A stretch of DNA of 62,987 bases, the filler included, from Lenisia limosa (taxonomy: Eukaryota; Protista; Breviatea), in the NCBI GenBank assembly GCA_001655205.1. It is 9 parts of 9 records of this genome, joined end to end, with 100 filler letters (N's around TTAATTAATTAA, not from the genome) between each part and the next. Parts side by side here need not be neighbours in the genome. Positions count along the whole stretch, not along the records: positions 47,064 to 61,313 come from LPNZ01000973.1; 8 more parts are not named here. One strand, written 5' to 3'. The position numbers and the translations under genes were made by a program. Shown piece after piece: positions 1 through 62,987 of the stretch. Within the stretch, counting starts at the first letter, position 1. Each line of letters starts with the position of its first letter. The notes below the pieces were generated by a model that did no database searches, was not told the DNA's origin, and saw only the letters and a program-made list of their open reading frames with translations.

Positions 1-138
1 AGTCTGTCTGTGTGTGTGTGGGGTAGTGTTTGCCTCATATACAATGTAGTACAAGACGAAACTAGATTCTGGGATAGTACAAGACGAAAAAAAGTTATCA
101 AACCCATGTGTCATTATTTTCATTTTTACTCCCCCCAG

Positions 139-2210
139 GCTACTTTTTTAACGCCTTACAGGTACGTTTGGGTGATCGAGCGGTGGTGGGACTCTTCAAA
201 GGCTGGCTCGGGCTTGTTTTTGTTTTTGTTTTTGTGTTTTTGTCATTTGGCTTTTGTCTAGTTTGAGCGTTGGTTCGTGTTTGTTCTTGATTGTTTTTTG
301 TTCTTTGTTTGTTTGGAGTTTCAGATTATTCGGTTCGTGATTAGTACCTTTACGCCAATATTCNNNNNNNNNNGCTACAGCGAGAGTTTGACTCGGAGCA
401 CGATAGGGAGAGAGAAGAGTTGCGCGAAAGGACGCAACAGCGCCAACGTTTGCGCGAGGACCGACGGGAGGCGAGCCAACAGATCTTGAGGTGAGTGACC
501 TGGCCCGTGGCTTACTTGATGAATAGTAGCATTATACATACATATCATATGTTTTGTTTCATGCCCTCCCCCCCTCTCAGGACGCTATTCAGTTTTTCCG
601 GCCGACCATCCTACAGTAGTGCGCCGCCGGACACTGAACATCTGAGTCGAGGCCGGGAAATACGGCTTTTTGAGTAGGAAACTCCCTGGCTTTCCTTTTA
701 TAATGGGATATAATAACGAATACCTATGTATATTTGTATATTATATCTTTCTAGCTATATTCACGTTGCTGTTGTTTTGAGCGACTTTGACTTTGCAGCG
801 AAGACGAAGGACATGAGGAGGACCTTGATCATGACGAAGAATATGATGAAGATAACCACTCGTAGGGATGAGGGATGAAGATAGCCCTTTGCATTTCAGA
901 GGTTTATGAGTTTTTGCAGCCCCATGTTTGAAATATCATTTCTTCAGGCATATCGGTTATGACCCACTAGCACGACTCATGGCCCAAATTCTCGGAGCTG
1001 GGGTGGTGGGCGGGTTGTCGTTTTTGAGAACCAAGATTCAAAAAATCTAAGGATACAAAACAATAATACGTATCACATGTAGGGATACGACTTCCCCGTG
1101 GTATTGTCTGATCTTTGTGATGTCATATTCATACCTTCTGGGTATAATTCATACAGTATAATATATCTTTTTATATCATGATGAGCAGGATGAGTTTTCA
1201 TAGTCTTTGATGATATGATAGTGTTTTGCCTATAGGCTGCAAAGGGAATTATTAGATTTGTTCTCAGCTATGAAATTGCTGGTTGATTTTTCAGGAGGAA
1301 GAGAATCTTGAAGAGATTGTTGAAGGGGTATGCGGGCCTGGGTTTTTTTATGCTTATGTTTCACTTAATTGGGTCACGTGTGCAGTTGAAAGAGTTTGAC
1401 TTTGGGATGATGGTGTTGACTGCCTCATCAGGATGTATAAATGGGAAACTCTCATGTTAATTCCAGCTTTCTAATTTCATCTTTTCAGTTGGAAGACGTT
1501 CCTAACCCGCTTCCACAACATATACTCAATCAGCTCCCCACAAGAACAATTAGTGAAGTGGAATTGTAGGCATCTGTGATTACTGCCCATTAAAGATGCC
1601 AGTATTATTATCGTCATTGGCAGTCTTTTCTTCGTAATGGCTCTGATTGTTGAGTTTTTAGTTGTCTTCGTGATGGCTCTGATTGTTGAGGTTTTGAGGA
1701 TATTATTTATGGAATTCTCTTCATTATTTTATGGATACTAGCACCAACACCCTTCCCCAGGCCGGCACTTCAGCAGTCAGAGAACAAGAGTTGCCCGATA
1801 TGCTTGACTGATTATGATGCTAATGACTCTGTTCGAACGATAACCTGCCTCCATATGTTCCATAAATCGTGGGGACTTAGGGGACGGATAGTGTTGTGAA
1901 GCAGCAATGTGAGGATAGAGACTGTGATTTTGTCACTTCTCTACCCCAATTAATTGATTATTTGATAGAGTATATTATATCATATATATAGCATTGAGAA
2001 ATAAAAATAAGGTTGTATCTGGTCGAAGCCGTCCACAACATCACTCTTATAAGAGATATTGGATTATAGTATAATATTAATTCACCCAATCATTTGCCTT
2101 ACAAATCTGGTTATTTGATACCCAAAACATTTCAGACCTCACAACCTAGATGTATTGACCAGTGGTTCAAACAGAAACGAACCTGTCCCATCTGTAAGCA
2201 CCAAGTCTAG
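139..2210 (+). CDS. RING-H2 E3 ubiquitin ligase, multi-exon, 5' end outside window
   Basis: Spliced exons 1761-1868 and 2150-2210 give ENKSCPICLTDYDANDSVRTITCLHMFHKS|CIDQWFKQKRTCPICKHQV-stop, a canonical C3H2C3 RING-H2. Upstream exons read LQREFDSEHDRE, DPLARLMAQILG and DVPNPLPQHILNQLPTRT, with GT-AG boundaries. Confidence 0.9.
1975..2105. repeat. Dispersed intronic repeat family B (~170 bp)
   Basis: Core GTATCTGGCCGAAGCCGTCCACACCATCACGCTTATAAGAGATATTGGATTATAGTATAATATTAATTCACCCAATCATTTGCCTTACAACTCTGTGCACACAG. Other copies near 3460, 4003, 6355, 6970, 8640, 33360, 39060, 43965, 45397, 46750, 50125, 53825, 57676 and 61414, in both orientations. Confidence 0.9.
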
Positions 2211-2548
2211 CTACTCCGGCAGGGTGTTGATGTCGTGAATGATGCAAGGAACCTTCGGTACTAATTCGTGTCGTTTTAAATAGAGTTCTCTATATGACGT
2301 ACGTAGAGTACCTTCCGTCACCCCCGCCACCGCAGCGATTTCTGCATGTGGATCAACAGATCATATCTATTCAACATGTAATATATGTAGGTATCAGTCA
2401 TCAAAAAACCATAATCAAGAGATGTTCTCCCTTGAATATCCAGAGGGTGTTACAATCAATATCTTACGGATAAAACCCAAGCCAAGCCACACAAGCAAAA
2501 GCCAAGCCCACATAACACATAAGAAAAAGCCAAGCCCTCACAAAAGAT

Positions 2549-4998
2549 TCACTTGGATAATTTCTCAAAAGCCTCAATAAAAATACCAGTTTTCAAGCAA
2601 CCCCCCACCTCTCGCGCTTCGCCTTGATCGAGACAGTGACGAAACCAAAAAGATGCAAGCTCCTGCGACACTGGTGGGGTTCTTGCTGCGGGGGGGGGAG
2701 TAAAACGAAGGAAATTTCGATGAAGAATATTGGCGTAAAGGTACAAATCACGAACCGAATAATCCGAAACTCCAAACAGATAGAAAAACAAGCAATAACA
2801 AACACGAGTAACCAACGCTAAAACTAGACAAAAAAAACCAGATGACAAAAACAAGGGGGAGAGGGGGAGTAAAACGATATTGATGAAATAAAACCCCAAC
2901 CTCGAGATTTCTTCGTCCAAATGGGCAAGGGCATTATCCGAGGTTCTGAACTGAGATATGAGGTCCTGTCGAGCTCGTTTGGCGATACCTGGGCTGTTAG
3001 TGCTGAAGAGAAAAAAAGAAAAAAGGGTTATATCTACTATAGATAATAAAACCTCGATACAGATAGGGATTAGTTTTTTGGCCCCTGTTAAGCTTAATTG
3101 ATTTTGATAGTATTTATTTACAGTTCGCACGGATACTGAAAAATTGGTAAAGACTAGCGCTTCCGAAGGTCCCAGAAAAGACAAACATATATCTCAATAG
3201 TTTAACCAAAAAACAACAACATACAAAAAAACAACATGCTGATGCAATTTTTCGATAAATCATCCATATATATTGTATTTCGACAGTTTAGCGATCTTTT
3301 TAGTACTGCAAACAAATCTGGATATATATTCAAAAACTGTGGTGGTTACCGAGGATCAAATTGCGCTTTGAATTACCACCATTATCAAAAGGTGTCATAT
3401 CCAAAAAAAGGGGGTTGGGGATATACTCTAATAATTGTATGTCATATTCATATGTATGCCGCTACCTATAATATTAATTCACCAAATCATTTGCTCTGTG
3501 CACACAGCTTTCTGCGTACCTTGCATATGTACATTAACTCAAATTTCAAAAAGAAGAACTTTATTACAGAAGGGCTGAACAACACTCATCACCAACCAGA
3601 TAAATTGACACGGTTCTGTGCTGTCAGAAGCATGCGTTGGGGAGTAGACGGCGGGAATACAGAGAGGAAGCTTGAGAGGGCTCCCCATGTTTCCTAATGA
3701 TGTGATTATCGTGGGGAGTAAATCACGATATGAAGCAAAGAAAACCAATATCTCCTCGATTCTAAACGGGTGACAAAAAGCCCTCCTAAACAGATCTGCA
3801 ATTCTATTTACCAAAGGAAAATAGGTCAATAATTATCCCGTGTAGACACTGACCGCGATAAGTCCTGACGCGATATGACGCTCAACATCATCGCGGCTAC
3901 ATATACAGATATCTGCATGAGCCAACGCCTCCCCCCCNNNNNNNNNNNNNNNNNNNNNNNNNNNNNNNNNNNNNNNNNNNNNNNNNNNNNNNNNNNNNNN
4001 NNAAGTCACACCATTACGCTTATAAGAGATTATAATAGTAATTCACCCAAACATTCGCCTTACAACTTTGTGCACACCCAATAGACAACTTTTCTTCTCC
4101 TCCACACACACATATATATTATACATTAATTTACTATACACACACCCACACCCACATTAGGCAATTCTGGTAACTCGCTGGCATCTTGTTTAAACGGCGG
4201 ACGGGACAGCGCTGGTACAATGTCAAAGAGCGCAACGAAAAAAGGGGCCACACGGGCCCTGTTAGCTGCGGATGGTGTCATTAGAGCAAGAGCGTTAAAG
4301 ACAGCTTCGAGAACCGCCGCGTTGCCACCAGCGTTGCGGAGAGCAAGAAGAAGGGCCTCGTCTATGAAGCGACGGAAGGGGCTGAGCAGAACAGCATCGG
4401 TCTCTAAATAAGGCCCAATTGCTGCAATAGCATCGGCTTGACGCTGGAGTGCTGCTGCCATGCCTTCTGCTTCGGCATCCTCATAAGTACTCGCGAGATA
4501 AGCTGTTAGGTCGTGAGGGAAACAAGAAGCGAAGAAGTTCCAGACTGCGGGGAAGGTCCGTGTAAGGGCGTCTGGACAATGTTCGCGGACGTTTCGAGCA
4601 GCATGGCCGAGAACAACAGAGGCGTACGTCTGGGCTGGGCAGAAGGTGTCGACAAGAGCAAGCCCAAGGAGATTGTCAATTAGGAGGCTTGCGGTCTTAG
4701 GGGAATGGATAGTCTGCTCCATTCCAGGAAGGGCATTTTCAACGATCTTGACGGAATAAAATCGGAACAATGGCTCATCTTCGAGAAGGCCATCGATAAC
4801 ATCGAGCCACGGCTTGTCGAAGACGCTTAGATTCGAGTAGTCAAGGTGGTGCATGAGAACATTGTCAGCGTCCTGTAGGCGTGTCGTGATCTTGCGTTGC
4901 TCCTCTAGCGTGTACCGCTTTGTTTCTGGCTCGCTTAGGATTGCAGATAGGCGGAAACGGCTCGAGAAGGGGTGATCGGGGGCTCCTTTCGCCATCAC
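2549..4998 (-). CDS. Hypothetical alpha-helical (ARM/HEAT-like) protein, multi-exon
   Basis: The 290-aa first exon ORF (4126-4998) is Leu/Ala-rich and looks helical. Further GT-AG-bounded exons include EALAHADICICSRDDVERHIASGLIA, RIADLFRRAFCHPFRIEEIL and IAKRARQDLISQFRTSDNALAHLDEEISR. No family recognised. Confidence 0.65.
2686..2900 (-). repeat. Intron repeat family A (introner-like), whole intron
   Basis: The entire GT..AG intron is homologous to 162-363 (+), 18349-18492 (-) and 39641-39706 (-), and ends TTTCCTTCGTTTTACTCCCCCCCCCGCAG. Confidence 0.85.
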
Positions 4999-5129
4999 GC
5001 CGCTTTTGGTTGGCTGAAACTAGGTTTGACCCTTCATTTTATTTGTATTACATTATTGTACTACTAGCGTATTAGTAGTGACTAAAATGCAACAATAATT
5101 CTTGCAAAAATTTCTTTAAATAATAAAAA

Positions 5130-6350
5130 TGGTGGGTATGAAAGCGGATAGTTGCCATTTTGCTTGTGATGTTGCTTTTGTGCATATGGTGGCGGTGTAT
5201 TTATCTTGGCATTTGCTTGGCATTCGTGCATTTATTGATTTGTTGTTTTGTTGTTGCTAGTGTCCAAAAAACACGAACTTGGAATCTTGGAATATTTGGT
5301 ATCAATATTACAGTAAACTCCCCCAATCGGTCGTTTATTATGAGTGGAAAGGTCAGTCCATTTCTTGTAACTATAAATGTTTCTTGAAATACTAACACTA
5401 ATCTTGTAACAAAACATTTTTTTAAAGATTGAGAGTTGCAAATCTGTGGATTAATACAAGGCCAAATGAACATTAGTGTACAATTTGCATTATATTACAT
5501 AAGAGCAACTCCTCTTCTTTGATACATTTACGAACAACAGGGTTTTCACTTCATGCGTAACCTGAAAACAGTAAGATTGAATAACTTGAAGGGGCTTCTG
5601 CTCTATAAATCTTTCATTTTGGACAAAGGTTTCTTCCACCTTTTGTTTTATTTTTCTTATTTCTTCACTTCAAGTTCTAAAGCATGTTAGATAATCCTCG
5701 GTAGCTACATGTATATTATATTAGGACTCGGTACATTTTTGAAGAAACTAATTGATACAATTGGAAATTATAGTGTATGGAAAGAGGTTCACGTTACAAT
5801 ATGTCCGACTTTCTCAAATAATTGCAGGGGGTCATAAAAAAAATATCCCTATCAATATACCCGCACAAACCAAGGTGCCCCTTTTGGGCAATAGTGAAAC
5901 CTTTTTGTTGGGACTCAAAATCTAAAATGTGACATTCAGAAATGTCCCAAATGTTGACCCATATTTCCACTAGTTAATAGGGCCTCACTTCGGTTGGAAA
6001 AAAACCCCCGCTAAAATATCGATAGTTTTCGAGGACTTATCGAAAAAATCAGTCTTTTTTCGAACCGAAGTGAAGCCCTACTAGTGATATGCAACTATGA
6101 CCGACTTTCGAGTCGAAATGATAAACAAAGAGAGTATGTGGTTCAAGCCGAGTGTATCAAAGCATCATTGAGAGGTGTCGTTGGGTGGATATGAGATACC
6201 TTATCGCTGCGTGGAATGAACAAGTAAAAATAATCCAAGAATTGATTTGAAATTACTTCTCAATTTCACTTTGAAGAGTATCTACGTAGTATATCATATA
6301 GTAGCTATAATGAAGATTTGGGAAGCATCCCACAATCTTGTTTTATAGAA
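5130..6350 (+). CDS. Hypothetical multi-exon protein with hydrophobic N-terminus
   Basis: Short GT-AG-bounded exons: KTRTWNLGIFGINITVNSPNRSFIMSGK, VRLNNLKGLLLYKSFILDK, GLGTFLKKLIDTIGNYSVWKE, CNYDRLSSRNDKQREYVVQAECIKASLR. Boundaries approximate. Confidence 0.45.
5978..6080. mobile_element. hAT-type MITE copy
   Basis: Same TIRs; TSD ctagttaa/ctagtgat (6/8). Confidence 0.88.
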
Positions 6351-6439
6351 ATGTTGTATTATCGAAGCCGTCCACATCATGATTAAATATGCTCGGTGGC
6401 TTCACTCTAATCTCATCGATATATTTCTATAGTATAGCG

Positions 6440-9240
6440 ATTGTTTCCTGCTGAAGAGATGCCCTAAGGTTCAGCGATAAAAATAACACATACTACCTCA
6501 AATTTTCAGCGAAAAAAGGAAATATTCCAAGGAGTCCCATTAACTCACTTTAATTTGACTTTTACGGGACAATCCATATCATCTCCTTTCCTTTTAAGGG
6601 AATTTTGTGGAGTCCAAGGGGCTTGTGATGCTAAAAAGTGAGAAATCTAAGTTTGCTATGTTATTTCACAAATGAACAGTGGTGATATATTATTGACTAG
6701 GCTTTGTAATAACATTCACGCTTGAACACCTCAATATCCGTGTCAGGACTTATCGAGGTCACTTTATTTAGAAAACTCTGAACAGAGATGACTAAGTCAA
6801 AAACACCTGCATACGTGGGTCAACATTAGCAATAAAATGCTGGGGTATCACGGTCTGCAGCCACGCTATTGCAGACGAAAGATGGCTGGAAACATCCAAA
6901 GCTTTGAGATGCCTGAGGTGTGACTATGTTGCTTTGAGAATACGGCCCAATGGTACAAAAAAAAAAAGTTGTATCTGGCCGAAGCCGCCCACACCATCAC
7001 GCTTATAAGAAATATTGGATTATAGTAAAATAATAATTCACCCAATCATTTGCCTTTTAACTCTGTGCACAGCTCTCTAAATTCACCCAATCATTTAATC
7101 ATTTGCCTTACTACTACTTTGCTCGCTAAATAGTCTTTGGTCTTCACTTAGTTACTCCAAAGGTCGGTAAACTATCGAAATGCATCGATCAGAAATACAG
7201 TCATTTCCTGGACCGCCGCCAGAATCGTAGTTTTATCTCAGAATCTGTACCATTTTGTATAAACCCTCATCCCACCCCACTATGCTGTGGTTAAAATTAC
7301 GATTATGTTGGCTNNNNNNNNNNNNNNNNNNNNNNNNNNNNNNNNNNNNNNNNNNNNNNNNNNNNNNNNNNNNNNNNNNNNNNNNNNNNNNNNNNNNNNN
7401 NNNNNNNNNNNNAAAGCCCGTAAAATATCGATAATTTTCGAAGGTTTATCGAGAAATTCAGTCTTTTTTCAAACCGAAGTAAAGCCACACCTCCACTCCC
7501 CTTGTTTTGTTTTTTGTTTGGTTCGTTAATACCCTAACGCCAATATTCTCTTCGTTTTACTCCCCCCCCTCCTCCTCCCACAATGCCTGCATTTTCCTGA
7601 CCATCGAGCCTGGAAGCTGTTTTCTAAGCTTCAATATTTCCTCCAGTGCAAATTCAGTTCTGTTCATGGCCATCCGAGTTTCAGCCAGGGTGTGCTGCCT
7701 GGAGGAATAAAATATCACAANNNNNNNNNNNNNNNNNNNNNNNNNNNNNNNNNNNNNNNNNNNNNNNNNNNNNNNNNNNNNNNNNNNNNNNNNNNNNNNN
7801 NNNNNNNNNNNNNNNNNNNNNNNNNNNNNNNNNNNNNACACTGATAACTTTACTACGTACATCATATGATATACTATGGAGAGGGAGAGGCACAGAGCCT
7901 TACTGTTCAAACATAGGGATTCACTTCGGTTCGAAAAAAGACGGCATTTCTCGATAAATCCTCGAAAACTGTCTGTATTTTGACGGTCTTTTTCGAACCG
8001 AAGTGAAACCCTACCTGATCGCCGACCAACATTTCGGACATTCTGAGTGTGAGAATCCCGTATGCCTCTCCAAGCGACTCCATTTCGGAATCTAAATCCA
8101 TCAGAAAGAAAACTAGCAATAACCATTTGTTTAGGTCCCTTCGATCTACAAAAAGACTGAATTCTTCAGATAAAATGCGATAAATATCGATATTTTTTGG
8201 TCTTTTTCGGGGAATGTGAATTGAAGATGTTCATTTAAACTGTGTGTTGACAGGTCTATTACTAGGGCTTCACTTCGGTTCAAAAAAAGACTGAATTTTT
8301 CGATATATCTTCGAAAACTATCGATATATACCGGGTTTTTTTTTGAACCGAAGTGAAGCCCTATCTATTACAGACAAAAAACATGAAAATTGCCAACAAA
8401 CCAATAGTTTCGGAGAGTATGTCGGGTATCGCCATGCTCGACACACGATAAAGAAGCTAAAAAGTCAATATAAAATGAGAAACAAAGGGGGCTGTATCAT
8501 GATGGCATTTACAACTGCATCCGTTTTGCGGATAACGAAGCAAAAGTTTGTCTCATACTAGTAGAGGGATGAGAGATAAAAACTGGATCTATTGCGAGCA
8601 TAATATAAATTACCCCAATCATTAGCTTTCTACTGATTGTATCATATAATATATAGCAATGAGAAATATAAAAAGGTTGTCGCCAAATCCACACCATCAC
8701 GTTTAAGAGATGTTGAAGATATAAAATATGAATTTACCCTATCATTTGCCTTACAACTCTGTGCACACAGCTCATATCATAGCACGAAAATGTTTTTCAT
8801 CGTGATATCAAAAGCCTCTCTCCCTCCAACCGAAAGCCTCTCATTCACAATCAGCATTTTGGCGTGAAGAGCGTCAAGAAGATGGCCGTCCCACGCCGCC
8901 GCCACAAATGGCGCTATTGGGTAAACATTGAACAGTATTGGGGAGGGGGTAGTAAAAAAAATTGGAGGTGATGAAATACGAAAGTCTAGTAGGGCTTCAC
9001 TTCGGTTCGAAAAAAGATTCAGTCTCGATAAATCCTCCAAAACTATCGATATTTTACCGGTGTTTTTCGAGCCGAAGTGAAACCCTAAATATAAGGGTGG
9101 GCTGAATCTCAAATGTAATACAAGGAGGGTCAAATGACTATGTAATAATATGTATCATATAATCACAAGTACCTGCATGATCGACAGTGGTGGCAAGTTG
9201 GGCTAGCTCCTCGGGATCTACGGACAGAACTGCCTCCCAC
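6440..9240 (-). CDS. Hypothetical helical protein, multi-exon, 5' truncated by contig end
   Basis: Phase-compatible exons: WEAVLSVDPEELAQLATTVDHA|APFVAAAWDGHLLDALHAKMLIVNERLSVGGREAFDITMKNIF|YETNFCFVIRK, LLYRVSSMAIPDILSETIGLL, DSEMESLGEAYGILTLRMSEMLVGDQ, TLAETRMAMNRTEFALEEILKLRKQL, SHLRHLKALDVSSHLSSAIAWLQTVIPQHF. Confidence 0.7.
7914..8013. mobile_element. hAT-type MITE copy abutting a splice donor
   Basis: Same TIRs; no recognisable TSD. Confidence 0.88.
8263..8363. mobile_element. hAT-type MITE (TIR TAGGGCTTCACTTCGGTTC), best-preserved copy
   Basis: ~25-bp TIRs and a perfect 8-bp TSD TCTATTAC at 8255-8262 and 8364-8371. Confidence 0.93.
8990..9087. mobile_element. hAT-type MITE copy
   Basis: Same TIRs; degenerate TSD. 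Confidence 0.88.
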
Positions 9241-9263
9241 TGAACAGTAAACATAAGGGGGGG

Positions 9264-9363
9264 NNNNNNNNNNNNNNNNNNNNNNNNNNNNNNNNNNNNN
9301 NNNNNNNTTAATTAATTAANNNNNNNNNNNNNNNNNNNNNNNNNNNNNNNNNNNNNNNNNNNN
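9264..9363. other. Artificial 100-bp contig spacer (N44-TTAATTAATTAA-N44). Others at 26952, 38529, 40449, 43414, 45297, 46964 and 61314
   Basis: Identical geometry at eight sites; the 12-mer places stop codons in all six frames; genes are cut at these points. Confidence 0.97.
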
Positions 9364-9389
9364 TCCATTTTTACTCTCCACCCCCGAAG

Positions 9390-10310
9390 ACTACATTGCG
9401 GTGGAGGTGCTGAAGAATGCCATGAAGGCGACTGTGGAGGCTGGCCTAGCTGAAGACGCCAACGTTTCAAGCAGCCAGTTGCGTCCCATTAACGTGAGTC
9501 CAGGACTGGGGCTTCGAAGGAATCCGAAGACAGTTTAATCGCAAAAGAGTGCCGCATAACATTGTTGTGGTTTATTTCCTTAACCCCTTGCAGATTTCCA
9601 TTGGAGCCGATATGGATAACGCCACCATTCAGTTCCGCGACCGGGCAGGTGGAATCGACCCTGCCCTGCTACCAATGATCTGGGAGTATGGCATTTCATC
9701 GGTATGATTAAAACTACCTCGTGATTTCCTGAAGTGTGAGAAATTTGTTGAACAAATCTGGAGTTTTTTTTTTTTTTTTTTTTTTNNNNNNNNNNNNNNN
9801 NNNNNNNNNNNNNNNNNNNNNNNNNNNNNNNNNNNNNNNNNNNNNNNNNNNNNNNNNNNNNNNNNNNNNNNNNNNNNNNNNNNNNNNNNNNNNNNNNNNN
9901 NNNNNNNNNNNNNNNNNNNNNNNNNNNNNNNNNNNNNNNNNNATTTGGCTGGTGTGTCTTTCATCTGTCGTTGTTAACATTCTAGCTTTGCTGAGAGTAA
10001 CATTCATCCATCTATTCAGTCAAACCCCTTTCATGGTGAGTTTTTTTTTTGTTCATTGTAATTTTCCGGTCTTACTGTCGAAGGAATGGGCTTTGGACTA
10101 CCATCAGCAGCCTGTTTCGCTAAGCACTCAGGAGGTGAACTCTCATGCACCTCTCGTGAAGGCACTGGTAAGGCAATTAAATCAAACTTCTTCCCATTAT
10201 TACTCCCAATAATGGCTAGCGTATCCCATTGCTAATGGTATAGGAACGTCGGTCTTTCTGAAGCTGAGGCTGAAAGGCAACCAAAGCCCTCCACCAGAGT
10301 TTCCAATCAG
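9390..10310 (+). CDS. Mitochondrial pyruvate dehydrogenase kinase / BCKD kinase family, C-terminal HATPase domain (fragment)
   Basis: Exons give the N box YIAVEVLKNAMKATVE, the G1 box IQFRDRAGGIDP...IWEYGISS, and the G2 box GMGFGLPSAACFAKHSGGELSCTSREGT-GTSVFLKL. Confidence 0.92.
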
Positions 10311-10749
10311 GTACGTCTCCGAGGGGGGAGGGAATAGATCTACGAGTGATGATGTACCTTCAAGGGGTAAGAGGAGGATTGTAATATTTAAGTCCCTAAG
10401 AATATATGATATGATGAAATTAAATGATAAATGTGTCAGAAACATCTCTACCAAGCTACCCCCCACCCATCCTTTCTTTTAACCCTCAAGGGAGGTTCTA
10501 AAGCATTGAAGATGGTATTTCGAAGTCAATCAATTTTCGCTCAAAGAGGTCCCAGGTCTAATTCCACGAACTTTCCTTTTAATATAATACCTTGTGATTC
10601 ATTCACTTGGGAGTTGGTTTTCTGTGAATAGCATTGTTTACAGCATATGATATTATTGGAAGATATGTGAATAATAATACTCTGGTAACCCCTGATTCAA
10701 TCATCTTTTCAGCAAAATCATGGTGTATTGTCTCCACCTTGAAGAACGT

Positions 10750-13490
10750 GGCTTGGTACATTCTTCAAAAGCCATTTAGTCGTCATTCAAAATGGTGGTG
10801 ACAAAACGGTGCCCAATCTTAGCCTAGAGTGTCAAAAGAAAAAACAATCAAATTGCCTAATAAAAAACGCATCCTTTGCTGAAAAACTTGGTTTGGGTAT
10901 AATACGGCAGTGACACAACAGCCACCTTTTTAATTGGTCTTTCCATAGGGTTGGCAAGAGTAGCGTGAGGCTGTGATTGTGAGAGAAAAATGTAAGGTAT
11001 GTAGTGACTCTCAATTGTTCCATCAGTTTCTCATCAAAAAAGCCAACTTCACTTGGAGGAAACGCGGAATTACAGAAGCCATATGTTGAGTCAATTACGT
11101 AAATGTCGGTATCAACTACAAGGTCATGGTGTGTAAATCTTGAATATTAGTATTCCGAATTGGAGAAGTTTACTTCCAATGTAGAATACCAGTTCAGTCT
11201 CCCACCTCCATGGAACATGAAACAGTGTTCGAAGTGAAAGCCAGCTGTGACCTTTGTCATGGTCTAAAGTGGATAATCAATGGAGGAGGAAAAGTTGTAC
11301 TCTGTCGAAGAAAAGTGTACTATAAAAAAAGTAACCCCAGGGAGACACCACTTTTCCAACCATGTTGTCTTACCTGCGCGAAACGATCGGTGATCTCGAC
11401 CAGGGTGGAGGAGTGGTCTGCTCCGGTCCCAATGCCAAGGCCGTCACCGTTACCACATGTAAAAACACGTCCTTCATCTAGAGTGTTAGAGGTTGTAAGA
11501 AAATTGAGATTAGGGCCACAGAGAACCTTTTTGGGTACAATTCTGGCCTTAAGTGATAAGAAAGGGGTAATATGAAATGGTATCTCTTACCAGTGACAAT
11601 TCCAGCGTTTTCACTGGTTGCGATTGCGGAAATGACCTTGTTGTTGATCCGAACATCATCAATCTGGTTATAAGACTCCGATACCAATTATTATTAATAT
11701 GACAGCATTAGACAGGTTCACTCCACATATGTACCTTGTGGGGAGTTCTTACGACCGAATCTGTTGCTCCGCATATTTGGAGGTTGTTGTTCCGCCCCAT
11801 GCCATAGACATTCTTCGTATCTGTCGATGTTAATCAATAATACACTCAGTACCTTGCTATACATGTTTGCTTTATACAGGGGAAATCCAAGGTAATTATT
11901 ACTCCATGCCATATAATATAACACGGCCTCACCCCGCACCACTAATGGCAAGGTAGGCGTAGTACTGGCCATCGTATGTCACAATTTTCTCTGGGAAGAG
12001 TCCTTCTTCCATCCACACCTGAAGGGTACGTAATTTCGTGGGGAAAGCATGGGAGAATAAGTCCCATTTCGTTATTGTCGCCAGCATTGAAGAAAACACC
12101 TACTTGATAGTCTATTAGGGTGCCGCTTCCGCACTGCCCATCAAGAGAATGCCCTCCACAAAGAATTCGTCCATTTTCTGGGGGGGGGAGTAAAATCGGA
12201 AAATTTATTAAACAAAAAAAGCCCAAATCAACTCTGTNNNNNNNNNNNNNNNNNNNNNNNNNNNNNNNNNNNNNNNNNNNNNNNNNNNNNNNNNNNNNNN
12301 NNNNNNNNNNNNNNNNNNNNNNNNNNNNNNNNNNNNNNNNNNNNNNNNNNNNNNNNNNNNNNNNNNNNNNNNNNNNNNNNNNNAACCATCATTGACAGAC
12401 CTGTAAAAATAAAGAAGAGGTTTGTGGAAGACTGAAGGTCTGAGACGACAGGGGTGCTTCCAGTCACAGGGTGGTTCTTGAGGAGTGCCTGTTTCGTGAA
12501 GCATAACTTGGACAATATAAGGAAATGACAACACATTATATGATCATGTCATGTAGTATATGATGCATATGATGATATATACTGTGGTAATACCATTGAG
12601 GAAGCCAAATTGGGTATTTACGACGTGGACAGTTAATAAATATCCCCGTATACCAGTCCAACAGTAGCCCTATTGACAACAGTGTTGTCCATCAATTGCC
12701 CAACGTTATTGAATCCCCATGTGTACACCTTGTTGTTTTCTACATCAGGTTATATGGGGAAATGGGAACCAACATGATATTAATAGTGAGAGTTGAGGTA
12801 AGGTGTTACAAAATACGCTTGATCTTGAATTACTACCTACCAATGAATCCACAATTTCTATAGCTGCAAGTCAGCTGAATAATGAGAATAACTGGAATTC
12901 AAATGAAACAATAAAAAAAACTAATGACAAGAGTTCACAACACAATAGCATACATGGGTAATGGGGGTACTAGGGGTATAGAGAAGAACAGGGGAATTAT
13001 CTCCTCCAGAAACTGCAGCATATCCAGCTCCCCAGGTATAAAGCTTGCCATCTAAAATAATCAAGGAATCAGTTTTACATATGACATATCATGGTATATT
13101 TACTTGATTAAGAATACTTCGAATTAAAAAAACACCCTTTAAGTGAAATGCCCTACAGACCTTTCCCAATTGCAGCAACATCACCTTCAGTCGTTTCAAC
13201 ATCCGTAAACTGAATACCCAGTGTGCTGTACGAGTCCATCTGATCAACAGTTGTTCCGATACCTAGTTGTCCCAAGGAGTTTTCACCACACACATTGGTG
13301 TAGGCTGAATTTTCGTTATTAAGAGCTTGGGTTCGGAGTTTAAGCAGCAAAACAATATTTACACTTTTAATATAGAAGTAAGGAGAGTAAGTTTCAAAAT
13401 GCACCAAATAGTATTAAGTTATTTAACGCCAGATTAGCAATCAAATACATACTAAATAACACACATCATACAAAACTGTTATTCTGAACA
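10750..13490 (-). CDS. RCC1/BLIP-II-like repeat beta-propeller protein, multi-exon
   Basis: Repeated RCC1-type motifs: NVCGENSLGQLGIG, DGKLYTWGAG, ENNKVYTWGFNNVGQL, ENGRILCGGHSLDGQCGSG, DEGRVFTCGNGDGLGIG, KVTAGFHF. Ends approximate. Confidence 0.82.
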
Positions 13491-13519
13491 TATATTTTTC
13501 ACTTCCCCTCCAACTAAGA

Positions 13520-16500
13520 TCACAGGGATACGCGTCCCACCCCACGTCCTTGGTACACCGCAAAAGAACCGGGTCAGAAGCCTACTCCGTCAGTGTAAAC
13601 TCAAATTTCCCCATGATAAAAATTACCCCAAACCCCCTCTAACAAAACACTGTACCAGGCATCTGTTGGATCCATCATCACGCATATGACCGCATTCAAT
13701 GACAGTAACCATGTTTGTTGAACTGAAAGGAGCCGTGCGACACCTCGAGTCTGTGAGTCAGAAAGGAATCAACAAAAGACGATTGCGTAAGTTTGTCTGC
13801 CAAAATGTTGGGTTATATTTTTTACCTCACCTTCACACGATACTTGGACAGGGTCAAAATCAACCTAGTATCATGAGCATTGAATGGTGGTTCTTACAAT
13901 CTCCATAATGCCCACAACCATCATCAAACACGATATAGTACAGAAAATAACATCATATTTCCTCCCCACTGATCATAGCCCAAGCAAACCTTCCTGACGG
14001 GGTTTGCGTCATCGAGTGGCCTGGATACCTGCAGGTCAGAGCGTCAGAGGGCTTGGTAATGTCTCAGGAAAAGGAGGGCATATATATATCATATTGACAT
14101 ATGATCAAACATGCTTACCTCAATTCTAACTCCCGAAGGAGATGAATATGGAAGAGCTGTGACGCTGAGTGGTCAGAAAAAAATAAACAAAAGTTCACAG
14201 TTTGGTTCTATTCTCTTTTACAAAACCAACACAAACCTGTAAACTGTGACAAAGCAGAGCGCCTCAATGAAAATTGCAAGCATCCCTGGCATTTCAAATT
14301 AACTCCTGATATCTGTAGTTGAATCTTTTTTTATCTGATGGCAATCTTAGTCATTCATCCAGCAGCAAAAAGGGACCGGACAAGGGACGGATGGGGGCCC
14401 TCTCCCGTCTCCGGTCGTGCCATCAAGCCGGCGGCGTGACATCCCCCCCCCCACAGAGGCCCTCCCCTTGNNNNNNNNNNNNNNNNNNNNNNNNNNNNNN
14501 NNNNNNNNNNNNNNNNNNNNNNNNNNNNNNNNNNNNNNNNNNNNACATTTAGCAGCAGTTTCGTGGTTGTGTGTGGTGTAGAGATTTGCTAGGTTAGTAT
14601 TGTGTTGGCGTACGACGAAGTCTGAAAGTCTGAAGAAATGACAAGGTATCAATACTCGTCCCAAGGCTAGAACACATCAACAGGTGAGAGTTGTTTTTTG
14701 CTCCTAAACTCATTTTGAATTAGCTTTCTCGGCTGCCTCTCTCGGGCATCATGGCAGGTTTGTTGGGTAATTCACGTTCTCTGCTGTTCCCAATGTTGTT
14801 TTCCTAAGTTCCTACTCCCCCCCCCCCCCCCCCNNNNNNNNNNNNNNNNNNNNNNNNNNNNNNNNNNNNNNNNNNNNNNNNNNNNNNNNNNNNNNNNNNN
14901 NNNNNNNNNNNNNNNNNNNNNNNNNNNNNNNNNNNNNNNNNNNNNNNNNNNNNNNNNNNNNNNNNNNNNNNNNNNNNNNNNNNNNNNNNNNNNNNNNNNN
15001 NNNNNNNNNNNNNNNNNNNNNNNNNNNNNNNNTCCATCAAGAAAAAATACAGAGGGGGGGGGGGGAGGGAATGTGTATCCTGTAATTGAGGGGGATGAAG
15101 ATCCTGAAATTGAGTTTTACTCCCTTTTAGGTCATCATTCAAGCGTTGTGGCATCTTCAGTCTTTCCGAAGTATTTTCCAAGGTGGTCTAGTAATAGTAT
15201 ACATACTTTTGTCGAATAAGGAACTAACTAGGTAGACCAACCCACACACAACTGTACCGCCCCCAATGCAACGATCCAACCGGACAGCCCACAAGCATGT
15301 GCCTTTTGTGCTCTTCATGTTGGTGGTAGTTTATATTTTACAAGAATACAGCACTGCTGTGTATTATCATTTACTGTTTCAGGTTGTATTTACCCAGTTT
15401 GAGTTCTCTCAACAAGAGGTCCTACCCCCAGACGCCCTAAGAGTTGCACTTTCTGTGAGCTGTGGTGCATAGTTCACGTAGCAGGAGCATTCTTTCCAAT
15501 ACCTAATCTAACTGGGTCAGATTCTGGGTCGATCGCAGAACCGATTCCAGCTAGGAGACATTGATGATGCATGCGAAGCTTTTGTAAGCTTGGATTCGAT
15601 TATTCTTGGAAATGTGTCAAATGTGTCAAATCCAATTTCTATGGAGCACAAAATCACCTTATGACAGGATACGCTGCTCTCCGCCTTACATTCTGTCCTC
15701 TCGGAGTCAGAGAATATCCCATCCATGGTTTCTAATATTTTCTCCATGGCTTTTGTCGAACAGGTTTGACCATCATTATTTTTGAATGAACAATGGGTAT
15801 AATCGAAACACTAACTGCGTTTTTCTACCTCTTATTCATCAGCGTTTTTCATATTCTTGGGACGCCATGATAAAATAATCACAGCGAAACTGAAATAATA
15901 CAGTAGATTGAGTTTCTGATCTTGGACAGATGCGGCTGTTTATGGTTTAGTCGGACTGCAAAGCATGTGGGGCTACTGATGAGCCAGTTTCATACTCAAC
16001 ATTCATGTACTATGTCACAGTCCCTGAACTCCTCAGTGCTGCTGAAGACGCCGGAATGGTTGGCGAATCTTATCGATGCTTGGTTTATTATTAGGAATTT
16101 TTGCCAAGTGCCAATCCGTTCAACAAAGTCAATCAGTTTATCACAAAGGCTTTCAGCCCCCCCTGTAAGCCTCATCCTTGGCAATACAATCTCACACCCC
16201 AGCCGTCACCACTACTTCCTTTAACGAGTTATTGAAGTATGTGTCGATGTCCATAAAAAAACCATGCAGTAATGAAGGAGTAAGTCAATAATGCCCTTAA
16301 TTTACTATGACAGAAGTGCACTACCGTCAATCCGGTTATGAAGTACCTCACAAGCATTCCGGATGTTTGCTTGGTCTCTACCATTTTGCAAGACTGTTTT
16401 GGTTATTTTTTGGTTCTTCATCTTTGTTTGATAGTTCCACCCATCCAGGTGCTAACCATTGGTCTGACTTGGCTCTCCGATAACGAGTCCTCAAGTACAA

Positions 16501-17250
16501 TCAGAAAGGTGATGAGCATCATTGACCTCACAATTGATCCAAGTGAAATCTTTCCGGGGTATGTTGAAGTCTCCCCGTTTTTCTTTTCTCACGTTTCAGC
16601 GAGCCAGAAAAAGAAGAGTTTATTCTGAGAGGCATGATTGGATACTATGGACGGCACTATACGTAAGCCCTTGACTATTTGATGACCTTTGTGTGATGTG
16701 TTGACTTTTTAGTGCGTTGTTTTACAATCTGAGCATTAATGAATGGGTGAGAGGAGTTAAAAATCAGACTTCATAGCCGATATAATGAAGTATTCTATGA
16801 TTTTAACATGAAAGGTGGTGTTTGATGACACGATTGTGAAGGCAATTGGCAAGACACTGGACGATTGTTCGAAGTATGTTTCTTCAGGCCGGTTTCAGCC
16901 CACTATTCTCTTCTACCAGCGCAACGTCGTTTCAGCTGGTGGGAAGACATATGGACATTCACTGAGGGCACTATTTTTTTATTATTTGGCTCGATTTCAA
17001 GCTAATTCTGATTATTTCAGAGTCAGCTGTTACACTAGACACTCTTACATATAGGTATGAGAGATTCCACATAGAATTAGACTGATATGTGATATTGATT
17101 TTGGACACTCAAAACAACTGATGAGTAAATAAAGATGACATGAATGTACTAACCTCGTAGTGAGACTATCAGCAACATTCAAGCCTCTCCAGCCAAGCCC
17201 ATTGCCAACCTTAAGTCAGTGTTGAACTCCGCTGGCAACAAATTCAAGTG
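13520..17250 (+). CDS. USP53/USP54-like ubiquitin-specific peptidase (C19 family), multi-exon
   Basis: Exons match the USP53/54 catalytic domain in order: VIIQALWHLQSFRSIF, ACAFCALH, VVFTQFEFSQQEVLPPDALRVALS, QNRFQLGDIDDACEAF, FSMAFVEQ, PELLSAA, YLTSIPDVLTIGLTW, EFILRGMIGYYGRHY, WVVFDDTIVKAIG, RFQPTILFYQ. The Cys-box exon is not visible and probably lies in the gap at 14833-15032. Gene ends approximate. Confidence 0.85.
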
Positions 17251-17439
17251 GGTATTATTTCGATGACTTTCTCCGAAATTCACCGACTATGAAAGGGGTT
17301 TTGACTTGGGGAAAATGGTAGCCACATCGCTCCATTTGAGTTGCTTTGTGATATGATCACCACTCAAGGTTTGGCTGAAATAACTTTTTCAGTGAACTGA
17401 GTGGCGCTTTGTTTGCGAAGGTCAATCAGGCGAAGGTTG

Positions 17440-20400
17440 ACCCTCTTTCAGCCCGGAAGGAGTGTATTTCCATTCCCGTGACTCCAGACGTGCCAAGTCA
17501 GCAGCCTGGCCATGAAGTTAGGGTCGGAGCAGCTACTTGTTTTGACGTGTTGACATTTCAAGCCTTTCTTGTGATTTTTTAGTCCTCATTGAACGAAGAG
17601 GCTACGTTGAAATTTACTCCTTGCCCACCAACCTATAGTATGTTGCAAATGTTGCAAAATCCAGAAATGGCCAAACCCTCGGGACCTAACTGTTGCAGGC
17701 CGACTGGGCAGTCTTCCTCCTCTTCAAAGCTACTCCCAACAACAACACTCCTTCCGCAAAACCCGTAAGCCAGGTGATCGTTGATCTGTTAACTGACTAT
17801 TTAGCTTTAGGATCCCTCTAACCTGCATAGTTTGGTAAATGTTCTTTCTGGTATCATGTTTAGTATTTAACAAGTTTAAGAAATACACAGTACAATATTA
17901 TTCAATACATAATAGACCCGTTAGAAAGCAGAACACTTTTCCGTTACGAAAGTGGGTCGGTATAAGTAGGTGAGATTGTCGTTCTCACCAAACATATTTT
18001 CAACAAACATGGAGCTGCCGTACTTTTCACGAATCTGGAGAAATGAGATTCTTCTTGACCTACCAGATCTGACTCATGGGACCTTTTATAGAGAGTCTTC
18101 ATTTCTGAATCAGTCATCGTGGTGTCATAGACTCTTGCCTGGAAGGTCATACTTGAAGGCCCGATCAAAAGATCTTACAATGACAAAATCATACACGAAA
18201 AGAACAGAAACATGGGCAGAAGCCCAGGCTGACAAGCACAAAAAATCATCAAGCTTACAAAGGCCAAAACAGACTGCTTGATAAACGAATGAGAACTTGT
18301 TCCTGCAATTGATCCATCGCTTCCGAAATTAGATCCTGATGCGGTTTTCTGGGGGGGTAAAAAAAAAATTCAATCAAGAACATTGGCGTAAAAGGTTATA
18401 ATCACGAACTTAAAAAAAAAAACAACATAACAAACATTAGCACAAATGTTAAAACTAGACAAAAACCAGATGGCCTTTGTACCCAAACGTACTGCAGGGT
18501 GTTAATAAAAATTAAGGGAACTGTTAAAAAACTCGACTTATTAACGGTCACAACCCATCAGAGCAGTCCCAAGCATACGACCCCCGAGGGGATCAAAGCT
18601 GACCAGACTGCAGAATAGAATCTCAACAGGTACGAACAATATGATACCAAACGAACTATTTTAAACCATACTGATGCTGAGCAAAACAGTAGTAACGGTA
18701 TCAACAAAAAAAGTAGCTGGGTTTAAAAATGGATAATATGAAAACTGGTGGAGGGGCATGAAAGTAGAAACTGAATATTTGCCCGCAGCAACCCCTTATA
18801 CCAAGGAAGTGGCACCTTCAGAGTTACATCCAGAAGTGCATGCGATGGCATATTCCACCCCGTTGATGTACGCGATTTTGGAGGTGTCAGTGAAACGTGC
18901 CGCAAAATGATGCCATTTGCCACTTTCTTAGATGGTTAGTTCTTTCACACAGCGGGGGATGCCTTGTTACCTAGAGTTGGAATGGCTACTGATCCATGAG
19001 AAGCTGAGTTACTGTAGAGTTCGACCCGTGTAGAGGTCTGCGGACGAGGTTAATGAATAAAGCAAAGAACGAAGACATATGATGGATCCGAGAGAAAAAC
19101 AATGTGATGCGAAATGACCTGACTCTAGGTTAACAGTTTCTCTGACCTTCCCAAAATCTGCATAAGAATTGCCTAACTGGATGGAAGAAGCCCCAACAGG
19201 ACGTCCATATACCAACATCAGTTTTTGCTTGACCTTTTGAAAACTATTATAAAATATATAATTTGGTTGACACCTCTTCTCACTGAAGTCAAAAAGCCGA
19301 TTCTAGGCATGAAATGGTGTTGCAGCGTCGGGGTGTTGGTGTTGAATGGGTGGAAGTAGTGGTACACATATGAAGCAGGGAGTTTGAAGAAGCACTACAA
19401 ACGTTGAAGAGTTTGACGATATAACCATGAAATTACAGCCGTGATGCCAACCTCAAAGACCTTGTCGCCAGCAGGCCATGTGTCAAGGTCAACTGTTGCA
19501 TAGTTATAATTTGACTCGTATTTTGATGCTGTAACTCCGGCCTGCGAATATGAGGCTCTGTAAAATATTTACAAGTCGATTTTGACCCTTTGTATTCATC
19601 ACTTTGTCTCCCTATTGGGTAGACTATGGAAGAAAAATGCTGATAACATCCATATGTATTGATATTATCGGACTAAATACAGAGACCCCCCCCTCACATA
19701 AGATGACTGGCTCTTGACCGGCAAAGATGAGCCACAAACTGCTGTGCCGGACACTGTGCTGCACGCCTGTAAAGTGTCAATGGATTCTGAGCTAATGCAT
19801 GAGACTCAGAAAAAAATGAATTTCAGAATATTTTACTCAGATAATTTTTAAATATACTACATGTGAAATCATGAATATTCTGTATGTACATATTGTTGTA
19901 TGGAATGATCATCCATTTATTTGCCAACTCATTTTGAAACAGTTGGACACAAGGTGGTTCAGCCCTTTTTTTATTTTGCAAAAAAATATTGTGTTAGTAA
20001 TTAAAATAACCCTTCGGGATAATTCCGCTTGGTAGTTTTCCATATAAAACAGTCCAGACATGAAAATTCTAAAAATGAGCAAACATGGCCTGGAATGTGA
20101 CAAACCAAGGCTATATGAGGCTAAAATTGCAATATATAGACAATGTGGCAGTTTTGGCTGTGTGTAGTTACAATAGTCATTTCAACTCCTCAAATATTGT
20201 GTTTAAGTCCCAAAAAGGTAAAAAAAAAATAATAAGTGAAACCACAAAAATCTCCAAAATTGGAATACAGGAAAATGGGCATTATAAAAATGTGTCCCCG
20301 AAGTTGTTTCATATGGAAAACTACCCTGCGGAATTATCTTGAAGGGCCATTTAGATTACTTAGCCTTTTTTTTATTAATTTATTTTTTGAAAAATAAAAA

Positions 20401-21672
20401 AAAAGAACTGAACCACCTTGATCAAGTACCAAAAAATGAAGAGGATCATTCAAACATCCACAAGAACAGAGAACTAACCCTGACAGTGTACATGCAGTTG
20501 CTTTCGGGAAAGTCAATACGAACGTAATCGTCCGCAACCCCAAGAAGAGACACCGACTTAGACATTGTTGATTCAACAGGCATCATCTGCAAATGTACTT
20601 AATGGCTATAAAGGGGAAATACATGTTTTAATATCATATCATATGTAGTATGCATAATGTATATAAATATATATATATATATGTATTATACTATATCATA
20701 TGATCATAAATTTGAATACTATATCATATGATATGTATATGATTATCCCGACAACCTGAATATAATGGTCTGCATCTTTGGGCACATTGGTAATACCAAT
20801 TTTCGCATGGAATGGATGAACTTCTAAAACTGAAATTGCGTCCAAGTCTACGAGGGAGAAGGGTCAAACAACGGAAGACCGAAAATCGCGAAACACAAAA
20901 AAAACTACCAAACCCAATACACCTTTGTGAATATTGCTTCAAAATTTTGATTGGGGGGGGGGGGAANNNNNNNNNNNNNNNNNNNNNNNNNNNNNNNNNN
21001 NNNNNNNNNNNNNNNNNNNNNNNNNNNNNNNNNNNNNNNNNNNNNNNNNNNNNTCGCTCAAAATAAGACTACAATGGGTCAGATCTAGCATAGCCTCCAG
21101 TGAGAGTTTGGTTTCAGTTTATTCGAGAGAGGGCTTGGTTTCAGCTTATTCAAGAGAGAGAGAGGGCTTGGCTTCAGCTTTTTTAAGAGAGAGAGAGGGA
21201 TTACTCACGATATCATATGATATAATATAGTATAAGATAGAGAGGTGACAAACTATAATAATATTATGTATTATTATTATATAAAAAATAAAAGGAATAT
21301 CCGAAGCCGTCCAATTCATAAGATATGATATGATATCATATGTTTAACATTCGCTACAGCGTGAGAAAGAATAACCTGCACAACGAACTTTAGAAATAGG
21401 GCTGTCACCATTGACAGGCTCGGTGACTTGGAGATTCAAACGACCAGCTGTGTCAGCTTCAAAGCTAAAGTGGTCAATCAAGTCGGGGAAGTAGAGGTAA
21501 ACATCCTCAACATCCAACAAAGCGTGAAAACATATGATATAGGAGCATATATGCCCCTGTAGTTAGGGTTGCATATTCCTTTTACTCTTATTTAAGTTAT
21601 AGGATGTCACCACCTGGCTGCGGCGTGTGTGGTCGATCCAAGAAGAAGGTAAACAAGAAAGAGAACAATCAT
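17440..21672 (-). CDS. Putative secreted protein with LamG/concanavalin-like jelly-roll domain
   Basis: Start MIVLFLVYLLLGSTTHAAA looks like a signal peptide. Exon SGKWHHFAARFTDTSKIAYINGVE and downstream FQARVYDTTMTDSEMKTLYK fit LamG_3 strand and terminal-helix motifs. Clean exon IREKYGSSMFVENMFGENDNLTYLYRPTF. 3' end uncertain. Confidence 0.62.
18349..18492 (-). repeat. Intron repeat family A, whole intron
   Basis: Starts GTACGTTTGGG like the copy at 162 and ends TTTTACCCCCCCAG. Confidence 0.82.
19903..20451. mobile_element. Foldback/MULE-like non-autonomous element with ~140-bp imperfect TIRs
   Basis: Left arm gaatgatc..caaggtggttcag..cccttcgggataattccgcttggtagttttccatataaaac is the reverse complement of right arm gtttcatatggaaaactaccctgcggaattatcttgaaggg..ctgaaccaccttg..gatcattc. 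Confidence 0.8.
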
Positions 21673-22469
21673 CCCGTTCCTCCGTTCTTGTTGTTGTGTA
21701 TAATTATTTGCGCAAGTTTTTGCAGCAGGTGTTGGAGAGTTTGTGTTTGGAACTTGTGGAACTCGTTGGAACTGCTTTGCTGGATTGTTCATTAAATTAG
21801 CTTCTAAATATTTTTACCACTGGTACAAGCACTTATAGGGGGTTTCATGGGGTTGNNNNNNNNNNNNNNNNNNNNNNNNNNNNNNNNNNNNNNNNNNNNN
21901 NNNNNNNNNNNNNNNNNNNNNNNNNNNNNNNNNNNNNNNNNNNNNNNNNNNNNNNNNNNNNNNNAAAACACCCAACCATCTGACCCTATCTCTCTGCTGC
22001 AGAGTGTCAGAGTGTGGTCAGAGTGTCTGTGTGTCTGTGCTTTGTATGATGCAATAATATTCAAAGATATAGTCCATGAACCTTGATTTGATTGATGCCT
22101 TCACCTACTGTATGTGAGCAATCCACTGATAGCCCATACATCTGAGACATTTACTATGGACCAGTGCAAGTTATTCTGACTTGAAATGGTTTGTGCCTTT
22201 TATCTTCCTTTATTTGTGTAGTCTTTCGGCAGAGATGAATTCGCAGGATTCGACCCAAGCGACCCATGTTGGGGGCTTTGACATTGTCGTTCTCTAACAT
22301 CAATTTAATTGGACCCCATCCCCTGTGTATTGTTGATGGCTGTGTCACCCACATATGAACTTGATATTATCTTCCCCTCACCATATCAACGCAGCGTCCA
22401 TTATCTTCCCCTCACCATATCAACGCAGCGTCTATTTTGCCGCTTCTGTTTCTTGACATTATAGTGCTT

Positions 22470-25400
22470 TTAGAGCGACTCAGCAACCTTGGTCTGGACT
22501 CCCCCCCAAAACCCCTCAGGGAAACGGTAGTCTTAATCCTTGTTGTTGTTGTTGTTATTTTTATTTTTTTTGTTTTGCTTGTTTGTTTATTACTAATTAT
22601 TAAGGACCATGAGCTCTTTTACGCCTGTCTTCGCGCGACAAAGGTATGATGGGCATGGAAGCGAAGTGGTGAGTGAAGCGATAAACCAGTGTATCTGAGT
22701 AACTCGTTGCAGAAGTCCATAAGTACCAACGGACGGCTTTGGGAGTTTGTGTCCAACATTCCGCAGTCATCGCATCGTCGTTTCCAAAAGGATGAGCTTC
22801 TTGTGGACATTGCAAACGTTGGATGATGTATCGTGTTGTGCTGCCTCTTATTTATTTATTGAACGTTTTCACATTCAAATGATAAGTTCACTCCTTCACT
22901 AATATTACAGCTTCTTTCTGGAGTGGACAGCTGCGATCTAAACTCGGTGCCGAATGATTGTCAAGAGTACATTAGGGATATCCTGATGGAGCGCTCTTCA
23001 CAGCGAAACTCAGAGTGGGCTCGTACTATCTCCTTTTGTTTATTGCCCGTAAACAGGTCTATTTTGCAGTTGTAAGCATTCTATATCAAATAATGAAGAA
23101 ATGCATATAAACTGTACCAACTTGTTTTCACTATTTCACATTATAGTCCCGGTTCCGATATTTCAATTTATGCCGAAGTTGCAGATTCTCTTTGGAGAAA
23201 CCATATATCTGGTATGTCAGATCTATTGTTAGTAATCTACTATAATGTAATATTTTCGTCATATTGACGATGCTCTAATAGAATCTTTTGTTCCATCCAG
23301 TCATAGAGATGGAAGTTTAGTTTAGCCCTTTGACGTCCAGAGCCGAGTGACCATGTGACTCTTTTGGGACTTCGCTGTGTATTCACTGTCATCCTCAATG
23401 ATGCTCTTATGCGCTCGGGTGGGCTACTGTTTCTTTTGATGCTGTCAAATCAGCTTTGACTTGACCCTATATAATGGATTCATGAAGCTTGTTTCTGTAT
23501 TCTCCATTGTCATAGAGCAGAAGCTGATTTTGCCCTCCGGTCCAAGAAAGAGCGAGGAGCCACCAGGAAGAAAGTCGAAAAAGTTGGCTCAGTTTGAGCG
23601 TTTGGGCTGTTCTTGAATCCTGAATTACTCTTCCTCAGATTGTCTCCTTGTTTCTTTTCGACATTTCCACCTCAATTGAGTGCAGCGGATGTCAGAATAA
23701 ACAGCACAAAGTTGAATCCAAGATCAAGCGTTTGTCTTTTTGCCTTTCATGTTGATTGTACTATTTTGTCTTCCATTTCAAAATGTTATTGCTCCTAATT
23801 TTCCAAACACTAGAAACTGTGCATGAGTCGCCTTCGGTTCCAGTCATGCAGAAAACCCTTTGCTCTGCCTTTGGCTTCCATGAAGATGTTCTAACGGCTG
23901 TCAACAGGTGAAGAGGCTGGGGAATAAGATGTTATTATAGTCTTCAATAAACGTACCGACCTATTCGGTATTCCCCTTGACTGTCTGACATCACTTCTCT
24001 AACTGGGAGTAGTGAGTCGTCCATTGATCGTGGAATTGTGCACCGTGAGTTGTCTTTAAGAGAAATCTCGATCGACAAGCACCCCCTCTACAAGTAGGCC
24101 GTCTTGAGGGTGTTCTCNNNNNNNNNNNNNNNNNNNNNNNNNNNNNNNNNNNNNNNNNNNNNNNNNNNNNNNNNNNNNNNNNNNNNNNNNNNNNNNNNNN
24201 NNNNNNNNNNNNNNNNNNNNNNNNNNNNNNNNNNNNNNNNNNNNNNNNNNNNNNNNNNNNNNNNNNNNNNNNNNNNNNNNNNNNNNNNNNNNNNNNNNNN
24301 NNNNNNNNNNATTATGATATTATATAGAAATTCTATATCTAAAATATTCAAAGTACATTCGAAAATAACAGAACATAGGAAGGAGTTGGAACTTGGCGAA
24401 ATAGCACGAATACGCAAGGAGCTCAACACTCCAATGGTGGCCACTAAATATCGGGCTCTTTTAGTTGTGCGTGTATTCCGAGCCGACAGTCTCTTAGGCA
24501 AGCAGAAGTCCGGAAGTTCCAACCCGTATTGCCACGTCACGCTTGGTAGGTTCCTTCCAGGCTATCGGGTCTAATCAATCAGGTGACCAAGTCTTCCGAA
24601 CCCAGATCGTGCCCAACTCTCTCAACCCCGTTTGGAATGTCTGGGGTGTTGTTTTCTTCGCATTTCTGAACCGTTTTGACCGTTTAGGAAGAAATGAGCT
24701 TCAAAGTCAAGTCTCCGGACGCACAACTCAAAATCCAAATATTTGACAGGAGCAAAGCCAACTTCAGAATGTCAAAAGTATGCTCTTCTTTCATTACAAC
24801 CAAATAAATTTCTCCGTAAAGTAAATCCAAATCATATGGCTGATTGGTGCTTTTATACTTTAGATGCTGAAGATGAAGGAAAGAGACGATTTCCTTGGTC
24901 AAAAGAAGATTCGAGTCGGAGACCTGCCGTCCAACACTGAGCAAACGGTGAGCCCTCAACTTTCTAATGTGCCAAACCTGGTACTAAAGAATTCCTCATC
25001 GTACCCCCAGGAATGGTACCAGTTAGAGGTCCGCAGCAAACGCAGCCATGTGTCCGGCCGGATCCTGCTCTCCTTCGTCTACACGCTTGACGATGTGTGT
25101 GGTGTACCTTCATCCCTGTTTTGAACCACATCTTACTCGTCCGTTTTCTTCAGTAGCCATTTCATATTATTACTCTTGTTCGTTTGTGCCATGGTGAAAC
25201 TTCTCACGGACTAGCCCCAAGACCTTGTGGTTCCGGACTTCCATGAGAGCTATCGGCGTCTTGTCTACGGGCTCATGACGGGTGTAGACTTCAGCGCACA
25301 GAGTTCGGGTAGGTTTTTACTAAGAAGATGAGATGCGATGCACAGCAAGCAGGCTGTGTGAAAGGCAAATGCTTGGAGGAATACTATTATACTGTTCATT

Positions 25401-26640
25401 TACAGACAGTGGCAATCTTTCTTTTCATCTTTCTCAGGGCTCAACCCGTCTGTGTGGTGGCTAACTTCGGAATACGCAGCAAGATATGGCATTGGTCAGG
25501 ACTGGCAACTTGTGGGCATGGGTTGGGACTGTCAACTTGTGGGGTTAGTTTAAGACTGGAGATCCTAGGGAAATTATCTCACCTTCTTTTTTAGGCAGTT
25601 CAACTTGAAGCAGTGGCGGCCATTTTGTCTGCGCAGCCCATTGATTTTGCCATAGTTAGAGCCCTCTTACTCCGTGCCTATAAGGTTTGCATTGGCTCCG
25701 TGCCTATAAGGTTTGCATTGGCTCCGTGCCTATAGGGTTTGCATTGACAGGTCAAGTGCCACAAACTGTTCTTTATTTCAGCATGTACAACAATGGCGTT
25801 GGCTTTACATTGATCACTTAGGTTGGCTCTGTGCAGCGCTTTTGCCTGCCTGCTCAGGAGAAGTTTAATTCAGCTCTTAATGCCCTACGTTCAATGGTGA
25901 CTGCCCGCATCCTGGGCTTCAGGGTGGGTTTTAGGGCCATATTACAGCAACATTTCTCATTTCATTTGTCCTACCCGCTGGCGTTGATGATCTTCAGATT
26001 CTGTACCCTGTCACGGTTGCTGCGCCCGCCTTTGTGTCCAGCACGACGGTCCTCCCAACGGTCAAACAGAGGTGGGCGAAATAAAACGAGGGTTTTTTGC
26101 TGTGATGTTAATTTTGTATTCCATGTGCTTGTTCTATCATACTCCAGATGTGTGTTTTTTCTAATCCTGTCAGAACGGTGATGGACTTGCCAAATATGGA
26201 AGAAACGGATTACGCCGATTCCGTTGCAGACTCCCTCGTCACGAGCATCAGGTATGCATGATACTGTCTCAGCGGATGTGTATCCAAGCATCAAAGAACC
26301 GGTTTTTGACGATGATAGGCTATAAAAAAGGAAGTTACTTTTCTGTGCGTTTTCAGCCCACTTGGTTAATATTTCAGCCCTCTCGGTTTGATGATTTAGA
26401 CACTCCCCGTCCCTCTCAAGCTTCAGAGGGTCACCATCGCCCCCAGTTCACTCGCCCTCCCCGATGTCCATGGTGGGTGCAGTATGATGATGTCCACGGT
26501 GGGTGCGGTATGATGATGACGGTTGTGAGGAGAAACCAAGTGTGTTTTGACACAAGCCTCCTTTTGCTGATCCCGCGTTCACCTCCTCAGAGGGAATCCA
26601 TGAGTAGTCCAGGCACCCCTGGCTGCGAACTTGACAGACC
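22470..26640 (+). CDS. UNC-13/BAIAP3-like C2 + MUN-domain vesicle priming protein (3' truncated)
   Basis: C2 exons: LLVVRVFRADSLLGKQKSGSSNPYCHVTLG|DQVFRTQIVPNSLNPVWN|EMSFKV..LKIQIFDR|DDFLGQKKIRVGDL|EWYQLEVRSKRSHVSGRILL. These are followed by WWLTSEYAARYGIG, matching the Munc13 EFAxRYGV segment after C2B. About 350 aa of N-terminal exons from ~22470. Confidence 0.82.
25670..25746 (+). repeat. 3 x 26-bp tandem repeat spanning a splice donor
   Basis: Unit ctccgtgcctataag|gtttgcattgg. Confidence 0.95.
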
Positions 26641-27154
26641 CCCTTCACCCGCCGCCGCCGCCACCATGTCTACTGTGGGTTCTTGTTATTCCCTTCCCTT
26701 TAGCCATGTCTACTCTGGGTTCTTGCTATTCTCTTTTTCCTTTTCGAGGCGGATTCGTATTTCTGATGTGTCCACACAGTTATGTTTTTGGCCAGTTTTT
26801 TTTTATCTGTGTTTTAAAAAATGTTATTGAGTTGACACTTTGAGTGGTTGTGTCCATATTCCTATTTTACCTGCATGTGTGAATATCATATTATTTACTA
26901 CATAGTATCATATGATATGACCCGTTTCATAGGGGAGATTTCATGAGAGTTNNNNNNNNNNNNNNNNNNNNNNNNNNNNNNNNNNNNNNNNNNNNTTAAT
27001 TAATTAANNNNNNNNNNNNNNNNNNNNNNNNNNNNNNNNNNNNNNNNNNNNTATACATCGCTAAGTATTTTAACCATAAAATGTGTTGTCAGTTCCACAA
27101 AAGAGACAAATACGGGTTTCAAAAACATCATAATAATACTAATAAACTAAACAA

Positions 27155-30100
27155 TATCAGAGTCTAAGCGACAATAACAAAGCTGGAATGTTTATACCAG
27201 GGACTATCAGGGCCCAAAACTCACGGAAGCACTTGCCTTGGCCAGGCGCTTGAAGACTTTCAACAGACAGTCTAGAGCATGAGGGGAACGACATTTCGAA
27301 AGTAGAACGCGACACTACATAACTCCCAAAAAAGTTCACTACACATTGTCAAAGTAGGATTATTCTCCATCCAGCCTCCCCCCCCCCACCACGAAGAGGC
27401 TTGCAGCTGATGTTNNNNNNNNNNNNNNNNNNNNNNNNNNNNNNNNNNNNNNNNNNNNNNNNNNNNNNNNNNNNNNNNNGGCTATCGGCTCGACCTGTTG
27501 GGCTTCTCCTGACGTCATATCGAAACATTTGTCTACACGGTGAGGTTAAAAAACATCACTGAGATAAATGTATCACTGTTGGCCATGCAATAATGTATCA
27601 CTGTTGGCCATGCAATAAAGTCACTTTAAAACGTACCGAAGATAATAGGGGAAGAATCCAATTGGCATGATGATGACACATAGGTCTGGAGATGCGACAA
27701 CAGGAGGGCTGGGGGGGGGGGGGNNNNNNNNNNNNNNNNNNNNNNNNNNNNGAGCCTGTGAGATTGCAAAACAACAGTCCCTTAAATATTGTTTTTTTAT
27801 ACAATGCAAAAATATAATGATGTTTTTCAACAAAAGGAGTAACCCTAGACATTTGTCAAGATTTGAGACCACCTACCAGCTACTGGCTCATGAGATGACG
27901 GTTTCTTCTACAAACAATAAGCAGAGGGGACAAATAGGACCATATTCAGCCAAAACAATCACAAACAGAAGCTTCACTCCTCAACACACCTGTGCTAAAG
28001 TAGCAAGGCAATCGTACACGGTTGAACGCATAACCATTGACGACCTAAAGTGGTATATTCATTTTGTTAATGTGAGAGTGATGGATAAGACCTCTTGTAA
28101 GCAATAATATTTCATGACTCACTGTAATATGTTATGAGTATACTGACCCGAAGCGCACCTTGTGAACCTCGACACATAGTTGATGATGTCGGCGGTGATG
28201 GAGTCATTCTGGTCATTCGGCAATTCTAAGTGGTAAAGAAGCCTTGGATTAAAGCAACAGAAAGGGGGNNNNNNNNNNNNNNNNNNNNNNNNNNNNNNNN
28301 NNNNNNNNNNNNNNNNNNNNNAAATGTAAAATAGCCAGGAATACTGCAAAGAATAATTACCAGAAAACACTTTTTTTATTTTTTTATTTGTTTAAACACC
28401 ATCAATACCTTGTGCTAGAATTTCGAAGAGACACTTCATTGCAGCTATTGGGGTTGGAGCATTAGGGAAGAAAAGGGCTTTCCTGAAATTGTGAGACGCT
28501 GGTGTTGATGGTGTCTTGAGGCAAACATGCATAATTAATCAGAATATCATTTTAAAAATGGCAAATTACAAGAAAAGCCCATTGCCATTACTCAACTGTC
28601 CCAGATACGTAAATATGAGATTCTCTTCATCACATTTACACCTAATAATATACTAAACTGTAACATTAAATTTTGATGGACGACCAACCTGAGGACGAGA
28701 ATAAGACGATCTAGGAGTTCTTGGCTCTGTTGGACGAGGGGCACAACGGCAAAGATAAAGGCCTGTGCTGATGTCGGTGGCATGTGCGTGAAGAGGGCAA
28801 TGCTGGATTTGATCTGTGTGGGGGGATAAGATCATTACACGAGATGTTGAAGTTAATTCGTGGGGGACCAGCCTGTCCAGACCTGCTGTGATGAGAGGCA
28901 GATTCTTGGCATGGTAGTGGTCATGAACATCAGAAGGTCAGAGAAGGCTGGCGAAGCAGGGAGGGGAGACACCACGTGGCGCACGACAAGGTCTATGGCC
29001 ATTTTGGCGGTGGCGGTCTTGGTCATGAGGCTTCGGAGGGACTCCTTGCACGTGTTTTGGATCAAGAGAGCTTCTTCGTCTGAGCAGGTTAGAGAGAGAA
29101 AAGGAGTGAAGATTGAAATCGATATTCATAAGTTGCACTGAAAAATCAGTAGACCTATATAGTGAATTTCATGAAAAATGAAATAATTTACACAAAGCCC
29201 TCAAAAACAAAAAATGCTGCAACTCATTTGTAGATTCCATTCCCACAGCCCAGTCACCAGCTTTGCCTGCGGTGTGCTGAATGAGCTGAATCTGAAGCTT
29301 CAGCATCGGTTCAACAGCAATGTCCCATCCTTTGGTCGCGTTGAGCGCGCACGTCTCCATGCTTCGGATCGCCCGACCGGAGGGAACTGGCTTGTGGAGA
29401 GCTGGGGGGGGGGGTAAAATTGGAAAATTCATGAAACAAAAAAAACCCCAAATCAACTCAGTTGGCTGACAACACACAAGGGTTGAGAACAACAAAACAN
29501 NNNNNNNNNNNNNNNNNNNNNNNNNNNNNNNNNNNCTGTCAAGATGATGTTTTGCAAAGAATAGAGCCGTTGCTTACAGTTCACCCAGGGTGACGCATTG
29601 TCAAAGACCACCGACTTGGCCGAGGCAATGACTAGGTTAGCCGCCATGTCCAGACACTTCGCATAGCTGAATGTGTGACGTTGGACGTTGCAGCAAGTTT
29701 TTTACTCTATCTCATGTTTTTGCATTAAAGCTCATGTGACCCATGTATTATGATTGAAACTTTTGTTATCTCAATATTTGATACTCTCAGCAATCTAACA
29801 CTCACCGTCTGACAGTAGATACGGCAAGCAGACAGGCGAACGTGAAGGACGAAATCAGATACGGACCAGCTTTGAGGACTGAGCCAAAACTCTACAGCGT
29901 TACTCAGCAATGTTTACTCAAACATCAAAAAAAGAAGAAGTTAGAATTCACACTTGCTCCACGCCCTGCCAACTTTAGCCAACAAGCTATCAAACGTGGC
30001 TGCTTCTTTCAAGATCAACAAGATCGTTCCCTGCGTCTCCTGCAGTTTAGCCAGACTACAAGGTAAGGTGAAGTTGTTATATACATGTAAGTAGGAACAA

Positions 30101-32179
30101 TAATTGCCTTCTTATTACACAAAACTAAAAAGTGCCCCTCAAAAAAAAACAAGAGTGTACTAATTGATAAGCATTTCATTTCGGGCTAAACTGAGTTCGC
30201 GGGATCATCGCCTACCCCCATACCTCTCAGGGTCAGCGCTATTCTTCTCCTCAAGGGCCACGAGGAAGGCAAACAGGCTGGATAGAACAGGTGCGCGACT
30301 GGCCTGGCGGGAAAGCACCAGTGTTTGGTATATGATGGGCGGCAGGAGGGAAAGCTCAGCACGGTGTAGCTCTCTGATGGACTTACGACAAAGCTCAGTT
30401 ACTTCGGATTTAGTGAGGCACAGGTCCACAAGATTCGTAAGGAGGCCTGCACCTATGGGGGTAAACTTGGGCTAACCACAGGAGTGTGAAAGGTTGGGCT
30501 AGCCACAGGAGAGTGAAATATATATGATTTGGGAGTTCAAGGGTGAATTACATGTCTTCGAAACCATCTTCTCATAGTAGAAATTTGTATGTACAATGGC
30601 CGTAAGTTCTGACACGATTGACTCAAGATAACGCTCAATGTCCGTGTCAGGACTTATCGGCCAGTATACATGTATACTCTACGGTATATGCTAATAACCC
30701 AATCACATGAGCTGAAAACCACACATACAAACGTTGAGGTTCCATGATGGGTTGTTGGTGTTGTGGCAAAGATACTGAACAAAACGACTGGCAAACTGCG
30801 GTCCCGTACATCTGTCGTCACCTGGTTGGGTCAAAAGGACACTTCTCGTTTTCGCATCGGAAATTAATCCATATGTCTAGGCTTCTGACTAAGTGACACA
30901 TTTAAAAGACTTTTTCCCGCAAACACCTATTATTGCCGGACAATACTATAGGTTCCTCGAAAAGGAAAAGGAATGTTATCATATTCATGTACCTGCACTG
31001 TCCAATCAAAAACAAAAAGTACAAAAAAGCTGTTATCGCGTGCTATCCCAAAACGAACCAATTATTGAACATAAGATTTCTGGGGCTGTGCGAATGACGT
31101 TGAAGAGCTGAGGTAGAATCTCAAGAAATGAGGCTGAAATGTAAGGTTGCGGCTTATGTTACCCCCCCCCCCTTTCATTTTGTGGAACAAAAAGTTATAT
31201 TTCCATATTAGTATAGAAGGGAATAAGCAAGTGAAAATAATCAAAGAAAGCCCCCTAACAGTCTTTAGGTCCGTCTGAAGTGACTCGTTGTGCCATCCAC
31301 TCCACAATGTTCACTGCGTTTTGAGGCTTCAAAAGCAGCACCTTTTGAGATAAGCAGGAATACAGAATGGATGATAATATGAGTTGGATTCTAGATTTGC
31401 TTCAGGCTTCTAGCCCATCCGAACCGGTACCCACAGTATCATTGAGAGACATGCTGATGATTTTGCTTGCAGTCTGCGAGGGGATAGAGCCGGTTGACAG
31501 TTTGTCCACCATGTGCTGTACCACAAACTCAAGCTGGTCGCTACTAGGCTTGCCTGGAGCGTGTTAACCATTAGCTACCCTCTTTTGGAAACTAGCATAA
31601 CGAAACACAAACGGAAATGCTGTTTGTGTCGAGATAGCGTGTTACTGTTACAAACGGAAATGATACCGTTTTTTTATGGTTATCTGGCGGGAAAAATGTA
31701 GAGCTATTAATAGTGTATATGGATATAAAACTTTAATAAGGCTGAAAATAAGCTCAAAACTCACTAGGTTAACAATTAGCATTGTCGTTCACTCACAATC
31801 AAAAGAAGTGGTGATGGTTGATGAATGTTATCCACGAAAGGAAGTCAAGGCAACCCACCTTTAACAAGGGCGTTGACAAATATTTCGGGACTAGCTGCAT
31901 TCTGGGAAAGCCCGTATGTGATATCCTGATTGATAACGGTGACAATATAGGATAGAAGATTACCGATTCTGTCAGGCTTCCTACAAGTGTACACAATTCG
32001 GCCAAAAAACTCAACTTTTCACGTGAATTAATCTAAAAGAATCAGCAAACGCCAAATTGAGCGGCACTGTCTACCTCAACTTCCTCAGGGACGAGCTGTG
32101 AAGCTGAACATTGGACCTTTCCTTCGTCCCTTGATATCTGTAGGATTTTGTCGACCACATGGTCTCCTTCCTCTTCCAT
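27155..32179 (-). CDS. FANCI: Fanconi anemia group I protein (N-terminal ~half; 3' truncated by contig end)
   Basis: MEEEGDHVVDKILQIS start. Collinear FANCI motifs: ELSLLPPIIYQTLVLSRQASRAPVLSSLFAF, ETQGTILLIL, ISSFTFACLLAV, KGWDIAVEPMLKL, AVVPLVQQSQELLDRLILVLRKALF, MRSTVYDCL, QQVEPI. Confidence 0.9.
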
Positions 32180-32229
32180 TTTGAACACTATATTTTTTCA
32201 AAAAAATCAACATATCTTGTAATCAAAAG

Positions 32230-38375
<6,146 letters not shown>

Positions 38376-38492
38376 GGAATATTAACGGAAGAGCAATATT
38401 ATCAAAAGATCACGAATATATATAGATAAAGCAATCATTTATGGAGCCGTCATTCTATATAATATACATATCATACTATACATAGTATATAT

Positions 38493-38528
<36 letters not shown>

Positions 38529-38628
38529 NNNNNNNNNNNNNNNNNNNNNNNNNNNNNNNNNNNNNNNNNNNNTTAATTAATTAANNNNNNNNNNNNNNNN
38601 NNNNNNNNNNNNNNNNNNNNNNNNNNNN

Positions 38629-40262
38629 AATGGTAAAGAGCCCGAAACGTTCAGGCAGATGCGACTGTGGAGCTTTAGTAAATGTGCAGACACGACAAAT
38701 ACTCCCCCCCTTTCCTTCATTAAAATTCATTATTATTTCCCGACAACTCCTTTACCCTCCCCTCTCATTAAATATTACTCCCATCTTAATCTTCACCTCT
38801 CGCCCTTATTACAAAACAACCTTCAATTTTCCTCCTCATTATATCATTCAGTGACCGGGATAAGTCTTGACCTCTTTTCCTTGGGAAATCACAAAGCAAA
38901 TCGTTCAAGATTTATTCCGGTCACTGTATATCCCCTTTCCCCCCTACGCCGTTGAAAGGCAGCTGGTTTCTATAGAACCTTGCCGGACCAAAAGCGACTG
39001 AAATATCGACAAGCAACGCCACAGCCCACATCTGAAGGCATGATATATCATTTGTAGTATAGAAAACAAGGTTGTATCCGGCCGAAGCCTTCATGTACAT
39101 GTATATAGAAAAAAGAAATAAAACAAGGTTGGCCGAAGCCCCCCCCCCCNNNNNNNNNNNNNNNNNNNNNNNNNNNNNNNNNNNNNNNNNNNNNNNNNNN
39201 NNNNNNNNNNNNNNNNNNNNNNNNNNNNNNNNNNNNNNNNNNNNNNNNNNNNNNNNNNNNNNNNNNNNNNNNNNNNNNNNNNNNNNNNNNAATTATTTCA
39301 AAAAAAAAAAACAGTTGAAAAAAAGCAAGAGGTATGACAACAGTTTTTTGTACGTTGTCTCCTTTCACAAGCCCAAGTACAATGACTTAACCTAGGGCTT
39401 ACCAGAGAATTGAAGAGATAAAATAGGTCGCAATGTAGAGCACACACAGCTTTCTCCCTTGAGGGAAATGGGCATATACCAGCGAGTACTGGCGGGGGGG
39501 GGGGGGGNNNNNNNNNNNNNNNNNNNNNNNNNNNNNNNNNNNNNNNNNNNNNNNNNNNNNNNNNNNNNNNNNNNNNNNNNNNNNNNNNNNNNNNNNNNNN
39601 NNNNNNNNNNNNNNNNNNNNNNNNNNNNNNNNNNNNNNNNACGAACCGAATAATCTGAAACTCCAAACAAAAAAAAAACAGAAACAACAAAAACGAGCAA
39701 CTAACGTAAAATTAGAAAATGTATATGTACCAAAAACATAAGTCCAAAATCAACCCTGGTGGCTGACAACACACGAGGGTTGAGAGGTAGTGGGGTGAGT
39801 GTAATGTTGATAGGGCTCCACTTCAGTTCAAAAAAAGACTGAATTTCTCGATATTTAGTGTTATTTTTCGAACCGAAGTGAAACCCTAAATATTGCAAAT
39901 CGATTATGTTGCCAAGCAACACATAATATGTATGTTCATCCCTTACTCTTTGAAAGTAACAAGCTCCTCTCTCTCCCCTTTACTGCATTCAAACAACCCC
40001 CTTTAAGGGTCTCAAAAAGACTGAATTTCCCGACAAATCTTCGACCACTTACTAATTCCCTACATAATCACCCCCCCCCCCCACTTTGNNNNNNNNNNNN
40101 NNNNNNNNNNNNNNNNNNNNNNNNNNNNNNNNNNNNNNNNNNNNNNNNNNNNNNNNNNNNNNNNNNNNNNNNNNNNNNNNNNNNNNNNNNNNNNNNNNNN
40201 NNNNNNNNNNNNNCACTGCTGCTGCTCACTAACTGCCACCGATGTGAACGCGATCAGAGCCT
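38629..40262 (-). CDS. LtrA (low-temperature requirement A) family membrane protein, fragment
   Basis: Exons YSLVYAHFPQGRKLCVLYIATYFISSILW and MWAVALLVDISVAFGPARFYRNQLPFNG|SHLPERFGLFTI; HLxERFGLFTII is the LtrA signature. Confidence 0.78.
38849..38926. mobile_element. Small MITE with TIR CAGTGACCGG; partial copy 43243-43295
   Basis: cagtgaccgg...ccggtcactg; internal ttttccttg.gaaatca.aagcaaatcg shared with the 43247 region. Confidence 0.65.
39811..39888. mobile_element. hAT-type MITE copy, internally deleted
   Basis: Same TIRs; TSD aatgttga/aatattgc (6/8). Confidence 0.85.
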
Positions 40263-40567
40263 AGGAAGTAAATTAATACTGGCAAGCAATTATTAATACT
40301 GACAAGCTTAATAGAATAAAAACGTAATAGGAAATGTTGATGCTGTGTTTTTCAATAAGTAGTATCTATATATACTATCTAGCTATATCATATAGTATAA
40401 GATTTATGTACCTATATACCTATGGCTGAGGGGGGGGGGGGAGGTATANNNNNNNNNNNNNNNNNNNNNNNNNNNNNNNNNNNNNNNNNNNNTTAATTAA
40501 TTAANNNNNNNNNNNNNNNNNNNNNNNNNNNNNNNNNNNNNNNNNNNNCAAAGGGGGTGAGGGGGGT

Positions 40568-40695
40568 TAGGCTCCGTGCAATTAATTGAAAAAATAATTG
40601 CAAAATTTGAAGTGAGACATAGTGGAACCAGAACCCACATTAATTTCAAATTTTGTCAATTAATTTCTTCAAATAATTAATTGCACAGAGCCCTT
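40568..40695. mobile_element. MITE with TIR TAGG(G)CTCCGTGCAATTAATT; second copy 42681-42809
   Basis: Inverted ends ctccgtgcaattaatt / aattaattgcacagag; the related copy ends caattaattgcacggaaccta. Confidence 0.7.
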
Positions 40696-40823
40696 CTATC
40701 CAATGTCTCTTATAAGGGTGATGGTGTGTAATATTCATGTAATACAAATAGTATATTATATCAATATATTATATCATATGATGAGTAACCTATGTACCGG
40801 GTAGACCTTAGTAACCTACGTAC

Positions 40824-43120
40824 CGGGTGGACCTTCGGGATGATGGAGAGGGACGCGATGGTTTCTGCTCCGCTGCTGGGGACGCTAGCGGGTAAAATTG
40901 AAAAACTTGGGAAACAGAAAAAAAGCCCAATTAACTCTATTGGCAGACAGCAGAGGAGAGTTGAAAAAAACAAAACAAAGCCCAGGTCAGTCGCTTCTGC
41001 ACCGCATCACTCCAGGTTTGCTATTTCTCTTCGTGTTATTTATATTATATTATATTATACAATATAATATCGATATATTATTAGTGAATATAGTATGCTA
41101 TTGCGTACCATCATCAAGGTGTTGGGAGGTCTGAGACGTTTCAATAGTCAAATTGGTTCGCGACTGGGCTCTTTGTGATGACGGTGAGGGTTGGGGTGAT
41201 GGCGTGGATGATTGTGGGGGTTCAGAGGCGGCATTTTGAGTCTCAGAAGATGGGGAGGGGGAAAGGCGATCCGGATCAGAAGGTGTTTGAGGCTGGGGAG
41301 GGTCGCTATGGATGGATGTGTTGTCTTGTGGTGTTTCTTCGGATTGAGCATTGTTAGCTGAAGAATCTTCGGATTGAGCAAGAGCAAAAGGTGCTGTAGT
41401 GTTAGTGTCAGGTGCGGGGTCATGCGTATCGTTTGAGGGTTTTTCTTCAGCCCCAACATTTCCCTGAGTGCTATCATATGAAGGGGTTTCCTCCTGATGT
41501 TGCTCAGACTCAATATTTCTGTCATCTACTGGAGGAACCTCATGATCAACATGCACATCTTCATTGACCTGTTGATCTTTTTGATCTTGTTCATCTTGCT
41601 GATCTTGCAGCACATTTGAGTCGATTAAAGGATCTTCAGGATGATCTTGCGCAGAATTTGACTGGGCTTCAGGTATAGTTTGCCCGGATTGGGGTTGTGA
41701 TGAAGAATCTCGGTTTTGGGTACCTTCCAATGATCTTTGATCCGCTTCACTCTCCACCACTACGGGTTCATTATCTTCATCACGAACTGGACTTTCAACA
41801 CCCGAGGGTCGCGGGGGTGGATCTTCAGACTGCTCAGCCCTTCCAGAACCTTCCAATGCACCATTACTCCGAGCCTTCCGCGTCCCCGGTTTTCGACGGC
41901 GTTTTGATGGCGATGCCGTCCTCCGAGCCGTACTAGGACGCCCAGCAGTTCGCGGGCGTGCTGACGATGATGACATTGATAACGTGGCAGTTTTAGGCCG
42001 GCGGCGCGATGACGTGGCAGGACGGGGTGATGTCGGTTTTCTTGGTACAAAGTCCGGCACAGATTGAACAGGACCCGGAGAGNNNNNNNNNNNNNNNNNN
42101 NNNNNNNNNNNNNNNNNNNNNNNNNNNNNNNNNNNNNNNNNNNNNNNNNNNNNNNNNNNNNNNNNNNNNNNNNNNNNNNNNNNNNNNNNNNNNNNNNNNN
42201 NNNNNNNNNNNNNNNNNNNNNNNNNNNNNNNNNNNNNNNNNNNNNNNNNNNNNNTCAGCATCATCAGCATCATCACCATCAACAATAGTCATCACCATCA
42301 TCAACAGCATCAACATCAACCCCCTCCCCACGCGGCTCAGACACCCTTGACGACACTGAGAAGGCGTCTGCAGCATCGAGGGCAGAGGCGGAAGAGGTAA
42401 CATGGAGGGGAGTGACGGGCGAAGCTGGCGGCTCTTCTAGACCCTGGGGGGGGGGAGTAAAACGAAGGAAATTTCGATGAAAATTGGAATATTCATAAAA
42501 CAAAAAAAGCCTAATTCAACTCTGTTGGCTGACAACACGCGGTTAATTTGAATATCATATGGGAGGGGAGGGGGGTAGCGTAGGAATTTTTGAAACAAAA
42601 AACATAAAAAGCGTAAATATTGACATTTTGTCCACCTACACCCCACACAACTCAGTTTTATTTCTCATCACAAAAAAAAAGACTCCGTGCAAATACTTTT
42701 TCGAGGAAATTTTTTGACAAAATTTGAAATTAAAGTGTCTGAAATGGGGTTACAATATGTCCGTCTTCAACTTTTGAAATTAATGTGTCAATTAATTGCA
42801 CGGAACCTACTCAAAACATACCCTCCCTCTACCACCTTGGCAGCGGCAACGCGTTCCACAAGGCTCCTGAGCAGTTGCAGACTTTCCAGGCATTCGGCTG
42901 AGGGCTGGACCAGTGTGTTTGCTGGGCTTTCGGCTATCACCTCTGAAGCAATTAAAGGGAATTAGTGTCCTCTCGGGGGTAATATTGGATGCTGAGTAGG
43001 GGAGTTAAGAGTTAAAAACATCTGGTTGGTAATACCACCCAAGAAACACCCACGCATACGGGGAAGGGCTTCGGAGATGTCGTCAATCGACTCCTTCATT
43101 TGTGTGATCACCAGCAGGGC
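40824..43120 (-). CDS. Hypothetical low-complexity (Ser/Pro/acidic, basic patch) protein, fragment
   Basis: Long exon ORF 41098-42081 with an Arg/Pro then Asp/Glu/Gln-rich tract. Flanking helical exons ALLVITQMKESIDDISEALP and EVIAESPANTLVQPSAECLESLQLLRSLVERV. Confidence 0.7.
42444..42545 (-). repeat. Intron repeat family A, 3' splice-site module
   Basis: GTGTTGTCAGCCAACAGAGTTGAATTAGGC..AATTTTCATCGAAATTTCCTTCGTTTTACTCCCCCCCCCAG. Related modules at 12178-12237, 29402-29499, 39706-39790, 40885-41015, 43121-43223, 56530-56605, 62506-62873 and 62928-62987. Confidence 0.85.
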
Positions 43121-44315
43121 CTGGGGGAGGTAAAATTGGAAAATTTAAGAAAAACACAAAAACAAAAAAAAACACAAAATCAACTCCCCAGGCCAGTCGC
43201 TTCCGCAGTACTGCATCCCATACATAGTATATAGTCTTGGACTGTTTTCCTTGTGAAATCAAAAGCAAATCGGTCGTAACTTACCAGGTCACTGTAAATA
43301 TATGGGGGTGAACACTCCCCTAACCTTGCAACCAAACCCCTTCCCTATTTTCCCCAGACCCCACTTTCTGATAGTCCAGACCCCACTTTCTGATAGTCCA
43401 GACCCCACTTTCTNNNNNNNNNNNNNNNNNNNNNNNNNNNNNNNNNNNNNNNNNNNNTTAATTAATTAANNNNNNNNNNNNNNNNNNNNNNNNNNNNNNN
43501 NNNNNNNNNNNNNTTATTTTTTTTGGAAACGGGAGAGAGGTGAATGATGATGGTTAGGGAAGAAGGTGAATGATGATGGTTAGGGAAGAAGGTGGTCTAT
43601 TTTGGATGACAATACAAAATCCAATACCAAACCCCGAAATAATTCCAAGTAACAAACCCCGAAATAATTCAAAATACCAAGTAGTTATAACCCTAAGTGA
43701 AGGGGGGGGGGGGGCTATNNNNNNNNNNNNNNNNNNNNNNNNNNNNNNNNNNNNNNNNNNNNNNNNNNNNNNNNNNNNNNNNNNNNNNNNNNNNNNNNNN
43801 NNNNNNNNNNNNNNNNNNNNNNNNNNTATCCTTTCTTAATCAACTTAGAACTCTCCTCCGATTCGAACTCAACGCCTGATGCCTGGGTACGGGGATTTGG
43901 AGGAAGTGGACCATTATTTACGCTTTATTTGAAGCATAAATATTCTCTGAAATTCATTTAATCATTTATTTGCCTTACAACTCTGTCAGCTTTCTAAGCT
44001 TCACCCTAACTGGTATAGGAAGGAGGGAATCTTGAAGGTGAATGGTAGTGTTGATGTCAGGTGTTTTGCTTTTTCCTATTTATTTATTTATTTCAACTTG
44101 GGGTTTCTGTATTCACAGGAGTATAGTTTTCTTGAAACATTATCCCACCGTCTCAAAAACAAGTCAAATTCCTTTATTTGCTCTTATCATCGCGAACATT
44201 TACTCCTGAAGAAAGAACAATAGTCCCACCCCCTCCTTTAATCAATAGTTATAGTTCTAGGAGCACACCGCGTCACCAGTTCTTAGAATTGTGGCGGGTG
44301 TCCCGAGAATACGAC

Positions 44316-44412
44316 TTGGGCTTCCCTACGGTCCCAAAAAAGACCGAATCTTATAAATCCTCGATAAATATCGATATTTTAACGATCTTTTTTGGATCGT
44401 AGGGAAGCCCTA
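44316..44412. mobile_element. hAT-type MITE, second subfamily (TIR TAGGGCTTCCCTACGGTCC)
   Basis: Shares the GATAAATATCGATATTTT core; TSD aatacgac/gttacgac (6/8). Relatives at 34430-34529 and 49019-49159. Confidence 0.85.
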
Positions 44413-44488
44413 GTTACGACAATGATGCCAGCCCATGCTAGAAGAAACAGAATTAATAGTACAAAAGAAGAAGGGGAAGTACCATGGC

Positions 44489-45275
44489 CTAGGCCGCGAG
44501 GATCCTGAAGTTTCTATCCATAGATGCCGTCATGATGCCGCGAGCGTCGGAACCGAAAATCAGGCCCGTCACGGGGGCTCTGGCCTCCTTGAAGGTCTGC
44601 ACAATGGGCCACTAGATCGTGAGATCAGGTAAAATGGGTATAATAGAAGGTTAAATTACGTAACGGAGGCCCAGGGTGGGGGTAAAAAAAGGAGGGGATG
44701 ATATATAAAAAAAAAAACAACNNNNNNNNNNNNNNNNNNNNNNNNNNNNNNNNNNNNNNNNNNNNNNNNNNNNNNNNNNNNNNNNNNNNNNNNNNNNNNN
44801 NNNNNNNNNNNNNNNNNNNNNNNNNNNNNNNNNNNNNNNNNNNNNNAAAGTCAGGGCGGACACAGCGCCTGAGTCGATACGGAGGGTCTAAATTAATTAA
44901 AAAAAAAAAGGGAATATGAAAGCATTCCAAATAAAAGAAGCCCGTTACGCCGTATTACTTCCCACCTTGAAGTTGGTCAGCTTGCGAAGATCCCAGAGTT
45001 TGATTTCGCCCATGATGTCAGCGGAGGCAAGGTACAGACTGGAATATGAGAGGACGCTTTAGTTTCGTTAACTGGTAGAATTTGTTACTTATTTCGGGAA
45101 TAGACTTAAAGTGAGGAAAAGAAAGACGAAAGAAAGACAGAAAAGACCCACCCGTTGTTGGAGAAGGCAAGACGGGAAATGTCGCCCTTATGGCCCTCGA
45201 AGGTCGCGGCGTTCTCCTGGGACTTGACATCCCACACGCGCACGCATGGCGCAGCAGCATCGCCAGCCCGGGTGC
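44489..45275 (-). CDS. PRPF19: Pre-mRNA processing factor 19, C-terminal WD40 repeats (5' truncated)
   Basis: VRVWDVKSQENAATFEGHKGDISRLAFSNNG|LYLASADIMGEIKLWDLRKLTNFK ... VTGLIFGSDARGIMTASMDRNFRI-stop follows the Prp19 pattern AFSENGYYLATA..VKLWDLRKLKNFK. Confidence 0.88.
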
Positions 45276-47063
45276 CTGGAGAGTAAAACAAAGGAANNNN
45301 NNNNNNNNNNNNNNNNNNNNNNNNNNNNNNNNNNNNNNNNTTAATTAATTAANNNNNNNNNNNNNNNNNNNNNNNNNNNNNNNNNNNNNNNNNNNNAGAG
45401 ATATTGGATTATGGTATAATATTGATTCACCCAAACATTTGCCTTACAACTCTGTGCACACAGCTTTCCGCATGCCTCCCCAGCATACCTACAAGGATTA
45501 GGTTCATGAATAAGGACAAAATTACGTGCAATAAATTTCCTCAAAAATTAGCGGAGTGCTGTATAAACAGTATGCTGGGGAGGCACGACCAATCTCTTGG
45601 AAGCGTCATACTACTAATTTGTATCTCGGCATAACGTATAGTTTTATATATGATATGATGGATGGGGAGGGGGGGTAATAAATATGGTTGTATGATTGTT
45701 TGATTGGGTGGAGTGTTTTGGATTGTTGTTGAAATGTGGTTGTCTATTTCATGTGAGCGGCATTTTAACCGACAGTATAAATAATATACCGACATATAAC
45801 TGACATTTCAGCCGACAATAAAATTATTTTTAAAATCAAGAAAACAATAAAGTACCAGATTACACAAAATCAGTACTTGAGTTGAATTGTTTTTAAAAAT
45901 ATATATTATGTGTCAATGTTGTGAATGTTTTTTCCACGCCAAAATGAGTATTTTGCTTGTCAAATAATAATGTCGGTTAGTTTCGGTTAATCGGTTAACC
46001 GACAAAATATTGGGGCAATAACCGAAAAAAGTTTCTCAGTATTTCTTCAGCTCTATTTATTTAATTTGATTGACACAGGTTTATAGTTTTATAAGCTTAA
46101 AAGCCAGTTATATTGGTGCGGTTGGGGCACCCTGTACCCGTCCGCAGGTTGTTGCTTGGTGTCATTTTTTTCCACGCTGCACCCTCCAGGGGATCCGAGC
46201 AACGCTTACGGAGTTCTGCATTCCATCAGTAAAACGCCTTGTTCTCCCCGTGTTTCAAACTCAAGGGGAGATTTTGGGGGGGTCCAGAGTGATGCTTTTC
46301 TCTATGATTGGCCAACTGTTGTCAAGTTTCGACTTCTCCCCTTTGCTCTATTGTAATATTGCATGTTTGCATGTTTAATATTGTGTTATCTCGAGACAAA
46401 AGAGATGAAAAGTGATAACTGCCAAATTCCTTTTCGATTAAATTTGCCAAATACATATAAAAGAAAACAAGAAATAGGGGACAAAAAGACAAGAGAATTC
46501 AAAGAAAAGAAAACAATAAATAAGATAGTTTGGGCGATCAGGCTAAAGATTGAGGCTCTCCAAAATGGCTTGACAAAGAGACTTGTAATGCCACGTGTTT
46601 CCTTTGTATCGTTTGAAGATGATTCTGTAATGTTACAGAATGCAAAATATACATCTCCTAGAAGCGTGATGTTGGAAAGCTTTGGCCACATAGAACATTG
46701 TTTTATTCTCATCTCTATATTCTACTTCTTCATAAATCTAATCCTTGTTGGTACGCTGGGGAGGCACTCAGAAAGTTATAAGGCAAATGATTGGGTGAAT
46801 TAATATTATACTATAGTCCAATATCTCTTTTAAGCGTGAAGGTGTGGACGGCTTCGGCCAAATACCACATCAATATTGTTTATTTCTCATTGCTATATAT
46901 ATTGTGGTACGAAGCGTGATGGACGGCTTTGGCCATATACAGGATTGTTTTATTCTCATCTCTNNNNNNNNNNNNNNNNNNNNNNNNNNNNNNNNNNNNN
47001 NNNNNNNTTAATTAATTAANNNNNNNNNNNNNNNNNNNNNNNNNNNNNNNNNNNNNNNNNNNN

Positions 47064-47968
47064 TGCTGCAATTGAAGACGCCCTCAAGCCAATTGTTACC
47101 AATTCACTTTCACATGTTTGTCTCGGCTTTTGGATTCGTTTTTTAGAGCTTCCCCCTTAACAATTATTTAGAGAACTGAAGATGATACTGGTAACTCTCT
47201 AATATGGTCAGTTGTGCGACAGCAAATATCTGAAATTGCCCGAATTGAAATGGACAAAGTAGGCTAACTTTTGATTCTCTGGTGTCTCATTTTGGCAGGC
47301 TATTCAAAAATCCCGTGATCAATCTCGAAATAACGAAGTTCTTGGGATGTCAACAATGGACATAGCCCTTGCCGATTCTCTCATAATGGAGCATCTTGTT
47401 TCTAGTAGGTAAATACGATGCCAGTAAATGGACATAGTGTATCATACTACTATATGATTTGCATATGGTATCATAACTTGCTAATAATATGATTTGATTA
47501 ATTTTGTTTAATAATATCCCTGTGAATTATCTTTTTATACATAGATACTTTTTTGCTCTCTGAAAACACTTTTTTCTTATTTATTTACTTTTTAGGCGTT
47601 ATTGGGTCTGGTGGGGAGCCGAGGGTGGTGTGGGAAGAGTCACTCAGCATTTTGGACCGCATGATATTTGACAATGTAATTCAAACTCAAATGGGCCCCC
47701 TGCAGGATGCATCAGCAATGGTTGGTTGGTTCAAAAGGCGCGATTCTTTTGGTGTTGTGTTTTTTATACAATTTCTTTCATCATCATATTACACACTATC
47801 AGTAAAGTAATATATCATACAAGGGTTTTTAACATGTTTTTGCATACGTTTTGTTGACCTTTGCATTACCACTTCAGACCCGAGAATCCAAGGTTCTGAG
47901 TGAGGTGTTCAAAGAACTGACCACGACATCAGCACAGGAAGTGCTGGATGACGCAATTGATTCGTAGA
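47064..47968 (+). CDS. 3' exons of a hypothetical helical protein
   Basis: GT-AG-bounded exons VVRQQISEIARIEMDK, GVIGSGGEPRVVWEESLSILDRMIFDN, and terminal TRESKVLSEVFKELTTTSAQEVLDDAIDS-stop. Confidence 0.55.
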
Positions 47969-48077
47969 AGAAGTTTCTAAATAATCTAGTTTATGTCTGA
48001 TTTCATATTTAATTGTACAATAGATTCGCCTTTTTGGAATTCACTTGTGAAATCAGAATCCTACTTTACATTCACAA

Positions 48078-50865
48078 TTACATTGTACCAAGCGCAGCCA
48101 TTTCAGCTTCGAAAGCAGCATAGTCAGTCGACGCTGTTGACGGTTTCGGCTGGGCCTTCACTCCACCAATTCCTCCTGCAACTACCATTTTCTTAGGTTT
48201 GAATGTGCCAGTGCCAAGGGGTGCACTTCGAGCGCGCGCTGACGCAGTTCCTGCGCGTCTTGCTCTAGGAATATAAAATACTGCTACCATTGATGCTCCA
48301 AGGCAAACTGGTGATCTGACTCAAAGAATCATAATGGTGAAATTTATGAGAAACGAAAAAGGAGTATTATGTGACCGAAGCTGAAAATAATAGATATGAG
48401 AAAAAAAAGAATACTATAAAAATCATTATATCGTCAATGATTTCAAAGGGTGAGGATTACAATGCGTTACAAACAAATATGATTCCCACGTGGAAGGAAT
48501 GAAGGCGTTGGCACTCTTCATGAGACTTTGCGGCACTGATGACCCGGCACTTACACTTGTCATACCTGATTGGTCAGCCATAAATGAAGATAATATGTAG
48601 AAATGAGAAAATAAAACAAGTATCTCGTTGTATGAGTTATATATCTTATCATTTGTAAGTGTTTATCTATCTGCAAAAGCCCATACGATATATTAACTAC
48701 ATAAAAATATACAGATGAAAAATACACCAAAAACAGCAGTTATTGCCTACCATCCTTGACTGTAACTCTTCTGTTAACCTTCACCTCATCCTTCTTAACT
48801 TCTGTTGCATTCTCCTACTTCAATAAAGAATATTCCTTTGTGCCATTACGAAATAATTGTCAGAAATGTTTAAAAGGACGTAAATGTCACCCTATTGGTC
48901 CACAATAATTTCTACAAAGGATAAATTGATTAGAGCATCATAACGTTGCTTATCAAACTAAAGATACCATGCATTTTGCCAACAACGTTTAGGTAGAAAT
49001 GCCAGGTAAAATTATATTTAGGGCTTTCCTATGGTCTGAAAAAGACCGATAAAATTATATTTAGGGCTTTCCTATGGTCTGAAAAAGACCGATAAAATAT
49101 CGATATTTATCGAGGATTTATCAAGTATTTCTGTCTTATTTGACCGTAGGAAAGACCTAACTATTGGTTGATCCCACGCATGCCTACCTTTACAGCAGGG
49201 GGGAGAGCAGGGGGGCCTGGAAGGGCACCTGGAGGTCCAGGCATTCCTAAAGCGTTAGAAATCCATCAAACACGTTAGAATACTTGAATACTTCCATACG
49301 AATATACAAATATAGAGAGTATAAAGGAGTTTAGAGCCTCTTCTCAACTTATCTGAAAACAACAAACAAGGGTATTTTTATCTCACATGTTTAACATGTT
49401 TAACAGCAAGAGAGCCCATAGAGTCCATCAACAAACCAGTTGGTGGTCCTGGAATCAAAGCTGGTGCAAATGGAGGAGGAACTAAAGGAGCAGGCATGCC
49501 AGGGTAAACCATTGGGGGAGCACCAGGTGGAGGTGACGGAATGCTGGGGGGCTGACGCGGTCATTGGTGCCATTTATCAAAGGTTTAATATTACATACAA
49601 AAAAAAGTACTGTGCTTAAACTGCTTGTGTTGGTATAATATGACCATATCTGATAGTTCAGAAAACAGCATTCATGCAAGAACGTTGGATAACGCAATTT
49701 TACGTCTACGGCTTGGAATTTTCAAGAAGAAATGGGATAAATTTTTCTTACTCCTTGGGTTTTATATTAAATAGATTGATAAATAGTATAAATCTTTTGT
49801 AGATGGGAATCCGTGTCCAAAACATCTTAGGTGTATATTTGGATGTAAGACATAGGAAATATTTCATGCTTCTCCAAAAGTTGTCAATATTAATCAGCAG
49901 CGCTTATCTGTTCAATATTTACTTTATAAATACAGTGAAGCGAGGTTCTAAGAAGAACACCGTGTTTTTGCATAAATGCTCAAGTCACTCACATCTCCCG
50001 GCATGGGTAAATCGGCTGGCATTTCTTCATCACCGGGGATGGGCAAGTCCATAGGCATCTCATTTTCATCAGGGAAATCTGGTACAGGCAAGTTGGCAGG
50101 GGCAGCTATAAAGTTAGAATATCGGTGCTGGGGAGGCAAGCAGAAAGCTCAGATTTGGAAGGCTAATGATTAAGTGAATTAATATTCTACTTTAATCCAA
50201 TATCTCTTATAAGCGCGATGGTATGGACAGCTTTGGCTAGATACAGCCTTGTTTATTTCTAATCTCTATATGTACACTAATAGGGTTCTGTACAGGTGGA
50301 AGGGCTAAAATGTATGAAGAAAAAAGAACCCATCCCAATTTTAAAAAAGCATGATAGGCAAAAAAGGGTACTTCAATGAAAACTCATACGGTTACAGTAC
50401 CCCCAACCTTCATCAATAGGTTTGTATCCAAAACCAATCTCCTTTCCTCCAAAATCTGTTCTTGAAGGCATAGCGGTGGATTTTACCTATGAGGTTAGCG
50501 AGGCTACTATCACCTGTTTTACACCCTTTTCAACAACCCACCTTTCCAATCTCTTTAAGATGTCTAAAATTTTTTTCAAGATAATCTCTCCTGTCATTAT
50601 GCTTCTTGTCCAAATGCCCTGCTGCATCTACAAATGTCATGCAACATAAAAACAACGAGAAAGCCAACCCATTCTATTGATCTTTTGGATTTCTTCAACG
50701 ATATCCTCAACTTTTCTGTTGGACATGACAGTGACTCTGTTGTCTTGCCTTTCTTTTTTGCACTGAAAGTCAACATGGTATGAAAATGTGACCCACTCTT
50801 TTGCGGAATTTCTCTTTTAATGCCTTACGATGGGCATCAGCCGGATTTAACGCTTTTTTACCCAT
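48078..50865 (-). CDS. WBP11: WW domain-binding protein 11 (Wbp11/SIPP1) splicing factor
   Basis: N-terminus MGKKALNPADAHRKALKEKFRKR..KKERQDNRVTVMSNRKVEDIVEEIQKINRM (Wbp11 domain), Pro-rich middle exons, C-terminus DYAAFEAEMAALGTM-stop. Confidence 0.85.
49019..49159. mobile_element. hAT-type MITE, second subfamily, with 43-bp tandem duplication of its left end
   Basis: tagggctttcctatggtctgaaaaagaccg occurs twice; right TIR gaccgtaggaaagaccta. Confidence 0.75.
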
Positions 50866-51243
50866 TGTGAATCAAAGAATGGGGCAAGAGGAGCCTTCAG
50901 TGAATGGAAAACTAAGAAAAATAAGGTGCTCCTCAATTTCTCAATCCTTTCTGTATTAAATCACTCAAACAAAGAAATTATTCTCAAAAATATACGGTAA
51001 ACACAATGAGAGAAAAGTGGAGAAAGGGGCAAAAAAGGGAACTTTGTTGTATCGAAATTTTTCGTATAATTTCAATCGATAAAATTCGAAAAAAAAAGCT
51101 TATGACAATTTTGACCTTTACGGTGGCTATTAAAGCCCTTCAGTCGAAACCAAAATCCAGCGATTTGTTCCAATATTTATGAGTTTATAGCTTTTTTACA
51201 ATATTAAGAGTATATTTACCATTAGCTTATTTCAAATGGATGG

Positions 51244-53193
51244 ATGAAAGATTCAAAGTTGACTTTATCGCCTCCTGATGTAAGTATGGGGCATTTAATA
51301 CTGCAATTAGTTAACATTGAACCAATTTAATTGAAATAAGCTCTTCAGTTTCTCCCCAGCTTCCATGTCAGTTCTAATCTGTTTTATAGGGTGTTGAAGG
51401 TGATCCTATTGACGTATGCGTGTCATGGAACAAGAAAAACAAGGAATGGATGAGTTCACGAGCAACAGGGGACGAGGATGGTCGACCAACGATATCCATG
51501 TTTGTTGACGAGAAATTCAACCTGAATGTGAAAAATAAGGACTCTGAGTATCTTATCACATCAAATGCTTTGCATACGAGAACTCAATCAAGCCCTCCTC
51601 CTCAGTCGTCCACTTTTTCCACTGAAGTGAAAGACGTGAAAGAACCAGGTGAAAGAGAGAGTTCTGTAGCTCGTGAAAAGTCTTCAGATGCTTATGTGGA
51701 TCCTACAGACGAAGACACCGACTATGAGGAATCATTAAAAGATGGGCCTTCTACTTTCTCAAGACCTTCGAAGAGGAAACGGAGCTCTAAAGACAACCTT
51801 AATGTGACCACCAAATTCTCTCTCTTGAGATCAAAGGTAATGGCAATATTTTTGTATTTGATTTTTGGGCTCAAACTGCGGCTAAATGAAGACTGTGGAT
51901 TGTTTGAGAGCAATCCATTTGATGATTGAGATAGGGTGGTGATAGTTGGGTGTAGGCAATGTAGTTTGCACGCCTTCTCTACTTCTTAAACCTAATTTGT
52001 GTTAAGTGATAACTATTGTATCATATTTATTGAGTTTCAGGCGTTTTTCATTCCTCCTTCTTAGGCTGTTCCTGCCCTTCGTGAAGGACTTGTTTGCCTC
52101 AAAACTACCTATCCTGGAATGCGGAGGTGTGACGTGGAAGAGCAAGTTTACCCCCCTCTTTCAGCTGTTAATGTAAGAGGGAAATCCAGACAGTTTCTTC
52201 TTCGCTGCTCTCACTGATATAGTCTGTCCAATTCGGCCGGATTCTTCGAGACGTCTTTCCCAACATTCAGTACTCCCGTCGTGCCCCCACAACAAACTCA
52301 AGACGGGTTCGGTTTTACTCCTTGGCTCTCAATCCGGACCGTTACCCTGCTGCCAAGTCGGTTGATCCCGATATGATGGCGGAAAGCGAAGAACCGCCAC
52401 CTCTACAACCCAAGCGTGATATGTCCAGCATGTCTTCTCCCCCCCTGATCCAGACCCCTATGATACCGGCATCACAGCCATTCAGCTCGTCTCCTGTTCA
52501 TCCGTTGAACCTTCCAAAGTACCTCTGCTCGCCTTCAATAGAAGGCATGAACGCGTCAAATGAGTACGGCTTCAACATGCTTTTACCAAACTACGTGTCT
52601 CCGTCGCCACAGTCGTCACCTTTGGTCACGCCATTACAAAGTCCTTTCTTGCCGCCGCTGCAGCCCCCGATTCATCCTCCCTTTTCGTCCCAGGTTTGCC
52701 TTAAGGTCATTACGAAACCTTCCCTTTCTTTGAATCCCGTTCTCTAAAGCATTAGGTCTTCTGCCACCCCCCTCTCTCGGCACCATTAGTGTCAATGCCA
52801 TCTATTCCCTCCCCGTTCCACTCGTCGCTTCTCCCACCTATTCAAGTATGTTGTTGCGTATCATATCTGATATGGCGAATTTGACAGAAAATATTCACAA
52901 TATTTTGTTGTTTGTCAACGTTTGAGCCAAAGAAGAGGTTATTTCATTAATTTCCATTTTTCATCCCTTCATTTGTTTGTGATGACTTTGGTTGAGAATT
53001 GAAAAAAACGTTTTGTTTGAATTTTCATCATGAGGCGGTTAATTTATTTAACATCACTTGATTATTGTTCACTCATTTTTTCGTCTTTCTGAATACCTTC
53101 TTTTTCTTAAGCTTACCTATCCAGGTTCCCCCAGTGGTTCTTCCTCCTCAATCTCAAAATCTAAATGGGCCTCAAAACCCCTCTCTTTCTTAA
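51244..53193 (+). CDS. RFX-type winged-helix transcription factor
   Basis: Spliced EGLVCLKTTYPGMRRC..AVN|SVQFGRILRDVFPNIQYSRRAPTTNSRRVRFYSLALNP matches the RFX DBD pattern VNAASFGKLIRSVFPNL.TRRLGTRGNSKYHYYGI. It is flanked by an acidic/NLS region and a Pro/Ser-rich tail ending at TAA 53191-53193. Start codon uncertain. Confidence 0.72.
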
Positions 53194-53399
53194 TGGTTAT
53201 TTATTGTGTGTTAATTTCTTGTTATCAGTTAATGTGAGTTGAGTCTGATTGTGTTATAATTTTTCTTGTTTGAGTAGTCTTATGCGTTTTCTTGCTTGTT
53301 TATATATTTTACCGCATTTTATTTGTCACAAAACAGAATGTATGGAAGTGGACTATATTCTCCCCGAGTAATTATTGGTACAGAAATTCTATTGGTACA

Positions 53400-55960
53400 A
53401 ATTAAACAGAAGATGCTATCTCACTTTTCTCTAAAAGATATTAGTGATACTACCAAAAGTATCATATCAGGCAATAAGTACAGAGCATCTGAGTCAACAA
53501 TTCAGACCTTTCCTTGTTTTGGAGGACTCAATGGTCCAGAAGGAACATCCGTTATCGAAAGCGTTGTCCGATTTCGTCTAAGTAATATTATCATATCAGA
53601 CTGATTCTACACACTGTTTGGGATTTGGTAATCATGAATATATCCCCCCCCCCCACGAATTTGTCAAGGTCGAAGCTGGTCGCTGTTCCATTCTCAGCTC
53701 AAACTCCGCATTTCCAAGGGGCTTTCGTCCCTAAACTATAAAAAGAATCAAACAACCATGGAAAAATCCAAATAATGACTGTTGACAAGAAATACATTCG
53801 TCCTGAATTCTCTATATCCAGAAGGGAGGATCTGGCCGAAGCCACTGCTTATAAGAGATATTACACGGCTTCGCCCAGATACTACTACTACCTTGATTTA
53901 TTTTCTATTTCCAAATTACATTATTTACTATAATAGCATAGCAGAGATGAGAAAAAAAAACAATGTTGTATCTGGCCGAAGCCGTCCGTATCACGCTTAT
54001 AAGAGANNNNNNNNNNTGGCCGGAGCCATGCACATCATCACTCTTATATCGATATAGTGTGTGATTCACCATATTACTGATAGTATTAAACAGCAATAAT
54101 ATTACGTAAGCTGGGGTGTTATAATTTTACGTATGCTGGGGTGTTATAATATTACGTATGCTGGGGTGTTATAATATTACGTATGCTGGGGTGTTATAAT
54201 ATTACGATAGTGAAAACGAACCTGTCGGTGAGCAGTCAGGTCTAACGCGGGTTCTCCCATCATCTCACCAATTTCTCTCTCAGACCGGGCCTATTGAATT
54301 AGAGCTAAACACAGCTAAAGGAATAATGCAATATCATGCCTTGAAAAAACTTCATTTATAGAAGTTAGATACTCGGGCTTTTTGACAACAACGAGTATTC
54401 ACAAAATGAAAAGTTAATATGTCAACAGCACTCAATACAAAATTAATACATCAGAGAAAACCTCCAAAGAGACTAACCTTATATTCATCCTTCTTGAAAG
54501 GGTTCACAATATTTCTCTGGTTATAACGCAAAGATTTGCGATTCGGTTCCAAGGGGTCATATTCGGCTTTATCGATGATGTTCAGGAATACAGGCTGAAA
54601 GTATCAGGTATTTTATTAATGTAGTGGCAAAATCATATCATCTAATATAATGTATAATTCACTCCAATTGCAAGTTAGCAAAAATTTGAACTATTTATCT
54701 TAAGCAATTTAAAAAATAGTTATTATTGAACAGCACGAATTGACTGACGGTTCGCAATCAAACAAGACGAAATGTTCTTATTCTCTTTGTATCTAATTAT
54801 ATTGAGAATTGTAGAAATAAGCACATTATCATCATATGATATTATACACATTGAATGATCTCTTAAATATTGAAGTTGGACTGCTCAGTCGGACTGTTCA
54901 GTCGTACCCTAGATAATCCAGAATATCCAGAATATTTCATCCAAATTAATTACACTGGCTTGCAGTATTGGTTCATCACGATGATTTTGTTTATTATTAT
55001 TACTCAAAGCATAAAAGAGGCGTGCAACCATCTTGTATATCGTCATGACTAAATAAAAGAGCATTGATCGTTATATTCCAAACTTGTATTTTGAACAAAT
55101 AATAATAAAAAAAAAAAATATCAAAATTGGTGATTCAGTTCAGCTTTCTGATACCCCAGTTATCAGTTTTCCTGTTGTGAACTGACTGACCACCAGTCAC
55201 AAAACAAACTCACTTAGTACATCAAATTTAGGAATTTTGTTACTTTTCTGAAGCAAAACTCATGTAGCTATTTTGAACTTCGAACATACTATACAACAGA
55301 GTTTCGTACTACGAGATGGAATATTACAAAAAATAATTGGCAGAAGTTGCACGCACCTTGGTATTTGACACGCTCAAGAACTTGCTATAGGCCTCATTTC
55401 GGGTAGCAACTGCTTTCTTGTACTCCTCTCCATTTACTTTCGCACTCACCTCTCCCTAAACAGTCACCTCCCAAATAGACAACACATAGTGTATACGTAT
55501 TTGTCAGGACAATTACTGGGTAAAATAGTAAACCATAGTCAATACCAATGTGGAATTCCCCAGCCCGATAATTATTTGGAAAGAACAGCCATCAAACTTG
55601 AATCTTGTTAAAGACCTTTTCGTTCCACTGTTTTTGTTGCTGTTGTTTCCTTCGATGTTCCAGCTTTTCGATTCTGCGCGTAAGTGATTTAAAATTAGCA
55701 GTATACAACACAAAGCTCTCGATTAATTGAACACACAAAGACATCGATAAACAATATCAGAATTGTCACAAATAGTCGTTTCATATGAACAAGTAAGCAA
55801 CTCCCCAAAAACAAACCTTCCAAGATACTCCGATACTTCAGACACAACTTCCTCCCTTTCCTCTTCTAACTGTCGATATTGCATTTCAGTTTCACGGTTC
55901 TTTCGGGCGAGGGACTGCAAACGCTTCTACAGGGGTTAGTAGAGTATATCGCAACTGGTG
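53400..55960 (-). CDS. FAM228-like coiled-coil protein, multi-exon
   Basis: Exons QLEEEREEVVSEVSEYL, RIEKLEHRRKQQQQKQWNEKVFNKIQ, EAYSKFLSVSNTK and VFLNIIDKAEYDPLEP resemble FAM228 motifs (from memory). Confidence 0.5.
54096..54206. repeat. 4 x 25-bp minisatellite
   Basis: Unit ataatattacgtatgctggggtgtt. Confidence 0.95.
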
Positions 55961-56269
55961 ACCAGAACTGGAAACGGACACCAGTATGTCATACCTCTGA
56001 AGTAATATAGTGATTATTCAAACTCACTTTAGAGCAAGTTTATTAAGGTAGAGGAGGTAATAATGCATGTTGTAAATGAGTGGTTAATTCATAATCATTA
56101 TAATCCTTTGGCCTGGTACTAATAATCAAGGTGTACTCGGTGATAAAAGCAGTCTAAGTCATGTTTTGAGTGTCAGTTTAGTACATCCCATACTGAAACA
56201 ACCAATACATCACATACTGAAACAACCAGCGTAGAACAGCATGCCATTTATATATTTAGGATATCAGGT

Positions 56270-57171
56270 TTCGCTTCTGGAATTCTCCCTTACTTCAGCT
56301 TCGAACTCAAAAGAGGCCATTTTCTCCCGATGCACTTGCGCTATTTTGGCTTGATGACGATCACTCACTCTTGTGTCGACTATCGAGTAAGTCAAACTTC
56401 AATCACAAGACGAAACGTTCCAACCACAGTTCTATATATAGAATGCTCCTAGCTTCAACAAAGAACTACATCTGGGCTTACCAGTGGGTTCAGACGGCAG
56501 GTTTTGTCGCCTCGTTGTTGGTGTCGGCTGTAATGTTAGGCCTCGTAAAGGGAATGGAAAAATGTATGAAACAAAAACAAGCCCCCAAAATCAACTCTGT
56601 TAGCTTAAAATTACGGCACTGATGCATAAGCATGATACCGAACAGAAAGTCTCTTATCACTTCCAAGAAAGACCTGTAGAACGTCCTCCATTCAATCTGG
56701 TTAAAGCCTACTGAAATGTTTGGCAAGACTGGTATTGAGCTTGTAGCGTCTGCACCATCATCTACCAGCATCTTCCACAGCTCTGGTCTTCCAACTTTGA
56801 TTTCACTCTTATTTTCGTCTTCATAATGCCAGTTATCGAGTCCTCCATTCTCGCTAAAATAATAAGACAGTGAGGACTGGGCGAAACCTACCCTCCAGTG
56901 AAAGGAAGATCTTTATTGTTTTTCCCTCCACCATGCCGTGCTTTTGCAGCGATGGCAGGCCGACAAGGGGCTCTCTCGAAGGCCGTGCGAGATAAGTGGG
57001 AGTTGTTTTCCCTCATTATGTAGCTTCAATTTAATCGTTATAAAATTATTAGGTAGGAATAAGCAGAAAAAGGCTTGTTTTCGAAAAAATGTGGTTATTG
57101 ATAAATGGATACGGTGGCGCCTCCATAGAAAGTGCGCGAAAAATGCTCAGACCCTCTCTCTTCTCCGCCAT
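56270..57171 (-). CDS. Hypothetical protein (separate gene or 5' part of the FAM228-like gene)
   Basis: ATG at 57171 (MAEKREGLSIFRALSMEAPPYPFINN); further exons ENGGLDNWHYEDENKSEIKVGRPELWKML and PTPTTRRQNLPSEPT. Confidence 0.4.
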
Positions 57172-57282
57172 TAGCTAATATTTACGACGCTGTATACTGT
57201 AACATTAATATAAAGAAGAGTAGACGGATTATGGCTTTTCCATGAATAAAACTGTTCATTTTTCCTCTACTTACTTGGAACC

Positions 57283-60200
57283 ATGGCACCCGCAGGCGCA
57301 TCAGCTGCAGAGTCCAAGAGTCTTTGGAATTACACTGAAGCCCCGTATGTGGGAATTGTTTTTTGTGTGTACATGCCCCACTTTTCTCGAGCTCTCTGTA
57401 TCGCAACCAATGTTGATCTCACGGTCCAGGGGATGGAAAACCATCGAGCTGGTTATTCTTCGACTATGGATTATGAAGCGAGGCTGGGGTAACTGGAGCA
57501 GTTTACTCAAAGAAGGGTTTGCTTGGGTTACTTTCGGATTGAGCTTTCGTGTAACTCTAACTGACCCCCCCTTTCCCTAGGCTTCTTCCTGGCAAAACGA
57601 ACAGTCAACTCGTTCTTCAGAGTCAACGGCTTGTTGGACAGCAGAGTACTGCAGGTTTGTTATGCACATTATGGAATAGGTTTTGGGAGGCACTCAGAAA
57701 ACTATTGGGAGATTGGGAGTATTAGCATGATAGTGTGGACGGCTTTGGCGAGATACTGCCGTGTTTTATTCCGCAAATTTCACGATAGAATCCGGTAAAT
57801 TTCGATATTCAATGCGACTCCCTATTTTTATGGTGACAAGTTTTGATATTTTAGAATTTGTTGGTCTGTTCATAGACCCTCTGGAGGTTCAGAGAGAGAA
57901 TAGACTAAAAGAAGGATTCGAACGAAAAAACAACCTCATCATTAACACTGAAGATAAGCCAGGGATTCTTGCTGGTGTGGGGTTCATATATGTTACTGAA
58001 GGCTTTACAAACTTGTTTTTCACTTTTCCATGATATTTTTTTGTTTTCAAATTTTCTCACCTTTGCACCCAATCCCACTAAAGAAGCCATTGACGCTCTC
58101 CGCAAAATAAACTCCGAGAAGTATTCTCTAAAGCAAGTAGGTTTTTGGTAGCAAGAAAATACAGTAAATATAAACTAGGGATACAAAATAGCACATTGGG
58201 ATACCTTAAGGTTACCATTAAGTTTGATTCTTTGTTGGAAGTGTTCATAAAGGGATGTACAGGGCATTGTAAACATAGTTTTACTTCCCAAGGATGTTAT
58301 TGACTCTCTTCCTGATCCCTCAACTGTGGCACGGAAGTATTTTTCTCTGAATCAAGTAAGCTAATTACTTGCAAGGAAGATGGGCAATAATTATTGTTTT
58401 GAGTTTTATTGATAGTTTCAAACATATTTGAGTTTTCGTTTTGTTTTGACAGTATTTAGAAGGAAGCACCTGTTAGTCCTCTGAGAGACGAAAAGGGTTC
58501 TTTTAATCATTTGACCCAAGCACAGAAGAAGATCAGATTGGAGGTTTGTTTTTATTTGGAAAAAATACCCCTTTCCAGCAAATTTATATTGACAACAAAA
58601 TATTTCTCAAACTAATTGAATCCTTATTTTTATTCTTAATATTATCAGGTTTTGAACTATCTTCTTGATCAAATTGATGATGAGCTTCATTATAAGGCAA
58701 CTGGACAGTAAGTTGGGTTCAACTGGCTTGCAATTAACAGACGGAAATTAACCACACAGGAGAATCGATGTCGACAGACCAGCCATCGTGGAATGCCCTA
58801 TCGTTAACCCCCTTCCCTCATTGGCACTGGCAAGCCTAATGGCTCCGCCATTAACAATGGCTTCGCCTGAGACCAGTTTCATTCCATCTCCGGTGTCGAT
58901 ACCATCCCCACCCCTCTCCATCCCATCCCCTTCATCATCAGTCCTCTCAAAAGAGGCGGTGGAGTCCATACCCACGTCCTCGCCGCCATCTTCCATCACA
59001 TTTAAACAGTCCCCGTTATCATCGCAGTCGTCATCATCTTTCAAGCCTTCCCCTACCACTTTGCCACTTTCCCTCAAGGAGACTCCTCAAGCAGGCCCCG
59101 TAAGCTCCCAATCATCCCTCGCCCCTTCACCCACAACTAAACAACTTCTCCCCGAACCATCAGAAGAAGAGACGCCTTCAGAAGATCTTCCTGAAAACAC
59201 GCCCATTTCACTGGATACGATTTTGCCCGAGTCTCAGCACCCCATTCTGGAAAGAGAGAATAAAAACCCATCACCCATATCACCCAGTTCCCGCATACCT
59301 CAGATCATGATGTCATCGCCAAAAGCATTCTCAACCTCACCGCACCCTGCTCCCCCTCTCAATTCACCCGTCTTTTCCAGCACGCTCCCTCCTCCACCGC
59401 CTATCAACATGTCCTCTTTTCTATCCCAGGACGGATTTCAACTCGGATCCCTCCAGCCCGAAATGTTCTCAAACGAGATTTCCACTTCCGTTCCAAACTT
59501 GCCTCCCATGTCCCCCTTTGTTGACTCCATCTTCAACTCATCATTGTCCAATACCCATGACATCTCCCCGCTGCAGCCCAATATCCCATCCCTGTTTCCA
59601 GACATCCCCAACATCATCCCTAACATGGACGATGCCTTTGATAACAGCGCACAACTGATTGATAAAAACCGCCCACTTCACCCCGCCCTTCATATAACCC
59701 CTCTCCGAGCCTCACCAATCGTACCTGATATGGTAGCTCCAAAGAAAACTCATTCCAACTTGCCTACCCCGGGTCCCAAAAGGTCAAAGCCGTTTCCACC
59801 CATCGCCAGTTCTCATTCCCGCTCCACAAGTGAGCCGTTCCCCTCCCTTCCTCCAACACCACCGCGCACCTCAGCTCGCCTCCAAGCGAAGTCGAAACCG
59901 TCGGCACCTCCTTCACTTCCTTCAATGTCTCCAGTCCCATTCATCCCATCCACTCCATCAGTGACATCTGAGTCATCACAAATTCCTTCAGCTGTAATCT
60001 CACCCTCAGTGCCTCCTTTCCCTTCTTCCCCTTCTGAAGTTGCGCCTCGGACAGCTGAAGAACTCAGCCATGAAGCCCGAAGCAGCATCGATGAAGAAAG
60101 CCCGGTTCCAAGCCTTCAAGAAGACGTTTTAACTCCTGAGCAAGACAAGCCAAACAACTCTGAGCCCGCTGCCGCTTTCGATGCCACCCCGATTCCATCA

Positions 60201-61226
60201 CAGTCATCACAGGAGTCTGTTTTTGCAGATGAGGAGTGCTTCCCATACTTCAACGAGAAAACCGGATCCATAGAATACGCCACCCCGGCCGCTATTGCTG
60301 CCATGATGCAGTCGCCTTATGATGACTATGGAAACGGGAACGAATCTGACCCCTACGATTATGGAGAAGAGTATATTGATGATGACTATGTAGCCAAGCC
60401 GAAGAAAGTCAAGAAGGCCAAAGCTCCTAAGGTTCCCAAACCTCCAAAGATTCCTAAAGCCCCCAAAGCCCCTAAGCCTCCGAAAGTCCCTAAGGTTAAA
60501 ACTCCGAAAACTCCGAAAGCACCGAAAACGCCGAAAAAGGTCCCATCTCCACAGAAACCCACAGTCAAGCCTGATGAGCCACAAATCCAGTTGAACCCAG
60601 GTAAGAGCCAAGATAAGGTTGCTTTCGGTCAATATCGAGTATCTATCTTTTTTTTTGGACAACATTTGCTCTTGCAACCAGTTGTGGTTTATTACAGGCT
60701 GGATTTGCTGGCATATCCCAAACATGTTATCTGAACTGTAAAGATATAGTCCATTCTATTTCACCACATTCCTTTATCCAAATAGGTGTGACAGATAATT
60801 CGTTTTTCTCTGAAATCGAGTCAATGATTTCTGCAGCAAAAGGAGGGTAGTCTTGTATTTTGTATTTTAAGGTCAAAATGTGTAGTAGTATTTGTATTGA
60901 GTATATGTATATTTCATGAGGGTAATGTGTGGCCTTTCTCATTGCAATAATCTAGTCCAAAGCTAAGAAAGAAATAAATAAACTCCTTGACCATAGCTTT
61001 ACTTCGGCTGGAAGAATTTGACACCAGTTTCGTCTGTTTCCTTGCCAGTAAAGATTTGGCATCTTCCTGACTTCTCAAGAGCCTTCAATGCCCTCAGCAT
61101 CACCTCCGGCTCCATACCATAAAATTCTATTATGTTAGCAAGCGAGCTACTGACGGTATGATGTCTAAGGACAAAGAGAACATTGATGTTATTGTACTCA
61201 TTTATACTTCAAGAAATACATCTTGA
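57283..61226 (+). CDS. Homologue of p1, HTH/homeobox-like accessory subunit of the MTA1c (AMT1) N6-adenine DNA methyltransferase, with a long disordered extension
   Basis: Exons 57283-57344, 57430-57516, 57581-57654, 57855-57953 and 58069-58136 give ESKSLWNYTEAPGWKTIELVILRLWIMKRGWGNWSSLLKEGLLPGKTNSQLVLQSQRLVGQQSTAEFVGLFIDPLEVQRENRLKEGFERKNNLIINTEANPTKEAIDALRKINSEKYSL. This is collinear with Tetrahymena p1 as I recall it (SKSLWNYTLSPGW..FGIGKW..LPGK..QTQRLLGQQSLGDFMGLQID..RKNNCIINTGDNPTKEE). It splices in phase into the long 58760-60600 exon. Exons after 60600 uncertain. Confidence 0.85.
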
Positions 61227-61487
61227 GATTTTATAGTAAGTAGAATATATAATGAATCGCTACCCCCACCTCCCATCCCACACCAAAAAAATATTATACC
61301 CATAATAACTCCANNNNNNNNNNNNNNNNNNNNNNNNNNNNNNNNNNNNNNNNNNNNTTAATTAATTAANNNNNNNNNNNNNNNNNNNNNNNNNNNNNNN
61401 NNNNNNNNNNNNNATCATTTGCCTTACAACTCTGTGCACACAGCTTTCTGCGTGCCTCGCCAGCATACCATAGTATTATATAATATC

Positions 61488-61575
61488 TGGGGCTTCACGT
61501 TGGTTCAAAAAAAGACTTCATTTCTCGATATATCCTCGAAAACGATCGTCTTTTTCGAACCAAAGTGTAGCTCTA
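61488..61575. mobile_element. hAT-type MITE copy
   Basis: Degenerate TIRs; TSD ataatatc/ataatacc (7/8). Confidence 0.82.
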
Positions 61576-61589
61576 ATAATACCCCCACT

Positions 61590-62927
61590 TGATAAACTGG
61601 TCGTGTAAGGGTGATGATGGTTCTGCAGATGTCTTCGAGGGAAACTCCCTCCAAACGCTTATCTAAAAACAGTCACTTCGCATATCATCATATCAAATCA
61701 TTTGTCGAATTTATTTTACAAGAGACGTTTCAAAAATTGTTTTGAAATATATTTCTTCTATCATTATTATATTTGATATAGTGATTGAATCATCATATCA
61801 AATTGTTCATATCATAATTTTAAAACAGTCACTTCTCGTCCGAATTTTCCAAAATTTTAGTTTCTCAAAGTAAGATGTTCTCCTGTCTGACAAAAAAATT
61901 AAGGACGCTGATACCTAAATTATGGGCTATTTGAGTCCCTGAAAAGAGGTCCAATTATAACTTAAAGGTAGTTTAGTCCGTTTTTTTGATTTTGGTAAGT
62001 AATTAAATGAGCCTTTGCATTATTTTCAGCGAAGCACAACAATCACATACTATCACCACCATCCCCACGCCCCAACCTGGAGCACTGTCACTCTGTGTGA
62101 AGCCGCAGAGCTTCATAAGGCTTGGCGAAAGAGGCAAATTGCTTGCCTGGAAATGTGAATTAAACGATAAAGTAAATAGAGGGGGAGAGGGTAACACAGT
62201 GGGAGGTGAGGAAGGTGCGGGTTGAATAAAATCGCTCTCCTCTCTCTATCCTTCTATCTTTGTTTTTTTTTTCCTTTTCTCTCTCTCTCTCTCTCTCTGT
62301 GGGTGTGGTGTGTATGTGATCTTTATGATCCCGTACCACGTCCACTAATATGAGTTTTGTGTACATCTGTTTCTTCAACCCCCTTCCCCCACATTGATAT
62401 AAGGCTCGGCCCGGGTCCGCCAGAGGTATAGCGCCGCATCCGTCCACAAGGCCTCCAGCAGAAGGGCCACTTTATCTCGAGATCCCAGGACGGAAGAGAG
62501 GGCTTCTGGGGGGGGGGGGTAAAACTGGCTCTTAATAAAACGTCTGTAGTTGCATTTTTTTTATTTTGNNNNNNNNNNNNNNNNNNNNNNNNNNNNNNNN
62601 NNNNNNNNNNNNNNNNNNNNNNNNNNNNNNNNNNNNNNNNNNNNNNNNNNNNNNNNNNNNNNNNNNNNNNNNNNNNNNNNNNNNNNNNNNNNNNNNNNNN
62701 NNGAGCTGTGGGGAGTTTTATTGTTTAAAAAAAAACACTCAGAATCTGTTGGCTAGCACTGTGAAACAATCAAGGATTAAAACATAAAAAACAAAAATAA
62801 TCATAATAATAATTAAAAAACAAAAACAAAGCCCAGGTCTTCTACAACACTGCATCCCATCACCCCCTCTTACTGCTACGAATATTTCGGATTCTGCTAC
62901 GAACACATCGTGCTCTTCTGAGGGATC
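61590..62927 (-). CDS. Hypothetical protein fragment, multi-exon
   Basis: Exons DPSEEHDVFVAESEIFVA, EALSSVLGSRDKVALLLEALWTDAALYLWRTRAEPYIN and DKRLEGVSLEDICRTIITLTRPVYQ, with GT-AG boundaries. Confidence 0.5.
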
Positions 62928-62987
62928 CTGAGGAGGGGAGGGGGGTAAGAAAATTTATGAAACAAAGTGCCCAAAATCAACTCTGTT

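What the first reader, a model, noticed from the sequence alone, without database searches (positions are those of the whole stretch)
57283..58140. p1 subunit of the eukaryotic 6mA DNA methyltransferase complex (MTA1c/AMT1), invisible in the ORF track
Five small exons reassemble into a ~120-aa HTH/homeobox-like domain. It is collinear with ciliate p1 (SLWNY..PGW, LPGK, QRLxGQQS, RKNNxIINT..NPTKE, recalled from memory). In ciliates p1 and p2 activate MTA1/MTA9 to methylate ApT adenines in linker DNA; the system is absent from animals, Dikarya and land plants. Its presence predicts symmetric ApT 6mA chromatin marking in this organism.
Basis: partly seen in the sequence, partly recalled or inferred. 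Interest (0 to 1): 0.9.

Follow-up and report, generated by a model that had tools for sequence, protein, structure and literature searches.

The report
p1 subunit gene of 6mA methyltransferase
The split gene at 57283-58140 is a real orthologue of p1, the DNA-clamping partner of the eukaryotic adenine (6mA) DNA methyltransferase AMT1/MTA1, in an unidentified metagenome eukaryote; p1 is already known to be widespread, so this is a solid but unsurprising new member.

Summary
Observation confirmed. On the + strand, exons at 57283-57344, 57430-57516, 57581-57654, 57855-579xx and 580xx-58136 encode a peptide collinear with p1 (AMTP1). Exons 3 and 4, searched alone, hit only Tetrahymena p1 in the PDB (residues 54-74 and 78-112, same 3-residue spacing). 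A family HMM built without the window scores the spliced protein at 154-165 bits (E about 1e-43 to 1e-46 at Z=1e6). In an unspliced six-frame scan, the five best of 639 ORF fragments are exactly the five exons, in order.

The gene is larger than reported. Four to five more exons (to about 60741) add the HTH-like stretch (similar in sequence, weakly aligned) that binds AMT1 in Tetrahymena. They also add a roughly 535-aa P/S-rich disordered region, an acidic patch and a K/P-rich basic tail. The protein is about 826-856 aa.

Intron 4 is odd. The conserved NPTK codons lie upstream of the only AG acceptor. An AT-AC intron (57954-58068) restores the ungapped family alignment, whereas GT-AG splicing inserts two residues.

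The best relatives are 40-52% identical, and the tree places the protein on a long branch beside early-diverging fungi. AMT1, MTA9, p2 and 6mA itself could not be tested, because only a 32-kb metagenome contig is available. This is a new member of a known kind.

The parts
57283..57344 (+). Exon 1: start codon and N-terminal tail (MAPAGASAAESKSLWNYTEAP; the last codon is split, phase 2).
   Evidence: The ATG sits in an ACCATGG context with an in-frame stop upstream. SKSLWNYT is identical to ciliate p1. S11 and S13 align with Tetrahymena S13 and S15, which contact MTA1. The exon matches HMM positions 6-21 in the unspliced scan.
57430..57516 (+). Exon 2: helices 1-2 of the homeobox/Myb-like domain (PGWKTIELV..GWGNWSSLLKEG).
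   Evidence: GT-AG borders. Matches HMM positions 18-49 with E=2e-4 as a bare ORF fragment. W43 aligns with Tetrahymena W45. The exon alone gives no PDB hit.
57581..57654 (+). Exon 3: recognition helix alpha-3 (LLPGKTNSQLVLQSQRLVGQQSTA).
   Evidence: The exon alone hits only Tetrahymena p1, residues 54-74, in the PDB at E=0.011. Q59 and R66 align with the DNA-contacting Q61 and R68, and L62 aligns with M64.
57855..57953 (+). Exon 4 (EFVGLFIDPLEVQRENRLKEGFERKNNLIINTE). It ends at 57953 under the AT-AC model, or extends to 57974 under canonical GT-AG splicing.
   Evidence: The exon alone hits only p1, residues 78-112, at E=0.033. The RKNNxIINT block was used to fish 21 homologous metagenome loci.
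57954..58068 (+). Intron 4, proposed U2-type AT-AC intron (ATAAGCC...TTTTCTCACCTTTGCAC, 115 nt). The canonical alternative is GT-AG at 57975-58083.
   Evidence: Among all 115-nt placements that keep INT..TKE, this is the only one with recognised termini. It restores the ungapped alignment seen in 22 homologues and scores about 10 bits above the canonical model. U2-type AT-AC introns are known but rare (PMC1557818). No transcript evidence is available.
58069..58136 (+). [quoted passage not shown] It starts at 58084 under canonical splicing.
   Evidence: The family consensus DNPTKEERK.RIEENK.KYGLS aligns without gaps. HMM positions 107-130 match from 58065 onward in the unspliced scan. K112 aligns with the DNA-binding K114.
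58293..58355 (+). Exon 6 (DVIDSLPDPSTVARKYFSLNQ), the linker towards the HTH.
   Evidence: GT-AG borders. It aligns to the family block EVKAIKLP....LTLDEI.
58460..58707 (+). Exons 7 (58460-58543) and 8 (58649-58707), with intron 7 between them. They encode the HTH-like amphipathic helix LTQAQKKIRLEVLNYLLDQIDDEL.
   Evidence: GT-AG borders. The helix resembles ciliate LSTLEKLIHLENLKKEIEMRL and Tetrahymena residues 161-181, the MTA1 N-helix-binding motif. The HMM alignment reaches this stretch, but with low confidence.
58760..60734 (+). Exon 9. It holds a P/S-rich disordered region of about 535 aa (pI 4.5), a D/Y-rich acidic patch (residues 717-742) and a K/P-rich basic tail (residues 743-806, pI 10.8). 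A probable last intron at 60601-60697 and a short exon 10 at 60698-60741 would give a different C-terminus.
   Evidence: The reading frame is continuous with exon 8 across a GT-AG intron. Tandem repeats of 9 and 18 nt at 60418-60537 encode the tail. The terminal splice sites GTAAGA..TTACAG were found.

Best explanation
This is an intact, intron-split nuclear gene of 9-10 exons (57283 to about 60741, + strand, about 826-856 aa). It encodes the orthologue of p1 (AMTP1), the non-catalytic DNA-binding subunit of the MT-A70 adenine DNA methyltransferase complex (MTA1c: AMT1/MTA1 + AMT6/7/MTA9 + p1 +/- p2).

Shown here: sequence homology across the whole p1 N-terminal region (the N-tail, the Myb/homeobox-like domain with its recognition helix, the RKNNxIINT block and the alpha-6 region), plus similarity in the HTH-like helix, where the alignment is weak.

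Inferred from the Tetrahymena structures:
- The N-tail (S11, S13) lies along AMT1.
- Helix alpha-3 (Q59, L62, R66) enters the DNA major groove.
- The loop and helix after RKNNLIINT touch the MTA9-type partner and the DNA (K112).
- The downstream amphipathic helix docks on the N-terminal helix of AMT1.

Together these contacts would let p1 clamp duplex DNA onto the AMT1-MTA9 heterodimer for ApT methylation.

The host is an unidentified eukaryote in ENA metagenome assembly ERZ3820729. It uses the standard genetic code and has short GT-AG introns. Its p1 branches beside the early-diverging fungi.
For: - PDB searches with exon 3 and exon 4 alone return only Tetrahymena p1 chains (7F4L_E, 7YI8_C, 8XYL_C). 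The matched positions are collinear and identically spaced.
- A motif scan recovered 21 p1 loci. One ciliate member hits Tetrahymena p1 at E=2e-55, which anchors the family to p1.
- HMMs built without the window give 135-146 bits (15 metagenome loci) and 154-165 bits (26 database proteins including Paramecium, Stylonychia, Phlyctochytrium and Apatococcus). They align residues 6-176/190 almost without gaps.
- The unspliced six-frame scan puts the five exon fragments at ranks 1-5 of 639, in HMM order.
- Functionally mapped Tetrahymena residues are conserved: S13 and S15 match S11 and S13, W45 matches W43, Q61 matches Q59, R68 matches R66, M64 matches L62 (Leu also in the fungal and green-algal members examined and in some ciliate-type ones) and K114 matches K112.
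- All nine exons keep frame with no stops.
- The literature reports that p1 and p2 co-occur exclusively with AMT1. In Rhizopus, P1 binds Mta1, prefers linker DNA and is essential.
Against: - No AMT1, MTA9 or p2 could be sought in this organism. Only the 32,289-bp contig is available, and it has no DPPW motif.
- Exons 1, 2 and 5 alone give no PDB hit.
- Several Tetrahymena DNA or partner contacts are not conserved. K44 and K46 correspond to N and S, Y63 to V, and D110/N111 to A/N or D/K depending on the splice model.
- The HTH alignment has low confidence.
- The conserved NPTK is retained only with a very rare AT-AC intron. Canonical splicing gives a 2-aa insertion at a site where no homologue has an indel.
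- The branch in the tree is very long.
- No expression data exist.
Confidence: 0.85

Rival explanations
1. It is an ordinary single-repeat Myb/SANT or homeodomain-like transcription factor that resembles p1 only through the shared fold, and it has nothing to do with 6mA.
For: PDB depositors and databases label family members 'Myb-like domain-containing protein', and many carry PF00249. The long disordered C-terminal region is typical of transcription factors.
Against: The PDB holds many Myb, SANT and homeodomain chains, yet only p1 was hit. Similarity extends well beyond the roughly 50-aa Myb-like fold into p1-specific blocks: the N-tail SKSLWNYT, RKNNxIINT, NPTKE..KY.L and the HTH. The HMM score of 154-165 bits covers about 170 residues.
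Confidence: 0.04
2. It is a decaying or functionally altered p1. The original intron 4 lost both terminal G residues, and cryptic GT (57975) and AG (58083) sites are now used. This yields a protein with GILA in place of TK at the start of helix alpha-6, or no productive mRNA at all.
For: The canonical GT-AG pair exists and keeps the frame. U2-type AT-AC introns make up only 0.003-0.008% of introns. The gene sits on a very long branch.
Against: Every other exon is intact and conserved. The two terminal changes (G1 to A, last G to C) are the known mutually compensating pair, set in an otherwise good GTAAGC...polypyrimidine-CAG context (the compensation is established knowledge, not tested here). 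The NPTK codons remain intact and in frame, which would not be expected of neutral intron sequence.
Confidence: 0.1
3. It is the p2 subunit, or another paralogue of the p1/p2 group, rather than p1.
For: p2 also has a homeobox-like domain and sits in the same complex.
Against: p2 chains lie in the same PDB entries and were not hit. The window protein aligns end to end with p1-specific blocks and places its homeobox-like domain at residues 23-69, as in p1 (25-71). In p2 that domain is at 50-96.
Confidence: 0.01

Closest known systems
Tetrahymena thermophila p1 (AMTP1; PDB 7F4L chain E, 7YI8 chain C, 8XYL chain C) and other ciliate p1 proteins
   Same: The N-terminal 135 residues are collinear with Tetrahymena p1 residues 1-137, offset by two residues, under the AT-AC or non-canonical splice model; canonical GT-AG splicing adds two residues after P110. 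Shared features are the S-x-S N-tail inside SKSLWNYT..PGW, the homeobox/Myb-like domain, LPGK..QxQRLxGQQS, F.GL, RKNNxIINT, NPTKE..KY.L and then an amphipathic HTH-like helix.
   Different: - Best ciliate-type match about 47% identical over 143 aa (P0056, groups with Stylonychia).
- The basic K44 and K46 are N and S here, and Y63 is V.
- The gene uses the standard genetic code and has 8-9 introns.
- The protein is 2-4 times longer. It has a P/S-rich disordered region and a K/P-rich basic tail, where Tetrahymena has an acidic C-terminal region (pI 3.45 for residues 261-360).
P1 of early-diverging fungi (Rhizopus microsporus homologue P0133, Phlyctochytrium P0083, Gorgonomyces P0221 and more than 200 others)
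   Same: Derived motifs are shared with the fungal sequences rather than the ciliate ones: LPGKTN.QL, GQQSTAEF and IDP. The highest local identity is to a chytrid, 52% over 130 aa. In the tree the window protein is sister to the fungal clade.
   Different: It lies outside the well-supported fungal clade (99/89) on a long branch. The retrieved fungal P1 proteins are 55-73% identical to the chytrid query P0083 and the 120 listed are 155-329 aa long. The fungal proteins lack the long P/S-rich region with its K/P tail.
p2 subunit of MTA1c
   Same: It has a homeobox-like fold and belongs to the same complex.
   Different: None of the p1-specific blocks are shared, and it was not hit in any search here. 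In Tetrahymena p2 does not bind DNA, but stabilises AMT1.
U2-type (type II) AT-AC introns, e.g. human SCN4A and SCN5A
   Same: It has AT and AC termini with a 5' site that otherwise looks U2-type (ATAAGC), and a polypyrimidine tract before CAC.
   Different: There is no transcript evidence here. The 5' site does not match the U12 consensus ATATCC, so it is not a minor-spliceosome intron by sequence (judged by eye).

Membership tests
p1 / AMTP1 subunit of the AMT1 (MTA1c) 6mA methyltransferase complex | An N-terminal tail carrying the S-x-S residues (Tetrahymena S13 and S15) that contact MTA1, inside the conserved SKSLWNYT..PGW block. | tested here: met
   The window reads ESKSLWNYTEAPGW. S11 and S13 are in register with S13 and S15. 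HMM positions 6-21 match exon 1 in the unspliced scan.
p1 / AMTP1 subunit of the AMT1 (MTA1c) 6mA methyltransferase complex | A homeobox/Myb-like domain whose alpha-2 (K44, W45, K46) and alpha-3 recognition helix (Q61, Y63, M64, R68) bind DNA. | tested here: met
   The fold-defining block and W43, Q59, L62 and R66 are conserved. K44 and K46 correspond to N42 and S44, and Y63 to V61, so these are not conserved; the same positions also vary in fungal and algal members.
p1 / AMTP1 subunit of the AMT1 (MTA1c) 6mA methyltransferase complex | The helical region after the homeobox-like domain, with F.GL...RKNNxI(I/V)N(T/S), the most conserved block of the family. | tested here: met
   FVGLFID...RKNNLIINT is present. 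Exon 4 alone hits only p1 in the PDB, and the same motif retrieved 21 p1 loci.
p1 / AMTP1 subunit of the AMT1 (MTA1c) 6mA methyltransferase complex | [quoted passage not shown] | tested here: inconclusive
   The residues are encoded (NPTKE at 58071) and align without gaps only if intron 4 is AT-AC (57954-58068). GT-AG splicing gives EDKPGILAE, two residues longer and without K114. No cDNA is available.
p1 / AMTP1 subunit of the AMT1 (MTA1c) 6mA methyltransferase complex | The HTH-like motif (Tetrahymena 152-183; L167, L170, I177, L181) that binds the N-terminal helix of MTA1. | tested here: inconclusive
   An amphipathic helix, LTQAQKKIRLEVLNYLLDQI, sits at the right distance and shares the (E/Q)K.I.LE.L pattern with ciliate sequences. 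The HMM alignment there has low confidence.
p1 / AMTP1 subunit of the AMT1 (MTA1c) 6mA methyltransferase complex | It is closer to p1 than to p2 or to generic Myb, SANT or homeodomain proteins. | tested here: met
   The only PDB hits are p1 chains. The family HMM gives E of about 1e-46.
p1 / AMTP1 subunit of the AMT1 (MTA1c) 6mA methyltransferase complex | Genes for AMT1/MTA1 (DPPW MT-A70) and AMT6/7/MTA9 are present in the same genome. | not testable with these tools
   Only contig NODE_269 (32,289 bp) of ERZ3820729 is reachable. It has no DPPW in any frame and no MT-A70 Pfam hit among its called genes.
p1 / AMTP1 subunit of the AMT1 (MTA1c) 6mA methyltransferase complex | It assembles with AMT1 and is required for ApT methylation, and the genome carries symmetric 6mApT. 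| not testable with these tools
   This needs biochemistry or native long-read data. It is known for Tetrahymena, Oxytricha and Rhizopus.
U2-type AT-AC (type II) intron | AT and AC termini with an otherwise U2-like 5' splice site and polypyrimidine tract, and no U12 5' site or branch consensus. | tested here: met
   The junction reads G|ATAAGCCAGG...TTTTCTCACCTTTGCAC|CC. The definition follows PMC1557818. Absence of the U12 consensus was judged by eye.
U2-type AT-AC (type II) intron | A spliced junction observed in mRNA. | not testable with these tools
   No transcript data were available for this organism.

The most novel reading that the evidence does not exclude
The gene comes from an unsampled deep eukaryotic lineage near the base of the fungi or Holomycota that runs the AMT1 6mA pathway with an unusual long-form p1. 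In this reading the p1 core is fused to a roughly 535-aa disordered region and a histone-H1-like K/P-rich basic tail. That tail could itself tether the methyltransferase to linker DNA. The gene would also be spliced through one of the very rare U2-type AT-AC introns.
Probability: 0.2. Interest if true: 0.5.

Novelty: new member of a known kind. Interest (0 to 1): 0.35.

Why it matters
The result shows that a six-frame or ORF-based view of metagenome contigs misses small-exon eukaryotic chromatin genes. The only database trace of this gene was a 90-aa prokaryote-style ORF call. A single conserved 9-residue block was enough to recover a whole family.

Because p1 co-occurs exclusively with AMT1 in surveyed eukaryotes, this gene marks its host as a likely 6mApT-using organism. 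The host lineage has no close sequenced relative, which adds a data point to the distribution of the pathway.

Two features give concrete, cheap experiments: the long basic-tailed architecture and the candidate AT-AC intron. Neither changes the current picture of the system.

Tried and rejected
1. PDB searches with exon 2, exon 5 and exon 1 alone gave no p1 hit, because the pieces are too short or too divergent. One search was run one base out of frame and is void.
2. Pfam on single exons and neighbouring ORFs found nothing for the exons.
3. The exhaustive representative search with the 39-aa exon 4 returned only the window's own 90-aa ORF, P0001. No close relative has this exon called.
4. The search for related loci in the metagenomes failed twice. 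The exon query was too short, and with P0001 there were 423 pattern matches but no confirmed relative.
5. About 100 of the 120 loci from the RKNNxIINT scan were chance matches or unrelated. One recurrent group reads RKNNFIINTILEVNHDFDIIFIQEPSW, which looks like a retroelement endonuclease domain.
6. Organism identification was attempted by walking the whole contig, by Pfam on its ORFs and by a homology search with the Phosphodiest exon, whose best hits were unnamed at 33% identity. A paper search for ERZ3820729 found nothing. The organism was not resolved.
7. A junction that keeps EDKPTKE (model B, GG..CC termini) was rejected because it has no plausible splice sites. It scores the same as the AT-AC model.
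8. Structure prediction and fold search of the spliced protein were not run.
9. Mapping of the Rhizopus N106 and N110 residues was dropped, because the numbering of the retrieved strain's protein did not match.
Full report
**Source of the sequence.** The finding's piece (47064-61313) is positions 17997-32246 of ENA metagenome contig ERZ3820729 NODE_269. The contig is 32,289 bp long at about 33x coverage. The piece is identical to the record except for 10 N at 54007-54016, which replace about 18 real bases. GC content is about 40%.

**The observation.** Reading the three + frames and joining by splice sites gives these exons:
- Exon 1: 57283-57344, MAPAGASAAESKSLWNYTEAP
- Exon 2: 57430-57516
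- Exon 3: 57581-57654
- Exon 4: from 57855
- Exon 5: ending at 58136

Introns 1-3 are GT-AG with good consensus.

**Statistical support.** Three independent tests were run.
- Exon 3 (24 aa) and exon 4 (39 aa), each searched alone against 177,635 PDB sequences, returned nothing but the three Tetrahymena p1 sequences. Exon 3 matched residues 54-74 (E=0.011) and exon 4 matched 78-112 (E=0.033). Three residues lie between the two matches in both proteins, which also confirms the phase-1 junction.
- A back-translated RKNNxIINT pattern scanned over public metagenome contigs gave 120 loci. Twenty-one of them are clearly p1 genes, mostly in the ciliate genetic code. One of these, L035, hits Tetrahymena p1 residues 30-182 at E=2e-55. 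A profile of 15 of these loci scores the spliced window protein at 135-146 bits. A second profile of 26 database proteins (Paramecium, Pseudocohnilembus, Stylonychia, the chytrid Phlyctochytrium, the green alga Apatococcus and unnamed ones) scores it at 154-165 bits. That corresponds to E of about 1e-43 to 1e-46 at Z=1e6, aligned over residues 6-176 with almost no gaps.
- With no gene model at all, the second profile was run over all 639 stop-to-stop fragments of the piece. It ranks the five exon-bearing fragments first to fifth. They match profile positions 6-21, 18-49, 50-75, 75-110 and 107-130, in genomic order on the + strand.

**Full extent of the gene.** The gene does not stop at 58140. 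GT-AG introns link further exons at 58293-58355, 58460-58543, 58649-58707 and 58760 onward, into the 648-aa ORF that the mechanical ORF list shows. Exons 6-8 align with the family's EVKAIKLP...LTLDEI...LSTLEKLIHLENL region. In Tetrahymena, residues 152-183 of that region form the HTH-like motif whose L167, L170, I177 and L181 bind the N-terminal helix of MTA1. The window has LTQAQKKIRLEVLNYLLDQI at this position. The pattern is shared, but the alignment confidence is low.

Exon 9 encodes, in order:
- a P/S-rich region of about 535 aa (pI 4.5)
- a D/Y-rich acidic patch
- a 64-residue K/P-rich tail (pI 10.8), built from 9- and 18-nt tandem repeats

A probable last intron at 60601-60697 would give a short alternative C-terminus. 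The protein is therefore about 826-856 aa. Ciliate and fungal p1 proteins are about 155-360 aa.

**Intron 4.** The family reads ...RKNNxIINTGDNPTKEERK.RIEENK.KYGLS, with no indel in any of 22 aligned homologues. The window encodes INTEDKP at the end of the exon-4 frame and NPTKEAIDALRKINSEKYSL in the exon-5 frame. However, the only AG acceptor (58082-83) lies after NPTK.
- Canonical splicing (GT at 57975, AG at 58083) gives EDKPGILAEAIDAL. This is two residues longer and lacks the Lys equivalent to the DNA-binding K114.
- Sliding a 115-nt intron over every position that keeps INT..TKE yields exactly one placement with recognised termini, 57954-58068. It reads G|ATAAGCC...TTTTCTCACCTTTGCAC|CC.
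- That sequence is a good GTAAGC...CAG intron with both terminal G residues changed to the A/C pair. From established knowledge, not tested here, the A/C pair is the compensating combination.
- This placement gives INTEANPTKEAIDAL, which is ungapped with the family and scores about 10 bits higher than the canonical model.
- U2-type AT-AC introns exist but are only 0.003-0.008% of introns (PMC1557818).

I favour the AT-AC reading at about 0.6-0.65, with about 0.3 for the canonical junction. Only a transcript can settle it.

**How it most likely works.** The mechanism is inferred from the Tetrahymena cryo-EM and mutagenesis work (PMC12485025 and PMC9852454).
- The p1 N-terminal region clamps duplex DNA onto the MTA1-MTA9 heterodimer. 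Alpha-3 sits in the major groove (Q61, Y63, M64, R68), alpha-2 lies on the backbone (K44, W45, K46) and alpha-6 contributes K114.
- The N-tail (S13, S15) runs along MTA1.
- The HTH docks on the MTA1 N-helix.

With a constant offset of two residues, the window conserves S11 and S13, W43, Q59, R66, L62 (for M64; Leu also in the fungal and green-algal members examined and in some ciliate-type ones) and K112 (under the AT-AC or non-canonical splice models). It does not conserve K44, K46 or Y63. In Rhizopus microsporus, P1 binds Mta1, prefers linker DNA and is essential (PMC12019607).

The homology is shown here. Complex formation and ApT methylation in this organism are inferred.

**Which organism.** The gene uses the standard code and has introns of 64-200 nt. 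The DNA is gene-sparse.
- Best identities are 40-52% to chytrid, Kickxellomycotina, Glomeromycotina and ciliate-type proteins alike.
- The window shares LPGKTN.QL, GQQSTAEF and IDP with fungal P1 rather than ciliate p1.
- A maximum-likelihood tree of 53 sequences places it on a very long branch, sister to a well-supported clade of early-diverging fungi. That clade has 99/89 support, and the split of fungi plus window from the rest has 96/78. Long branches are placed unreliably.
- The rest of the contig gave only a Phosphodiest (PF01663) gene, whose best relatives are unnamed at 33% identity.

The host remains unidentified.

**What could not be tested.** AMT1, MTA9 and p2 could not be sought, because no access to the rest of the assembly was available. 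The contig itself has no DPPW motif in any frame.

**Novelty.** The p1 and p2 subunits were described with the complex. [quoted passage not shown] They are also reported to co-occur exclusively with AMT1 in a survey of 231 eukaryotes that traces the pathway to LECA (PMC12695648). One search retrieved more than 200 fungal homologues. This is therefore a new, divergent member of a known family. It has two unusual but secondary features: the long disordered, K/P-tailed architecture and the candidate AT-AC intron.

Noticed in passing
window 57954-58068 (alternative 57975-58083): Intron 4 looks like a rare U2-type AT-AC intron (ATAAGC...CAC). Both flanks carry part of the family motif: EDKP on the left and NPTKE on the right. 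No explanation tried here fully accounts for that duplication; intron sliding or a target-site duplication at intron gain are possibilities.
   Followed up: partly
window 58760-60600, especially 60418-60537: The C-terminal two thirds of the protein is a P/S-rich disordered region. It is followed by a D/Y-rich acidic patch and a histone-H1-like K/P-rich tail (KAPK, KTPK and KPPK repeats) encoded by 9- and 18-nt tandem repeats. None of the p1 homologues retrieved or aligned here has such a tail, and the Tetrahymena p1 C-terminal region is acidic.
   Followed up: partly
window 60601-60741: A strong donor (CCAG|GTAAGA) and acceptor (TTATTACAG|GC) suggest one more short intron and a 14-residue terminal exon. 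The alternative is read-through to the TGA at 60734.
   Followed up: partly
window 56493-56912 (- strand): A minus-strand ORF fragment with a weak PBDC1 (PF04669) match (E=0.032, below the Pfam cutoff) lies head to head with the p1 gene, about 370 bp from its ATG. The two may share a bidirectional promoter.
   Followed up: no
window 51390-52744 (+ strand): Two long ORF fragments of a second S/P-rich gene lie here. The stretch FGRILRDVFPNIQYSRR...RFYSLAL resembles, by eye, the second half of an RFX winged-helix DNA-binding domain. Pfam gave no hit.
   Followed up: partly
window 54007-54016 and about 54100-54215: The 10 N in the window replace about 18 real bases present in the ENA record. About 100 nt downstream there is a four-copy tandem repeat of about 26 nt, seen in the printed sequence.
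   Followed up: no
L002 15579-17395 (- strand; contig region outside the window piece): A split gene for a type I phosphodiesterase/nucleotide pyrophosphatase (PF01663) is the only other recognisable gene on the 32-kb contig. Its best relatives are only 33% identical and unnamed.
   Followed up: partly
loci L006, L021, L027, L031, L039, L051, L057, L072-L075 and others: Many chance hits of the RKNNxIINT DNA pattern fall in one repeated element, reading RKNN(F/I)IINTILEVNHDFD(I/V)IFIQEPSW. It is probably the endonuclease domain of a retroelement that is abundant in certain JGI metagenomes.
   Followed up: no
L106 884-1327 and L004, L055, L068, L085, L089: L106 is a Tetrahymena-like p1 gene with the same residue numbering as the solved protein, interrupted by an intron after residue ~125. 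A second group of ciliate-code loci (L004, L068, L085, L089) carries a GPEI(I/Q) insertion before RKNN, and L055 a related GPNVV one; Stylonychia-type proteins show the same insertion.
   Followed up: no
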